Of a stretch of 64,000 nucleotides of DNA, positions 1-64,000 are shown piece after piece (positions within the stretch are counted from its first letter, which is position 1; each line of letters begins with the position of its first letter). A model generated the notes under the pieces. That model ran no database searches, had not been told where the DNA came from, and saw only the letters and a list, made by a program, of their open reading frames with translations. Source of the DNA: Euglena gracilis (lineage: Eukaryota); assembly GCA_039621445.1 (NCBI GenBank), contig CP154954.1, positions 22,642,954 through 22,706,953 on the forward strand, read 5' to 3'. The translations under genes were made by a program, and so were the position numbers.

Positions 1-3000
1 GGCAAAGCACGGGACACGGGCCAACATCCACGAGACGTGGACCTACGCCTGGGGGCAGGGGGCTGGCACGAGGCGGCCAAGGTGAAGGACGCCCCCGGAA
101 TGCCGTGGTTCACGCTGCCGAGGGTGGAGGACACCCTGCGCAAGATGCTGGCCAACCTGTACGCGGTGAACGGGGGGGTGGTGCGGAAGCAGCAAAAGGG
201 AGTACCCATGGGGCTGGAGTGCTCCCCGCAGCTGGCCAACCTGTACGCCTACGCCGTGGAGAGCAGGTGGGTGGACCGAACGGCACCGACCAACGTCCTG
301 ATGCGGCGGTACATCGACGACATCATCGTCATGGGACCAGATGCCCTCACCCCCGGGAAAGGGCTGCCCACCGAGGAGGACTACGGGATGCAGTACAAGT
401 CCACCGCCGAGGAGCCCCACAGCCTCATCTACCTGGGGGTGCGGCTGTTCGTGGACGACCGCGGACAAGCCCACTCGGTCCTGCACGACCGTGCAGTGGA
501 CTACCCCATCCGGGTGGACCGATACCCCGAGGGCACAACAGTGGCCAACCCAGCCCAGCTGGCAGGCGTCATCATGGGCCGGTTGGTGGCAGCCCAACGG
601 ACATGCAGCCGCATGGATCTGTTCCAAGACGCGGTGGCCGGCATCTTCACCCACGCGCATCGCAGGGGATACCCACGGAGAATGGTGCACTCCACGTGGA
701 CCCGGTTCCTGTGGCGGTACTGGGACGCGGCATCCGTCACCACGCGGGAACTGCGGGCGTGGTTCCACGACGCGTGGCGAAAGGTGACGGAAGCGGAGGA
801 GGGGGGACAGCGCAAGCCGGCCCCCAAGTGGCCAACGTGGGAAGCCCGCGTACCACTGCCGCGGGACAGTGGCAGGGGAACACCACAGCACCCACCACCG
901 CGGGACGCAGCAGGGCACCAGGCAGCATGTGAGGGGACCCCCCAGCCCCAAGCAGCACAACGGGAGCCCATCGACGACCTCATCGACCTCACCACGCCAC
1001 CGGGGTCCCCGCCACACGCAAGCCCAGGCGACGGGGAGCCGCAGGGCGGCTCCTCGCAACCAGCCAGCAGCTACCGCCCGATGGCACCGCCGCTGATACC
1101 GTACCCCCTCCCACCGAGCGGCAGGGGAGGGGTGGGGCCAACCAGGACCGGACGACCAGGACAGAGGGGGGCAGGGCAGAAAGGCAACATACCGCCGAGA
1201 AGGCCGTGGTCTTCACCGGTGTACCCCACGCGGGGGGCTGCCAGCTCGTCGTCGACTTGGGCCGAAAAGGCTGTGCGATGGGGCTGTCCGCCTTCCGAGT
1301 CGCTGCCACTGCACGCCCCTCTCGCACAGGAGCGTGCAGTGGGGGGCGCACTCTCCCCACGAGCACAGCCACCTCACGTCCCTGTCGCCGAAACACGGTG
1401 CACAGCGAGCACACAGGAGCGGGAGGTGGCCGGCGCTTCCCCCACACCCACCACACAGACATCAGCGGCGACGCCAACCAGCCAGCAGCCACCAACAACC
1501 ACAGTGCAGCAGCCGCTGCAAGTGGTCCAGGTGCCCCAACCGTACCCGGTGCCGGTGCCGGTGCCCACCCCCTGTCCCGTGCCGGTGTACGTCGAGCGCG
1601 TGGTGCCGGTACAGATCCCAGTGCCATACCACGTACCCGTGCCGGTGGTCGTGGAGCGCGCAGTGCCCACACCGTACCCGGTGCCGGTGCACGTGGAGCG
1701 CCTGGTGCCAGTGGAACGCCCACTCCCGCTGCCGTGGCTGGACACCGGGGCAGTGACCGCGCTGCTCCGGGGGGCGAGCGCACAGCTGCCCATGCCAGTC
1801 CAACGCCTGATCCAAGCGGTCAGCAGCACCACCGGGCCGACGAGGGCCCGGTGGCAGCGGGAGATGGGGCGACCACAGCCTTACCCGGCGGAAGGAGCAG
1901 TGGACCCCCAACGGGCACTGCTCGTCGAAATGGTGCGATGGATCTGGCAGCAGCAACAGCAGCAGCAAGAGAGCCGCCCCCTCACCCATCGCGCCACGCT
2001 GGCGATCGAAGACGCACCCACCGCAGCCACACCCACATCGCCCGCGGCAGGCACCACCCCGGCAGGAGCAGCACCACCACCAAGCAACAACCCACCACCA
2101 CCCGCAACGGAAGGGGCCAGCACCACCGCCACGCCAGCAGCACCACCAGGCAGCACCAGCCCCGCGCCCGCAGCAGCAGCAGCAAGCAGCACGCCGGCCC
2201 CACCAACACCAACCACAAGCGCCACACCGCCACCGAGCGCCACCCCCACGCAGGAAGCACAAAGCACCACAGCCACCGAGGAGGCACCGGCAAGAAGCGA
2301 CCCCATGGCCACAGACCGACTCCTGGGCAACAAGCGCCCAGTGTCGGTGGTGGTGGAGGAGGCGGCCACACCACAGCCCACCGAAGGGGACGATGCCTCG
2401 CAGGCAACCCAACCAAGCCAACGCAAGAAGAGGCTGTACACACGCTTGGCCGAGTGGCCGGCAGAGTGGCGGGAGCAGTACGAGCGGTTCAAGGCCACGC
2501 CCAAAGCAAGCGACCGCCACGAGATGTGGCAGGGGTGGGACCAAAGCCTCCAAGACCAAGTGTGGGCAGCCGTCGCCGACAAGCGGAGGGACGAGATCCG
2601 CCGATGGAAGGCGATGAAGAACGAAGGCCCACCAACCCAAGCAGAAGGCCAAGCCAGAAGCACGCGAGAAGAGAGGCGGAGGTCCCACACCGGAGCGGCA
2701 GACGAAGGTGGAGAACCCACCAGCCACGACTGGCAAGAAGGCCAGCGCATCGGGGAGGCGAAGCAGCCAGGCCCAGAAGAGGAAGGGTCGGACCAGGACA
2801 CCCCCGAGGCGCAAGCGGGGAGCCCAAAGAATCACCCGCGACCGGCCTGGGGCGGCTCTCCAGGGGTACCTGCCGATCACCGGCAGGGCGTGTCCCGGCA
2901 CGCCGTCAATCGGGACCCCAACAAAACAGAACCCACCAGCACCATGAACACAAAAATCACAGGCATGCCAGGCAATGACGGCCTGCCCGGCGCAGAGGAC

Positions 3001-4151
3001 CTCTGCCCCGGGTGGCAGGCGGGGCGCCAGCCTAAGAACCCGCAACCGATCTGGGGCGGATCTCCAGGGGTACCTGCCAATCACTGGCAGGGCGTGGCCC
3101 GACACGCCGTCAAGTGGGACGAAGGAGCAGAAGAACCGTGCCCCAGAAGCAGAAGCCAAGACCAGCACGACTGGAAGAAAGGGGCACGGATCGGGGAAGC
3201 AAAGAACCCCGGACCACCCCAAAGAGGGTACCAACAGCCCAACCCAAAAGGGGGGGCCCAGCGAGGAGGACAACAAACAGGAAAAGGACAGACACAGCCC
3301 AGGAAAGGAGGCAAGGGTGGCAAAGGAAACGTCACCCCACAAGGAAGCCGGCAGGGCCAACCCCAAGGAGAGGGCTGGCAAACAGCACAAAGCACCGGCC
3401 GAAAACGCCTCCAAAAGCGCCTCCAAGGGCTCCAACGGGCGCTGCAAGAAATGCAGCAAGAGCTCGACCAATGGCGGCAGAATCCGCCCCCGCAGCAGCA
3501 GCAGCAACGACCGGACCTAAGGGACGACAACCCCTGGGCCCCCCTGCAGCCACAGCAACAACGCCGGGAGCGGAAGAGATCCATTGGGTTTGAACCCCCA
3601 AGCCGCCAAGCGAGCAGGCAGCCGCCAGAGCAACGAGGAGGACGCGGAGGACGGGGAGGACGAGGTCGTGGACGAGGCGACGGAGCCCAAGATCGACACG
3701 GCCATGCAGATCCCCGAAACCCGCGTGCCGGGCACGGAACATGCCAGCCGTGCCCGTCATGCGGGTACCAGAACGAGGTGTACCACGCCGACGGGGCCCT
3801 GGGGGGTGGGGGGCTCGCCGGCGGTGGCATCCCCGGGCCCCCGGGCCCTGGCGCGGGGTCCGGGGGTGGCGTGAAAGGCGTGCGGAGCCCATGGGGGGAG
3901 CGCCGCCCCCCCAGCACGCACGCACGCACGGGGACCGCCACACACCCACCAGCAGGCAAGGGAGGGGGGAGGGGGAAGGGGCAGCCCAGCGCGCCAGACA
4001 GACGGGCAGCCCCCGGAGGACCGGAGGCCAAGGGAGGGGGGAGGGGGAAAGGGAAGGGGCAGCCCAGAGCGCCAGACAGACGGGCAGCCACCGGGGGACA
4101 GGAGGCCAAGGGAGGGGGGAGGGGGAAAGGGAAAGGCAAGGGAAACCCACG

Positions 4152-4199
<48 letters not shown>

Positions 4200-4212
4200 G
4201 AGAGACAGAGAG
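1..4212 (+). mobile_element. Penelope-like retroelement A (5' part outside window), ending in (GA)n
   Basis: RT motifs QQKGVPMGLECSPQLANLY, RYIDD, YLGV and thumb-like GRLVAAQRTCS...RGYP; 3' ~380 bp (3829-4212) is repeated at 8099 and 8527. Confidence 0.85.
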
Positions 4213-4413
4213 CCTCCGGGAGCCACGTCCCCGGAGCGAGACCGAGCCAAGTCCGGGCGGGTGGCAGGCAGCGTGGTGCCTGTGCCCCGCCAACCCCGTC
4301 CGCAGGGGAGCAAGCGAAGCGGGATTTGCCCCGGCCCCAAGCCCCTTGGCGACCCAACAGGGAATCGACCCGTGGGCACCGCCCTGGGGAATCACAAAGT
4401 TCAAGCGCCATGA
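37..4413 (+). CDS. Penelope-like reverse transcriptase (C-terminal half, to ~790) fused to a long extension: Pro-rich region, VPV repeats, Trp-rich domain, two RIGEAKxPGP motifs, coiled coil, RGG
   Basis: Uninterrupted 1458-aa ORF, open from the window start; no GIY-YIG motif seen downstream of RT; the last ~200 nt run into the next element. Confidence 0.75.
2823..3120. repeat. Two diverged copies of a ~95-bp three-hairpin element (2823-2920, 3030-3120)
   Basis: Hairpins CTGGGG/CTCCAG, CTGCCG/CGGCAG (CTGCCA/TGGCAG in copy 2) and GGCGTG/CACGCC. Confidence 0.7.
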
Positions 4414-5017
4414 GATCTACAAGACCCTCTCGCCCTGGGAGTGCGCAGGGCAACCAACCCCGAGATGAAGCAAGAGGCAGAAGAGAAGAAGGCGACGTAT
4501 GGACGCCGGTGCAGAGCAGGCGAGGGGCTGCCCTGCACAAGGAGATCAAGAGAATGGCGGACACCATTTCCGCCCTGAGCGCGGAGCTGAAGAAACTGCA
4601 GGAAAAATGTCAAGCTCAACGCCACTTTCGGGGGGAGTCGGAGCCCCCAACCACATCGAGACCACCGCGGAGGGGAGAGAGAGAGAGAGAGGGAGGCAAG
4701 GGCCGGCCCCCCTCCGATCCCCTCTCATCCCAACCCGTGGGATCCCCTGCGAGGCCATCGTCGCGGCGGACGGCGGCGGCAGCGGCGGCAGCAGGAGACG
4801 ACGACCGGCACGGACGCGGAGCAGCGGCACCCCAGGTGTGCCACCCCCGGCCTGCCGGAGCTGGTATCTCCGGCCCTCCAGTTCGGGCCGCACCGGCTGG
4901 AGGTGGGCGTGCAAACCCGTGCGAGGCCTCCCCCCTCTGGCACCCCACCTCCCTCCCCCATCCCTCCATCCCACCCACCCGCCCCAGTGGCCATACCAAT
5001 CAAGGAGGAGAGAGAGA

Positions 5018-7245
5018 ACGTGGCCTGCTACCCCGTGGAGCGCGACCACATGTACGCCCTCCCTCCCCAGCTCCGGTCCTCCGCCGTGTCCCGATACATC
5101 GACGACCACCCCACCACACATGCCCCTGCCCCTCTCGGCAGCCGAGTACGGCATGGAGTACAAAACCACCGGCCCCGGCGAGTCCGTGGTGTGCCTGGGC
5201 GTCCGGGTGTACATCCAATGCCATTCCAACGGGGACCGTGTGGTCCACACCACCGTCCACGACCGGGAGGAGGAGTACCCCCACCACATCGTCCGCTACC
5301 CCCTGGCCACCACCACCGCCCCCACCGAGCAGCTGGGCGGGGTCATCATGGGCCGCCTGGAGTTCGCCCGGATGGCCTGCAGCCACATGGGGGATTTCAA
5401 GCAGTCCGTGGCCAACGTCTTCCGCAACGCCATCTGGCGGGGGTACTCCCGTCGGCTGGTGCAGTCGGTGTGGAGCCGCTTCCTCTTCCAGCGCTGGCAC
5501 GCCACCGACATCCGCGTCCGTGAGCTCCGCACCTGGTTTTCCAAGGTGTGGAAGTGGCTCCACTCCAGCCCCCATCACACTCCCCCAGCCCCATGGGCCA
5601 CAGCCCTCCCCCTCGACGAGGCCCACGCCCCCTCCCAGGCCGACTTTCTCTGTCTTCGGCCACCCCACCCCCCACCCCGGGGGCATCGACGACCTGCTGG
5701 CCGAGATGACGCCGCCCCCTTCCCCCTCCGCCTCCCAGCCCTCCGACGTGGACGTGATGATCATCGACCGGGAGGCCCACGTGCGCCACGGCAAGCAGCA
5801 GGCCCCGAGAGGAGCGTCCCGATCCGTCCACTGGCCAGGGCTCAGAGAGGGGGACGCCCCAGAGGTGAGGTGCGCCCAATCCGTGAGCAGCAAGGGCAAG
5901 GACCCGGGGGTGATGCCGCCAAGGATCCCGCCCCCGGCGAGCCCGGGCGAGCCTCTACCAATCAGTCAAGAGGAGGGGGACGCCCCAAACAGCCGCAGCA
6001 CCAGGCCGGCCCACACCGGGGCGGGGTTTACGCCGGGCAGTGAACCGGGGGTGACGCCGCCAAGGTTCCCGCCCCCGGGGAGCCCGGGCGGGCCTGAGGA
6101 CAGCAAGGGGGACGCCCCGAGCCACGGACTGGCCCACACCGTGACGGGGTTTACGTCGGGCAGTGAACTGGGGGTGACGCCGTCAAGGATCTCAGCCCCA
6201 GGGAGCCCGGGCGGGTCCGTGATCGTGCTGCCAGGACCGGCCTCAGAGCCGAGGGGGGACGCCCCAAGCGACAGGCTGGCCCACACCGGAGCGGGGTTTA
6301 CGCTGGGCGGTGAACCGGGGGTGACGCCGCCAAGGATCCCTCCCCCGGGGAGCCCGGGCGGGCCTGAGAGTTGCCAGCCCACGGCAATGGAGACGGAGAC
6401 GGACGCCCTCGAGGGGGTTGCAGCGCAGCCAAGCACCGCCTCCCAATCCCCCAGTGCCCCAACGGCCCCCACAGCCTCCCAAAGCCCCCCCCTCCCCAAA
6501 CCCAACACCCCCTCCCCAACCCCATGACTCCCCCCACCCCCCCCTGGGGTCCTCCAGGAGCGGGTCGTCATCGTCGAGAGGCAGGTCCCCGTTCCCGTGC
6601 GGGAGCCCGTCTTCGTGGATCGGGTCATCGAGCGGGTCGTCCCGGTCCCTGTGCAGGTGCCCGTGGAGGTCCGGGTTCCCATGCCCGTCCCCGTCCCCGT
6701 GGAGGTCCGGGTACCCATCCCCATCTATCTCCCTCCCTCCGCGCCACAAGCCCCCTCCATCGTGCAGAATGTGCATCTCAGCACACTCACCATCGGCCCC
6801 TCCTCCCCCTCGTCCTCCCTGGCTCTCCTCCAAGATCTCCCCATTCCCGCCATCGAGGCCCCAAACCGCCCACTCCTCATCGCTCCCCCGCCGCCACCCA
6901 GCGACGCCACCGACGACGACACCTCTTCCCAACCCCACGAAGAAGAGGAAGTTCACGTCGTTGAGCGAGTGGCCTGCCGAGTGGCGAGCCAAGTACGAGG
7001 AGTGGAAGGCGGTGCTGAAGGACCCACGACAAGTAGGACGAGGACAGACCATGTACGAATCATGGGACCCGGACCTGCAGAACCAGGTCTGGGCCTCGTG
7101 CGGCCCCCAGCGGCGAAGCATCATCCAAGAATGGCAAGAAGCCGCAGCAGCCCAGAACGTCGAGCGCCCCGCGGACCTCGAGCGCCAGACGCACGACTGG
7201 CATGAAGGTGCCAGGATCGGGGAGGCCGACCACCCCGGTCCAAGG
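5018..7245 (+). pseudogene. Frameshifted Penelope-like RT C-terminus plus the same extension modules as element A
   Basis: SRYIDD, EYGMEYK, CLGV, GGVIMGRLEFARMACS, RGYS; VPV repeats ~6555-6725; EWPAEWR domain ~6940-7140; HDWHEGARIGEADHPGP 7192-7242. Confidence 0.8.
5849..6370 (+). repeat. Four diverged tandem units of ~125-145 bp inside the element B ORF
   Basis: Recurrent GGGGGACGCCCC...GGGGTTTACG...CCGGGGGTGACGCCGCCAAGG...GAGCCCGGGCG. Confidence 0.8.
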
Positions 7246-8098
7246 CGCCACCCCCACGGCCCCCACCAGGGCCACCAACCGTCCGGGAGCCACGTCCCCG
7301 GAGCGAGACCGAGCCAAGTCCGGGCGGGTGGCAGGCAGCGTGGTGCCTGTGCCCCGCCAACCCCGTCCGCAGGGGAGCAAGCGAAGCGGGATTTGCCCCG
7401 GCCCCAAGCCCCTTGGCGACCTAATAGGGAATCGACCCGTGGGCACCGCCCTGGGGAATCACAAATTTCAGCAGCCATGAGATCTACAAGACCCTCTCGC
7501 CCTGGGAGTGCGCAGGGCAACCAACCCCGAGAAGAAGCAAGAGGGAGAAGACTAGAAGGCGACACCTGGACGCCGGTGCAGAGCAGGCGAGGGGCGGCGC
7601 TGCACAAGGAGATCAAAAGGATGGCGGACAGCATCTCCGCCCTCAGCGAGGAGCTGAAGAAGCTGCAAGAAAAATGCCAAGCTCAACGCCACTTTCGGGG
7701 GGAGTCGGAGCCCCCGACCACATCGAGACCATCGCGGAGAGGAGAGAGAGAGAGAGCGAGGGAGGCAAGGGCCGGCCCCCCTCCGATCCCCTCTCATCCC
7801 AACCCGTGGGATCCCCTGCGAGGCCATCGTCGCGGCGGACGGCGGCGGCAGCAGGAGACGACGACCGGCACGGACGCGGAGGCAGCGGCACCCCAGGTAT
7901 GCCCCTCCCGGCCTGCCGGAGCTGGTATCTCCGGCCCTCCAGTTCGGGCCGCACCGGCTGGAGGTGGGCGTGCAACCCGTGCGAGGCCTCCCCCCTCTGC
8001 GGCACCCCCCCACCTCCCTCCCCATCCCCTCCCATCCCCACTCCCACCCACACCCAGAATCCCCCGTCCATACCAATCAAGAAGAGAGAGAGAGAGAG

Positions 8099-8929
<831 letters not shown>

Positions 8930-9630
8930 AAAACAACTCCACTTGGGGGACGGGTACCTTGGGAAACAGCTTGGACTCTCAAATCTCTCAAGACTCGAAA
9001 TCAAGCAACCAGGTAGGAGGAAGCATACCCATCCCCTCAGCAAACCCCTCCCCCAAAACAACTTTGCACTGCTCTAAACCTTTGCATGCCTAGAACTTTG
9101 CAGGGGGCCAAAACAAGGCACTTCCAAATAACTTTGCCCCCTGCATATTCATGATCCATCTTTCTGGAAAATCAGGAGGTGGTGAACACATAAAATCGTC
9201 GGAAATGCCACTTTTTTTTGTCTGATGAATACAAAAAAAATAACAATAAATAAATTAGCATCATTTGACATGATTGATACATGCATTGGATTACATCGAA
9301 ATTGTTAATAAAATGAATTAAAAATAAATTGAAAACAATTTGGTTTTACAAAAGTGCCGAACTGATCCATCAGCAGTTTTGGAAACTGCCCAAATAATCA
9401 CAGGAGGTAGGGCCAAAAAAAGATTAAGTTTGGCACCCAACAAAACTTCACTTGTGAGCTGCCATTGGTGGGTCGGGGTTGACCCCCCATACTTTATCTG
9501 CGTTTCCGAGGTTCCCGTACAACCCTGTGGGGGACCCCTTGGGCTGAAGCAGCACTCCGGGAATAATGCAGCTTTTGCCTTGCTGGAGAATATCTGGTGA
9601 GGGTGGGCATTAATGTTTGGAGATCTGGCA

Positions 9631-10006
9631 CAGGCATTTGCTTAAGGACCCCCGGGGGGGGTACTGGCTAGCCAATCGGCTAGACACTGGAAAAAGTGGA
9701 CTAGCTAGACCCCCCCTCCCCCCTGGGGGGTCCGGGGTCCCCCGGACTGGAAAAATGAGGTTTTTAACAGGTTTTTGGCTGATTTTGTTCCAAAAATTCC
9801 CAAAAATGGCCAAAATCGGGCATTTTTGGCCATTTTGGGGGGTCCCAAAAAAATAAAAAAATGGAAAAAAGTTTCCACTAGCTAGCCCTGCTAGCAGACC
9901 CCCCCCAGGGGGGGTCTGCTAGAAAACCCACTAGCCAAATTTGGACTAGCTGCAGTCCAGCCCCCCCGGGGGGGGGGGGTACTGCAATCCCATAAGCAAA
10001 CGCCTG
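9631..10006. mobile_element. MITE with CAG...CTG TIRs and 8-bp TSD (hAT/P-like)
   Basis: TIR CAGGCATTTGCTTA / TAAGCAAACGCCTG; TSD ATCTGGCA at 9623-9630 and 10007-10014. Confidence 0.9.
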
Positions 10007-10739
10007 ATCTGGCAGCACATTGGGCAAAAAGACTGCCTCAATGAGGAACAGGGATGGTAGGGTACTAAACAACATGAAGTGAACCTGTGCAGAGATCATC
10101 CCACGGAATCCTGATAATTCAAGAAAGGCATCGTCAAAATTACACTCCCTCCCTCCCCTCCCCTCTCTCCTCCCGGCTCTCTGGGAAAAAAATTCTGATT
10201 TTTTTTGCCAAGACTGTCATCTTGAAATGGGGGATTGAGTAAGTGAGGCCATAAATGATAAAAAAAATCATATATCCCTCCAGCAAACTGTCTCACCTGC
10301 GGCATTGTCCACCCACTCTGTCTTCGAAGCCCAACCTCTGTGCCACCTGATGCCGACACTTCAGATCGCAAATAAAGTGTCACCTCCCACCCTGCACGAT
10401 CTGCTGCTGCTTCGTTCAGTTGATTTCAATGGCAGCACTGCAGGATACCCAGGGAGCACTGCAGCACGCCACACACATCCAGCGGATGTCACCAGCAGTG
10501 AAATGGCAGCCGGTCTGGTTCAATGCAGAGACCGCTTTGGCACACGTTTTTTGGCTCGCCCCCGGGCGTTGATCATCCACGTGGCAATTTGCTGCAGTGA
10601 CAGCCCCGTCAGCTGCTGCAGTCGGCTCCTCTCCGCCCCGTCCGGGTAGGGATGCGCGCCACGGCTCCTGTGCTGGGTGGGGGAAGATGGTCAGCCAACG
10701 TGAACGACATACAGGAGGGTAGTTTGTGAACGTTAGATA

Positions 10740-11119
10740 CGCATGTATGTGTGTGTGACCCACAGATGGGTGTATGTGTGCGAGTTTGTCATTCACCTAT
10801 GGATAAACACAAACATGTGTGTGTGTGTGTGTGTTTACAGAAGTTTTTATGAGTATGTGTGTGAATATGTATGCATATGTATATATACATATGTGTGGAT
10901 ATGTACGTGCATGTGTAAATGGATACGTGTATGTATATGTACATGCTTTTGTGTATATACATGTACACACATATGTATATGTACATGTATACGTTTATGC
11001 ATATGCATGTGCATAAACATATGTATATGCATATGCATATGCACACACATGTATATGTGTATGTATATGCATATGTGTATGTATATGAATATGTATATGT
11101 ATCTGTATATGTATATGTG

Positions 11120-11171
<52 letters not shown>

Positions 11172-11340
11172 CATATGTATATGTATATGTATATGTATAT
11201 GCATATGCATATGTATATGCATATGCATATGCATATGCATATGCATATGCATATGCATATGTATATGTATATGTATATGCATATGTATATGTATATGTAT
11301 ATGCATATGCATGTGTATATGTATATGTATATGCATATGC

Positions 11341-11438
<98 letters not shown>

Positions 11439-11451
11439 GTGTATGTGTATG

Positions 11452-11495
<44 letters not shown>

Positions 11496-11561
11496 CATAT
11501 GCATATACATATACATATGCATATGTATATGTATATGCATATGCATATGCATATGCATATG

Positions 11562-11592
<31 letters not shown>

Positions 11593-11675
11593 ATATGCAT
11601 ATGCGTATGCATATGCATATGCATATGCATTCATGTGTATGCATAGCATATGTATATGTGTATGTATATGTATGT
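10740..11675. repeat. (ATATGT/ATATGC)n alternating purine-pyrimidine microsatellite
   Basis: Directly visible; degenerate at the left end. Confidence 0.95.
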
Positions 11676-11845
11676 GGGGAAAAGTGGGTGTGTCTCCTCG
11701 GACCCCCCCCCCAGGGGGCGGCACCCCAGGGCGCGGTTTTGGGTGGGTGGGGGACCCCCCCGGTCTTAAAAAAACCCCTGATGCCAAATCTGTTTCGACC
11801 CCGCTGTACATGGCATTGGTGGAAGGATGAAGAGGCACTGCCCCT

Positions 11846-14800
11846 GGCCGGCCTGGGCATATGGCAAAGGATTGCCTGAACCATGAAGGACAGGGGCCAG
11901 AGGTCGCTCGCATCGGCCCCGTCCCGCCCGGCATGACATTTGGGAAATAAAATGAACAGCCTCCACTCTGTTTGGCTTACAACACCGAGTTTTCTGCGAC
12001 CAGAGGGGACCAATCCCCAGGGGGGTTCCACCACACCCCTTTCTTTCAAAGACATAGGGGTCTGGGGGGGGCCTGTGTGATCTTAAGGTTAAGAGTGTTG
12101 TGCCATTGAAATGAAAGTTTTGTCAACATTCCATCAAAAATGCCGGTTTCCATCGAGCTACCCCTTTGAGCAGTGGCAAAACAATTCCCGAGCTGGAAAC
12201 CAACCATACAATTTACGTACACTACTTCCAAAGAATTGAGGTCGAAGAATTGTTACCATTAAGCTTCAAGTTCACCATGTTTTTTTTTATTGCGAGAACC
12301 AAAAAAAATTTCCGGTTGAAAAATGGCTACCCTGCTTACCCCTTTGACCGGCCCCCAAGAAATAATCCCACGAACCATTATTGTTGCGATAAAAATGGAT
12401 TTCGTTGTGAAAATTTTGCAATATTTGTGTTTGTTTTTCCCCACTTTTTTTTTGTTAAAAATGCTCGTCAGCACCTGTCCCCTTTTCAGGTGGCAGAGTG
12501 TTGATGAAGCAGGTCAGTTTTCCACGGAAGGTCGCCCCCACCCCCCGAAGGAAAAAATCGTTCCGGCCAGCAGACCCCACCCGGCACATCTGCGTACCAC
12601 AACACAAGGTTGCCATTTCACCCAAAATTAGCTTGCCGAAGTTGTTGTTATTTGGTTGCTTTCTCACGTTTTCCTTCCAGCTGAGGAGTGAAGGCAACCA
12701 CCATTCTTGAATGGTTGGCATCGAGCACTGGGTTGTCCCCACAAAATGTGATGGTCTTAAAAATGAACCCTTTTTTGACGTCTCCCATGGTTGGGGTTTC
12801 CCCTCACTGGTTTTTACTCAAATGTTGCCGCAAAGATTCACCCTAGTCTTCGACAGGGTCAACGGGTTGTGTAGAAGGCCTGAAAATTTATGGGTCATCC
12901 CAATCCCCAGCCCTAACGCCAGCCCATCGTCTGTGGTGATGGTGTGTATACACCTGCACACCCCCGCGCAGCAGTGCCCAGCCGGCTCTGGTGCATCGCA
13001 CTGTGCAAAATTGAAGCCGGTCTAGTGCAAACAATTTTTTCGCTTTATTGACCCGACCCCCTTCGTCCATTTGTGCTGCAAACCAACCCAGCTTCAGGGA
13101 AGACAGCGAGGCGGCCCACCTGCAGGCTTTTGACTAATGTCTGTCAACCCTGGTGGAAGAACCATCAATGAGAATGTGCCACACCCACATTCTGCGGGGA
13201 TGCTCCGGTATTCCGTCTCAGCCCCCTCATCCAAGGAACTGAAGGCTCGGCTGGAAAAAAACCACAAAAACAAAGAATTTTTTTTTGAGATTTCCCGTCA
13301 CCCGGACCCTAATCTCTGCCTTGGAAATTGGTATGGGTGGGGAGCTTGTTGTTGGGTCATGTGGCGTCGAAGTCGGCTGGTGTGTTTCGCCACGACCGGT
13401 GGGGTGGGGGCTGGTCATAGGAGACCCCACGGCCCAATCCTAATCTAAACCTAAACTAAAATTAATGCCTCTCTCTCTCTCACTCTGTGCGTGTGTGTGT
13501 GTATGTCTGTCTGTCTGTGTGTGTAAAACATCGCATTTGTTTCTGGCACCCTGCCCATTGTGTGTGTGTGTGTGTGTGTGTTGGGACGCCGTTTGGACCC
13601 CCCCCCCCGAAAGGGTGTGGGGTGCAGTGGGTCAGGTTCAGCCTTGCAGGGTCGGAAAAATTCAATGAATGTTTTTCACCCAATATCTTATGCATTCTTA
13701 TGCATTATCGGTCCCAGGCTTCTTTTTAAGTTACCTGACCCCCCCCCCCCGGGGGAGGGGGGTGGGTGGGTGGGTCCGGGCCGGACCCCCCCGGGGGGGT
13801 CTTAAAAAGAAGCCTGATCGGTCCCCTCGGGGGGGGGTGCGCAAGGGGTAGGTTTGTCCCAGAGAGAAGTTCCCCGCCGGGGAGGCGGTTCACTCAGCGA
13901 ATCTATGCGCACCGGATCCAGCGGCGGCTCTGGGACCTGACCCCAGCTCCAACCGGGACATGTGGATCCGGTGCCGGCGCTGCTCCCGCCTGGGCCACAT
14001 CGCCCGGGACTGCCCCCGGGCCAAGGAGGACGGCCAGGTGGGGCACCCGGCAGTGGGCGGCCTCGGCATCCTGGAAGGCAGAACGCTTCAACCTCAGAAA
14101 GGCTTCTTTTTTCCCCATTGGTCCTGAGGATGAGAATGCATGTTTCAGGATGGTCGTCTCTTGCTGTGTTGGCGGGCCAGCTGGTCTGTCGGCAACATCC
14201 CCCCCCCCCAGTTGATAAGCCCATGAGGACCAATTTGACTAAATTGGCTGCCCAAATAGCAACCCCCCCCCCACGCGGCAGTAAAGACAAAGAAAACAAC
14301 CACCAGAACACTCGGAAAGTTACAAAATCGGTCAGGATGAATATAAAGCAGCAGCCATTGTGCAACCCCCCACCCAAATGCAAAAAACATATGTCCTTGC
14401 GGCCTGCAGTGCTTTTCTGGTTTTTAATTTTTGATTAGAAACTACAACCCCCAAAATGAGGACCATCGCTTGGATCTGTCATCTATTATTTGGAGAGGGA
14501 GTGGTAGGGGGGCGGGCAAGGAGACAAAAGGGACCGGTTATCCGGTGTTGTTTTGTTGACCTTTTTTTAGCCTCAATAAGAAACACAAACCACATGAATA
14601 TGATCTAAAGCAAATTTAAATTATTTCAACACAAATGGAATGTCATCATATTACGCAATTCCTCACACTTTCACACTTTCCTTGTGCTTTCCACCATTCC
14701 GTTTTCCTTGCCTGCCGGCCGGATTTGTGTGCCTTTCCCGCCCTTCCCCACCTGCCCCCCGAGGAGTTCCGCAGCACACGCAGCTCCTTCGTGCGCCGCA

Positions 14801-17800
14801 GCGGCAGCAACGAGCGCCCTCGCCCCGATTTCCCCCGGCCGGACCGCGACCGCTACGCCCCCCGACCGCGCGGCGCGACGACGACCGCCCATGACCTGCG
14901 ACGGAAGGAGAGGCCACGTGGGCAGGCGGATGGGGGAGCCCTGCTGGGGCATTGGAGCTGGTGTAAGGAACGTTTCGTGTAAGGAGCGCAATGCACAATG
15001 GTGTTGAATGATTTTTTGTCAAGGATTGCCCCCCCCCGAGGGACCCCCGACGATGACGGCCGTTTTGACAGAAGAGTTCGGCCATGGGGGGGGCTTTTGC
15101 TTTGGATTGGTTGCTGGTGTAAGGAACGTTTCGTGTAACCCCAATAGATCCAGCAACGCACAATTTTTTTTTTTGTCAAGGATTGCTTTTTTTTTTTGTT
15201 TTCTTTTTTTTATTTTTTTTTTTTTATTTTGCCAGACACCGTTCCCGTTTTTCGGTGGGCAATGAACTGGGAATGACTGCGAGAATGTATGATTGGTGCA
15301 TAATGAGCCATTCATGTTTCAATTGATATTCCTATGATGCATATCCGCCCCTGTCCAGGGAATTGCTGAAGCTGGGGGGGGGGGGACCCTGCCCCAGGGG
15401 TGGGGTCCAGCCAGCACCCTTCTCCCACTGTTGGGATCGGTCCGAAAGCCAAAAAAATTTGAACAATGGCCAAAGAAGGGATATTTCGGTGTTTTTGGTT
15501 TTCACCTCATACTTTTGGCTGAAAAATACAACCACCTGATTGGGATCTTTGTGCCTGCATTTTTTTTTTTGACATCAGGAATTTTTTTTTTGGTAACAGG
15601 GAATGGATGCCGGGTCCAGCCCCCGGATCCTCCCCCAAGGTGATTATACTGCCCACAAGCAGACAGACGGACGGACGGAGGGACAAACAGGCAGACAAAC
15701 AGAGAGACAGATAGACAGACCGTAACATCACAGACCACCCCCCACAAACCCCCCCCCACACAGAATCGAGAGAACGATGAGAGAGAGAGAGAGAGACAAG
15801 ACAGTAAAACATATCTTAACATACCTCTCTACACACCCCCCCCCACACTCCGTCTCTCTATCTCCTAAAATATATAGAGAGAGAGAGAGAGATAGAGAGA
15901 GTACGACAGAGATTCCAGCACCTCTTTTCCAGGACAGTTGTTGGACCCCTTTGAGGTCTTTAAGAAATGCCCTTTCCCCCTCTTTCAAGAAGTGAGCACC
16001 CCAAGTAGACCCCAGAGAAATTTGCATGCAGTTTTGCTTCTTTTTTTTGCACGTTTTTTTTAAATTTATTTTTATTTTGGAAGGCCTTGTTGTGTTTCCC
16101 CCTCCCCTGAAAGGCTGCTTTTAATTGAAGGCAACACCTTGCCGAGGTTGGTTGCTGTTGGCAGGCGCCCTACAACACAAGGTACCCCCACGGTGTTGAT
16201 GGTTTTCTGGCAAAATCCCTGAAGGACCTGTTATGTTGAATGTTTGGCAACCTCCTGTATGGGAGGATGAGCGACGGTCCCGGTCAAGGTCACGAGGGCC
16301 AGGCTGAAAGATCATTTCTCCCTACCTCCAGAACTCAAGGGTAGCCAATATTTTTTAAAAATTGCCATCAAAAGCGGCCAAAATGAAGGCGAAGCTGAAC
16401 TTTTTTTCCCTGCCAGAAATTGCCACAGTTAAGACAAGTTTTGATACCACGCAATCTCCTGTCTGACAGACCACTACAGTCTGAGGTTGTGGCCCAATCC
16501 CTGGGGACCCGCAGGACGTGCCACACATGCATGTTGTAGTCCAGGCCAATTACGATGTTGCACGGGGATTCACCAAGGATATATATTGATATTGGTTTTG
16601 GGGGGGTCCCGATAAATGTGGATAGATTGACACCGCGACATCGTCGATAAAAGTCGATGAAACCGATATGACTCCTTTTTGTGATTTGGAAACCCAAACT
16701 CGCCCCAAAAAACAACAACAAAAAAGTACGTCACCCCCCCCCCCCAATTAAGACGATATTTCACGATATTTTTTCCGGGCCCGGTAAATTCAAGGTTTTC
16801 GATAAACCCGATATGGGCCGATATCCAATATCCATCCTTGGATTCACCCTCCCTTCTTTTGACCCTTCGGCCTGCCAGCGGCGGGACGACCGACGAGAGG
16901 GCCGGTTGAAGGCCATCGAGAACCGCCCCTCCCGGGACCGCTCCGAGAAGGACAAGGAGAAGGACCGGGAGCGCGAGAAGGAAAGGGAGCGGGAAACGGA
17001 GCGGGAGAAGGAGGAGAAGGAGAGGGAGAGGGAGAGGGAGAAAGAGAAGGAGAGGGAGCGGGAGCAGGCTGAATTTTGGGGCGTGGCATACCGCACCCGG
17101 CATGGGGGTGTGCCACACCCCCATGCCTGCCCGGGCAGGCACCCCAAGGAACCCAGACAGGGAATTTCTCAAGCCGGGAAAGATGCCCATTTTTGGCCAT
17201 TTTTGGGATTTTTTTTTGGACAAAATCAGCCAAAAAATGCATCAAAAACCTAACTTCATCTCGGCGCACTGCGCCGGAGAAAAATTTTTCCAGTTGGCGG
17301 GACCCCGGACCCCGGACCCCCCTCCAGGGTCCAGGGTCGAAATGGATGGCCAGTGGACCCCCCCGGGGGTCTTTAAGCAATGGCCTGCACCGTGCACTGA
17401 CCAAGACCCCCCCCGCCCCCGGGATTGGCCAATTTCAGCCTGAGAAGGAGAAGGAGAAGGAAAAGGAGAGGGAGAAGGAGAAAGAGCGGGAGCGGGAGAA
17501 AGAGCGGGAGAGGGAGAAGGAGAAGGAGAAGGAGAGGGAGAAGGAGAAGGAGAAGGAGAGGGAGAAGGAGAAGGATGACCCCCCGCGCCACTCAGGGGAG
17601 GTTCTGCGCCCTGGGGTGGGTAAGTGAATTTGTCACAAAAGAAAGATTTTTTGGGGAGAGGCTTGTTGGCATTGGGTGGGAGGCACAGTATATGAATGAG
17701 GGCAATTACCATCTCTCTCTCTCTCTCTCTCTCTCTTTCTGTGTGGGTGTGGGTGTGTGGTCTGTCTGTCTCTCTCTCTCTCTGTGTGTGTGTGTTTATG

Positions 17801-19421
17801 TCTGTCTGTCTCTCTGATTGTCTTTCTGGCGGCCTGTTTGACCCTCCATCCATCCGTCTATCTGCTTGTGGGCAATGTAATCATCTTGTCCTCAGTTATC
17901 TCTGGCGTCTCGGCCAGTGATAACGTCTCGGGGGTGGGGGGTCCTGGCAAAGCCCCCCTGGGGGGAGTCGGGCCAAGTGGGTGCCTTCGCTGGAGGCGGG
18001 GGTTTTCCCTCCATTTTCGGCGCTGTGCGGCGAAAGTTTTTTGGGACCCCAATATTGACACCCCAAAAGTGGGCCCCCCTGAGCCCCCCAGGGCAGAAAG
18101 GGAATCGGCCAAACAGCCAGGGTGGTGGTGGTGGGGGTGTCGACCCCCCCCCACCCCCTACGTGGTCGGTGGGGGGGGGTCGACCCCCCCCCACCAGGCC
18201 TTCCCGTACAGCCCTGGCCCCCCAGGCCCCCCCTACGTGGTGGGTGGTTGGGTCTGGTCCCCTGAGTCTTAAAAAAAAACCCTGGCCAGGGGACTTCTCA
18301 TGCCAGAGGGATCCTCCCCCTGGGGGGTTCAGCCCGTCAACGCTTTCAGTAGTCAGCTGTGGACTGCCGATCCCCTTTTGTTTTTAATATTACAGTTTGG
18401 CACTACACAACCGGGCTGATCCCAAAAACGTCCAGTGCTAGAAATTCAGAGAAAATGACGAATCATCAATGGTTTGCTGCTGGTGTTTTGAGGGCTTGGA
18501 GAGACAGGTAATTTTGGGCTAACAAGTTCCAACCCAGCTGGGTTCCATTTTTTTTTTTTGCTGCTTGCACCCCCCCCCCCCCCCTTTGACCCCCTCTCTC
18601 CCCCAGGGGGGGGGGTTGGTTGGTCAGCTCTCACCACACAAACTGTGTCTGAAGCGAATTTGGTGCCAGCCATAAACCGACAAGAAGCCTCCGTGCAACA
18701 AAGGGACTTGGTCAGCACCATTGACCCCATCCCCTCCAATCTCGGTTGCCTCCTCCTCCTTCCTCAAAGAGCAAAGCTCGGTGCCTCCCACGGGCCACTG
18801 TGGCGACCCTTCCCCTGCCCCGCCGCAGCGAGGACCGCCCCTCGGCCCCCGATGACCGGAAGCGGGAGGACCGCCGCAGCCGCACCCGGTCCCCGGACAG
18901 CGCCCATCGCCGGGCCGGGGCCAGGGAGGGCGGTCGGGTCACCACATGGGGTGCACAGTGTTGTTGTCACGGCATCCCGAGGGATCCATCTCAGGAGCGG
19001 AGTCCACCGCATCGCGAGGGGATGGCGCTGCTTGGCTTGAGCTTGCCCAGCAGCTTCAGATTGATCCGCCATCGTGTTTTCCGTTTTTTTTTCTGGTGTA
19101 TTTGCCGCTTCTGTGGCGGCGACAGTGACATTGCCATTTTTTGCACGTTTTTTATTTCCCCGACATACTGAAATTGAAGGTGGCCTCCAGCAATGCCAAG
19201 CCATTGCGTAGCTGGGGCTTGTGCTCGTTTCTCAGATGGCAGAGTGGGGTATGGCAACGAACCCCCACGCGTGCCCCTCGCGGGACACTTCGGCCCACGT
19301 CCTCCGGCACGGCGATGCTGGGGACAGCCGGAGACGGCGGCGTAGCCCCAGCCGGGACCGGGACGACCGGCGGGCGCGCCGCAGCCGCGATCGGGCGCGG
19401 GACCGGTACGCGCCGTACTGA
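11846..19421 (+). CDS. Host gene (3' part): CCHC zinc-knuckle protein with RS/RD/RE-rich tail, probable RNA-binding or splicing factor. Exons ~11846-11887, 13945-14031, 14761-14919, 16880-17061, 17448-17589, 18822-18894, 19326-19421
   Basis: GC3-rich exons join as [52 protein letters not shown]...RDDRRE...(ER/EK)n...[11 protein letters not shown]...RDRYAPY*; three junctions need small indels or non-consensus spacing; upstream exons not found. Confidence 0.75.
11888..13944 (+). other. Euglenid-type nonconventional intron
   Basis: gga-CAGGGGCCAGAG...CTCTGGGACCTG-acccc|A; ends pair at 10/12 positions; removal is in frame. Confidence 0.8.
13715..13816. mobile_element. 102-bp MITE with perfect 16-bp TIR and 8-bp TSD
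   Basis: CAGGCTTCTTTTTAAG / CTTAAAAAGAAGCCTG; TSD ATCGGTCC at 13707-13714 and 13817-13824. Confidence 0.92.
14032..14760 (+). other. Nonconventional intron
   Basis: ggc-CAGGTGGGG...CCCCACCTG-cccccc|G; 9-bp perfect pairing; in frame. Confidence 0.75.
14920..16879 (+). other. Probable nonconventional intron (exact junction uncertain)
   Basis: ggg-CAGGCGGA...TCGGCCTG-ccagc|G; frame requires an indel in the preceding exon or a shifted junction. Confidence 0.55.
16574..16840. mobile_element. MITE with imperfect CAAGG TIRs and 7-bp TSD
   Basis: CAAGGAT...GATATTGG / CCAATATC.ATCCTTG; GATTCAC on both flanks; internal CGAT(A) motif repeats. Confidence 0.7.
17062..17447 (+). other. Nonconventional intron
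   Basis: gag-CAGGCTGAA...TTCAGCCTG-agaag|G; in frame between two RE/EK-repeat exons. Confidence 0.85.
17590..18821 (+). other. Probable nonconventional intron
   Basis: act-CAGGGGAGG...CCTTCCCCTG-cccc|G; in frame with N4, one C short of consensus. Confidence 0.65.
18895..19325 (+). other. Probable nonconventional intron
   Basis: gga-CAGC(gcc)CATCGCCGGGCCGGGG pairs with CTCCGGCACGGCGATGCTG-gggac|A; needs one extra C in the upstream C-run for frame. Confidence 0.65.
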
Positions 19422-20669
19422 GGTCGGCCCTGCTGCGGGGGGGCTGACGCTGTCGTTGTGTCACCAGCATTCCAGGCACATCGAACGCACAACAGCTCGT
19501 ACGGTCGGAGACTGCGCGTCCAACGTTAGACGTTGGATGGGGGAGTGGGGGCCGATGTCCCGGTGGCTAGAGTACCATGCCTCCCACATTGCGCTGAACC
19601 CATGCACAACGTCCTCTGTATTCACTCGAGAAGATTAACTCTCGCCCAGGATTGGTTTTTTGGGCCAGCATTTGTTATGTGAAGAAGGCTTTTGCTTGGC
19701 GACCGTGCGGGGTCCACTGGCTGGCCATTTTTGCATTGGAAAAAATGGACCTAGCTAGACGCACCCAGGGTCCCCCCAATTGGAAAATTTCTCCTCCAAC
19801 GCTCAGCGCCGAGGTGGAAATGAGGTTTTTAGTGCTTTTTTTTGCTCTGATTTTGTTTCAAAAAGAAACAAAAAAAAACGGCCAAAAAGGGCATTTTTGG
19901 CAGTTTTGGGGATCCGATTTTTCCCCCCGGTGCTGTCACTGGAAAAAAATTCCGCCAGCGAACCCTACTAGCAGACCGCCCCCCCAGGTGGTCTGCTAGG
20001 ATTCTGCAAGCCAAACTTTTTGCCAGCTTCAGTCCAGCCACCAATCTCCCCACGCAGGTGCCACAAACCCTGAAGCCCAAGCCTGCATGCCTTGCTCGCA
20101 AGCGGTCCTTCTTTTCCGGATTGTTTTTCACCGGCATGAGCTAATGCACGTGAAAAATAATTTCTCCAGCAGCAACTTATTACGCCCACCCTGCCCCCAT
20201 GGCTTTTGCAGACATTCTTTTCAAAGGTGGGGCGTCGGGCGCCATAAAATTCCTGCGCCGCGGAAGAATGGCACTCCCAGGAAGGATGACCCGGGAGGAA
20301 CGGACCTTTCGGGAGAAGCAAAAGAGTGAGGTCCTGCTTGTTTTGCCCGTGTGTTGTTTGATTATTTTTTTTGGCGGGTTCTTTCTTAAAGCGCGTTTGG
20401 TGCCGGAGTTGGCGCTCCTGATGCCTCGAACAAACTTCTTGGCGAAGGTGAACCGGAGGGGTCCCTTTTCAGGCTTGCGGGCTCGTTTCCTCATTTGGGG
20501 GGGGGGGGGGCGGTGGGTTGGCGTTTTTTGGGTTTGGGTTGGGGCGGCCCACCCCCCTCTTGTGCTTCGCCCTCATGGTCCGTTCCTCCCAGGTCATCCT
20601 TCCCGGGAGTGCAAGACCATTCGGGCTGGACACACTCTGGGGGCGAGGTGTTGTGCACGCCCCCTGCTG

Positions 20670-21500
20670 TAGTGAACATTTTCCACCTTTTCCACTGCAC
20701 CAAATCTTAAATAGTGTGCTGAAAAAGCTTGGGAATATTTCCATTGGCCAAGCCCACAAACTTCTTAACTTGAAAACCCCAATTTTTTGCACATTAAAAC
20801 TCCAGCCCTCCTTGTAGAGTGAGCAGCCCAGTGATAAACTGGGATCCCAAATTTTTCATGAAATCTTTCGTCAAAGGATTAATGGTATTGGAGCCGAGGG
20901 GTTTCTTCCCATCCAAACTCCACAGCAAGGGCCCCCCAGGGGACAAAAAAGATGTACGTTTCACACACTCCCTCATGACATGATATGGGGATAAGAGGGG
21001 GTTGGAATAATTTTTCAAAAGTTGTTCCCACTTTGGAACTTTCCAGCCCTTTCTCTGGACCAAAATATTTTTTTTTTCACCAACCACAGAGATAGATCTC
21101 TGTGTTCTGGCTAGGTCAATTCCTCTGTGTAAGGCCAAAAGTCTGAACAACAATATGGTTCTGAGTCTCAACTCACTGGTGGACATAATGTCCAGTGGAC
21201 CCCCTCCCCCAGTTTTTGTAAGATGGGTAAGGGATCCCAAAAGGTTCCATATTTCTGAGCATTTTTGTTCCAACAGGATCTGACATTCTTCAGCAGAGGG
21301 TGAAAAGAAACATGGTGGAAACCAGGGAGTGATGTGGCAGCAAAAAAGTGTTTCTGGCCTCAGCACTCGTGCAACTCCAGGACGCTGGACACAATGTCCA
21401 AGATGGTTGCCTGCAGGGGGTCCAAAACAAGTCCTGCAGCAGCACGTACAATTTTCTGAAGGCCCTGTCGTATCTCATTAAAGTGGAGTTACTTTTTAAG
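20670..21500 (-). pseudogene. DIRS tyrosine recombinase (frameshifted)
   Basis: LHRGIDLAR, QRKG, then in a shifted frame AHSTRRAGV and LGQWKYSQAFSAHY. Confidence 0.8.
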
Positions 21501-21506
21501 ATAATG

Positions 21507-21911
21507 TCACTTTGTGAATTTGACATCTTTTGCTGTCCAAAAGGAACCTGAAACAACGCTGCAGGCCAGGGGCCATTTTGGCCTGGGCATTGATTCCCCC
21601 CAACAATTTTTGAACATCCCTTGGCAGGGCGGAACCACTAACATTTTCACCCCAAGTTTGGACATTTTTGTTAATAGGGGCCACCATGCACTTGAAACCC
21701 ACATGGGGGTTATTAAAAGGCATTTTACCTGTTTGCTCATGGAAAGTTTGATGAGCCAGGGCATTATGACTTTCCAGGCGCGGTTGGAATACACTTCCCT
21801 CACCCCATCCAGGCAGCAGTTTAGAGCATCCACCAGAAAAGCCTGGTGGTGAGGCCATCTGGAGCAAAATTTTGGGAACTTTGTGTTCCCTGGGGATGCA
21901 AACATGTCCAC
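21507..21911 (-). pseudogene. DIRS-associated Dam-like adenine methyltransferase domain
   Basis: DMFAS...DAL...VYSNRAW (degenerate NPPW)...LLITPMW...WWPLL, directly after RNase H. Confidence 0.75.
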
Positions 21912-21989
21912 TGAGGGGGTGATGTGTTCTTAAAAAAATCTGCAAATTTTTTGAAAGATGATGGGGTTTAGGGTATAATCCGCCCCTGT

Positions 21990-23255
21990 CTTGTGACAAC
22001 CTTGTCAGGGGGTCTGCCATCATTTTTTCTGAAGGGACCCACTGGACCTGGAGCTGAATTTTGTTTTCCCAGCACCACTTCAGAAGGGGGTGTAAAATTC
22101 TCTTTAGTTGCTCTTTCCTTCCCCCCCATTTCTGCAGGTAGCTGAGTGCTACCTGATTGTACACTTTTAGTAGGACAGTCTCCCCCTTCTTTGCAAAGGA
22201 TTTTACAGCGTTTACTGTAGCAGCCAATTCCTTTACGTTTATGTGGAGCAAACTTTGCTCCCTCCAAAACTCTTGAATGAACAAATTTTGTGTGCTGTCC
22301 ACCAACCCCCCAGGCCCAGGTGGATGAATCTGAGTGCAGCACATGTTTGGATGTTTTTTAAAAAGGGTCGACCTGCCCCTGGCACAAAAAATTCTTTGAG
22401 GTTCTTGATTTCCACTTTCAGCTGGGTGGGTATGGGTACTGCAAAATCCCAACCCATGGTGGCGTTTAACTGGCTAAATTTAGTAATTCTTGTGTGACCA
22501 GCCTTAAGAATGGAAGGGCAGGGAGGTATGATCGTACCTGCCCTCGGATGCTGGCAATTTTTCTGCAAGAAAGGCTTTGAGCCAAGACCACCTTTCCCAG
22601 ATCCTTTCTGATGATTTTTAACTTTCCAGCTGGCACCTCCAGCAGCACCTCCTGGAGGTTGATGATGAACCCCAGGTGCTGCAGTTTTTGAGTGGGTGAT
22701 ATAATGTATTTTTTGAGGTATATCTTGAAACCTTCAGAACACAGATTTTTTATCATCATGGCCAGTTGCTTTTTTCCAAACTTTCTGAGGAACCAATTAG
22801 TATGATGTCGTCCAAATAAACGAATGCCATGAACCCTTTTGATCTCCAAAGTTTTTGGAGCACTTTCATGAGGGACATGAAAAGTTTTGGGAGAGTGCTT
22901 AGACCAAAACAAGCACATTGAAACTCCCACAGTTTTCCTCCTACCTCCATCCTTACAATTTTTTTGAGATTTTCTTGAAGGGCCAGGTGGAAGTAAGCAT
23001 CCTTGAGATCCAGCTTTGCAGCATACCAACTTGCTTGAGTAGAGGAAAAATGGTGGAAATGTTTTCCAGGGTGAATCTTTCTGGGGAACAATAAAGATTG
23101 AGTTCCCTGCAGTCTGCAATGAGACGATGTTTTACTCCCTCCCCTTCTGGTTTGGACAACACAAACCAGGACACCAGATGTTTGGTGTTTTGTGGATCTG
23201 TCACCACTTTGACAGCTCCTGATTTTTTGTAATCCTCCAAAATTTCTGTGGCCAT
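21990..23255 (-). pseudogene. DIRS reverse transcriptase and RNase H (frameshifted)
   Basis: FVLSK...RLIADCRELN, KLDLKDAYFH, FGLSTLP, YLDD, HLGFII; RH: HINVKELAA...WVPSEKMMADPLTR. Confidence 0.9.
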
Positions 23256-23519
23256 TAAAGTTTCTGGCTTATTCTTTTGCTGGGGACAGGTGGAAAGTTC
23301 TTCTGGAAGGGGTCAATCTGCCCCCACCCCTTGTTGTATCATTAGCAACACTTTGGGGTGAGCATGGTTTTTCCACCAGGGGAGACATTCCCTAACCTCT
23401 GAAAGAGAGGGCAGTCTTTCCATCTTTCCTCCAGACTCAGGATTATCTTTACCATCTTTTCCTCCCACTCACCTGGCTGCTGCTGCAGGTTGGGGCCCTG
23501 GGCTCCCTGGTTGGGGCTG

Positions 23520-24748
23520 GCTTATGTTGAAAGTGAGGTTGTGTGACAAGAAGAAGGGTGTGGAACATCTTGCTCCTTCCACAGCAGGGAGGCTTGACGT
23601 CTGTTCACCCCAATCTGGGGGCTGTCTGGTACCCTACCCAGGGGCCTGGATGTCAGGGCTTCCCTCTACCCTTTGTCCTGCAATGGACAAGGACGGAGGA
23701 ATGGGATTTGACTGGGTGCCATACCCTTTGGATGTCCAGGAACTTCTCCATACTTGGCTGCCATAACCTCTTCTTCCACCCTTGAATCCTCCTTTGAAAC
23801 CTTTGAATACTGCTTTGAATTTATAGCCTCGGCTTCCTGTGGTGGTGGGAAAATGCCACCATTCCACCCTACCCACCAGTGTGTTCATACAAGCACTGTT
23901 CAGCTTCTGCTGAGTCTTCACCACTTGAAGATCCTCTTTTGAAAAAAAATATTTGATCTCGAAGGTATTGCTCCAGGTATGCTTCGACGTTTCCGTTATC
24001 GTAGAAGGCCTTGCTCCAACTCCGCCATGGCGAAGAAGAGTTGCTGGGAGAGGACTCGATAGTCCTCTGGGAATGCATCCACTTGACTGTAGATGGTTGC
24101 CATCATTGTCGTCAAATGGATGATCTTATATTGTACCCATTTGAGCCTCTTGTCCATTGGGGCCTTGGCGTCTTGGTTGTGGTTGTTGTCTTCAGCTCGC
24201 GTTTTTAGGCCGTGAAAGAGGGGCAACTCGTTCAGGACTTGTTTCCAGGGAAACTTTGTACCTGCCGCCGCCTGCTTGAGGCCGGCCGACAGCTCCTGTG
24301 GAAGTGGAATCATATCCTCTTGCTAGGGGAGCCTCTCCGCTGTTGTCCCCGCCGCCACCTCTTCCTCGTCCTCCTTGTCGTCTTCTGCCATCGCGGCGCT
24401 TGTCGCGACCTTTTGCTTCCCTTTTTTCTTGGCGGTGGTGACTTCCAGCAGCGTTGTCCACGTGTCGGCCAGCCTGAAGGCACACTCTCCAGCTCTCTCG
24501 CTCAGATCCAACTGCAGCACTTCAATCTCACGTACCAAGTCGAGGGAGAAGAAGAAGGACATGAGGTACTCCACCCACCTGACTAGGGATATGCCGCTGA
24601 TAGCTCTCAGCTCCTTCGCCGCCCTCACAGTATTCCAGCCTCCTCCTTGCCAACGCAAGCCTGCCGTCAAAACTCTTTGAACATCTTCCACAGAGGTGTC
24701 TCGCAGAAACCCTACACCAGGTCTGTGTTCAAAAAGAAAGTACCCCAT
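23520..24748 (-). pseudogene. DIRS ORF1 (gag-like), interrupted
   Basis: Consecutive ORF pieces 24748-24323, 24313-23996 and onward, located between the left ITR and RT. Confidence 0.55.
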
Positions 24749-26076
24749 GCACTGTTGTACTTCGCTCCGTCTTCAGATAGTAAATCCAGAATTGTGAAAC
24801 TCATTCTGTCGTTCGAAGGACGATTATGATCCGCCAAATCGGGCAACAAAAAGCAGTAAGAAAGACCCCTCGAAAAAAATCAAACAACACGCCGGCAAAA
24901 GAAGCAGGACCTCACCCCCAGAGTGTGCGCAGCGCGAATGGTCAGACCGAGGGCGAAGGAAGGGAAGTAGAGGGCGGCGTAGAAGCACCAAGTGAGGCCA
25001 TGCCGTGCTGTGGTTTTTTTTGGACGGAACGGTTTTCGGAAAGACAGTTATTTTTGCACACTTCTTTAAAAAACCAACCAGGGGGGGCGGGGCACCGCCG
25101 GTGGATACCTCGGGCTCCGCACGTTGCCCTTGCGAGGCCATGCCTTGTTCACCGGCGGTGTTGTTTGTATTTGCTTGCGCCCGCTGGGCTAGGAGTCCCT
25201 GCTTAGTGCCTTGTTTCGCCAGAATTTGGCTGTTTCCTAATTTGCTCTTCGACACCCAGAAGAAAGGAACAAATACCTCATCAATTGAGAAAAGGAGAAG
25301 ACAATCAATCAGTTCAAATTATCCAGAAAGTCACGCTCGTTCAGAACCTCAGATCAAAAGATGTTTTTTTTGAAAGAATCCAATGAAAGATGCAACTTCA
25401 AGGAAGCACAGCACTGTAAACCATCAAGAGGAAGCAGCAGCAGCAGCTGGACTACCTGACGACGCGGGTGGACTGTGGCGAACCGTGGCTTCCCCCTCCC
25501 CGAAATAAATTTCCCCCACATAAATTTCCACAACCCAAAACCCAGAAAGTTATTGTCACGGACCCTGGCAGACAGTGGTCAGAAAACCACACAAGGGGCA
25601 GAAGCAACAACCACCAGGCCGCTACGGCAATTGGATACAGGCGCATGAGGGCCAACATTACTCAACACACAACGCATCCAAACGGGGAAATGGCAGCCAA
25701 AACCTTCCAAGCCATGAAGGCAACAAAGGCCATGACTGCACAACCGACCATGAAGGCATCTGCAGCTACAAAGGTAGCTGGAACAAAGGCCAAGGGGGCC
25801 ACCAGCACCAAGACCCCACAGGACATGGCAGGGGCAGAAAAGGTAAACACCCTGCACACTTTCTCACTCACATCACCCCTCAGGGGTCAAGGGTGGGGCC
25901 CCAAGAACCCCTCAAGATTTACAGTCGGCTTGGCAGCCCCAAACCCCTTCAGGCGTAAAGGAGTGGCTACCAGAGGCCCCGCAAGATTTTCAACGGGCAT
26001 GGCGTCCCAGATCAAAAGAAAAGTCAATGGGGACTGTCAAAATTTTAAGAAGGCCAATGAAGCCAAGATTGACACA

Positions 26077-26300
26077 GGCCGACAGCTCCTGTGGAAGTGG
26101 AATCATATCCTCTTGCTAGGGGAGCCTCTCCGCTGTTGTCTCCGCCGCCGCCTCTTCCTCGTCCTCCTTGTCATCTTCTGCCATCGCGGCGCTTGTCGCG
26201 ACCTTTTGCTTCCTTTTTTTCTCGGCGGTGGTGACTTCCAGCAGCGTTGTCCACGTGTCGGCCAGCCTGAAGGCACACTCTCCAGCTCTCTCGCTCAGAT
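26077..26300 (-). repeat. Second copy of a DIRS ORF1 fragment
   Basis: Nearly identical to 24284-24507; truncated at the LTR starting at 26301. Confidence 0.85.
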
Positions 26301-26597
26301 AGTGTACGTCTGATTCCCCTTTTCCCCAAAAGCTTCGCTTTCGCCTTGGTGCGGACCTACTTGGGTCAGGAAAATCAGAGTAACAAAAAACCCTTTTCCC
26401 ACTTCCCGAAGCAAAGCACAGGGAGCAGACAGGAAAAGAATAACGGACTGTAATAAGTCCGAGGAAGAAAGGCAAAACAATAATATAAAAGAATACCACC
26501 TGTGGAGTTAGAAAGGGGGAGTGAGAAGATCCTAATAGGATCTGCTCTCATGCCTACTTCCTTGTCGGAAGGGCAGAGAGCATACGCCTGGTACACA
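26301..26597 (-). repeat. 3' LTR, preceded by polypurine tract GGGAGGGGGA (26598-26607)
   Basis: Homologous to 41693-41995; minus strand reads TGTGTAC...GTACACT. Confidence 0.85.
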
Positions 26598-28672
26598 TCC
26601 CCCTCCCAGGGCCATGCCCGATTTCCCTTCTGGACCAGGAATTCTGGTCAGAGGGATGCCGGACACAGACCTGGTCTGTGGGAGGTGTACCGTGACGCAT
26701 TCTCAGGGTCCCCTTTCCATCTCACAGGGGTCCACTCAAAAACGCGGAAGGGAGGGGAACCGAAAAATCCAAAAAAGCGCAAAACGGTTTCACCTATTTT
26801 GCTAGGCTTATGGGTATAGTATATTATAGCCCGCTGGGTAAAATAGGGCTGGCAGGTTTCTTTGCTCAGCAAACCCATCCACCCAGTTTGGGTGTGCCCA
26901 AGGCACTTGGGGTTGGGTCCATGGGCATTCCACGAAAACCCATGGGGAGGGAGTGGAAGGAGGGGGGCACCTGACCAGTCAAACCTGGGCAGGGCACATG
27001 GCCAGTCAAACCTGACCACGCAAACGAAAAATCCTGCTCTACAAAACCAACTGCCGGCAACAGCATTTTGCCCCGGGGGAAATGTAGAGAGGAGTGGGGG
27101 GTTGGCTTAGGCCAGGAAACGTTGTGCTGTCTGGCAGCCTTAAGGCCTCAAACGGCAGAAAACAAAAGGAAAGGAAAAGGTGGGCCTTTGGCCCTGTGCG
27201 CTGCGTGTCGCACGCTCGCGAGAGGGGAGAGGGGAGAGGGGTGTGCGTGCATGCGCACGGAATCCTGCACATGGCAGCATCCCGGTGGGGACTTACTAGC
27301 GGCGAATACCGCAAAGGGTCTTCGAAATAGCTGTTCGGGCGAATACCCGAAGCAGGGTAGAGGACAGACAATCTGCCTTTAGGAGTGGTATATACCACGG
27401 AATAAGGCGAATACCTGATACTCACTCGTGCAACACGAAGCGAGGGTGAGTCCACTGACTCAGTGATCCTTTCTGATGCATACTAGCAGTCAGCTACGTC
27501 GTCTGTGTTTCCACGGAGCCTAGGCTGAGCAGGACATCCTGGACCCAGAGATGGGCGTCCGGAAACACGGAGGTGAGGCAGGTTTCGTCTCCACCTCCTC
27601 CATCCTGTTGCGGTGGGGGAGGATTCCGCCTGTCGGCCACGAGCCTCACCTTTCGGTTTGCCCTGACCGCAGCCAGACAATGGACGGCTGAATAGTCGTG
27701 CATCGTCGCAGGGCCTTTCGGCTGTCCGCCAGTCTGGCCTCCAGCACCACCTCTCGGTGGTTATGTCTCGTCACCGCCTTTGGTAGGGGGCTTATAGGGT
27801 GCAGCACCCGGTTTGCCTCCTTTGGGCTTCGCGCTCCCGGAAACAGGAGGCGACGCCTGCGGTTTACTCCTGTTATTAGGAGCAGATGACGCCGGAGCGG
27901 ACAGTTGCCGTCTTAGCGAAGCGGGCATAATGACCGCTGGGTTGCTCAGGACGATCCGAGGGGTAGGCACTCGTTCATTGGGCTGTTCAGCCGGCCGTCG
28001 TCGAGCAGGTTCATCCTGCCCAACGGGGCGTGGCACTGTGGCCGTCACCGGAATCGGTGCTGCCACAGGCGCTGACATTCCCATTAATACTGATACTGAT
28101 ACTGCAGGGATCCTGCGCGGTGTCGGTGGTGGTGCGGGAATCACCTCCACCTCCATCTCGACATCCGGTCAAGGAGGTTCATCCTACTCTACTGCTGTCG
28201 CCACTGCAACAGGAGGTTGCTCCTCCGTTGTAGCCGGTACGACAGATGTCTTTGTCGGCTGGGGTTCATCCCCTGATGGTGGTTGCACCGCCGGAGGTGG
28301 GGGTGTGAGGGCACCGGCATCTGGTGTCTCCACGACTTCAGTAGCGGAGCCTGATGCTACGTTGCCACCTGGTGGCGTTACCGCAGCAGCCACGGCAATA
28401 ATGCCGGTGACCACAGCGCAGAGCACACGGCCTCGTAAGGAGGTGCGTGCAGTGAGACTGGCAGGTTCCTCGAGGCTATCTTCGAGGACCATACCAACCA
28501 CGTCGGCTTGGGGCTCAGCCATTAGGACAAGCGTTGCAGCCACAGGTATATCCCCCGCGAGTGCTTCATCTGGCCAGCTGTGCCGGAGTAGGCAGAACAG
28601 CGTAGAGGAAATCCCCCACGTGCTCACCCTGCTCCTGAGGGTGTTCCCATCTCCACCTGTCGGTGGACAAAC

Positions 28673-31600
28673 GGAATTTGAAAAAATTTGGAAGAAAAAG
28701 CTACCGACGTTCATGGTGATCATGACTCCGCTCCCAGCTTCCGCGATTCAGATCATGAACACTCACGAATATGAAAATTTTTCACGAGAAGAGCGACAAA
28801 AATCATGGTAATCATGATTCCAATCACGATTTCCGCGATTCAGATCGCGACATTCGCGAATCTGAAAATTTTTTTCGCAGGAAATGCGACGGATTTCATG
28901 GTAATCATGATTCGAATCGCGATTTCCGCGATTCAGATCGCGGCATTCGCGGATCTGAAAATTTTTCGCGGGAAATGCGACGGAAATCATGGTAATCATG
29001 ATTCCGATCGCGATATCCGCGATTCAGATCGCGGCATTCGCGAATCTGAAAATTTTCGCGGGAAATGCGACGGAAATCATGGTAATCATGATTTTGATCA
29101 CGATTTCCGCGACTCAGATCGCGACATTCGCGAATCTGAAAATTTTTCGAGGGAAATGCGACGGAAATCATGGTAATCATGATTCCGATTGCGATTTCCG
29201 CGATTCAGACCGCGACATTCGCGAATCTGAAAATTGTTCGGCAGGAAATGCGACGTATATCATGGTAATCATGATTCCGATCGCGATTTCCGCGAATCTG
29301 AAAAATTTTCGCGGGAAATGCGACGGAAATCATGGTAATCATGATCTTGATCGCGATTTCCGCGATTCAGATCGCGACATTCGCGGATGTGAAAAATTTT
29401 CGCGGGAAATGCGACGGAAATCATGGTAATCATGATTCCGATCGCGATTTCCGCGATTTAGACCGCGACATTCGAAAATCTGAAAAATTTTCGCGGGAAA
29501 TGCGACGGAAATCATGGTAATCATGATTCCGATCGCGATTTCCGCGATTCAGATCGCGACATTCGCGGATGTGAAAAATTTTCGCGGGAAATGCGACGGA
29601 AATCATGGTAATCATGATTCCGATCGCGATTTCCGCGATTTAGACCGCGACATTCGAAAATCTGAAAAATGTTTTCGCGGGAAATGCGACGGATATCATG
29701 GTAATCATGATTCCGATTCCTGATTGCCGGGATTCATATCGCGACATTCGCGAATCTGAAAATTTTTCGCGGGAAATGCGACGGAAATCATGGTAATCAT
29801 GAGTCCGATCGCGATTTCTGCGATTCAGATCACGGCGTTCGCGAATCTGAAAATTTTTCGCGGGAAATGCGACGGAAATCATGGTAATCATGATTCCGAT
29901 CGCGATTTCCGCGACTCAGATCGCGACTTTCGCGAATCTGAAAAAATTTCGCGGGAAATGTGACAGAAATCATGGAAATCATGATTCCGATTGCGATTTC
30001 CGCGATTCAGACCGCGACATTCGCGAATCTGAAAATTTTTCGCGGGAAATGCGACGGATATCATGGTAATCATGATTCCGATCACGATTTCCGCGAATCT
30101 GAAAAATTTTCGCGGGAAATGCGACGGAAATCAATGTAATCATGATTCGAATCGCGATTTCCGCGATTCAGATCGCGGCATTCGCGGATCTGAAAATTTT
30201 TCGCGGGAAATGCGACGGAAATCATGGTGAATCATGATTCCGATCGCGATATCCGCGATTCAGATCGCGACATTCGCGAATCTGAAAATTTTTCGCGGGA
30301 AATGCGACAGAAATCATGGTAATCATGATTCCGTTTGCGATTTCCGCGATTCAGACCGCGACATTCGCGAATCTGAAAATTGTTCGGCAGGAAATGCGAC
30401 GTATATCATGGTAATCATGATTCCGATCGCGATTTCTGCGAATTTGAAAATTTTTCGCGGGAAATGCGACGGAAATCATGGTAATCATGATTCCGATCGC
30501 GATTTCCGCGATTCAGATCGCGACATTCGCGGTTGTGAAACATTTTCGCGGGAAATGCGACGGAAATCATGGTAATCATGATTCCGATCGCTATTTCCGC
30601 GATTCAGACCGCGACATTCGAAAATCTGAAACATTTTTCGCGGGAAATGCGACGGATATCATGGTAATCATGATTCCGATCGTGATTGCCGGGATTCATA
30701 TCGCGATATTCGCGAATCTGAAAATTTTTCGCGGGAAATGCGACGGAAATCATGGTAATCATGATTCCGATCGCGATTTCCGCAACTCAGATCGCGACTT
30801 TCGCGAATCTGAAAAATTTTCGCGGGAAATGCGACGGAAATCATGGAAATCATGATTCCGATTGCGATTTCCGCGATTCAGACCGCGACATTCGCGAATC
30901 TGAAAATTTTTCGTGGGAAATGCGACGGATATCATGGTAATCATGATTCCGATCGCGATTTCCGCGAATCTGAAAAATTTTCGCGGGAAATGCGACGGAA
31001 ATCATGGTAATCGTGATTCCGATCGTGATTGCCGCGATTCATATCGCGACATTCGCGAATCTGAAAATTTTTCGCGGGAAATGCGACGGAAATCATGGTA
31101 ATCATGATTCCTATCGTGATTTCCGCGACTCAGATCGCGACATTCGCGAGTCTGAAAATTTTTCGCGGGAAATGCGACGGAAATCATGGTAATCATGAGT
31201 CCGATCGCGATTTCTGCGATTCAGATCACGGCATTCGTGAATCTGAAAATTTTTCGCGGGAAATGCGACGGAAATCATGGTAATCATGATTCCGATCGCG
31301 ATTTCCGCGATTTAGACCGCGACATTCGAAAATCTGAAAATTTTTTTCGCGGGAAATGCGACAGATATCATGGTAATCATGATTCCGATCGTGATTGCCG
31401 GGATTCATATCGCGACATTCGCGAATCTGAAAATTTTTCGCGGGAAATGCGACGGAAATCATGGTAATCATGAGTCCGATCGCGATTTCTGCGATTCAGA
31501 TCACGGCGTTCGCGAATCTGAAAATTTTTCGCGGGAAATGCGACGGAAATCATGGTAATCATGATTCCGATCGCGATTTCCGCGACTCAGATCGCGACTT

Positions 31601-34600
31601 TCGCGAATCTGAAAAAATTTCGCGGGAAATGTGACAGAAATCATGGAAATCATGATTCCGATTGCGATTTCCGCGATTCAGACCGCGACATTCGCGAATC
31701 TGAAAATTTTTCGCGGGAAATGCGACGGATATCATGGTAATCATGATTCCGATCACGATTTCCGCGAATCTGAAAAATTTTCGCGGGAAATGCGACGGAA
31801 ATCATGGTAATCATGATTCGAATCGCGATTTCCGCGATTCAGATCGCGGCATTCGCGGATCTGAAAATTTTTCGCAAGAAATGCGACGGAAATCATGGTG
31901 AATCATGATTCCGATCGCGATATCCGCGATTCAGATCGCGACATTCGCGAATCTGAAAATTTTTCGCGGGAAATGCGACAGAAATCATGGTAATCATGAT
32001 TCCGTTTGCGATTTCCGCGATTCAGACCGCGACATTCGCGAATCTGAAAATTGTTCGCCAGGAAATGCGACGTATATCATGGTAATCATGATTCCGATCG
32101 CGATTTCCGCGAATTTGAAAATTTTTCGCGGGAAATGCGACGGAAATCATGGTAATCATGATTCCGATCGCGATTTCCGCGATTCAGATCGCGACATTCG
32201 CGGTTGTGAAAAATTTTCGCGGGAAATGCGACGGAAATCATGGTAATCATGATTCCGATCGCTATTTCCGCGATTCAGACCGCGACATTCGAAAATCTGA
32301 AACATTTTTCGCGGGAAATGCGACGGATATCATCGTAATCATGATTCCGATCGTGATTGCCGGGATTCATATCGCGATATTCGCGAATCTGAAAATTTTT
32401 CGCGGGAAATGCGACGGAAATCATGGTAATCATGATTCCGATCGCGATTTCCGCAACTCAGATCGCGAATTTCGCGAACCTGAAAAATTTTCGCGGGAAA
32501 TGCGACGGAAATCATGGAAATCATGATTCCGATTGCGATTTCCGCGATTCAGACCGCGACATTCGCGAATCTGAAAATTTTTCGTGGGAAATGCGACGGA
32601 TATCATGGTAATCATGATTCCGATCGCGATTTCCGCGAATCTGAAAAATTTTCGCGGGAAATGCGACGGAAATCATGGTAATCGTGATTCCGATCGTGAT
32701 TGCCGCGATTCATATCGCGACATTCGCGAATCTGAAAATTTTTCGCGGGAAATGCGACGGAAATCATGGTAATCATGATTCCTATCGTGATTTCCGCGAC
32801 TCAGATCGCGACATTCGCGAATCTGAAAATTTTTCGCGGGAAATGCGACGGAAATCATGGTAATCATGAGTCCGATCGCGATTTCTGCGATTCAGATCAC
32901 GGCATTCGTGAATCTGAAAATTTTCGCGGGAAATGCGACGGAAATCATGGTAATCATGATTCCGATCGCGATTTCCGCGATTTAGACCGCGACATTCGAA
33001 AATCTGAAAAATTTTTTCGCGGGAAATGCGACGGATATCATGGTAATCATGATTCCGATCGTGATTGCCGGGATTCATATCGCGACATTCGCGAATCTGA
33101 AAATTTTTCGCGGGAAATGCGACGGAAATCATGGTAATCATGAGTCCGATCGCGATTTCTGCGATTCAGATCACGGCGTTCGCGAATCTGAAAATTTTTC
33201 GCGGGAAATGCGACGGAAATCATGGTAATCATGATTCCGATCGCGATTTCCGCGACTCAGATCGCGACTTTCGCGAATCTGAAAAAATTTCGCGGGAAAT
33301 GTGACAGAAATCATGGAAATCATGATTCCGATTGCGATTTCCGCGATTCAGACCGCGACATTCGCGAATCTGAAAATTTTTCGCGGGAAATGCGACGGAT
33401 ATCATGGTAATCATGATTCCGATCACGATTTCCGCGAATCTGAAAAATTTTCGCGGGAAATGCGACGGAAATCATGGTAATCATGATTCGAATCGCGATT
33501 TCCGCGATTCAGATCGCGGCATTCGCGGATCTGAAAATTTTTCGCGGGAAATGCGACGGAAATCATGGTGAATCATGATTCCGATCGCGATATCCGCGAT
33601 TCAGATCGCGACATTCGCGAATCTGAAAATTTTTCGCGGGAAATGCGACGGAAATCATGGTAATCATGATTCCGTTTGCGATTTCCGCGATTCAGACCGC
33701 GACATTCGCGAATCTGAAAATTGTTCGGCAGGAAATGCGACGTATATCATGGTAATCATGATTCCGATCGCGATTTCCGCGAATTTGAAAATTTTTCGCG
33801 GGAAATGCGACAGAAATCATGGTAATCATGATTCCGATCGCGATTTCCGCGATTCAGATCGCGACATTCGCGGATGTGAAAAATTTTCGCGGGAAATGCG
33901 ACGGAAATCATGGTAATCATGATTCCGATCGCTATTTCCGCGATTCAGACCGCGACATTCGAAAATCTGAAACATTTTTCGCGGGAAATGCGACAGATAT
34001 CATGGTAATCATGATTCCGATCGTGATTGCCGGGATTCATATCGCGATATTCGCGAATCTGAAAATTTTTCGCGGGAAATGCGACGGAAATCATGGTAAT
34101 CATGATTCCGATCGCGATTTCCGCAACTCAGATCGCGACTTTCGCGAACCTGAAAAATTTTCGCGGGAAATGCGACGGAAATCATGGAAATCATGATTCC
34201 GATCGCGATTTCCGCGATTCAGACCGCGACATTCGCGAATCTGAAAATTTTTCGTGGGAAATGCGACGGATATCATGGTAATCATGATTCCGATCGCGAT
34301 TTCCGCGAATCTGAAAAATTGTCTCGGGAAATGCGACGGAAATCATGGTAATCGTGATTCCGATCGTGATTGCCGGGATTCATATCGCGACATTCGCGAA
34401 TCTGAAAATTTTTCGCGGGAAATGCGACGGAAATCATGGTAATCATGAGTCCGATCGCGATTTCTGCGATTCAGATCACGGCATTCGTGAATCTGAAAAT
34501 TTTTCGCGGGAAATGCGACGGAAATCATGGTAATCATGATTCCGATCGCGATTTCCGCGACTCAGATCGCGACTTTCGCGAATCTGAAAAATTTTCGCGG

Positions 34601-36097
34601 GAAATGCGACGGAAATCATGGAAATCATGATTCCGATTGCGATTTCCGCGATTCAGACCGCGACATTCGCGAATCTGAAAATTTTTCGCGGGAAATGCGA
34701 CGGATATCATGGTAATCATGATTCCGATCGCGATTTCCGCGAATCTGAAAAATTTTTGCGGGAAATGCGACCGAAATCATGGTAATCGTGATTCTGATCG
34801 TGATTGCCGCGATTCATATCGCGACATTCGCGAATCTGAAAATTTTTCGCGGGAAATGCGACGGAAATCATGATTTCCGCGACTCAGATCGCGACATTCG
34901 CGAATCTGAAAATTTTTCACGGGAAATGCGACGGAAATCATGGTAATCATGATTCCGATCGTGATTTCCGCGATTCAGACCGCGACATTCACGAATCTGA
35001 AAATTTTTTCGCGGGAAATGCGACGGATTTCATGGTAATCATGATTCCGATCGTGTCGGCCGCGATTCAGATCGCGACATTGGCGAATCTGAAGATTTTT
35101 CGCGGGAAATGCGACGGAAATCATGGTAATCGTGATTCCGATCGTGATTTCCGCGATTCAGATCGCGACATTCGCGAATCTGAAAATTTTCGCGGGAAAT
35201 GCGACGGAAATCATGGTACTCATGATTCCAGTCGCGATTTCCGCGATTCATATCGCGACATTCGCGAATCTAAAAAATTTTTCGCGGGAAATGCGACGGA
35301 TATCATTGTAATCATGATTCCGATCGCGATTTCCGCGATTCGGATGGCGACATTCGCGAATCTGAAAAATTTTCGCGGGAAATGCGACGGAAGTCATGGT
35401 AATCATGATTCCGATCGTGTTTGCCGCGATTCAGATCGCGACATTCGCGAATCTGAAAATTTTTCGCGGGAAATGCGACAGAAATCATGGTAATCATGAT
35501 TCCGATCGCGATTTTGGCGACTCAGATCGCGACTTTCGCGAGTCTGAAAAATTTTCGCGGGAAATGCGACGGAAATCATGGTAATCATGATTCCGATCGC
35601 GATTTCCGCGACTCAGATCGCGACTTTCGAAATTTGAAAATTTTTCGCGGGATATGCGACGGAAATCATGTCAATCATGATTCCGATCGCGATTTCCGCG
35701 ATTCAGACCGCGACACTCGCGAATCTGAAAAATTTTCGCGGGAAATGCGACGGAAATCATGGTGATCATGATTCCGATCGTGATTGCCGCGATTCATATC
35801 GTGACATTCGCGAATCTGAAAATTTTTGGCAGGAAATGTGACGGAAATCATGGTAATCATGAGTCCGATCGCGATTTCCGTGATTCAGATCACGGCATTC
35901 GCGAATCTGAAAATTTTTCGCGGGAAATTCGACGGAAATCATGGTAATCATGGTTCCGATCGCGATTTCCGCGATTCATATCGCTACATTCGCGAATCTG
36001 AACATTTTTCGCGGGAAATGCGACGGAAATCATGGTAATAATGATTCCTATCGCGATTTCCGCGATTCAGATCGCGGCATTCGCGGTTCTGAAATAT
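28673..36097. repeat. 91-bp CpG-rich satellite (~80 monomers, with 70-bp deletion variants) with ~1670-bp higher-order repeat
   Basis: Monomer AATCTGAAAATTTTTCGCGGGAAATGCGACGGAAATCATGGTAATCATGATTCCGATCGCGATTTCCGCGATTCAGATCGCGACATTCGCG; identical variant patterns at 29881, 31552 and 33222. Confidence 0.97.
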
Positions 36098-36699
36098 TTA
36101 TTAGCATTGTGTGCTGAATGGATACATACCCATTCCATAACATTCCAGATGGAGGTGTGGACGGTGTGTGAAACAGATTTCGCGCTTCCAAACATCAAGG
36201 CAACACCTCGTTGTTGGAGTACTTGATGTACGGTCGCGCATTGCAAACCGTACCCAAGTATTGGTTGTGCGTGAAATCAGTGTTAGTGTCGTTTTTTGAA
36301 CTGAACATGCAGAAAGAAAACATGGCAAAGCGGAAATTCTCCTTGAGTGCACACATTGGCTGGGGTTGTCAGAGTAGTTGTCCTGGTTGCGCATGTCGGT
36401 TTGGTGGGGTGTGTGTGTAATAATGGGGGTGCGCATTTGTAGCTGCTGGGGGGTGTACAGATGTGTCTGAAATCGACACATCTGGTGGAAAACGGGGTGT
36501 TTGTGCAGCTGGGCGACTACTCGACACCGTACGGACTTCTCGCCTTTGGGCTTTCGTCTTGGAACCCAGTGAAACGTGGGAGGTGTACCGCTACTTGCTT
36601 GCGCTACTTGCTTGCCCTGCCTCATGGGGAACGAAAGTTGGTGTGTGGTTGGGCAGGGGGGTAACTTTCTCGGTACACCCGGTGTAGAAAACGTTGGTA

Positions 36700-36900
36700 G
36701 GTGTGGTGGAAAACGGGGTAAAAGTTTTTGAAAACGGTGTGGTAAATTTGGTGGTCGTCGCGGTTGACGCCACAGGTAATGGGGAGTTTGGAAGGCAATG
36801 AAGAGTATGGAGTTGTGTGCAAACAGCAGGAGCGGGTATCCACTGCTAGCTGGTACTGACGTAACAGGGCTATCCCAAACTTACGCCAGCACCAAGAATT
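36700..36900 (-). pseudogene. Possible aspartic protease relic
   Basis: YQLAVDTRSCC resembles hydrophobic-D-T-G-S with G>R; positioned downstream of gag. Confidence 0.35.
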
Positions 36901-37822
36901 TTGTGAAACCGACCCAAGTACCCCGAAAATTTTAGCTAGGTGGGGGTTGTGCATGATTTTGGGACTGATGGGTAGGACACTGTCCAAAATGCGTCCCAAT
37001 CACCGACACACAAGGGGGGGGGGTGCTAAGGAAAAGCACTGGCGTGAAAAATCAAATTTTACGCTTTGGGTAAAAATTGTGGAAATTTTGGAACTTTGAT
37101 TCCGCTTGGAGAGCTAGTGTCGTGGGGTTAGGGAAAGTGAAGGGTATGGCTCAAAATTCGATTGCTTGCCAAGTTCTCCTTGACCCTTTCTGCCTTTGCT
37201 TAACTTTCCGAGCGGAAATTTGGGAGTGGGGGGGGCGCGAAAATTTTCTGGGTACTTACCCCAAAAGCCGATAGCCAAAAGCCAAAAGCCGATGCACAAG
37301 GGGGGGGGAGGGTTCATGACGTCCTACATCCATCTGTTTATCAGCCCAGAGTCCGTCCCTTCGGTTTTCGGGGTCCCCTCACTCCAGGTCAGAACCGTCC
37401 AAATAGCTGGTGGCGGGCCGTTTGGAGGTATAGGCTGAGGTCAACGTGCGCACCGCCATGCGGGCTTCGTTGAAGTCAGCATCCGAGGTCACATCCCCCT
37501 CCCTGCCAGAAGCCGGGGTTTCCTCCTCCAAACAAGATAACTTGAAACCGACTTTATGGCGGTCGGAGGAGTGAACGTTGTCACCGCGATACATACCGCG
37601 ATGGCGTTGGCCCGGCCGGGGGGAACGAGATCTTTGGCATTGGGATGAGTGGTGATCACTCGATCCGTATTGTGAACAACGAGATTTGTGACGAGATTCG
37701 AAATGGCGGGGTGATCGGTTTCCCGATTTACCGTCAAACCGCCGTGGTGAACGGGCATTCTGTTGACCATGACTCGTGTATCTGGGTTCTCCCGATGAAG
37801 ATGACGAAGAGGATGATCCGCT

Positions 37823-40800
37823 TCACGAATGCGATCGCGATGCCTCGCGATAAGAATCACGCTTCTTGGCAGGGGCACTGGGTGACCTACCCCGAAGGGC
37901 AACGTTATTCTGCTCATCGCGGACCGGGAACCGGGGGCTCATACCACCGGAACGGTAACCAGATTGCCTTGTACTGCCCGATTGGCGTGAAAACGCGGAC
38001 GAACCCGAACCCCGTGATGAGTTTGAGCCTCGCGAACTTACGATACACCCTTCGCACATCAGGATTCGGACAATCACGGACATATGTCCCGGATTATTGC
38101 ACAAAAAGCACAATTTGTCCGTGGATTGATCCGAAGAACGCGGATATCGCGTTTTCGATCCCGTGTTTGGTGAAGTGGGTGGATGCGGTGATTTTTGCAA
38201 TGCGTTCACCGAACCAGCCGGTAATCCAGCAGTTGGGTGTGCGTTAAACGCGGATTGAATCTGACCAAGAAGCTGTGATAGCTTCAACTGCTTGGAAACG
38301 TAGTTCCAGCGTTGGTCAAGAGTCATTGCATTTGTCGCCACCTCGTCACGGTGGATATCCTTGATGAGGCTAGGCGTGAAATGCATTAGAACAGCGTCAA
38401 ACTGTTCGCGCATTTGCTTTTCATTGAGTTCATCCACTTCAGCGGCAAGTCCCAACCATTTGGCATACCAAAGGTCAATGGACTTCCATTTGCGATCGGG
38501 TGGGGCGCATTGCCGCCACTTGGTCTCCAGGGTAATCCTAGCGACCAAACTTGAACTGGTGGAAGCGTATTGCTCCACCAGGTCATGCGGGTAGCGAATG
38601 ACAAGTTGTCGCGCGCGCTCCTTCTCATCCCTTGGGAGGCAATCGATGAATTCCATCTTGATCACCTCCGGGTTTGTGTCCTGGGTTGGCCCTTTCAATG
38701 CCCAGTAATACTCCCAGTCCCGGAAAAACTGTCTCCACGTGGTTGGATCACCATCCCACTGGGGTTTCACCTTGTTCGCGATTGCGATGGTGCCCTTGAA
38801 GTCTTTCTGAGGAACCCAATGACCCTCGGTGGTATTCCGTGGATTCGGGCCCGGGTACTCTCGAGCACCAAGCGTATCCTTTCCGGATTCTTGTTGGAAT
38901 CGCGAAATTTCTGGTGAAGGTGAATCCTGGTACCGGAAATCCGGTCGCAAACCCTGTTGGTCACCCGTAATAGGGGGACACTCCGGTGTGGGGGTATGTC
39001 GCGCATGCAACATGTGACCCACTCCCGGTGTACGGGTTTGGCTCATTCCACGCACAAGCATGGAATGATGGATTTCTTGGTGGAGACTTGGCGGAATCGC
39101 CGTGTTTTTCGAAAATTCGGTTCCCGTAATGCGAAATTCATCCGAAAACTGGGTTTGGGTTGTGGACAAGGCCAATGGTGGTACAATTCGCGGAATCGCG
39201 GATTGTGACACTCGGGACACGGGTGGTGGTGGTGCATGTGCACCCAGATTCGGGTTGTGGAAACGCGAATCTGGAGCATTTGGCGCATTTTCGGCAATGC
39301 ATACTGCCGAATCGCGGTGTGAAACCCGCTGTTGGTTGGACACATTATCCAAACCGACAGACAAGTCATGCACACTTTGCTCCAAATGCTCAACGAGTTG
39401 GAGTTGGCCGCAAATACGGTCAACTTCATCCTCCAAAGCGCGAATACGCTTGCGGTAACGGGAAAAGTCATCCAGATGCGGAATCCTTTCGGAAATTCCG
39501 GTGACATCTCGGACTAGTTTCCCGTGAGACTCATCCAATAATTGGAGTTGTCCCATTAATGCTTTCACAGCACTTGAGAGGATCTGCAAAGGTGGTGTCA
39601 CCTTGGTTGGTGTGTTAGTGGGTGCAACCGGTGCAGGGTCATCCGACAACGCGGTTGTGGTACCCACGGGCAAATTTCCGGGTTGTGGCTTATCCGACAA
39701 CGCGGAAATCCGCTCATCCAACCTGGTAATCTCACCTTGGGTGGATCGGGCATTCCGATTCACCGATTCCTCAAGCCGTAATAGGCTGTTGCAGAATTCC
39801 TGCAAGGTTTCCTGATTACCAGTGAGCATTTTGTCATAAAATGCCTTGAAATCAGGGTTCTCGGTAATCCGAGAACTGGAAGCTGCAGGTAAAGACTGCA
39901 TTTCCGTTACTTTGGTAGACACCGATGCATACCGGGTCTGGAGTTCCCCAATAGCAGTCTGAATACCGCTAATGTCCGGAACTCGGTGGGAAAGTGCGGA
40001 ATAGCTCTGTTGCAAACCCGCAATGGCCGAGTTAATCCCTCCAATGTCAGATTGCAACTGCAACTGCAGGGAATCCTGCCGTTGTGCCATTTCCGTCACT
40101 TTCGCGCTCAGATTGGATAATCCAACCTGATTCGCGTCACAATAGCAGGTTTTCTGCTCCAAACGGGAAAGTCGCTCCTCCAACTGCCGCACATACGTGT
40201 GGGGAGCAAAATTCTCGTTGGCTTGTGACTGGAATTGCCGAAACTTTTCCGTTTCATCGCACAACTGCATAATGCGGTGTTGCGATTCATGGAAAGTTGC
40301 GGACAAGGTGGTGAAATGGTCCATAGACACAAATCCACCATTGTGGGTTGTTGCACACGAGGAATCTCGTGCATGCAACTGTTGTTGCAAACGCAACAAC
40401 GCGGATGAACAGGACTCCATTTGTCCCGATAGGTGTTGTAGTGAGTCATGCAAGTGCAGAAACTTGGAGTCATTCCGCGTTTCCGCTTCATGCATGCATT
40501 CATTAATTTGCCGGAAGTTTTGCGGGAGTTGTTGGCACATTCTGTCAAAGGTTTCCCGAAAGGTTGCAAGGTCAATACCCGCACTTTCGAAATTCCTTTG
40601 GCAATACTTGCCAACTTCCTGCAAATAATTCCAGCAGTGTTCCAGCTTGGTGAAGACATGTTTCTGGTTGTCCTCATCAAACTGAAGCACTTTGTTCAAT
40701 GCGGTTGCCCACTCTGCAACGCATTGTTGCACATGGTTGAACTGCCTCACAAGGGGGTGATCCCCTGGAAGCCGAGCAACGATATCCTGCACATCCTCAG

Positions 40801-41397
40801 CAGTGAGGAGCTCACCAATGCTCTTCCCATGGGTTGGGATGTACCGGAGAATTCCGGCACCACGAGGCGAGTCTCCGGTTGCCAAGGTAGTGCGGGATAG
40901 TACCCAAGATCGGGTGGTGGTGGCAAAGCTCTGTAAGGGCTTGCCGGTGGAAGAGCGGGTGGGGGTTGAAAGAAACACGGCGTTTCTAGCCCACCATCAC
41001 CAGAGAAGCCCGGTGGCGGAATCACCACGGGTCTCTCTGGTGTGCGCAGCTGCACCATTGCCGCAGACAGAGGCGAATACCCCCGTTGTGGCAAGGTGAG
41101 TGCGGAAGAGGCCGCATTAGCCTCTGAAGCCGATGATGTGGAGGGCTCATCGCCGACCACTGTCAATGACGACAAGTGTTGCAATTGTGACAATTGAACC
41201 AATTTTGCCTCATCGGCGTGGGAACTGGAAGCACTTTCACATAAAAGCTTCCAATCCCCAGTTTCTTGGTCAATGTCTTGCAATGATGCCTGTAATAAGG
41301 CATAGTAGAATTGATGGTTGGGGACTGTGCTTTGCATCTTTCTGATGGCAAAAACAGCAAAAACCCACAAAACTAAGCAGTTGAGTTGTGCTGGCAC
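37823..41397 (-). CDS. Large Gag-like protein: long coiled coil, capsid-like domain, CCHC knuckle (frameshifts near 40950 and 38078)
   Basis: PQWDGDPTTWRQFFRDWEYY...FIDCLP; CFLCNNPGHMS continues RDC if one C is restored. Confidence 0.75.
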
Positions 41398-41535
41398 CAG
41401 AGGGGCTGTAACGGGTAATACCGTACAGAGCCTTCCGGAGCCTGCTCGTCTGCTTAGACGTTGAGTAGAAGCCGGGAGCTGACGCTGCGACCGTGTAATA
41501 ACGGTGCAGGGGCCCTCCGCTGCCAGTCAGCCAGC

Positions 41536-41692
41536 GTAGGATCGAACCAATCTGCTACCAAGTGTACTTGATAGCGTTTCTTTCTGTATGGGCTGTGTGT
41601 GTAGGATCGTGACCTAATCTGCTACCAAGTGTAAAACCTGGTAGCCTTTCTGTTTGTGAAGTGTGTATAGGATCGTAACCAATCTGCTACCA
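41536..41692 (-). promoter_or_regulatory. Three tandem primer-binding sites complementary to the tRNA-iMet 3' end
   Basis: Plus strand TAGGATCG..ACC.ATCTGCTACCA at 41536-41560, 41601-41627 and 41668-41692, each followed by AGTGTA. Confidence 0.8.
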
Positions 41693-41995
41693 AGTGTACG
41701 TCTGATCTTCCCTTTTCTCCAAAAAGCCTCGCTTTCCTTGGTGCGGACCTACTTAGGGAAGAGAAAATCAGAGTAACGAAAAACCCTTTTCCCAACTTCC
41801 CGAGAAGCAAAGCACAGAGAGAGGATGGGAAAGGATAACGGACTATAATAAGTCCGAGGCAGAAAGGGAAAATAAATAATATAAAGAATACCACCTGTGG
41901 AGAGAGAAGGGGCACCCATTAGGAGATCCTAATAGGATCTGCTTCCATCCTAACTTCCTCAACGGAAGTGGACAGAAGCATACGCCTGGTACACA
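41693..41995 (-). repeat. 5' LTR
   Basis: Homologous to 26301-26597; abuts the PBS. Confidence 0.85.
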
Positions 41996-42265
41996 GTAAC
42001 CACGGTGAACATCCTTGACAGACACGTTCTTCACGTTGAAGCAAAGGTTACAGCCTCGCTCAGAGCCTCGTGGTGCATCTCCACAGACTTGACTTCATTG
42101 GTCAAATTGTTGGGTGAGAAAGTGACCACATCACCATGCTTCAGGACACCAGTCTCAACACGACCAACAGGCACAGTTCGAATACCTAAAAGTTAAAAAA
42201 GGTGCCGTGCATCGAAATTTGGAAAAGAACCTTCAATCTTGTTGACATCCTGCAGGGGAGCCCTT
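41996..42265 (-). pseudogene. EEF1A: Elongation factor 1-alpha fragment with a 45-nt GT-AG intron (42186-42230)
   Basis: [54 protein letters not shown]...[15 protein letters not shown]; internal deletion/frameshift. Confidence 0.92.
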
Positions 42266-42948
42266 CATGCCCTTGGCCAGTGCGATCTGCAATTCCATTC
42301 TTTTTCAGGTTGCATGATCCTCACTGGCTGGGATGATATGGAAAGCAAGGGAAATAGGACATTTTTCCAAACACACCATCCACAGAAGGTTTCTTGGTTC
42401 GGAATGGTTGCTTCACAACAAATCGCCCGTCCTGACTCATTAGGATCAGTTGAGGGCTTGTCAAACGGTGGTGGGGCGAACCGAATCCACCGACCAGTGG
42501 CACTGCCTACTGGATTTGTGTGTTCAAGTGAGAGGTGAGATATGTACAAATGGGGTGACGCCCATGGACAGTAAGAAGTGGTTTAGCGGAGGCAGCGGGG
42601 GCTTTAGTAGCCGGTGTATGAGGGTGACCAAGTGGCTGGGTGTTGGGGGTGACGGCACTCAGAAATTCATCGCTTGTCCATTCACCGCCACATCCTCCTG
42701 CATCCGACGGTTGGTTTTGGAAGGCGGGCCCTTCGTTCCCCACTCCAACACGTGCGGGTTAGGTTTTCCCGTGAGCTTGGAGAGGTTGTAAGGTAGACCT
42801 TGTGGGCACTTGGCTTGAGGTCCCTCGCGGGTTTCAGCCCCCAATCGATTGTGTGTGACTTCTTTACCTTCATGGGGGACGTCCAGAGAGGGTGTTCAGC
42901 TTTTGGTGTTTGATTTTTTGTGTTTGGTCGTGTTGCTGAGCCTCGGTG

Positions 42949-43515
42949 TTATGACGTACGGTAGGGTCTATGAGATTCCGGGGAGCTATGGTCAGCGAGC
43001 TCTTCGGGGCATTGACCCCAGACCAATTGTCGTCCGACCTCCCGGGCCAGAGTCATGCTTAATCCTTGCCAGCAGGTCCCCTCGACGCCCCTCCTCTCCC
43101 AGGCGTCGTGTTGGCCTGCCAGCAGCTTGATGCAGTTACCAACAAAGGCGAGCGCACCATCCCCCATGCCACCATAACAGTCCAAGACAAAAGGAATGAA
43201 TGTCCAGCCCCTTCTTTTGCAAGTGTCACCATACTTCCGTATTTTGTCCTCCTCTTGTGCCTCATGCCACCTGCCAATATCTTCCAAGACAGTGCGGTTT
43301 CGCGAAGGCGCAAGTGGGTGACGAACGGTGACGTCGATGGCCGCCGGGCCGTTTGCGTCATACCTCATGACGAATACGTCGCCTGGTCGTGAACCATCCG
43401 GGGCGCTTTCTTCCCTTCTGGCTGGGAAGCCTGCACGCTGCGCGAGCCCGAGGATGTGCGATTGAACGGCATTGTGCCGCCTGACAATGTTGTTTTTGTG
43501 GCAGCAAACAGCAAA
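42949..43515 (-). pseudogene. 5'-truncated CRE-like non-LTR copy (restriction-like endonuclease domain only)
   Basis: VCC...RRHNAV, RPGDV, AIDVTV, EEDKIRKY, FIPFVLDCYGGMG. Confidence 0.85.
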
Positions 43516-44166
43516 CATTAGGATACTCAGAAAGTTTTTTGATCGAGCGCTCGGCCCATCTCCAAGGCCGAAGTTCATGGCGGGTGAGATATTTACATTA
43601 AATTGTCCGCAGATGCAGTGGGGACTGTGGGAGGGGCGAGAGTCGAAGGTGAAGTAGATGAAGGGCGGTGAGGGGCACAGTACGGAGGGGAGACAGCGAG
43701 TGTGAGAGGAAAGTGTACAGCGGCCGGGAAGGTTCAACAGAAGGGAAGGGAAGGTTCAATAGAAACGGCCATGGGGACTGTTGAGTGTTGAGTGTTGAGG
43801 TTGTGGCAGCGACATGTTTAGGTTTGGGTTTAGGGGAGTTGGCGCAGGGAAGGCTCTGTTTTCAGTGCGGTTAGGGTTTGGTCGTCTTTTTAGACTTGTG
43901 GTTGGTTATGCGTACGGTTGGTGTGTCATGGAGTCTTCGACCCTGTGGTCAAATTGCTTACTCCGTCTGAAATGGGCAATGGGTGGTGGGATCCACCGTT
44001 CCAGATGGTTCCACCACTGTTCGACAAGCCAATTGACGGCCACTTCTCTTGTCAATGTGGGACACAGGTTGCTGATGACTGGGTAACGTTGTTTCCTTTA
44101 TTGACAAGGTGTGAATGGTTTAAGGACAAATGTTTGTTCTGGGTCTAGGGGTCGTAATGGTCTTCT

Positions 44167-47100
44167 TTACAGACAATACGGTTGGTGTATGGTGTTGGTT
44201 ACGTCTGGATCTGTGTCGTTGCCTGCATACCGTCCCCAGATTACTTGTCGCGCGATCTCTCGCGCAACAGTGATTGATAGAAGTTGCCATGTGTCGGCTT
44301 CAGTTTTGCGTTTTGACCATGCATCTTGTTGACCGAGAAGAAGCTTCATCAGTGTTGACATTAAGGTTAGCGCTTCTTGGCCTAAGCCGCCATAGCAGTC
44401 AACAACAAATGGAATGCAAGTCCATCCCATCCTCCCACAGTTGGCGTCATATTTTGAATGTTTTTCCTTCTCTTGGCGTTCATACCATTCAGTTAGTTCA
44501 GCTGCCTCACGCAACGGTCTGTACGGTGCTGCTGTGTGTCTCACTGTGATATCCACTGCTCCAGGACCATTGGCGTCAAGTCTGCTAATGAGCACATCGC
44601 CCGGGCGTGTTCTCTCTGGACCTCCTTGTTCTTTTTTTTGCTGTAAACCCAGCATCATGTGCTAGTTGGAACACAAAGTCCTGGATTGCACCATGTCGCC
44701 GCGTTATGCCATTTGAGCTGCAGCATACAAGGTGATTACCCAGGTTGTCCATTGGCTTGGTGCAGCGTGGGCACGTTGATCCCGTTGGTGGGCAAACTGG
44801 TGCTCCCAGTGACCACTTTAGAAATCCTTTGAATTCGGCAGAAGCAACCAATGTTTTCAATCCAGAGGATGGTGTGACAGAAGCCCAGGCCATTGCGTGG
44901 GGCCGCTGTTGGCTTGCGAAGCGGACGGCGTCTTGACCGTGAAGGTTGGAGGATAATACCTTTTGTCGTTGTTTCGCAAAGCATTCACCCCACCACTTCT
45001 GTTGAATGTGAGGGCTTTGGGCTTCGTTCAAGAGTGATACATCCGCGGCCCATGTTTGTGTTGGGGGAGTTCCTTCGAGGATGGAGTTGGCAGAGGACAG
45101 GCACTCAACAGTGTCTTTCGGTATTCCTCGGTCTGCCAGACCCAGGGTGCGTCTGCCATTGCTGACAAACGTCACAATGCCGGATATCCGTGCTGGGAGA
45201 CGTTCCCGTGATGGGTCCCGAATTCCGAGTCCGCCATGACGCACAGGTAGGGTGGCCTGAGCCCATTGATTGTCATCGATGGGGGATCCAACAATGTTGC
45301 TCATTGTGTTCCTGATTTCTTTGGTCAACAAAGCACATGCGTCATTTGCCTGCCCCAGTTCTGTTGCACGCATGAGGTCATTAACTTTGCATGCATCTAG
45401 GCAGGTTCGTAAGAGGCAGAACTGAATTTGGGCCTGCGGCAGGTTCAAAAGGGCCCGACAAGCTTTCTGCACACTTGTCGCACGTTCAGCCCACACTTCC
45501 CCCGCAAAGCCTCCGCTTTGTGGACAGCATACCGGGATTCCCAGGGCCCGTATACCAGAATCGGGGGAGTAGTTCACGATTGGGACCGCACGAAGTGGGC
45601 TGTTTTGCGGCATTTCAGCACGATTGGCTTCTGTTGCGGCAGGGCCCCACAGGCGGCATTTTTTTGCGTTGAGGTGTATGCCTAGTAGCGTCCCCTGTCG
45701 TTGAATTTCTGTAATTGCTGCATGTAATTGTGGGAGGGTTCCCAGGATGTGTCTATCATCCAAATACCACAATTGGAGTGGCACAACCTCTTGCAAGGAC
45801 TCAACGAGGGGTTGCAACGCCAAGGCGAATCCGGCTGGGCCACAAGGGTCCCCTTGTTGTACGCCAGAGGCACTCCGAAGGTGTGATGACCCACAAAAGA
45901 GCGGGCTGTGTTCGGCGTAGCAACTCTCGAACCAGACGTACACCTCCGGACAGCGTTTAGCCACTTCAGCAAGGACTGTCTTTCTTTTTACGCAATTAAA
46001 AGCATTGCTGAAATCTACCTGTAACAAAGCCCAGGTGCTGTCCTGTTGCATGTGCAGGTGATTTACTTCTTGTTGCAGTCCCATAGCAATGAGTTCACAT
46101 GCCCCCTGGACCCCTACACCGCATTGTAGTGGCTGCAGTACTTTAAGGCGGTCCCTGATTTTAGGGTGTCTCATCAAGTATTTGCCCACCAATCGACGCA
46201 GGCATTCCCCAGCTGCAATTGGTCGCGTGCCATCCTTCTTTGGGTCAGGAATGGGGTTGGCATTGCCAAGCTCATCAAGGTTTTCGCTTGGATTGCAGGG
46301 TTTTCGAAGAGGAGTCAAACGGGCACCAGCGAAAATCCATGCCACTGAGGTGTGAATTCCGTTTGTCAAACATGTTCGGATGAATTGGTCCAAAATTGTG
46401 AGGAGTTGTTCAGATTGTGTCCCCAGGGGATCAGAGAGCATGTCTTTGAGATGATCTGGGTGAGGATTCCTTCGGGAAAGACATGACTGCTTTCCGTATT
46501 TCAATTAGGCGCTCCCTGGTTCCTTCTTCACTGAGATCGAATTCGAGGCGAGGGAAGTCCGGAGGCAGATTTTGCCTTCCAGGTTGGGGTTCAGGTGGGT
46601 GCAAGGCAGCCAACCGTTCCAAGATTAGCGGGTCATCTGCATCTTGGATTCCATCAGAAGTCAGCATGCGGCAGGCTTTACTGACCGCCCCATGGCTGAC
46701 AAGGCTTTGAACACGGTTGCACAATCTTTCTTGGCTTTCTGCCTCGAAATTTTTTGTCTGACTTCGTGTTCTCTTCCTTGGGTTTTGTGCATCGCGAGTT
46801 TGGCGAGTCTCATCCCACGAATCTTCGGTGGACCGGTTGAGGTAGGCATTGGCTCTCTCAGTAATTTTCCGTCCGACTGCAGCCCAATGGCTTTTCCCGC
46901 TGCGCTTCAATGGAGCAAGCACAGCTTTTGGGAAGCACCAAAGTGCGTGTAGGGTCTCCCATCCTGGCTTGGACACAAAGCGACTGAGGGTGCTGCAAAA
47001 GGCGAGCCCTACGTTTCGCAACGCTCCCCGTGGGATATGGACCAACGTGCCTCGATTGTCTTGGGAAATTTCTTCCCAAGATGGGTGCAGTGGTGGGCAA

Positions 47101-50100
47101 GGTTGCGAAAATGGGGTGACTTGCATCGTGTCAGCGTTCGTCGAGGATTGCGCCGGTGCTGGGGCCACGGGGGCGTGCGGCCTTCGACCATTTTGGCACT
47201 CTTGCTCTTGCCCTTGTGGAAAGGACGGCACAAAATTCTCAGTCAAGCCCTGGCCCTGCGGCGCATGCCCGTGAATTTCGGAAATCGCTGAGCGCACCCG
47301 GGACTCTAGTTCGTTAATGACCATGATTCGCTCAGCTGCGGGTGTCCCGGGGCCCCCGTTCAAACTGGGAAACGGCATTACAGCCTGAGACAAAGTAGGC
47401 GAGAACAGCGGCGTCGAGTGCATTGGGAACCAAGATCCAAGGAGTGGTCGCTCCGTCGGCGGCACAGCAGAGGTCTGTGCGGCTGAGGCCATTTCAACGT
47501 CTTCCTGCTCGGGAGGGCGGGTTTCTGTTGGACCTGGGTTGCTTTCAATATCGCCACAACTGGCAAGGCTTTTACCCCTGCCACAGCGGGGGGACTGTAC
47601 CCATACCGCGGTTTTTCCTGGTCAATCAGTTGCCGTACATGGTTGGCGTGCCCTGGGGCCACATTGGACAACTTAAATTGCCCTGGGGCCAGAGTGCAAG
47701 TTGGTCGTCGGCAATGGGGCCGGGTGCTAGGTCGCAGGGATAGGGGTCCTTCACGTGGGGTTATCCGGTGAATAGGTCCCGGCTCGAGATGAACGTCACC
47801 ACAGAGTGTGACATCTTGGTGTCTGGGCCTCTCGGCTATGACAGCGTCGTTAGGGCTTATATCACCGTGTTGGTCACCTTGTTGGTAGTTTAGTTGCCTT
47901 TGTGCTGTCCGTCGTGCCCTCCGGACATGACGGTCAACTGAAACTACTGATCTTGTCGGACGTAAGAAGGCCATGATGTCCAGGATATCAACGGTGTGTG
48001 CATTCAATGGGGAGAGGTCGGACGAGGAGGGCTCCGTTGGAGGTACTCTGGGGAAAGTGCCTCTCGGCCGGAGAACGTTGGGTAGTGTCATTAGGTGAAT
48101 AGGGGGCAGGTAGAGGTGAAAGGCCTCGCCGAAGTTGCATACTTCGGACCATAAAACAGTCAGCAACCACATAATGGCATGTACACTCGATGGGGAGTCG
48201 TGACGTGGTGGTCGATGTGGCCATAGCCCTATGAGCACAAACAGAACTCCTCTCAAAACTTCCCAGCATTCGGTGAGCTCATAGACGGTAGTGTTCTCAA
48301 CCAGGACATCGGAAAGGAAGGCGTCTCGGAAACTTTGAAGTTCTGCATCCACCTCTTGAAGGCTCGCCAGCAATCTGTGCCGGATGAAGTTTTCTTGAAG
48401 TCCCCTGGAGACAGGGATTGTTGGTCTTTCCATGGTAGCCAGACGGAAGTAGATGGGTCCTGGTTGTGTTTGGACATCACCATGGGTGGTGATTCGTTCC
48501 CCCCTTCCAGTCGGCTGGTGTCCTTCTGAAAACTTTTCCCGGGTTTGTTCTGCCGTATATCCTCGGCTTGTTACGGAGTGTACTTTTGCTGTCTCAGTAG
48601 AAGGAAATACTGTGGCTGAAAAAACAGGGCAGGTTTCCCTGTGGTGCAAGCACCAACCTGCCGAGGCAGTGATGGTTTCAATGTCACACAAAGTGCATTT
48701 CAGCCAGTATGTAGCTTTGGGAAGAAGTGATTGGGAGGAGCCATCGGGGCCTTGCCGCAACGGTAGTTCGGCCTTGATCCGAAAGAAATCAGTCATGTTC
48801 ATGGCAACAAGTTGGTCCAATAAATCCATGACTTCACCACAGGGTCCATTAAATGCCGTCAGCGGGCCTGGATTGGTTTCCACATCACCCATTGTTGTCA
48901 GAGAATCACCTCGCCCCGTCTTCAGATATGCATCTTCCGGTTTCTTCCCCCCGTGCGGGCTTGCAGAGCAGGGGTGTATGTCGCCGGCTGTTTCTGCCAT
49001 GCGGGATTTTTTTGTGCCAGCACAAGAGTAATAGTCTGACAGGGAGTCATTTGAGTCATCAAGATCGCTGGCGGTCCATACAGACGGGGAAAGACGATCA
49101 GCCAATCCAACGTCACACGCAAACTGTAACGGTCTAGGCATGTCATCCATCTGCCAAATTCTTGGGCAGTATCGCCAGGCAATGGGCAGGGTTGGTTCTC
49201 GGGAGGGTGTCAGCCTCTTCTTTGTCCTCGGGGGGCAGACTGCTTCTGCTGCTGGCACTTTTTGTTTGTTTTTTTTTGCGATAGCTCGGCGTACTTTTTC
49301 TATGTGCGACGTGTCCATTCCTTCCTCACGTTGTTCCTCTGGGCGGTATTGATGAAGAATCTGGGCGATTCTGATCCGTTCCAGGATGAGGTTCTTTTTT
49401 GGTGGGGGGGGCGGTTGCACGACGTTCGGCGCTGTCAGTGGCAACGTGAGTTTCATATCTGTGTGCACCATTTTTTGTGATTGCCGAATGTCCACTGTTC
49501 TCCCAATGTCGACCCACTTTTCCTGAATGTTGGCCAGTTTTCTGGCGACCATCTCGTGAAATAAAATGCCTCCTGCTTGCTGTCTCATGCGCCTTCTCCA
49601 AAAAAATTCTTCCCTGAGGGACCGAAACTCTGGTTTTTCCCAAACTGGGACCCCTTCCAGGGGGGTGTTGGGTGGGGAAGCTTGTAAATCTGTTGCCTGG
49701 GGGGGGTCTTGCCATTGAAAGGGGGTGGGTTCCTCCTGCAGGATCACTGTGCCCAGTTTGGCCCACTGTGTGCCATCAAACATGGTGGGTTTTGTTGGAA
49801 TTTTAAAAATGCGAAAGGGTGGGCCTGGCCCCCCCCCCCCTTTTGCAGGGGGGGCTGATACTGGGGGGCTGGTGCTGAGATTTTTTGGTGTTGCATTTGG
49901 CTGGGGTTGATGATCCTCCTCTTTTGGGTTGGGGGGGGGGGGTTGTTTTGTCAACTCATTTTGATTTGGAGTTGCCTTGGGATGAAATTCTTGAACCATT
50001 TGTTTTACTGGGTGAAAGTGTTGTGTTGAGTTATCCCCTCTTTGGGGGGGACTTTGTGAGACAAAAGGGAAGGCTGCAGGCAGAAAAGCACATTGGAAGG

Positions 50101-50905
50101 CTGATGGTGATGCCAGTACCACATCTGGGATTAAGGGTGCTGGCAGGCCAGAGTTGTGTAATGGTGTTGGGAGGGGGGGGACTTGAGTACTCTGGCCTGT
50201 GCTGAGAAAGGCTCTGAGGCTTCTGAAGAGTTCAGCCTCTCTCCTTCTCTGCTCTTCTTCTCTGGTCCAATTCTTCCTATGGTCATCTTCTCTGCTCCAG
50301 TTTGATTGCAGTGGTTGCTGAGATTGCTGGGGTTCACCCCAAAGGTTGGTGTGTGATGGAATGTACATTTGTATGATTGATGTGACAGATGAACATACTT
50401 GACTTCTACCCACTGGTGGGCATTGGAATGGGCTGTTCATTGGAATACCCACTGATGGGCCTGACTGTGGAATGCCCAGTGCTGGGCTTGCTGTACAGGG
50501 GGGCCCCAGACTCACTTGCTGGTGGAGCTGGGGCTGAGGAGAACTCTGTTGAGATATATGATAACTGGGTCGACCTCTCTGCCATGGTGGCTTGTAATCT
50601 CTTCCAAACCTTCTCTGTAGGTACTCTTCGTGCTCTTCCCTCTCTTGCCAAGTCCTCTTCCTTCTCTGTGAGCTGCTGTCTTGGCTTTCTCTGTCACTAT
50701 GTACAGGGCGGTCAGCAGTGAGTCGTTGTGCCACAGCAGTGGTTAGCACCGGCACCAACAGCGGCAACAACATCTTGGCCAGCAGCTCCAACTGTCCAGT
50801 GTCCACTGCAGCAGTAGGTGTACTTGAAGGGTTGGTTGTGGTAGCAGCTTGATTGTCTTGAGTCTTGGGGTCTTCTGGAGGGCCATCCGGCCCCTTTGCA
50901 GCCAT
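44167..50905 (-). CDS. CRE-like polyprotein: Q/P-rich N-terminus, four 2A-like motifs, RT, CCHC finger, PD-(D/E)xK endonuclease (about 3 frameshifts)
   Basis: RPIAAGECLRRL, QVDFSNAFN, GVQQGDPCGP, YLDD, GGLGI, CPRC...HLVCC, RRH, RPGDV, VDIT, EKEKHSKY; ATG at 50905, 14 nt after the SL exon. Confidence 0.85.
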
Positions 50906-50919
50906 GGTGGTTATGCAGA

Positions 50920-50944
50920 CGAAAAAAAATAGACACTCAGAAAG
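50920..50944 (-). other. Euglena-type spliced-leader exon (nt 2-26)
   Basis: CTTTCTGAGTGTCTATTTTTTTTCG matches the Euglena SL exon as I recall it (ACTTTCTGAGTGTCTATTTTTTTTCG); not followed by an SL-intron GT. Confidence 0.9.
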
Positions 50945-51084
50945 GATCACCAATTTAGGTATCTCCCATAACCCGCGAATATTTCGCGGGTATTTGTGAA
51001 CACCAAAATGCGCAGGTCACCCTCCTGCGCATTAAAGTGAATACAATTAAAGTGCACGCGCATTAATTTGCAGACCGGTACCTC

Positions 51085-52358
51085 AATCGCATGTGCAATT
51101 CACCTTGCTTCGTTTTTGTTTATCTGCTTGCAAAGTGAATGACCTCTTGCGCGCCTGCAAAATCACCTCTGCAACAGCGGCATGCAAGACATTGTCGGGA
51201 ATTATTCGGGAAACATTCAGTGGCATGGTCGGCTCCCCTTGCACTCCAGAAGAATGGTTGCAAGTTTCCCTGGCCATCAGATGCGGTGGACTGGGGATCT
51301 CGGATCCACTATTTCAACGTGTGCCAGCCAGATTGTCTCAAGTGGTGGACTTCTGTCGAAGAGCTCCCTCTGTCTTGGGCCTGCCCGCTGCCCTGGACAT
51401 CCTTCCCAAAGACACTGATGATTGTTTACGGGCAGCCCTCAATGAACTTGGTCAAATAGCCCCACTGCCACAATGGGCCACTGACAAAAATTTGATCCCT
51501 CAGGCACAGTCTCCACACAATTCACAACGTTGGTGGAATCAGCAGAGCATGCTTGCCCGCCAGAAAACACTTCGGGACACATTGAATGGACCTGATGCTG
51601 TACGCTTTGCAAGCCAATGCCAACCACACGCTATGGCATGGGCCGCTTTGACACCATCTCAAGGACTCCGCACCCTGTTGCCCACGGCTGAATTCCGCTG
51701 CACACTTCGTTGGTCCCTTGGAATGACTCTCACACCAATGGAATCCGATCCCAACCTCTGTCCCAAATGCTTTGGACAATCACATTTTCTCGGACACCAC
51801 CTCGTTTGCTGCAAATCAAACTTCATCACCCGGCGGCACGGGGCGGTACAAGATTTTCTGACAACCACAACACAGAAGGCAGGATTTACCGCCCGTAAAG
51901 AACAACGAGCTGATGACCGTTCCCGGCCTGGGGATATCTTCATTCCTCGCTTGGACAGTGATGGACCCGTTGCAGTGGATGTGACAATCCGCCACACCCT
52001 TGCGCAAAGTCATCCGCTGCGAAGTGCAGAGAGCCTTTCACAATGGCAAACACGTCAAGAGGCCGAAAAGCATGCCAAATATGATACAACATGCCAACGA
52101 CTGGGCTGGCGGTTGACGCCATTCGTCATGGATTGCTATGGGGGCATGGGACAAGAAGCGCGCTCCTTGATGGCCACCCTCCTCAAGGCCCTTCTGGGGC
52201 AGCGGGAAGGGTGGCAGCGGCGGGCCGCAGAAGCAGACATTTGGCAAGGCCTGTCCTTCACACTTATCAGAGAAATCAGCAGACAGCTCGTTTGGAGCTT
52301 GTATTCTTCCAAAGATGAGATCACCCTGTCTTCTGCCCACTCACCCTATTCTGTCTGA
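51085..52358 (+). pseudogene. 5'-truncated CRE-like copy (RT thumb plus REL), head-to-head with the full-length copy
   Basis: QFTLLRFCLSACKVNDL, GGLGI, CPKC...HLVCC, RRH, RPGDI, VDVT, EAEKHAKY, PFVMDCYGGMG; open 421-aa frame. Confidence 0.88.
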
Positions 52359-53931
52359 AGGCCTTTGAGCACAAACTCTGAACCAAATAACCAACCTTGA
52401 ACTCTCACCTGCCAAGTTTTTAACCCGTAGTTATCCCCTGAGCTGAGCAGAGCCACACGCCGAGCCAAAGACAAATCCATGGATCACATACACACACAGA
52501 GAAGCAAAACACAACAAAAGCCAAAACCCGACACAAACACGCCATCCGGTGGCAAAAGCGGTACACACGCCCCCCTCCCCGCCCAATATATATTGAAGGT
52601 GACCTTTGCTCATCTTCCGCTAACCACTGACCTCCACAACAAGTTCACAACAAGTTCACTCAGCTCCTTTGTACATTACACCCACAGTATAATCTACCCG
52701 CGACCTGTGGCGGCACAGGGAGTCACAAGGGGGTTCCTCTTGTGGCGAGGGCCAAAAGAGACGTTTCCCTGGGCCCGGGGCACGGTTTGGGTGAAGCTGT
52801 GCTACCCACCGTGTTGAAGTGTGTTTGTCCGTTCAATCTAGCTTTAAACGTTTAAAACGTATTAAACTCTTCCGGGATGTTTAAATTCCATCCCTGTTGG
52901 CAACCACAGCCGTAGTTGAGTGGTGTGGAGCAACGGAGGCTAGGCAGTCAAGTCCAACCCCCCTCCTCCCCCTGTCTGGTTCAGTTCGGACCTCGATAGG
53001 GGGGTCCCGCAGGACCCGCCTAGGCTCCACCGTTGTTTTTTGTTATTCCAGCCCTCGGCACCAGGCAACAAAAGTGCGGCAGTGTGCTCTATGTAAGATC
53101 CAACCCCCGACCCATGTTTTCATGTGTTTTAAAAGAATGCTTCATTCCACGCAGCTCATGGATGGATTTTTCTTATACAAAGAAGTCAGTAAATCCACCA
53201 TGGGCATTGTTGTGTGCACCAATTGGCATCGGTTGCCTTGTGTTGAATTATTTTCTCACAATCGACATCCATGTTCCTTCGTTTGCCAAACAGCAAATTG
53301 TGGTATATCTCTCAATCTCCAAGCATTTGTGATTGTTTTTGTTTCAAAAGACCCGTGTACCGGCCAGGCCGCATCCCAGGGCAAGGGCATCGGGACATTA
53401 AATCCAGCAAATACCATGCCACCCCCCCTCCAATTTATCTCTGTCCCCCGGAACCCTTTACAGCCCAATGGGAACAACACGGGAGGGGGACAGCGATACC
53501 TTTTTTTTGTTTTTTGGACGTTTCAAATATCTTTTTTTGGCAGATGTGCTTGAAATTTACCATTTTTTTTCAAAGTCAATTTTGAGCACTTTTGGAACGT
53601 TCTTCATGAACAGCACCATGATGTGCTGTTCATCATCACAGCTGCCGATGATGAACAGCACATCATGTTGCTGTTCATCAGCAACATGAACAGCTTTGGA
53701 AAAAAAAGGTCAATTTCAAGCACTTTTGGGAACGTTCTTCATGAAAGAACAGCACCATGGCAGTGAACCATTTCTGTCCCACCTCACGCGTTACCCCGCA
53801 TGAGGAAAAAATGTGCACCATTCATAGGTGTTCTTGGGGGGACCTGTGAATGTTAACCGTCCCACCGTTTGAAACTGTGTGCCCTTGGGGGTCCCTGTGG
53901 GCCCCAGGATATTAGAGTGGGGGGTACTGGC

Positions 53932-54099
53932 CAAGGTTCCCATTTTTTTTGAAAACAAAGCAAAAACACTTTCATGAATAAAAAACGGTTTAAAAACGTT
54001 TTTTTTTGTTTTTAAAAAGGGTGTTTTTTTAATTAAAACACAACAAATAGGAAAAAACCTGTTTTAAACAACTTGTTTAAAAACGGCCCGGGAACCTTG
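53932..54099. mobile_element. 168-bp AT-rich MITE with 8-bp TSD
   Basis: TIR CAAGGTTCCC / GGGAACCTTG; TSD GTACTGGC at 53924-53931 and 54100-54107. Confidence 0.88.
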
Positions 54100-54700
54100 G
54101 TACTGGCTTGTTGATCGACTGGTAGATCGTCCGGCCAGTTTGTCGATCGACCACTCGATCAATTAGCAACTCCAATGAAAGCGCGACGCACTTTTCAACA
54201 AAGCGCAACAGGGTTTACACATGTAATGTGGTAATGCGGAACAACACATTTACCACAAGGGATGCTTTTATTTTGGCACCCTCCGAACAGTTGCAGGCCG
54301 GGGGGGGGGCCTTCGGGCAAGACCGTCCAATTTCAGCAGAAAGGGCCCCAGAAAACCTCCAAAAAACGTCTGTTTCGAAAAATTTGAAATTTGCCGGATA
54401 ACGAAAAGTCATGACCAATCCAACTGTGCACAAAAAATTGACCAGTTTTGTTTCGGTAAAAAAAATTGGGGGGTTGGGGTCCTCGAGCCCCCCCCCCCTC
54501 CCCTAATTGTCCCCTGTTTGGCTAATTAGGGGTCCGAAGGGGCGCAAGGCGGTAGACTGGGGGGGGGGGGTAGTGGGTAGTCGGCCGACTAGTCGGCCGA
54601 CTACCCAATTGGTCCACCGACTAGTCCTAGTCGGTAGCTAGTCGGTGAGACAGGGGGGGGGGTAGTGGGTAGTCGGCCAACTAGTCGGCCGACTACCCAC

Positions 54701-55896
54701 TCTAATGTACTAACGGGTCAAAACCGCCGACTTTTAAGCCCCCCCCCCCATGAACAAAATCCAATGCAAACTAGTCGGTGGCTAGTCGGCGGTCATAAAA
54801 ATGGTCTGTGGCGGGCCCAAATCACCCGGAAATGGTCCGGATGGGTCCAAATAAGTGTCTTACGCCTAAATAAACACCCCCAGATGGAAATCTTTGGTCA
54901 GTGGGGGGTCGGTGGGCCCTTGATGGGGGTCCGGAGGGGTAAAAAACCAATGATGAAACAGGGATTACATTAAAATCCTTTAGAAATGCAATCTGCAATC
55001 TGCAATCTGCATCACGAGAGGCAGAAAACTCCCCCCTCCACCCCAATCCGAGACTCAAATAACAAAATCCCTTCTGTGTTGGCAACATACTCGGGGGCTA
55101 AGTCGTTTTGTGGCTCACTTTGGCATAGGCGGGGGGGGCTCCGCCCCCCCCGCACCCCCCCCTCAAATAACAAAATCCCTTCTGTGTTGGCAACATACTC
55201 GGGGGCTAAATCGTTTTTGTGGCTCACATTGGCATAGGCGGGGGGGGCTCCGCCCCCCCGCACCCCCCCTCAAATAACAAAATTCCTTCTGTGTTGGCAA
55301 CATACTCGGGGGCTAAGTTGTTTTTTTGGCCCACTTTGGCATAGGCGGGGGGGGCTCCCCCCCCCCCCCCCGGCACCCCCCCCTCAAATAACAAAATCCC
55401 TTCTCTGTTGGCAACATATTCGGGGGCTAAGTCGTTTTTGTGGCTCACTTTGGCATAGGCGGGGGGGGGGGCTCCGCCCCCCCCCCCGCACCCCCCCCCT
55501 CAAATAACAAAATCCCTTCTGGGTTGGCAACATACTCGGGGGCTAAGTCGTTTTTGTGGCTTACTTTGGCATAGGCGGGGGGGGGTCCCGCCCCCCCGCA
55601 CCCCCCCCCTCAAATAACAAAATCCCTTCTATGTTGGCTATAGACTTGGAGGGATAAGACGCTTTTTTTGTGCAAATTTTGACTTATATTGAAAATTCAA
55701 TGGGGAGAGGTGTACTTTTGTCAAAAGTGGCCCAAAATGGACATTTTCCCCTAATTTTTTTTGCATATTCACCCCCGATTGGGGGGTTCTGGAGCCATTT
55801 GGGTGGGTTTTGACCGGCTTTGAGGTGATTTAGACATTTTTTTTTACCAGGGGGGGGGCTTAAAAGTCGGCGGTTTTGACCCGTTAGTACATTAGA
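54701..55896. mobile_element. Non-autonomous TIR element (~47-bp TIR), superfamily unclear
   Basis: TCTAATGTACTAACGGGTCAAAACCGCCGACTTTTAAGCCCC and its reverse complement; no clear TSD. Confidence 0.75.
55054..55660. repeat. ~110-bp minisatellite, five units plus a partial unit
   Basis: CTCAAATAACAAAATCCCTTCTGTGTTGGCAACATACTCGGGGGCTAAG... with a G-tract/C-tract hairpin per unit. Confidence 0.92.
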
Positions 55897-56624
55897 CCCC
55901 CCCCCCCCGCCCGGGCTCCTTCGGACAGTGCCAAACGGTAGACTGGGGGGGGGGGGTAGTGGGTAGTCGGCCGACTAGTCGGCCGACTACCCAATTGGTC
56001 CACCGACTAGTCGGCCGACTAATTGGTCGGTGGCTAGTCGGCGGGGGGGTAGTGGGTAGTCGGCCGACTAGTCGGCCGACTACCCACGTGAGGGTAGTTC
56101 GACTGGCCAACTGGCCAGTTGATTGGCTAGTGGATCAACTAGCCTGTACCCCCTCCCACTCTAAGGTTGAGCCTCCCCATGAATGTTTTGAACTTTTGCT
56201 GATTTGCTTGTGAGATTCTGCGGTCCAGATGCACATCAGATATCAATCGAAAGGTCACGGCAAGACATTCTGAATGATTGCCTCAGAACTCACCCACACT
56301 GACTATGAATGGCGGTTCCAGGCAGCCAATTGGGGGGGAGGGGGCTAATTGTCCTCCCCCCCCAACAGGACAGAGGGGGGTCTAGGCCACCAAAGGTCAG
56401 CCAAATAGTTGGGGGGTTTCACAGAATTGTAGGTTGTCAGTGTGGAGGTAGGTGGCAGGGGGGGATTGATTTTCTACATCGAGAACTGTGTCCAAGACAC
56501 CGGTTCGGGCGTGAACCCAGGACACCGGTTCGGTCCTAGTCACCGGGTTCACGCCCGAACCGGTCTTGCACAGTTTTTAAAACCGTTAACCGTTCACGGG
56601 CTTCCCCACGTGAGGAAACGGGGT

Positions 56625-56660
56625 GCGTTCACGGGTACGCACTACGGCACCCGTGAACGG
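56625..56660 (+). other. Putative recombination site X-left (14-8-14)
   Basis: GCGTTCACGGGTAC-GCACTACG-GCACCCGTGAACGG. Confidence 0.65.
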
Positions 56661-56690
56661 ACCCCGTTTTCACATATGCGCACCCGTGGT

Positions 56691-56725
56691 CGGTTCACGG
56701 GTGCACAGACGGCAGCCGTGGACGG
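56691..56725 (+). other. Putative recombination site Y-left (14-7-14)
   Basis: CGGTTCACGGGTGC-ACAGACG-GCAGCCGTGGACGG. Confidence 0.55.
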
Positions 56726-56928
56726 AATTTTGCCTTTAAAAAAGGGAAAACATTTACGCAGTAGGGAAGAGGATTTGAAACAAATGGCGAACCTGGTGAA
56801 CTTGAGGGGTGGGGGCAGGAATGCAAGAGGTGGCATAGGGAACTGACACGCGGCAAACTAAATTTCGGTGCGAGGCACATGCTCGCGATGCCTTTCGGCA
56901 TGGTCAGAGGAACAACAGGACGGATAAC

Positions 56929-58109
56929 TCAACGACAACCCTGACAAATCCACGCTTTTTTCGGCGCGCGACGCAGCTCAGCACACACAAAATGATACGT
57001 CTCGCCACAAACGGAGCAACGAACACTTTTGGCTGCACCCACATCCGTGTCACTAAAAGCACGCACACAACACCGTGGGCACAACGGAGTAGAGGACGGG
57101 GGTGCGGGTGGGAAAACGGAAGGGACAGCAGACAGAATTTGGATAACGGTGGCGCCTTCCGGCGCCGGGTCTGCGTGCCAGTTCAAGTACGCCGACCACC
57201 TCGCCGCATTCCTGGAGGAGCTGGCGCAGTCGTCCCCACTGTTTACCAGCCGTGACATGGCACTTCTTCGGGCCAAGTCCTTGAAGGTCACCGGTCTGGA
57301 TAAAACCCTGGACACCCACTTTCCGATGCCGCAAAAATATTCACCCGAAATTGGGGTTGGCGGCAGGGTCCAGGCGTTCAGACTGCGCACGGAACGGAAC
57401 AAAAAATTTGGTGCACCTTCCGGCAGAGGAGCACCGTGCGCTTCCAACATGGCCACCTGTCTGTCGATTGCCTGAACGGGGCACGTACGCGGGTCATCGC
57501 CGGACGTGATCAGCAAAGAGAAAAGTTGGTGATCAACGTGATTGAGGTCTCCGGGCAAGTTTTTCATTGTGCCCACGACGATGCTGTACGATTTTCGCCC
57601 GTCCATAATTTGCGGCTTGAAACTTTCGACCACCAACCGACGAAGAACCTCCCCTCGGTATCCGGTGGTGTACCCCAACAAAAGTACATTCCTCCTTTGG
57701 ACCCAAAATGGTGTGTTCCCTTCGGCAGCCTTCAAAACTGCGAGCAACTCGTCCGCCTGCAAAACTGTGTTTGTCAACCCACCCTTGGCCTCCATTGCCT
57801 TTTTGGCCCTTTCGTGCGTGACGAGTGGCTTCATTAACGCATTGAACTGCGGGAACTGGGACACAGACGATGGTACAATGATGGCATAAACGGGAGCCAA
57901 TGCCTTGTAAATGTTGCTTACAGCATTTACATAGGTCCGAAAACTGGACACTGGCATGGAGCGAAGGCGCCCATCTTTTCCAGACTGCCTAAAAGGGCAT
58001 CCACTCCAGCAGCTCCTAGGGAGCTGGCACCACGTAAAACAGCCAGAAATTCATCTACGTTGGGGGGGCGGGGCATCTGTGCTTCCATCATGTTGGCAAA
58101 ACGCTTCAT
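56929..58109 (-). CDS. Crypton-like tyrosine recombinase with C-terminal PHD finger (one frameshift near 57960)
   Basis: TGYRGE (R), TMKN (K), CPV, FLFR, TFKDLARRS (HxxR position); PHD CPRC...CSVC...YHFVC...WICQGC. Confidence 0.75.
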
Positions 58110-58209
58110 CGGACTGTGGGGAAAAGCAGCAGACAGACAGAAACACAAATGTTAAAAACCCCAAAAAATTCAAATTCCGATCACGGGTAACACCTTGCGC
58201 AACCGTGGT

Positions 58210-58244
58210 CGGTTCACGGGTGCACGCACGGCAGCCGTGGACGG
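58210..58244 (+). other. Putative recombination site Y-right (14-7-14)
   Basis: CGGTTCACGGGTGC-ACGCACG-GCAGCCGTGGACGG. Confidence 0.55.
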
Positions 58245-58249
58245 AAATT

Positions 58250-58285
58250 CCGTTCACGGGTGCGCACTACGGCACCCGTGAACGG
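58250..58285 (+). other. Putative recombination site X-right (perfect 14-8-14)
   Basis: CCGTTCACGGGTGC-GCACTACG-GCACCCGTGAACGG. Confidence 0.7.
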
Positions 58286-58619
58286 CCAAAGTTCACCCGT
58301 GAACGCCAAAAACGAGATTTTTGACCCCCTAGGCATCTCGTTAGGAAGCGCTTGCCTACTGCGAGGAAGCCCGTGAACTTGGTTAACGGTTTTAAGACAA
58401 AAGCGGGGTCCGATCTGCAAAGCAAAGGGCTGTAGGGTAACAACAACAATCCACTCGCTTGGTCTCTTATGTCTTTGTGTTCACACACACACACTCTATA
58501 TACAACACACAGGTGGTTTGTCGCGATGATGCATCAGCGTAGGAACAAACTTGCCTGCTTTTGTGTGGGGAAGCGTTGCTTCCAAAGAAAGAAGCTGTAG
58601 AACGTGGAGGGTCGATTGA

Positions 58620-58657
<38 letters not shown>

Positions 58658-58761
58658 ATTCGGTATCAGCAGATCTCGCGATCATAGATCGCTCGATCTG
58701 CAAAGCAAAGGGCTGTAGGGTAACAACAACAATCCACTCGCCCCTCTGGATTGTGTGTGCA

Positions 58762-59150
58762 TTAAGGCTGTAGGGTGCCAATGAGTTGTAGCTGGGCCGA
58801 TTGGTGGCATAATTGTTCCCAGAGGGCGTGCGCGGCGGCGACGGCCTGGATTACTTGAGGGGGGGAGGTGGGGATGGTGCGGGACAGGGGGTCCGCTGGT
58901 TGTAGATGTGTGGGGCAGTGAAGCACGTGGACCTGTAAACGAGACCATAAACACCGGTTTAAGATTCTGCGCGCCATGATGGATAGTTGTTTGTTGGAAA
59001 GGGCGGGTCGTAAGTGTGTGGCCAGCCAACAGGTGCCCAGGTTTTGTCCACGATTATGTCAGAGCCCCCACAACCCAAAAGGGCGGCAACAAGACGATTT
59101 GTTGTGCTCGAAAGCAATGCCGAAAAAGCCCCTGGCGTGTCTGTTGTGCC
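58762..59150 (-). pseudogene. RNase H C-terminal part
   Basis: IIVD...NLGTCWLATHLRP...LQVHVLHCPTHLQPADPLSR across one frameshift. Confidence 0.65.
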
Positions 59151-60549
59151 GACGCAGCAGCCCTCCCTGCCCCGAGGGGGCAGCCGTCTGCCGAACAAGC
59201 ACAGAAGATGAAACAAGAAAAAGCCAGAAATCTACGTGGGGGCAAGGGGAAATACAGGTGAAAGGGAGGGGGTGAAGGAATATACAAAAAAAATACCAAA
59301 TAGACAAAACGGGACTGCAAGATGGAGGTTCGGGGGCAGAACGAAGAAACCAGGAAAAGCACAACGTAAGAGGAAGTCCAGGGAGGCCCCTGAAAAAAAC
59401 AGACAGAGCGAGGTGGTGCACTCAAGGAGTCAAACAGAGCACAGAGCTAACGTCAATCAGTTACAACAGCAGGGGTGCAGCCACGAAAAACGCGTAAAAG
59501 CACGGAAAAGAATGGAGAGGCAGAGAAGAGCAGCTACAAGGAGAGGAAGCCCGTAAACAACGTGAAGAAACGACAGACAAAAAAGCCGCATGATCACGAA
59601 TTGGTGAAAGTAAAAGGAGCGAGACAAGGGCGGCCCCAAAAAATCACTATGGGATGGGAGCGACATGAAACGAGCCGAAGAAAGGAGGGGTCGGCATGAA
59701 AAAGAGAAAGGAAGGCTAAGGACAAAGAGAAGCTGTGAAAACAGGGAGGTGGAAGCAAGGCATTCGAAACAGAGAGGGCTCCCCGGTGGAGTAAATAAAA
59801 AATGGAGTAACAGCAGAACAGCCTGACAAGAGGCACACTACAAAACAAAGGTGTGGTGGACAGGCATAAAGAATAGGAAAGAGCATCGGCTCTGAGGAAA
59901 GGTGGAAAGGAGACCTTTGCTGCCAGTACCCAAAGAGTAACAAATGAGGCGAGGCGAGCAAGCTGATAGTAGAAGGAAAGGTAAAGAGGGAGGGTAAAAA
60001 ACGAGTTGAAGTTGTGCGAAATGAAGGCATTAACGGCTGAAGGGAGAGCGTAGGCCGGTCCTAAAGCAACAGTGCCTTGGGCCGGGCTGGGGGATGGTTT
60101 GATCGGAGAAAGAGGAAGCTTTATAACGAACGGAATGGCCTGGTTTCTGTTTGGCCACGCAGACACACACACTGAGTAGGAGGGGGTGGATCTGGCATGA
60201 AAGAAGCGAAAGCCCATTGAACACAGGAAGGGACGGTGAGGATAGAACACTCGAACTCGTCACATAGAGGTCTACGTGGACCTGTTAAACGAACATACAA
60301 CACGGGTCTTAACTCGCCCCATTGTGTTATTCTGTTTTCCGCGCTTTCCAATAATCGTGCACCCCACACACACAATACCACCCTTTCTTGATGGGAGAAG
60401 AACCATAACCTGGCATCAGGCATCATTCACGTTTTTACTCGCCAGGCCCACCCCCCACTTTTCCCGTTATTGTGCCACCGCTGAACACTCACCCCCCCAG
60501 CGCGTGGACCTCCTTAATGGCCCCCGTCCTCTAAAAAAGCCCCCCTGAA

Positions 60550-61900
60550 TGCAAGAGAGTCCAATGAATAACCCCTTGATGCATGCTGCATCACCCAACA
60601 AATAACGGGAGTGAAGAAGGGGGCTGGGAGGATGGATCGGATACGGTCGTAGGCCCGCCAAGGGTTACAAGCCAACACTGTGAGGTCCAAAATAGCCAGG
60701 GTCATGCCAGGGGTCGGTCTGCTGCGGAATCGGGGACCATGCCACTTATGCATGTACCAGGAACGAAGTAAGGTGGTGACGCCTGTCAAGGGTCTGGTAG
60801 CCCACAAGGCGTGCCCACAAATGACGTCAATACGTTTGGGGAAGACGGGGGAGTGGGAAATGAGAATATGGCGTGCGATGAGATTCTGGAGGGTGGCCTG
60901 GGTGTTAGCGATGGTGCGGGCTTTGAGGTCAAAAACTTTTCCAACCCATGTGATGCTCTGTGTGGGTTGGAGAGTGGATTTCTGTGAGATGATCAGTTGT
61001 TGTCCACGGAGGAAAGCGCAGAACCATTGGGTCACAATTTGGGTGAACTGTTCGCCGACACACAAAAGGAGTATGTCGTCGTAGTAAACAAAGATCCAGA
61101 ATGTGCAATGTGGGCGGTCACGAAAGGGGGCGGCCTGTATTCCTTGATGTAATAGGTCCTCCAGAGAGCGTTGGGCTAAGACGGGGCTTAAGTTCCAGCC
61201 AAACGGTGGGGAGTCAAAGGCGAACCCTGTGGTCCGGAACAGGTTGCGGGCATGGTCGGGCAAGCGTAAGCTCCAGAAGAAGTTTGTTAAATCCAGCGTG
61301 GTCCCCCACAAAACCTCCGGTGGGTGTGAGGCCAAAATGCGGGCAATGGAGCGTGTGGTGGGTAACGCGAAATGGGGTATGGGTTGTGGGCTGAGTGTGT
61401 TGATTCCCCGCAAGTCGGCGATGAAGGCGGCTTTTTCCGCAGATTTTGGTCGCAAGAAGACCGAGAGGTTATCAGCGGAGCACCCGTCAGCAGGGGATAC
61501 AGGGTGTAGGAAACCATCGCGGACCAAGGCATTGAGGAGAGTTCGGGTGACAGGTCCGGGCGGGCGGGCGGTTGGAATTTCCCCTTTGGGGTAAAAGCGG
61601 CTATCTGTTGCGGCAGGCCCGTTGGAATGACGGAATCCCAAATGTGTCGTGGTATGGGGTAACACCCGCGAAAGCCGAGGCCCTTTTCCGCCACGTGGTG
61701 AGTTACAAGAGCTGGAGTGTGTTCGAAAGGGTAGTACTTAATCAGTAGGAGCAACAGCCAGGTGGTGAGATGTAGGCGAAAAAGGAGGGAGAGGAAGAAG
61801 TGCAGCGTAATGTCTATACATTGGGTTTGCCGGCGTTGGAAGAAGGCGTGCATGAGGAGGGTCAAGGAGTTGAAAATCTGGGTTCGGGTGAGAGGGTGGG
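60550..61900 (-). pseudogene. Reverse transcriptase plus start of RNase H (frameshifted, truncated by a CAG-type MITE end at ~60547)
   Basis: FLRPK...FIADLRGIN, LDLTNFFWS, PFGWNLSP, YYDD, WVGK. Confidence 0.85.
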
Positions 61901-61992
61901 GCAGGGGTTGCCGTAAGATGCGGCCGGCTACACCCCATAACCGCCTGCGCAACTTAGCGGAGGTGGTGGTGCGGTTTTGCGGCCGGTCTGCA

Positions 61993-63264
61993 TCACAAAA
62001 GGAGTCTGGGGCGCTTGTTGTTCCGCGCTCCGGTGGTTTGTAGGCCGGGGTGGTCGAAAAGGGATGTGGGCCAGAAGCAGAGCTGGTCCCCTGGCAGGGG
62101 GGTGAAGGTGCAGAGGTCGGAGCAGGGTGGCCAAGGTAGGTGCGGTGGCCAGGGCTGCGTCGTGTCGTCAAAGCCGATGTAGTGTTGTGCTGTACGGTGT
62201 GATGACCACCTGCACCAGAGGGCGAGGGTGTCCAAGGGGCAACCAAACTGATGGAGGTATTTGGCTGTAGCCCGTCGGATGGAGTGGAAAGGGCAGTCTG
62301 CCGCTGGGGTCGTCTGGGTGACCTCCCCAAACCAGCGGTGGAGGAGGTGGTGCGGGAAGATGGGGTGGAGTGGTGCAGCTGTAGGTTGAGAGCGGAGGAG
62401 GAAGGTACACCATGCCATGATGTACAAGGGGGGTGTACGGGAGATACGGCCTTGACGGTGTGGGGGTAGTTTTTCGGGGACGAATGAGATATGTGGTGAG
62501 CCGGGGCCGAGGACGTGCAAGTCCACGGGTCGGATGGAGGCGCATTCACCCGCCCGAAGACCGAGTGACAACGCCACAAGGACGGCAACAAGGGGCCGGA
62601 AGTCGCGCCGTTCCTGGCAACGTTGTGCGATGGGAATAAGGGCCGAGATGGGAAACCACTTGCGTGCGGGTAAGGTGCGGAGCCGGTCGGCAGCGATGGA
62701 GGCGCGCCACCAAGCGGGTTCCGGCCGGAGTGGCGACCACTGGAGGGTGTAGAGGCATTGCAAGGCCGAGAGGATTCCCCTGATGGAGGAAGATGCGGCG
62801 CCCCTGCACGCCAGCTGGGAAATGTACGCTTCGACCACGAGGCGAAAAGATGCGTCCGAAGGTAAGGTGGAGCGGAATTTGTGCAGGGCGAGAAATCTTT
62901 GGCGGTATGTTCGGAGGGTAGACGGGGCCCAGGAATAAAGGATGGTGGACTGGAAGTCAGAGGGCGGAGGGGGGTGAAGTAGAAGTAGAAGCTGGCATTG
63001 CTCGAGGATGGCATCCCAGGCATAGTGGGCGGGTAGGGGGTTTTGGGTTTTGGGCGGCGGGGTTTGTAGCGGGTTGGCGTTCAGGTGAGGTTGCGGGTCG
63101 GGAGGGAGGGGATTGGGGGTCGGGTGCAAGGGGTGTGGGGCCCGTGGGCCCCCCAACCCGTCAATATTTGTGCTGTTCTGCGGGACAGTCCCAGTGCCAG
63201 TGTGGCACTTGGCATCGAAAGCAAGGTTTTGGGGGAGGGAAAGAGACGTCCCACAATGGTCCAT
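61993..63264 (-). CDS. Tyrosine recombinase with intact catalytic residues (true start uncertain)
   Basis: WAPSTLRTY, LGLRAGE, PEK, FHSIRR, CRWSS...AQHY. Confidence 0.88.
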   Translation of the reverse strand: MDHCGTSLSLPQNLAFDAKCHTGTGTVPQNSTNIDGLGGPRAPHPLHPTPNPLPPDPQPHLNANPLQTPPPKTQNPLPAHYAWDAILEQCQLLLLLHPPPPSDFQSTILYSWAPSTLRTYRQRFLALHKFRSTLPSDASFRLVVEAYISQLACRGAASSSIRGILSALQCLYTLQWSPLRPEPAWWRASIAADRLRTLPARKWFPISALIPIAQRCQERRDFRPLVAVLVALSLGLRAGECASIRPVDLHVLGPGSPHISFVPEKLPPHRQGRISRTPPLYIMAWCTFLLRSQPTAAPLHPIFPHHLLHRWFGEVTQTTPAADCPFHSIRRATAKYLHQFGCPLDTLALWCRWSSHRTAQHYIGFDDTTQPWPPHLPWPPCSDLCTFTPLPGDQLCFWPTSLFDHPGLQTTGARNNKRPRLLL

Positions 63265-63955
63265 CCTTGGCCACGTAAAATTTTCTCCCCTCCAGATAGG
63301 CGAACTTAGTCATGCCTCTACAAGTGCGTTCCTCGACCACCTGGCCACCCTTTCTGAGTACGTCGTCGGCGGTGAAGGGGGCAGGAGGATGAAATGTGGA
63401 GCGGGGGCGGTTTGGTGCGGAGTTTGTCGGCGGTGTACGAGTAGACGCACTGTCCTGGGAGAAACCACCGAAACGTTCTTTGTTGCGGAAGTAGGCGCGA
63501 ATCATGGTGTTCCAAAGAGGTATGAGGTGGGATGTCTTGTCTTCAGATATATCCGAAAAGGCGTTATGGAAAGCCGAGGCCATCTCGCGCATCCAGATGG
63601 CAGTGTCTTGCAGGTCACGGAAGCGCTGAGCACCCTCCACGGTGGGGTTGTCGCAGAACCACTCCTCCGTGATTGGGGGGGACAAGTTGCGTTCCAGCTT
63701 CAGCTTGGCCAGCTCAGTGCGGAGGGCGAGCAACTCCGAGTTTTGTGGGCGAGCTTCCCAAACAAAGTTATTGTGTTGGTGTAGGAGGGTGGATTCGGTG
63801 TACAGTTCATAGGCGCAGCACTTCATCAAAAAGTCGGGGATGTCCGGGCTCAAACCAGTGCTCACAAGTAATTGGGCAACCCAATCTGAAGGCCACTTTG
63901 AGGATCTGCTTTTAAGGTTAACGACAGCCCGGGCAAGTTGGACGGAATCGGCCAC
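63161..63955 (-). CDS. Gag-like ORF with C-terminal zinc knuckle (may start outside window)
   Basis: CFRCQVPHWHWDC; overlaps the YR ORF. Confidence 0.7.
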   Translation of the reverse strand: MADSVQLARAVVNLKSRSSKWPSDWVAQLLVSTGLSPDIPDFLMKCCAYELYTESTLLHQHNNFVWEARPQNSELLALRTELAKLKLERNLSPPITEEWFCDNPTVEGAQRFRDLQDTAIWMREMASAFHNAFSDISEDKTSHLIPLWNTMIRAYFRNKERFGGFSQDSASTRTPPTNSAPNRPRSTFHPPAPFTADDVLRKGGQVVEERTCRGMTKFAYLEGRKFYVAKDGPLWDVSFPPPKPCFRCQVPHWHWDCPAEQHKY

Positions 63956-64000
63956 GGTGATGAAATCCGTAGCACAAGCGCTGACGAATGTGGTGAATGG

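What the first reader, a model, noticed from the sequence alone, without database searches (positions are those of the whole stretch)
43525..50944. CRE-like retrotransposon carries the spliced leader at its 5' end and abuts SL sequence at its 3' end
Seen: SL exon nt 2-26 ends exactly at the exon boundary, 14 nt before the ATG, with no SL intron. The 3' A-tail is joined to ACTTTCTGAGT (SL nt 1-11, 43535-43525), followed by a second truncated copy. Known: SLACS, CZAR and CRE1 of trypanosomatids insert site-specifically in SL RNA genes. Inference: the element is copied from a trans-spliced mRNA and also targets the SL exon start. Each full-length insertion would then recreate its own target, building head-to-tail arrays away from the SL gene cluster. 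Alternatively the SL exon is a TSD from insertion into an orphan SL gene.
Basis: partly seen in the sequence, partly recalled or inferred. Interest (0 to 1): 0.85.

Follow-up and report, generated by a model that had tools for sequence, protein, structure and literature searches.

The report
Spliced-leader-tagged retrotransposon at spliced-leader sites
A dead 7.4-kb jumping gene in a Euglena-type genome starts with the cell's spliced-leader tag, which shows it was copied from a processed messenger RNA, and it sits with a relative at fragments of that same tag, which suggests that this family aims at the tag sequence.

Summary
Window 50944-50920 (minus strand) is nt 2-26 of the Euglena gracilis spliced leader (SL). 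It stops at the exon end, has no SL intron, and lies 14 nt before the ATG. The 3' A6 run is followed by SL nt 2-11 (43534-43525), then by a 5'-truncated relative, copy B.

Element A is a defective non-LTR retrotransposon. It has a reverse transcriptase (RT) followed by a CCHC motif and a restriction-like endonuclease (RLE). The modelled C-terminus of sister copy C matches only R2 proteins at E <= 0.001. Upstream lies a long polyprotein with four 2A-like motifs.

The best reading is that A was reverse-transcribed from a trans-spliced mRNA and integrated at an SL-derived site. Three further events in the window touch SL nt 11/12 or the SL start. That is the position used by kinetoplastid SLACS and CZAR.

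One database relative (P0198) also reads through SL nt 3-26 just before its start codon.

Not shown:
- whether the 10-nt SL repeat is a target-site duplication;
- membership of the CRE clade.

A third copy, C, has no SL fragment at its 3' side.

Verdict: a new variant of a known kind, moderately to highly interesting.

The parts
50920..50944 (-). DNA-encoded SL exon nt 2-26 at the 5' end of element A, with no SL intron
50906..50919 (-). 14-nt 5' UTR between the SL and the ATG (50905-50903)
47529..50905 (-). Upstream polyprotein region with no Pfam family. It carries 2A-like motifs at 48889-48863 (GDVETNPGP), 48481-48455 (GDVQTQPGP), 47800-47774 (GDVHLEPGP) and 47555-47529 (GDIESNPGP, reached only after a frame break near 47600). 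A C-x2-C...H...C finger lies between the first two motifs.
45647..46243 (-). Reverse transcriptase core (Pfam RVT_1, E 1.4e-13). Just upstream, near 46440-46500, a deletion of about 20 nt removes the conserved AGPSGLR stretch and breaks the frame.
44422..44773 (-). CCHC motif (44773-44720), RRH (44701-44693), PGD (44604-44596), VDIT (44556-44545), K..KY (44463-44449) and R.GW (44433-44422): the restriction-like endonuclease. Its frame is broken in an A8 run near 44640.
43541..44169 (-). Stop codon (44169-44167) and the 3' UTR of about 626 nt, ending ...GCTCGATC
43535..43540 (-). A6 tail of element A (the last A could be SL nt 1)
43525..43534 (-). SL nt 2-11 directly after the tail: the half-site shared by the A insertion and the B-D insertion
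43516..43524 (-). ATCCTAATG, left copy of a 9-nt direct repeat. It starts on the first base after SL nt 11.
42666..43515 (-). Copy B: a 5'-truncated relative that starts inside the CCHC motif. Its stop codon is at 42951-42949 and its 3' UTR of about 280 nt ends ...GCGATGAA.
42656..42665 (-). SL nt 3-12 directly after the 3' end of B (11 of 12 matches to nt 1-12)
42447..42655 (-). Segment D: 209 nt of unknown origin that follows SL nt 12. It is read as the flank of B's donor locus, carried along with B (3' transduction).
42438..42446 (-). ATCCTAATG, right copy of the 9-nt direct repeat
50945..51050 (-). 5' flank of A (segment E), ending ...GGTGATC. It holds a strong hairpin (z -3.8). Its identity is unknown, and it has no significant similarity to the elements' 3' UTRs.
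51051..52358 (+). Copy C: an inverted, 5'-truncated relative with an intact RT C-terminus + CCHC + RLE (P0005). No SL-like 10-mer lies within 1 kb 3' of its stop codon.

Best explanation
Element A (50944 to 43535, minus strand) is a defective full-length copy of a euglenid non-LTR retrotransposon of the RLE-bearing (R2-group) kind. Its layout is SL, a 14-nt UTR, a multi-2A polyprotein, RT, CCHC, RLE, a 3' UTR of about 626 nt, and A6.

Shown: the SL identity, the exact exon boundary without an intron, the RT and RLE domains, and the SL fragments at the junctions.

Inferred mechanism:
1. The element's pre-mRNA was trans-spliced, so the RNA template carried the 26-nt SL. Target-primed reverse transcription copied it almost to the cap, losing nt 1.
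2. The family's endonuclease recognises the 5' part of SL DNA and cuts around nt 11/12 and near the SL start. New copies therefore end next to SL nt 1-3, and truncated copies begin after nt 11 or 12.
3. Each event leaves an SL nt 1-11 half-site that can be hit again, and each full-length copy brings a whole new SL. Copies therefore pile up head to tail away from SL RNA genes.

In this window the empty site before A arrived reads E...GATC | CTTTCTGAGT | ATCCTAATG.... Copy B, together with 209 nt of its donor flank, had been inserted with a 9-nt duplication that starts right after SL nt 11.
For: SL identity and boundary:
- The 25-mer equals E. gracilis SL nt 2-26.
- 9 of 9 SL gene copies continue with a GTAT intron, whereas here a 14-nt UTR and the ATG follow.

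SL-headed copies elsewhere:
- Homolog P0198 (1751 aa, RT + RLE, 27% identical to copy C over 425 residues, E 2e-45) begins MTGRRRK-FLSVYFFS-M. FLSVYFFS is the exact translation of SL nt 3-26.
- A 988-bp contig, L002, holds SL nt 1-26 followed by non-intron sequence and an ORF.

SL at junctions:
- A6 is followed by SL nt 2-11.
- The 3' end of B is followed by SL nt 3-12, 283 nt after its stop codon and in the same sense. My estimate for a chance 10-mer there is about 0.002.
- The 9-nt repeat ATCCTAATG starts at offset 0 after SL nt 11 and recurs once, 1078 nt downstream, bracketing B + SL(3-12) + D.
- Segment D begins after SL nt 12.

Enzyme:
- Pfam RVT_1.
- Invariant or near-invariant CCHC, RH, PxD, D and K in 55 aligned sequences.
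- K..KY and R.GW motifs as described for R2.
- A structure model with pLDDT 92.6 whose 7 hits at E <= 0.001 are all R2 proteins.

Literature:
- CZAR and SLACS insert between nt 11 and 12 of the miniexon (PMC5814959, passage).
- CRE and NeSL elements target spliced leaders, and CRE elements make target duplications (PMC3636483, passages).
Against: - Only one window was available, so no genome-wide junction table exists.
- Copy C, 1 of the 3 copies in the window, has no SL-like 10-mer (2 mismatches or fewer) within 1 kb 3' of its stop codon.
- The two events at this half-site do not share one simple cut geometry. The B-D duplication puts the first-strand nick after nt 11. A target-duplication reading of A puts the first-strand nick before nt 2 and the second-strand nick after nt 11.
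- The 10-nt SL repeat of A cannot be separated from A's own RNA-borne SL. It could be a 10-bp duplication, no duplication, or a read-through 3' extension.
- Segments D and E show no significant similarity to the elements' 3' UTRs, so the 'array' beyond A and B is not shown.
- An SL-headed copy has CG rather than AG before its UTR and no AG between the SL and the ATG. It is unclear how such a copy would itself give the same spliced RNA.
- A is dead: it has a deletion of about 20 nt and two further frame breaks.
- P0198 is known only as a protein. Whether its contig is DNA or RNA is not on record.
Confidence: 0.6

Rival explanations
1. The element is an SL-tagged retrocopy, but its endonuclease has no SL specificity. 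The SL pieces at the joints would come from events between SL-headed copies. Examples are head-to-tail copies followed by deletions that start in the SL, recombination or gene conversion at the shared SL, and template switching during reverse transcription.
For: Copy C has no SL at its 3' side. B and D moved as one unit, so at least one SL joint was inherited and not made here. The cut geometry of the two local events differs.
Against: Four break points fall at SL nt 11| (two), nt 12| (one) and the SL start (two 3' ends). Independent deletions or switches would not be expected to share these positions. The same 11/12 position is used by SLACS and CZAR.
Confidence: 0.15
2. The 5' SL is inherited as DNA and is not added anew in each cycle. 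An ancestor was trans-spliced once, and since then copies are transcribed from upstream through the encoded SL. The SL is then simply the first 25 nt of the element.
For: SL-headed copies lack an AG acceptor at the SL/UTR joint, so they cannot be re-spliced at that site. In SLACS, transcription is said to start at +1 of the interrupted SL gene (recalled, not read here).
Against: No promoter is known here. P0198 and L002 show the SL joined to quite different downstream sequences, with a UTR of 0 nt and 91 nt. This fits repeated trans-splicing of different RNAs.
Confidence: 0.12
3. A was inserted into an orphan SL RNA gene, and the SL sequences are a target duplication of that gene.
For: SL sequence lies on both sides of A. 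CRE elements live in SL genes and make duplications.
Against: - No intron (GTAT...) follows either SL piece, against 9 of 9 true SL gene copies.
- SL nt 12-26 occurs only once in the window, at the 5' end of A.
- The upstream flank GGTGATC lacks nt 1 and differs from the TAC|A or TTA|CA flanks of all 9 gene copies.
- Rfam finds no RNA gene in the window.
Confidence: 0.05
4. The junctions are due to chance or to an assembly artefact.
For: The window is rich in homopolymers, and two of A's frame breaks lie in homopolymer runs, which may be sequencing errors. One unrelated exact 10-mer exists at 63350.
Against: A given 10-mer directly after the tail has a chance of about 1e-6. The 25-mer was found in 0 of 100 shuffles. 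A second junction, at B, shows SL as well.
Confidence: 0.03

Closest known systems
CRE clade of trypanosomatids (SLACS, CZAR, CRE1, CRE2)
   Same: Both are non-LTR elements with RT followed by an RLE and with a poly-A end. They are tied to the spliced leader, with break points at SL nt 11/12, and target duplication is plausible.
   Different: - This element is not in an SL RNA gene array but at SL fragments among other repeats.
- It carries the whole SL exon (nt 2-26) at its 5' end.
- The SL sequences of the two groups are unrelated.
- It has a multi-2A polyprotein upstream of the RT.
- RT kinship to CRE was not tested, and no trypanosomatid-named protein is among the 240 listed homologs.
NeSL-1 of Caenorhabditis
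   Same: It is an RLE-type non-LTR element that targets spliced-leader exons.
   Different: NeSL elements are reported to cause target-site deletions, whereas here short direct repeats are seen. Kinship was not tested.
R2 elements (Bombyx, birds, turtle)
   Same: They share the fold of the thumb, linker, CCHC and RLE part. The top 7 Foldseek hits have E 1.5e-8 to 4.6e-6 and TMq 0.51-0.60. The RH, PD..D, K..KY and R.GW-like motifs are shared.
   Different: Sequence similarity is marginal: RT against R2 gives E 0.21. R2 targets 28S rDNA and has no 2A motifs and no SL.
Dinoflagellate retrogenes with DNA-encoded spliced-leader relics
   Same: A DNA-encoded SL at the 5' end marks copying from a trans-spliced mRNA (abstract PMC6050394 in the listing; passage PMC3942190).
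   Different: There the tag marks host retrogenes and is not reported as an integration target. Here the tagged RNA is the retrotransposon's own, and SL fragments also mark the insertion sites.
L1Tc and ingi 2A-bearing non-LTR elements, and L1 3' transduction
   Same: The 2A motif D(V/I)ExNPGP lies within a retrotransposon ORF (for L1Tc). Downstream flank is carried along, as in L1 3' transduction (recalled).
   Different: L1Tc is an APE-type element with one 2A motif. Here there are four motifs in an RLE-type element.

Membership tests
RLE-bearing (R2-group) non-LTR retrotransposons | Reverse transcriptase domain | tested here: met
   Pfam RVT_1, E 1.4e-13, 51.5 bits against a cut-off of 29.6. 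The YLDD and FSNAFN motifs are present.
RLE-bearing (R2-group) non-LTR retrotransposons | CCHC motif and a PD-(D/E)XK-type endonuclease downstream of the RT | tested here: met
   C237, C240, H250, C254, R262, H263, P293, D295, D310 and K340 are invariant or at least 90% conserved in 55 sequences. K..KY and R.GW are present. The model (pLDDT 92.6) hits only R2 proteins at E <= 0.001, 7 of 7. The model is of sister copy C; copy A carries the same motifs but has a frame break.
RLE-bearing (R2-group) non-LTR retrotransposons | No terminal repeats; the 3' end carries an A-run | tested here: met
   blastn of the element against the window finds only the element itself. The A6 run lies at 43540-43535.
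CRE clade (SLACS, CZAR, CRE1, CRE2) | Inserted at the same relative position (between nt 11 and 12) of SL RNA genes | tested here: inconclusive
   Break points lie after SL nt 11 (the SL half-site flanking B, and the start of the 9-nt repeat) and after nt 12 (segment D). These are SL fragments, not SL RNA genes, and no intron is present.
CRE clade (SLACS, CZAR, CRE1, CRE2) | RT groups with CRE in a phylogeny | not tested
   No CRE reference sequence could be fetched. None of the 240 listed homologs carries a trypanosomatid name, but most carry no name at all.
CRE clade (SLACS, CZAR, CRE1, CRE2) | Target-site duplication | tested here: inconclusive
   The 10-nt SL repeat around A is confounded with A's own SL. 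A clean 9-nt repeat flanks B-D.
SL-tagged retrocopies (copies of trans-spliced mRNA) | DNA-encoded SL exon that ends at the exon boundary, joined to the mRNA 5' UTR, without the SL intron | tested here: met
SL-tagged retrocopies (copies of trans-spliced mRNA) | The source RNA is trans-spliced in vivo | not testable with these tools
The run listing alone is no evidence.
2A-bearing retrotransposon polyproteins | D(V/I)ExNPGP motif in frame in the ORF | tested here: met
   A has two canonical motifs (GDVETNPGP, GDIESNPGP) and two degenerate ones. 26 of the 120 longer homologs carry 1-4 such motifs. Ribosome skipping itself was not tested.

The most novel reading that the evidence does not exclude
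A retrotransposon family uses the host's trans-splicing to renew its own target. Every full-length copy is born with a fresh spliced leader at its head, and every insertion leaves another SL nt 1-11 half-site. The family can therefore leave the SL gene arrays and build head-to-tail nests anywhere. The shared nt 11/12 break point with kinetoplastid SLACS and CZAR, on an unrelated SL sequence, would then point to one of two things: an SL-parasitising lineage older than the split of euglenids and kinetoplastids, or recognition of a position or structure rather than a sequence.
Probability: 0.3. Interest if true: 0.85.

Novelty: new variant of a known kind. Interest (0 to 1): 0.65.

Why it matters
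SL-targeting RLE retrotransposons are known from trypanosomatids and nematodes, where they are confined to SL RNA genes. Here a euglenid element combines two things that are usually seen apart: the SL as a tag of its own processed RNA, and the SL as the place where copies integrate.

If this holds genome-wide, it would:
- explain how a site-specific element can escape its gene-array niche;
- give a built-in marker for full-length retrotransposition events in Euglena;
- allow a direct test of how an RLE enzyme picks the nt 11/12 position on two unrelated SL sequences;
- bear on how the very large, repeat-rich Euglena genome grew.

Four full-text searches found no paper describing SL-linked retrotransposons in Euglena. 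The library lacks most subscription journals and Repbase.

Tried and rejected
- Own genome: none is held.
No junction support or RNA evidence was obtained. The run listing shows about 14 DNA-like runs holding 0.37-0.47 of the sampled words and some RNA-like runs holding 0.05-0.20.
- Collection scans with a 21-nt SL pattern:
  - viral contigs: 0 hits;
  - genome contigs: 2 hits, one a chance cyanobacterial match and one useful (L002);
  - metagenomes: only true SL genes.
- Copy C protein against viral contigs and against the MAG that holds L002: nothing.
- Earlier findings of the scan: nothing.
- Similarity among the 3' UTRs of A, B and C and segments D, E and G: none is significant. The best pairs were A-D, where 9 of 200 shuffles reached the score, and B-C, 6 of 200. 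My idea that D and E are 3' ends of further copies, all ending in GATC, is therefore unsupported.
- RNA folds of the four 3' ends: only E stands out (z -3.8).
- Other SL-like sites have no link to RT copies and are taken as chance or as unresolvable. They are 22780+, 38803+, 63350+, 14101-, 14319- and the T-rich 59306-.
- Rfam: no RNA family in the window.
- Pfam on the three upstream polyprotein segments of A: no family.
- ESM Atlas on the RT: only unnamed RVT_1 clusters of animals.
- Cluster look-up: no names or accessions for the best homologs.
- Search with the first 60 residues of P0198: only P0198 itself.
- Teng et al. 1995 (PMC307132) is not held.
- Supplements were not consulted.
Full report
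**Observation**

On the minus strand, 50944-50920 reads CTTTCTGAGTGTCTATTTTTTTTCG. This is the only match in the window with up to 3 mismatches, and none of 100 shuffles gave a match. PMC6242988 prints the E. gracilis spliced leader (SL) as a 26-mer whose nt 2-26 are this string (passage read). A primer in PMC5654406 agrees (passage).

The base before the 25-mer is C, so SL nt 1 is missing. Fourteen bases later, ATG (50905) opens a frame of about 1190 codons.

To fix the exon boundary I scanned public collections with a 21-nt SL pattern. Eight metagenome loci, holding 9 SL copies, are true SL RNA genes. In 9 of 9 copies the exon is followed by GTAT.... In the window the exon is followed by the UTR, so the SL intron is absent and the exon ends exactly where splicing would end it.

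At the other end, the 3' UTR closes with ...GCTCGATC, then A6 (43540-43535), then CTTTCTGAGT (43534-43525, SL nt 2-11), then ATCC....

**What the element is**

Element A runs from 50944 to 43535.

- Pfam finds RVT_1 in it (E 1.4e-13).
- Downstream of the RT lie a CCHC motif, RRH, PGD, VDIT, K..KY and R.GW. PMC4838377 describes these motifs for the R2 restriction-like endonuclease (RLE) (passages).
- In an alignment of 55 relatives these positions are invariant or at least 90% conserved.
- Sister copy C has this part intact. Its AlphaFold model has pLDDT 92.6.
- In the PDB, the model's 7 matches at E <= 0.001 are all R2 proteins, with E 1.5e-8 to 4.6e-6.
- By sequence, R2 is barely detectable (E 0.21).

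A therefore belongs to the RLE-bearing, R2-group kind of non-LTR retrotransposon.

Whether it belongs to the CRE clade was not tested, because I could not fetch CRE references. The named ones come from Asteraceae, a moth, a barnacle, a tardigrade and a red alga. The closest hits, at 49-50% identity, are unnamed contigs.

Upstream of the RT lies a long region with no Pfam family. It carries four 2A-like motifs, two canonical and two degenerate.

A is dead. A deletion of about 20 nt removes the conserved AGPSGLR stretch before the RT and breaks the frame. There are two more frame breaks, near 47600 and in an A8 run near 44640. These two could be sequencing errors in homopolymers.

**Other copies in the window**

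Protein-level searches find only two further copies.

- Copy B lies directly downstream of A in the same orientation. It starts inside the CCHC motif and is about 49% identical to A.
- Copy C (51051-52358) lies on the plus strand and is also 5'-truncated.

No copy is similar to A at the DNA level.

**SL at other joints**

Copy B's ORF stops at 42949. After 283 nt its UTR ends ...GCGATGAA and is followed by TTTCTGAGTG (42665-42656, SL nt 3-12; 11 of 12 matches to nt 1-12), then by unrelated sequence, segment D. I estimate the chance of an SL 10-mer in that sense within a few hundred bases of B's stop codon at about 0.002.

The 9-mer ATCCTAATG begins on the first base after SL nt 11 (43524-43516). 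It recurs once, 1078 nt downstream (42446-42438). The two copies bracket B + SL(3-12) + D.

I read this as a target duplication of a single insertion. In this reading B was mobilised together with 209 nt of its donor flank (3' transduction). The donor locus already had B's 3' end lying against an SL fragment, and the new insertion was nicked exactly after SL nt 11 of the local half-site.

The site before A arrived can be rebuilt as ...GGTGATC | CTTTCTGAGT | ATCCTAATG.... A sits in or at the edge of the same 10-nt SL fragment.

Together the window records the following:

- two 3' ends lying against the SL start (A, and B in its donor locus);
- two foreign sequences that begin after nt 11 or nt 12;
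- one duplication that starts after nt 11.

CZAR and SLACS insert between nt 11 and 12 of the trypanosome miniexon (PMC5814959, passage). CRE and NeSL elements target spliced leaders, and CRE elements make duplications (PMC3636483, passages).

**Evidence outside the window**

Homolog P0198 (1751 aa, on a 5915-bp contig) has RT, CCHC and RLE. It is 27% identical to copy C over 425 residues (E 2e-45) and carries one 2A motif. Its called protein begins MTGRRRK FLSVYFFS M....

FLSVYFFS is the exact translation of SL nt 3-26. A second, distant family member thus has the SL directly before its start codon, with at least 21 nt of other sequence upstream. I could not see its DNA. Among the 240 listed homologs it is the only one with an SL peptide, and most called ORFs would not read through an SL in any case.

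L002 is a 988-bp high-coverage contig in a bacterial MAG. It holds SL nt 1-26 followed by non-intron sequence, and an ORF 91 nt later. It shows no similarity to the element. It is one more SL-tagged retrocopy, of unknown parent.

**Mechanism**

Shown:

- the SL identity;
- the exon-exact boundary;
- the enzyme domains;
- the positions of the joints.

Inferred:

- The element's RNA was trans-spliced and then copied by target-primed reverse transcription almost to the cap.
- The RLE recognises SL DNA and cuts near nt 11/12 and near the SL start.
- Each event leaves a reusable nt 1-11 half-site, and each full-length copy brings a whole SL.

Open points:

- Because A begins with the SL, the 10-nt repeat can be read in three ways: as a 10-bp duplication with a microhomology join, as no duplication at all, or as a read-through 3' extension of the RNA that paired with the nicked target.
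- The B-D event puts the first-strand nick after nt 11. A duplication reading of A puts the second-strand nick there. One fixed geometry does not fit both events.
- SL-headed copies have CG, not AG, before the UTR, so they cannot be re-spliced at the same site. SL-less source copies, or splicing at the AG of SL nt 9-10, would be needed.

**Against the reading**

- Copy C shows no SL-like 10-mer (2 mismatches or fewer) within 1 kb of its stop codon.
- Segments D and E show no significant similarity to the elements' UTRs, so a longer array is not shown.

**Rivals**

- SL joints made by recombination, deletion or template switching between SL-headed copies, without enzyme specificity: 0.15.
- A DNA-inherited SL that is not renewed in each cycle: 0.12.
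- Insertion into an orphan SL gene: 0.05. This is disfavoured by the missing intron, the single copy of nt 12-26 in the window, and the different upstream flank.
- Chance or assembly artefact: 0.03.

**Novelty**

SL-targeting RLE elements and SL-tagged retrocopies are each known. Two things appear to be new: their combination in one element, in a euglenid and outside SL gene arrays, and the nt 11/12 break point occurring on an SL sequence unrelated to the trypanosome one.

Four full-text searches found no description of this in Euglena. The library lacks most subscription journals and Repbase. I rate the finding a new variant of a known kind, with interest 0.65.

Noticed in passing
window 48889-48863, 48481-48455, 47800-47774, 47555-47529 (minus strand): There are four 2A-like motifs in the ORF upstream of the RT, two canonical (..NPGP) and two degenerate (..QPGP, ..EPGP). 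They would cut the product into about five proteins. Among database relatives, 26 of the 120 longer hits carry 1-4 canonical motifs.
   Followed up: partly
homologs P0184, P0185, P0186, P0203 (not in the window): Close relatives carry a histone-hairpin-binding (SLBP) RNA-binding domain between 2A sites (up to 72.7 bits). They also carry a short Dam-like adenine-methyltransferase stretch with a WANPPF motif. That stretch is above the Pfam cut-off only in P0203 (29.0 against 28.1 bits). Element A shows neither.
   Followed up: partly
window about 48700-48620 (minus strand); P0184, P0185, P0187: A C-x2-C-x12-13-H-x3-4-C finger lies in the small segment between 2A sites. It is seen by eye in A and in 3 of the 3 relatives I looked at. 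It may be the nucleic-acid-binding part.
   Followed up: no
window about 42240-42040 (minus strand): A degenerate fragment resembles translation elongation factor 1-alpha domain II (by eye, from recalled motifs; not tested). It has a short GT...AG insert and a frame break, and lies about 200 nt downstream of the right 9-nt repeat.
   Followed up: no
window 41537-41715: A tandem repeat of 66 nt, 2.7 copies, 71% matches. Its origin is unknown.
   Followed up: no
window 60517-61737 (minus strand): A second, unrelated reverse transcriptase ORF (Pfam RVT_1, E 1.1e-11). It was not hit by the relatives of element A, which shows that the window is a nest of several retroelement kinds.
   Followed up: no
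window 37826-40996 (minus strand): A 1057-codon open frame with no clear family. The only match is a sub-threshold one to NPV_P10 (27.8 against 29.8 bits).
   Followed up: no
L002 1-988: A 988-bp high-coverage contig binned into a bacterial MAG carries the full euglenid SL followed by an ORF. It is most likely a euglenid contaminant and an SL-tagged retrocopy.
   Followed up: partly
window 50945-51024 (minus strand): The flank just upstream of A's SL folds into a 9-bp perfect hairpin. The fold has z -3.8, and 0 of 200 shuffles fold as well. Its meaning is unknown.
   Followed up: partly
window 14331-14093 (minus strand): Two SL-like pieces lie 220 nt apart on one strand: nt 1-13 with one mismatch at 14331, and nt 2-10 after an A-rich run at 14101. 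No element coding sequence is nearby. They may be old relics or chance.
   Followed up: partly

Follow-up and report, generated by a model that had tools for sequence, protein, structure and literature searches.

Among described mobile elements, the Cryptons offer the nearest comparison for the locus reported here. The available portion of the literature credits them with terminal repeats of only 4-6 bp, treats their mechanism as still a model and records their activity as first observed in Chlamydomonas. According to the accessible sections they have no terminal inverted repeats (TIRs), as a first-pass annotation of this DNA had held to be typical of them, and no recognisable arm-spacer-arm sites, and carry GCR1_C, DUF3504 or a C48 peptidase as accessory domain. 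One survey gives arm-spacer-arm as the geometry of tyrosine-recombinase core sites and describes MarCry-1_FO, in which a Crypton has joined with a Mariner element and is mobilised by the Mariner's DDE transposase (PMC3212892).

We analysed a 64-kb stretch of DNA (the window, always at its full length), which contains a 1,819-bp unit at positions 56577-58395. We judge it probable (roughly 0.6) that this unit, which has suffered two internal deletions, is a non-autonomous copy of a euglenid DNA transposon, probably of Euglena gracilis, that is Crypton-like, encodes only a recombinase, exists in many copies and moves by the mechanism proposed below. A TIR-bounded eukaryotic transposon with a Cre-like recombinase-PHD protein and lox-style sites at both ends is a layout not yet described: our literature search found no eukaryotic element with it, and the first-pass annotation had likewise known of none.

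Termini and arm-spacer-arm sites

The repeat features of the unit are as follows.

56577-56605, plus strand: left TIR, starting with TTAA, with one arm-like motif at 56590-56603
56625-56660, plus strand: X-left, a 14-8-14 dyad with spacer GCACTACG and two mismatches in its left arm
56677-56730, plus strand: Y-left, a 54-nt direct-repeat unit that holds a 14-7-14 dyad (56691-56725, spacer ACAGACG) and a lone arm on the minus strand (56680-56693)
58177-58212, plus strand: Z, a degenerate 14-8-14 dyad with three mismatches per arm (69% repeat match)
58196-58249, plus strand: Y-right, a 54-nt direct-repeat unit with its dyad at 58210-58244 (spacer ACGCACG)
58250-58285, plus strand: X-right, a 14-8-14 dyad with perfect 14-nt arms and spacer GCACTACG
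58293-58306, minus strand: a single extra arm between X-right and the right TIR
58365-58395, minus strand: right TIR, ending in TTAA, with GTTCACGGG at 58370-58378

Both ends of the unit are 15/15 inverted repeats that open with TTAA. The terminal sequence TTAAAACCGTTAACC has just two exact matches in the 64-kb window, at 56577-56591 (+) and 58381-58395 (-), where shuffled sequences average 0.09, and the match lengthens to 29 of 31 nt (93.5%) if a 2-nt indel is allowed. The 4-bp TTAA at either terminus was read in one genomic copy. Outside sequence for comparison came from runs X1, X3, X6 and X15, which are assembled contigs and not reads (X15 is presumed to be RNA). One contig of run X6 (record 25) begins with 86 unrelated letters and then matches the window from 56576 on; because it fits the window only from there, the left repeat boundary was set at 56576/56577. 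The first-pass annotation had described TIRs of about 29 bp that end in TTAA and share the core of the internal dyads, and with small corrections these are present. The DNA around the unit is rich in other repeats, and an Rfam search of 56000-59000 gave just sub-threshold miRNA-hairpin matches, on a neighbouring palindrome.

The core of the arm motif, GTTCACGGG, occurs nine times in 64 kb, and all nine matches fall within 56592-56701 or 58212-58378. Shuffled sequences have a mean of 0.83 matches and a maximum of 4, so that nine was reached in none of 100. When the full 14-nt arm is sought with up to three mismatches, 13 of its 17 matches in the window lie inside the element (shuffles have a mean of 7.4, and 17 was reached in 0/100). 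The inverted 11-14-bp arms and asymmetric 6-8-bp spacer that characterize loxP- and FRT-type sites are found in X (14-8-14), in Y (14-7-14) and, in degenerate form, in Z (14-8-14). The lox-like architecture that had been proposed for X and Y therefore agrees with published core sites, as far as the accessible sections of the survey describe them (PMC3212892).

The two X copies lie in direct orientation with a spacing of 1625. They had been called identical, and while the shared 8-nt spacer and the direct orientation bear this out, identity over 35 nt is 97%, and the left arm of X-left has two mismatches. At one of these, position 56637, the contigs carry G at full depth in runs X1 and X6, at almost full depth in X3 and at 18.5 of 21.7 in X15. 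X-left is also embedded in a longer palindrome (56611-56674) with 26-nt arms that are 88% complementary. The 54-nt Y repeats are likewise direct, with 93% identity and a spacing of 1519. Their arms and 7-nt spacers lie where the first-pass annotation had placed them, and the spacers themselves are unlike at two of seven positions. Z, which overlaps the Y-right dyad by 3 nt, and the single arm at 58293-58306 had both been missed.

The recombinase family and the broken window copy

The protein family has 139 representatives at E<=1e-3 and 69 at E<=1e-10. Its fold was computed not on the window ORF but on a relative, P0150, that is 38% identical to family member P0140. The AlphaFold2 (AF2) model of P0150, made from a 69-row alignment, has a pLDDT of 89 and a pTM of 0.79. 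Foldseek returned 51 PDB matches for it at E<=0.001, of which the best is Cre (E 2.4e-08, TMt 0.68-0.70). A wide VIA search also placed Cre first (Z 18.4, 298/324 residues, rmsd 3.9, model residues 21-408), followed by XerA, XerH, Tn1549 Int (Z 15.3) and lambda Int. Z values are 13-18 for Cre, Xer and phage integrases, 10.4 for Flp, 9.3 for the QRICH1 domain and 8.7 for Ndc10, and 28 chains reach Z>=8. Among the top 30 rows, 27 are tyrosine recombinases, type IB topoisomerases or protelomerases; the other three are QRICH1 and Ndc10, which are recombinase-derived, the QRICH1 domain from a Crypton. Sequence identity to Cre is merely 13-14%, and the N-terminal domain has a weak likeness to ALOG (VIA Z 5.6). 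The model thus predicts a Cre-like tyrosine recombinase with two domains, which holds for the family, and at this level the structure upholds the original assignment to tyrosine recombinases.

Catalytic residues were placed by motif order in the family alignment A4, not by superposition. The Arg of the TGxR motif is present in 56/56 sequences, the Lys of GTMKN in 59/62, a Lys or Arg ahead of the RR pair in 49/52, the two arginines of that pair in 50/52 and 50/54, and the Tyr of the VYH motif in 45/49. The position of the first His is occupied by Lys, three residues rather than two ahead of the next Arg, and the second His is variable (15/49). Pfam Phage_integrase (PF00589) has no match in the window ORF and matches 2/69 relatives, at E 0.001, while HTH_23 matches 10/69 members over the stretch taken as the catalytic tail. 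Searches of the PDB by sequence (P0003) and by profile (A4) found no recombinase, giving a weak HTH-like match (E 0.07). None of DUF3435, DUF3504 and GCR1_C is among the Pfam families listed for the 69 members.

The coding remnants of the window copy and the breaks between them are listed here.

57927-58109, minus strand: N-terminal ORF remnant of 60 aa with the recombinase start MKRFANMM..., out of frame with the main ORF
57981/57982: junction of deletion 1, where about 72 codons plus 1 nt are lost and the frame is shifted
56929-57957, minus strand: main ORF remnant of 342 aa, running from the recombinase core to box II (TFKDLARR) and fused straight to a pre-PHD motif and the PHD finger
57234/57235: junction of deletion 2, where the segment with the nucleophilic Tyr and the linker are lost
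56932-57081, minus strand: PHD finger (C4HC3), formed by the 50 C-terminal residues of the main ORF

A PHD finger had been proposed for this gene, and several kinds of evidence agree on it. Pfam PHD matches the window ORF (E 0.0049) and 4/69 relatives (best E 4.7e-07), and the Cys and His columns of the C4HC3 pattern are near-invariant across 20 sequences. The AF2 model of the window tail has a pLDDT of 87, and the Foldseek rows listed for it are nearly all PHD fingers (TAF3, ING, AL, MOZ; TMt 0.6-0.7, best E 2e-3). Recombinase core and PHD finger are joined within a single ORF in P0015, P0049, P0142 and P0152, and the 1.4-3.2-kb contigs of relatives carry the recombinase either alone or fused to PHD. 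A search for longer, fused relatives of P0150 gave a negative result of little weight, and among relatives of P0142 of near length P0152 alone was found.

Judging by its reading frames, the window copy is dead. The 60-aa remnant matches residues 1-47 of P0140 at 91% identity. The 342-aa remnant has neither the catalytic His/Tyr tail nor the linker. At deletion 1, manual translation of loose contig ends (on both sides in run X1, on the left-hand side in X6) gave AWVQTRQEKA and PTGGQNCD, the same residues as in P0140 and P0001. Behind 57234, contigs of runs X1, X3 and X15 part from the window and, again by manual translation, give ...KLKLEDMGAA, which matches P0012. The parts missing from the window are thus present in public contigs and in a Euglena gracilis transcript, and none of the contig pieces listed spans either of the window copy's two deletion junctions. 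An intron in place of deletion 2 was considered and ruled out, since the sequence of the loose ends stays in frame and agrees with the P0012 linker. The gene had been presented as a 'self-floxed' recombinase, and its two deletions and its frameshift had been missed; with its frame shifted and its Tyr-bearing segment gone, this copy cannot be a working recombinase.

The element exists in many copies. The stretch is at least partly present in 20 of the 24 runs listed, these 20 being drawn from 18 studies, and at least half of the sampled words occur in 15 of them. The DNA runs match it with 260, 2612 and 623 contigs, and the ends and the interior of the unit both lie on many contigs in several runs. 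Three ORF-level derivatives (the window copy, P0140 and P0030) each have their own breakpoints inside the gene, and run X3 contains 14 'skip' joints. Other copies part from the window copy at 56860, 56896 and 58125, and a full-length element could consequently carry sequence unseen here, even a gene. P0141, a Euglena gracilis transcript model in EukProt, falls in the same 90% cluster as P0001, which gives a hint of both host and expression. The ends have a greater summed word depth than the middle, and right of 58397 the depth drops, a hint only, as contig depth cannot rank parts. Scans of metagenomes gave 111 pattern matches with protein alignment A3, none of them confirmed, and no match with the terminal DNA pattern; a scan of viral contigs gave 59 pattern matches, again with none confirmed.

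Proposed mechanism and alternative explanations

Intact members of the proposed transposon would encode one protein, in which a helical domain at the N-terminus is followed by a Cre-like core and, at the C-terminus, by a PHD finger. This recombinase may bind the 14-bp arm motif (core GTTCACGGG), which is present once in each TIR and again in dyads X, Y and Z inside both ends; the common motif would tie the termini to whichever protein binds the dyads. Exit and entry could then follow the scheme proposed for Cryptons, in which a tyrosine recombinase exchanges strands and the element passes through a circle; the TTAA at each end would act as a short crossover repeat, and the two TIRs would be the half-sites that meet in the circle junction. 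X, Y and Z may be accessory binding sites with an architectural or regulatory role, and X is possibly a second crossover site because its copies have one asymmetric spacer in common. Through its PHD finger the enzyme could be steered to chromatin, perhaps to the histone H3 marks that the first-pass annotation had suggested. Several observations count against this reading, among them the sparse Phage_integrase matches, the HTH_23 matches over the presumed catalytic tail, the Lys in place of the first His, the reading of termini and TTAA in a single genomic copy and the divergence of other copies at 56860, 56896 and 58125. In the circle junction formed by the two TIRs (T-T), the GTTCACGGG cores would face apart with 28 nt between them, unlike those of X, and the combination of TIRs, TTAA and varied internal deletions also typifies cut-and-paste DDE transposons.

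One alternative, which we consider rather unlikely, is that the unit belongs to a TTAA-targeting cut-and-paste transposon (piggyBac- or Kolobok-like) whose DDE transposase is encoded elsewhere or deleted, and the recombinase is a passenger or an X/Y resolvase. TIRs flanked by or ending in TTAA fit such an element, as do internal-deletion derivatives with varied breakpoints, including the 14 joints of run X3, and the divergence of other copies at the three positions given above leaves room for sequence that the window does not show. MarCry-1_FO sets a precedent, and the Tec elements and TnpI of Tn4430 and Tn5401 are further cases of a passenger or resolvase recombinase in a transposon. However, the unit has no reverse transcriptase or transposase ORF by either the ORF list or Pfam, and the short contigs of relatives carry the recombinase, alone or PHD-fused. 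The arm motif common to the TIRs and the lox-like dyads also argues against a separate transposase, and the TIRs do not start with CCC, with which piggyBac ends begin. A very improbable reading dispenses with mobility and takes the locus for a piece of a host gene or of a captured gene that lies between unrelated repeats; the dyads would then be binding sites for regulatory proteins. The broken ORF and the many other repeats around it would suit this, but in several runs many contigs carry the whole unit, ends and interior, the unit is bounded by inverted repeats, all arm motifs (GTTCACGGG) are confined to it, and one contig enters from another flank exactly at the TIR.

A more specific proposal, which we regard as unlikely, extends the 'self-floxed' idea to its reverse and makes X the crossover. 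Exchange of X by X would free a circle with Y-X-Y and the gene and leave a TIR-X-TIR shell of about 194 bp, and the circle could re-enter any X-bearing shell as a prophage does at attB or as an integron cassette does. The order X-Y-gene-Y-X, all direct and with Y on the inner side of X at both ends, is the exact outcome of integrating a circle with a Y-X-Y attP-like region, and the X copies have the same asymmetric 8-nt spacer in direct orientation. Two joints of circle or tandem type are also compatible with it: one contig of run X3 returns from 58270 to 56646 with 4 additional letters, and one contig each of X3 and X6 returns from 58197 to 56685. Both, however, are single contigs with a short side of at most 33 letters and a likeness of 88, in repeats that k-mer assembly can mis-join. 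The X-left palindrome covers the supposed 'target' and 'circle' sides alike, and the window copy, P0140 and P0030 are broken within the gene and not at X or Y. Exchange of Y by Y is unlikely because the spacers differ at 2/7 positions; for Cre, Flp and lambda Int, unlike spacers block strand exchange. Apart from the two weak joints just described, neither the X-X (1625) deletion nor the Y-Y (1519) deletion, the counterparts of the excisions predicted by the first-pass annotation, nor a T-T circle junction is among the 15 joints listed of 25, a listing that does not show absence, as the 36-nt X repeat exceeds the assembler word length and rare forms are dropped.

Several consequences follow if the family is the recombinase-only transposon that we favour. 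It would widen this class to euglenids, and it may explain part of the very repeat-rich Euglena genome. A Cre-like enzyme with TIR half-sites and explicit dyads would open binding and crossover sites to direct testing. The joining of a recombinase to a PHD finger appears to be a new fusion and suggests chromatin-guided integration, and if the enzyme is active, it could serve together with the 36-bp site as a genome-engineering tool. In an improbable but far-reaching case, the family would form a new superfamily of eukaryotic recombinase-only transposons with complete cognate sites legible in the DNA, in which a Cre-fold and PHD enzyme would shuttle a gene cassette into and out of TIR-bounded shells at the 36-bp lox-like X, with Y and Z as accessory sites. 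Eukaryotes would in that case have a natural equivalent of phage att and integron cassette systems, and the element might supply a new recombinase/site pair already working in chromatin.

Comparison with known systems

The preferred reading places the element beside the Cryptons. Like them, it has one recombinase gene, and neither a reverse transcriptase nor a DDE transposase is encoded in the window copy or in the short contigs of relatives; its recombinase is also joined to an accessory domain of a DNA- or chromatin-binding type. A short direct repeat is present at both termini (here TTAA), as expected from a crossover between circle junction and target. Unlike Cryptons as portrayed in the accessible sources, it has TIRs (15/15, or 29/31 when extended) and arm-spacer-arm dyads, and its accessory domain is PHD. 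Its predicted fold is nearer to Cre, Xer and phage integrases than to Flp (10.4), the Crypton-derived QRICH1 domain (9.3) or Ndc10 (8.7).

Elements of the DIRS, Ngaro, VIPER and TATE groups are also eukaryotic, some of them euglenozoan, and use a tyrosine recombinase, and the weak ALOG likeness of the N-terminal domain (Z 5.6) is another point in common. In contrast to them, the unit contains no RT/RNase H genes, no ITR+ICR arrangement and no split direct repeats of the A1-B1-A2-B2 type; its repeat order is X-Y...Y-X. Like piggyBac and Kolobok, the element ends in TIRs bearing TTAA and has internally deleted derivatives, but no DDE transposase is present in the unit and its ends are unlike those of piggyBac in sequence.

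The lambda-type integrases and Tn916/Tn1549 offer a similar integrated form, with crossover core sites outside and accessory sites inside. The ends of Tn916 are imperfect inverted repeats that become the core site in the circle, and Tn1549 Int is a strong structural match to the P0150 model (Z 15.3). These systems, however, belong to bacteria and use Xis and a separate N-terminal domain for arm binding, whereas the accessory sites here resemble further dyads of core type. With Cre/loxP and Flp/FRT the family shares the two-domain fold, for which Cre is the best structural match, and the element shares 14-bp inverted arms around an asymmetric 7-8-bp spacer and two direct copies of X that flank the gene. 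Those are maintenance systems of plasmids and phages with one or two sites, whereas here arrays of up to 13 arm motifs occupy the ends of a chromosomal element that is bounded by TIRs and present in many copies.

Element anatomy, surroundings and copies

The candidate tyrosine-recombinase transposon is a 1,819-bp unit bounded by inverted repeats at 56577-58395. The two element ends hold the only copies of TTAAAACCGTTAACC in the 64-kb window, in opposite orientation, and this terminal inverted repeat (TIR) match can be extended to 29 of 31 nt with a 2-nt indel. All nine window occurrences of GTTCACGGG fall within 56592-56701 or 58212-58378, against a mean of 0.83 and a maximum of 4 in 100 shuffles. 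The 14-nt arm CCGTTCACGGGTGC has 17 window matches with at most three mismatches, a count that no shuffle reached, and 13 of these lie in the element (six at the left end and seven at the right), where the arms pair up as the dyads X, Y and Z.

56625-56660: X-left, 14-8-14 dyad with two arm mismatches, spacer GCACTACG
58250-58285: X-right, perfect 14-8-14 dyad (inverted repeat I15), spacer GCACTACG
Y: 14-7-14 dyads within a 54-nt direct repeat (D3), 93% identical, spacing 1519 bp
58177-58212: Z, third dyad, degenerate 14-8-14
58293-58306: single arm
56929-57957, minus strand: main ORF, 342 aa
57927-58109, minus strand: second ORF, 60 aa, overlapping the main ORF out of frame

The two X copies lie 1625 bp apart and read their common spacer in the same direction. 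The arrangement of TIRs, X and Y described in the first-pass annotation holds with small corrections, among them the two X-left arm mismatches and the extra dyad Z, which it had not listed. One of these mismatches is removed by the G found at 56637 in contigs from public sequencing runs (all depth in runs X1 and X6, nearly all in X3, and 18.5 of 21.7 in X15).

A palindromic repeat of about 95 nt (56484-56575; 98 nt, 78% self-complementary, with an exact match between the 20-nt arms 56499-56518 and 56545-56564) adjoins the left TTAA. Summed contig depth over the aligned stretch peaks here. The repeat takes variant or tandem forms in many contigs, gives only sub-threshold miRNA-hairpin matches in Rfam, and has the 7-mer CGTGAAC in common with the element's arm motif; it may represent a separate MITE-like family. 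Immediately to the right of the element lies a poly-G tract (about 40 G; about 58627-58667) flanked by the identical copies of a 48-nt direct repeat (58411-58458 and 58694-58741); the repeat may have arisen by duplication around a different insertion. The window is transposon-rich. Minus-strand ORFs at 44585-46504 and 60514-61737 match RVT_1 (E = 1.4e-13 and 1.1e-11), and large ORFs at 37823-40996 and 47378-51016 match no Pfam family above threshold. A 7.4-kb satellite array at 28711-36099 has a period of about 91 (sub-periods 70), about 83 copies and 73% match, and about 134 units make up the (TATGTA)n microsatellite at 10870-11673. Positions 1-9100, with a GC content of 67-69%, strong A-over-T skew, long open frames on both strands, 78-nt and 426-nt tandem units and an (AG)51 run, resemble repeats or low-complexity DNA more than genes.

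The element is multi-copy, since 260, 2612 and 623 contigs from three DNA-type runs align to it. Its sequence is present at least partly in 20 of the 24 listed public runs, with at least half of its sampled words in 15 of them, and the runs that hold it come from 18 studies. In one X6 contig, 86 unrelated letters precede a match that starts at 56576, which places the left boundary of a second copy at the TIR. Summed contig word depth, which is unfit for ranking and serves as a hint only, is greater at the ends than in the middle and falls right of 58397.

Recombinase fold, PHD finger and a damaged gene

The protein family comprises 139 representatives (E <= 1e-3). The relative P0001 shares 89% identity with the window ORF and falls in one 90% cluster with P0141 (EukProt, Euglena gracilis EG_transcript_28865), so the window probably comes from E. 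gracilis or a close relative; two relatives assigned to Genlisea aurea probably reflect contamination. Residues 117-177 of the window ORF are matched by 26 separate stretches of P0007, a 4,022-aa gene model of the fluke Calicophoron daubneyi, which suggests that part of a related recombinase is repeated in tandem in an animal assembly.

Pfam gives the window ORF a weak PHD match alone (E = 0.0049), Phage_integrase matches two of 69 relatives (E = 0.001), and PDB sequence searches found no recombinase. The structure predicted for the relative P0150 from a 69-row alignment (pLDDT 89, pTM 0.79) has Cre as its top Foldseek match (E = 2.4e-08, TMt 0.68-0.70; 51 matches at E <= 0.001). Cre also leads an independent structure search (Z 18.4, 298 aligned residues, rmsd 3.9), followed by XerA (16.9), XerH (16.4), Tn1549 Int (15.3), IntI (13.8) and lambda Int (13.6), with type IB topoisomerases, Flp (10.4), a QRICH1 domain (9.3) and Ndc10 (8.7) scoring lower. 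The tyrosine-recombinase fold claimed earlier is thereby confirmed for the family. HTH_23 also matches 10 of 69 members over tail helices that fall within this Cre alignment. Putative catalytic residues, assigned from motif order rather than superposition, are conserved as R (56/56), K (59/62), RR (50/52 and 50/54) and Y (45/49), and the expected first His position is occupied by Lys.

At the C-terminus lies a PHD finger, as had been proposed. It has a C4HC3 pattern with near-invariant Cys and His columns, and Pfam PHD matches relatives with E values down to 4.7e-07. Modelled alone, the window ORF tail reaches pLDDT 87, and PHD fingers make up nearly all of its structural neighbours, with a best E no lower than 2e-3. 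A single ORF joins recombinase core and PHD finger in the relatives P0015, P0049, P0142 and P0152.

The window copy, by comparison with these relatives and with contigs, carries two internal deletions. P0140 and P0001 (JGI), as well as P0141, have '...LLGSL' and 'GKDGRLRS' separated by about 72 residues that are missing from the window. Full-length relatives (P0003, P0004, P0015, P0142, P0150 and others) have a TFKDxxRR ... AKYxGVHxNTxxVYHR ... AAxIL run, then a linker (PLTQLSE ... KLED) and the C-terminal domain; in the window ORF '...RLVNSG' is joined directly to 'DDCASSSRN...'. Public-run contigs corroborate both junctions, with hand-read translations of KLKLEDMGAA past 57234 (X1, X3, X15), AWVQTRQEKA past 57981 (X1) and PTGGQNCD ahead of 57982 (X1, X6). 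The first deletion, of about 72 codons plus 1 nt, causes a frameshift, and the second takes out the segment bearing the nucleophile tyrosine, as placed by motif order. Other deletion derivatives have different breakpoints (P0140, …PEGAP/KAWICQGCR; P0030, …YRGEIL/NPPRKRVLKLED…). The first-pass annotation is therefore upheld in part: the family fold and the PHD finger stand, and the working self-excising recombinase gene in the window does not, the enzyme being dead in this copy.

Possible routes of mobilization

Excision of the gene by exchange between the X sites, and the reverse reaction, is chemically reasonable, since the order X-Y-gene-Y-X, all in direct orientation, is the outcome expected from integrating a circle bearing Y-X-Y; evidence for it is thin. 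Circle- or tandem-type joints do occur, from 58270 to 56646 with four extra letters in X3 and from 58197 to 56685 in X3 and X6. However, each is a single contig per run with a short side of at most 33 letters and a likeness of 88, and the joints run through repeats prone to mis-assembly. The breakpoints of the readable derivatives (window, P0140, P0030) are not at X or Y, a palindrome around X-left (I2) covers both sides of X, and the window recombinase could not act regardless. Spacer mismatch blocks strand exchange by Cre, Flp and Int. The Y spacers differ (ACAGACG and ACGCACG), so Y-by-Y exchange should be blocked, contrary to the excision proposed earlier.

Most likely, this is a Crypton-like element moved by its own recombinase-PHD protein. 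The unit has no room for an additional gene, relatives' contigs are small, and the TIRs share their arm motif with the dyads, whose arm-spacer-arm geometry PMC3212892 gives as typical of tyrosine-recombinase core sites; together these points argue that the protein is the element's transposase. Excision would yield a circle in which the two TIRs form the half-sites of the junction, TTAA would be a short crossover repeat present on both sides after integration, and X, Y and Z would be accessory binding sites. The data establish the anatomy, fold, PHD finger, deletions and multi-copy state; we infer all of this biochemistry. In such a TIR-TIR junction the two GTTCACGGG cores would point outward, 28 nt apart, which differs from X and argues against this model. 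The TIRs, TTAA and varied deletions would also suit a DDE cut-and-paste element, a second point against it.

Relation to Cryptons

The mobile-element family is real and structurally unusual, the window holds a defective copy, and the family is probably new to the literature. Full-text literature, with subscription-only papers and Repbase outside its scope, yielded no recombinase-PHD transposon, no Euglena tyrosine-recombinase DNA element and no X-Y-gene-Y-X layout within TIRs, in agreement with the first reading, to which no described element of this layout was known. The first active Cryptons were seen in Chlamydomonas, according to PMC9977147. PMC3212892 and PMC13465315 agree with the earlier statement that Cryptons typically lack TIRs; they give them no long repeats either, and direct repeats of just 4-6 bp. 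The window element does have TIRs. We file it as a recombinase-only kind of DNA transposon and, because of its TIRs rather than by clade comparison, place it in no named Crypton group.
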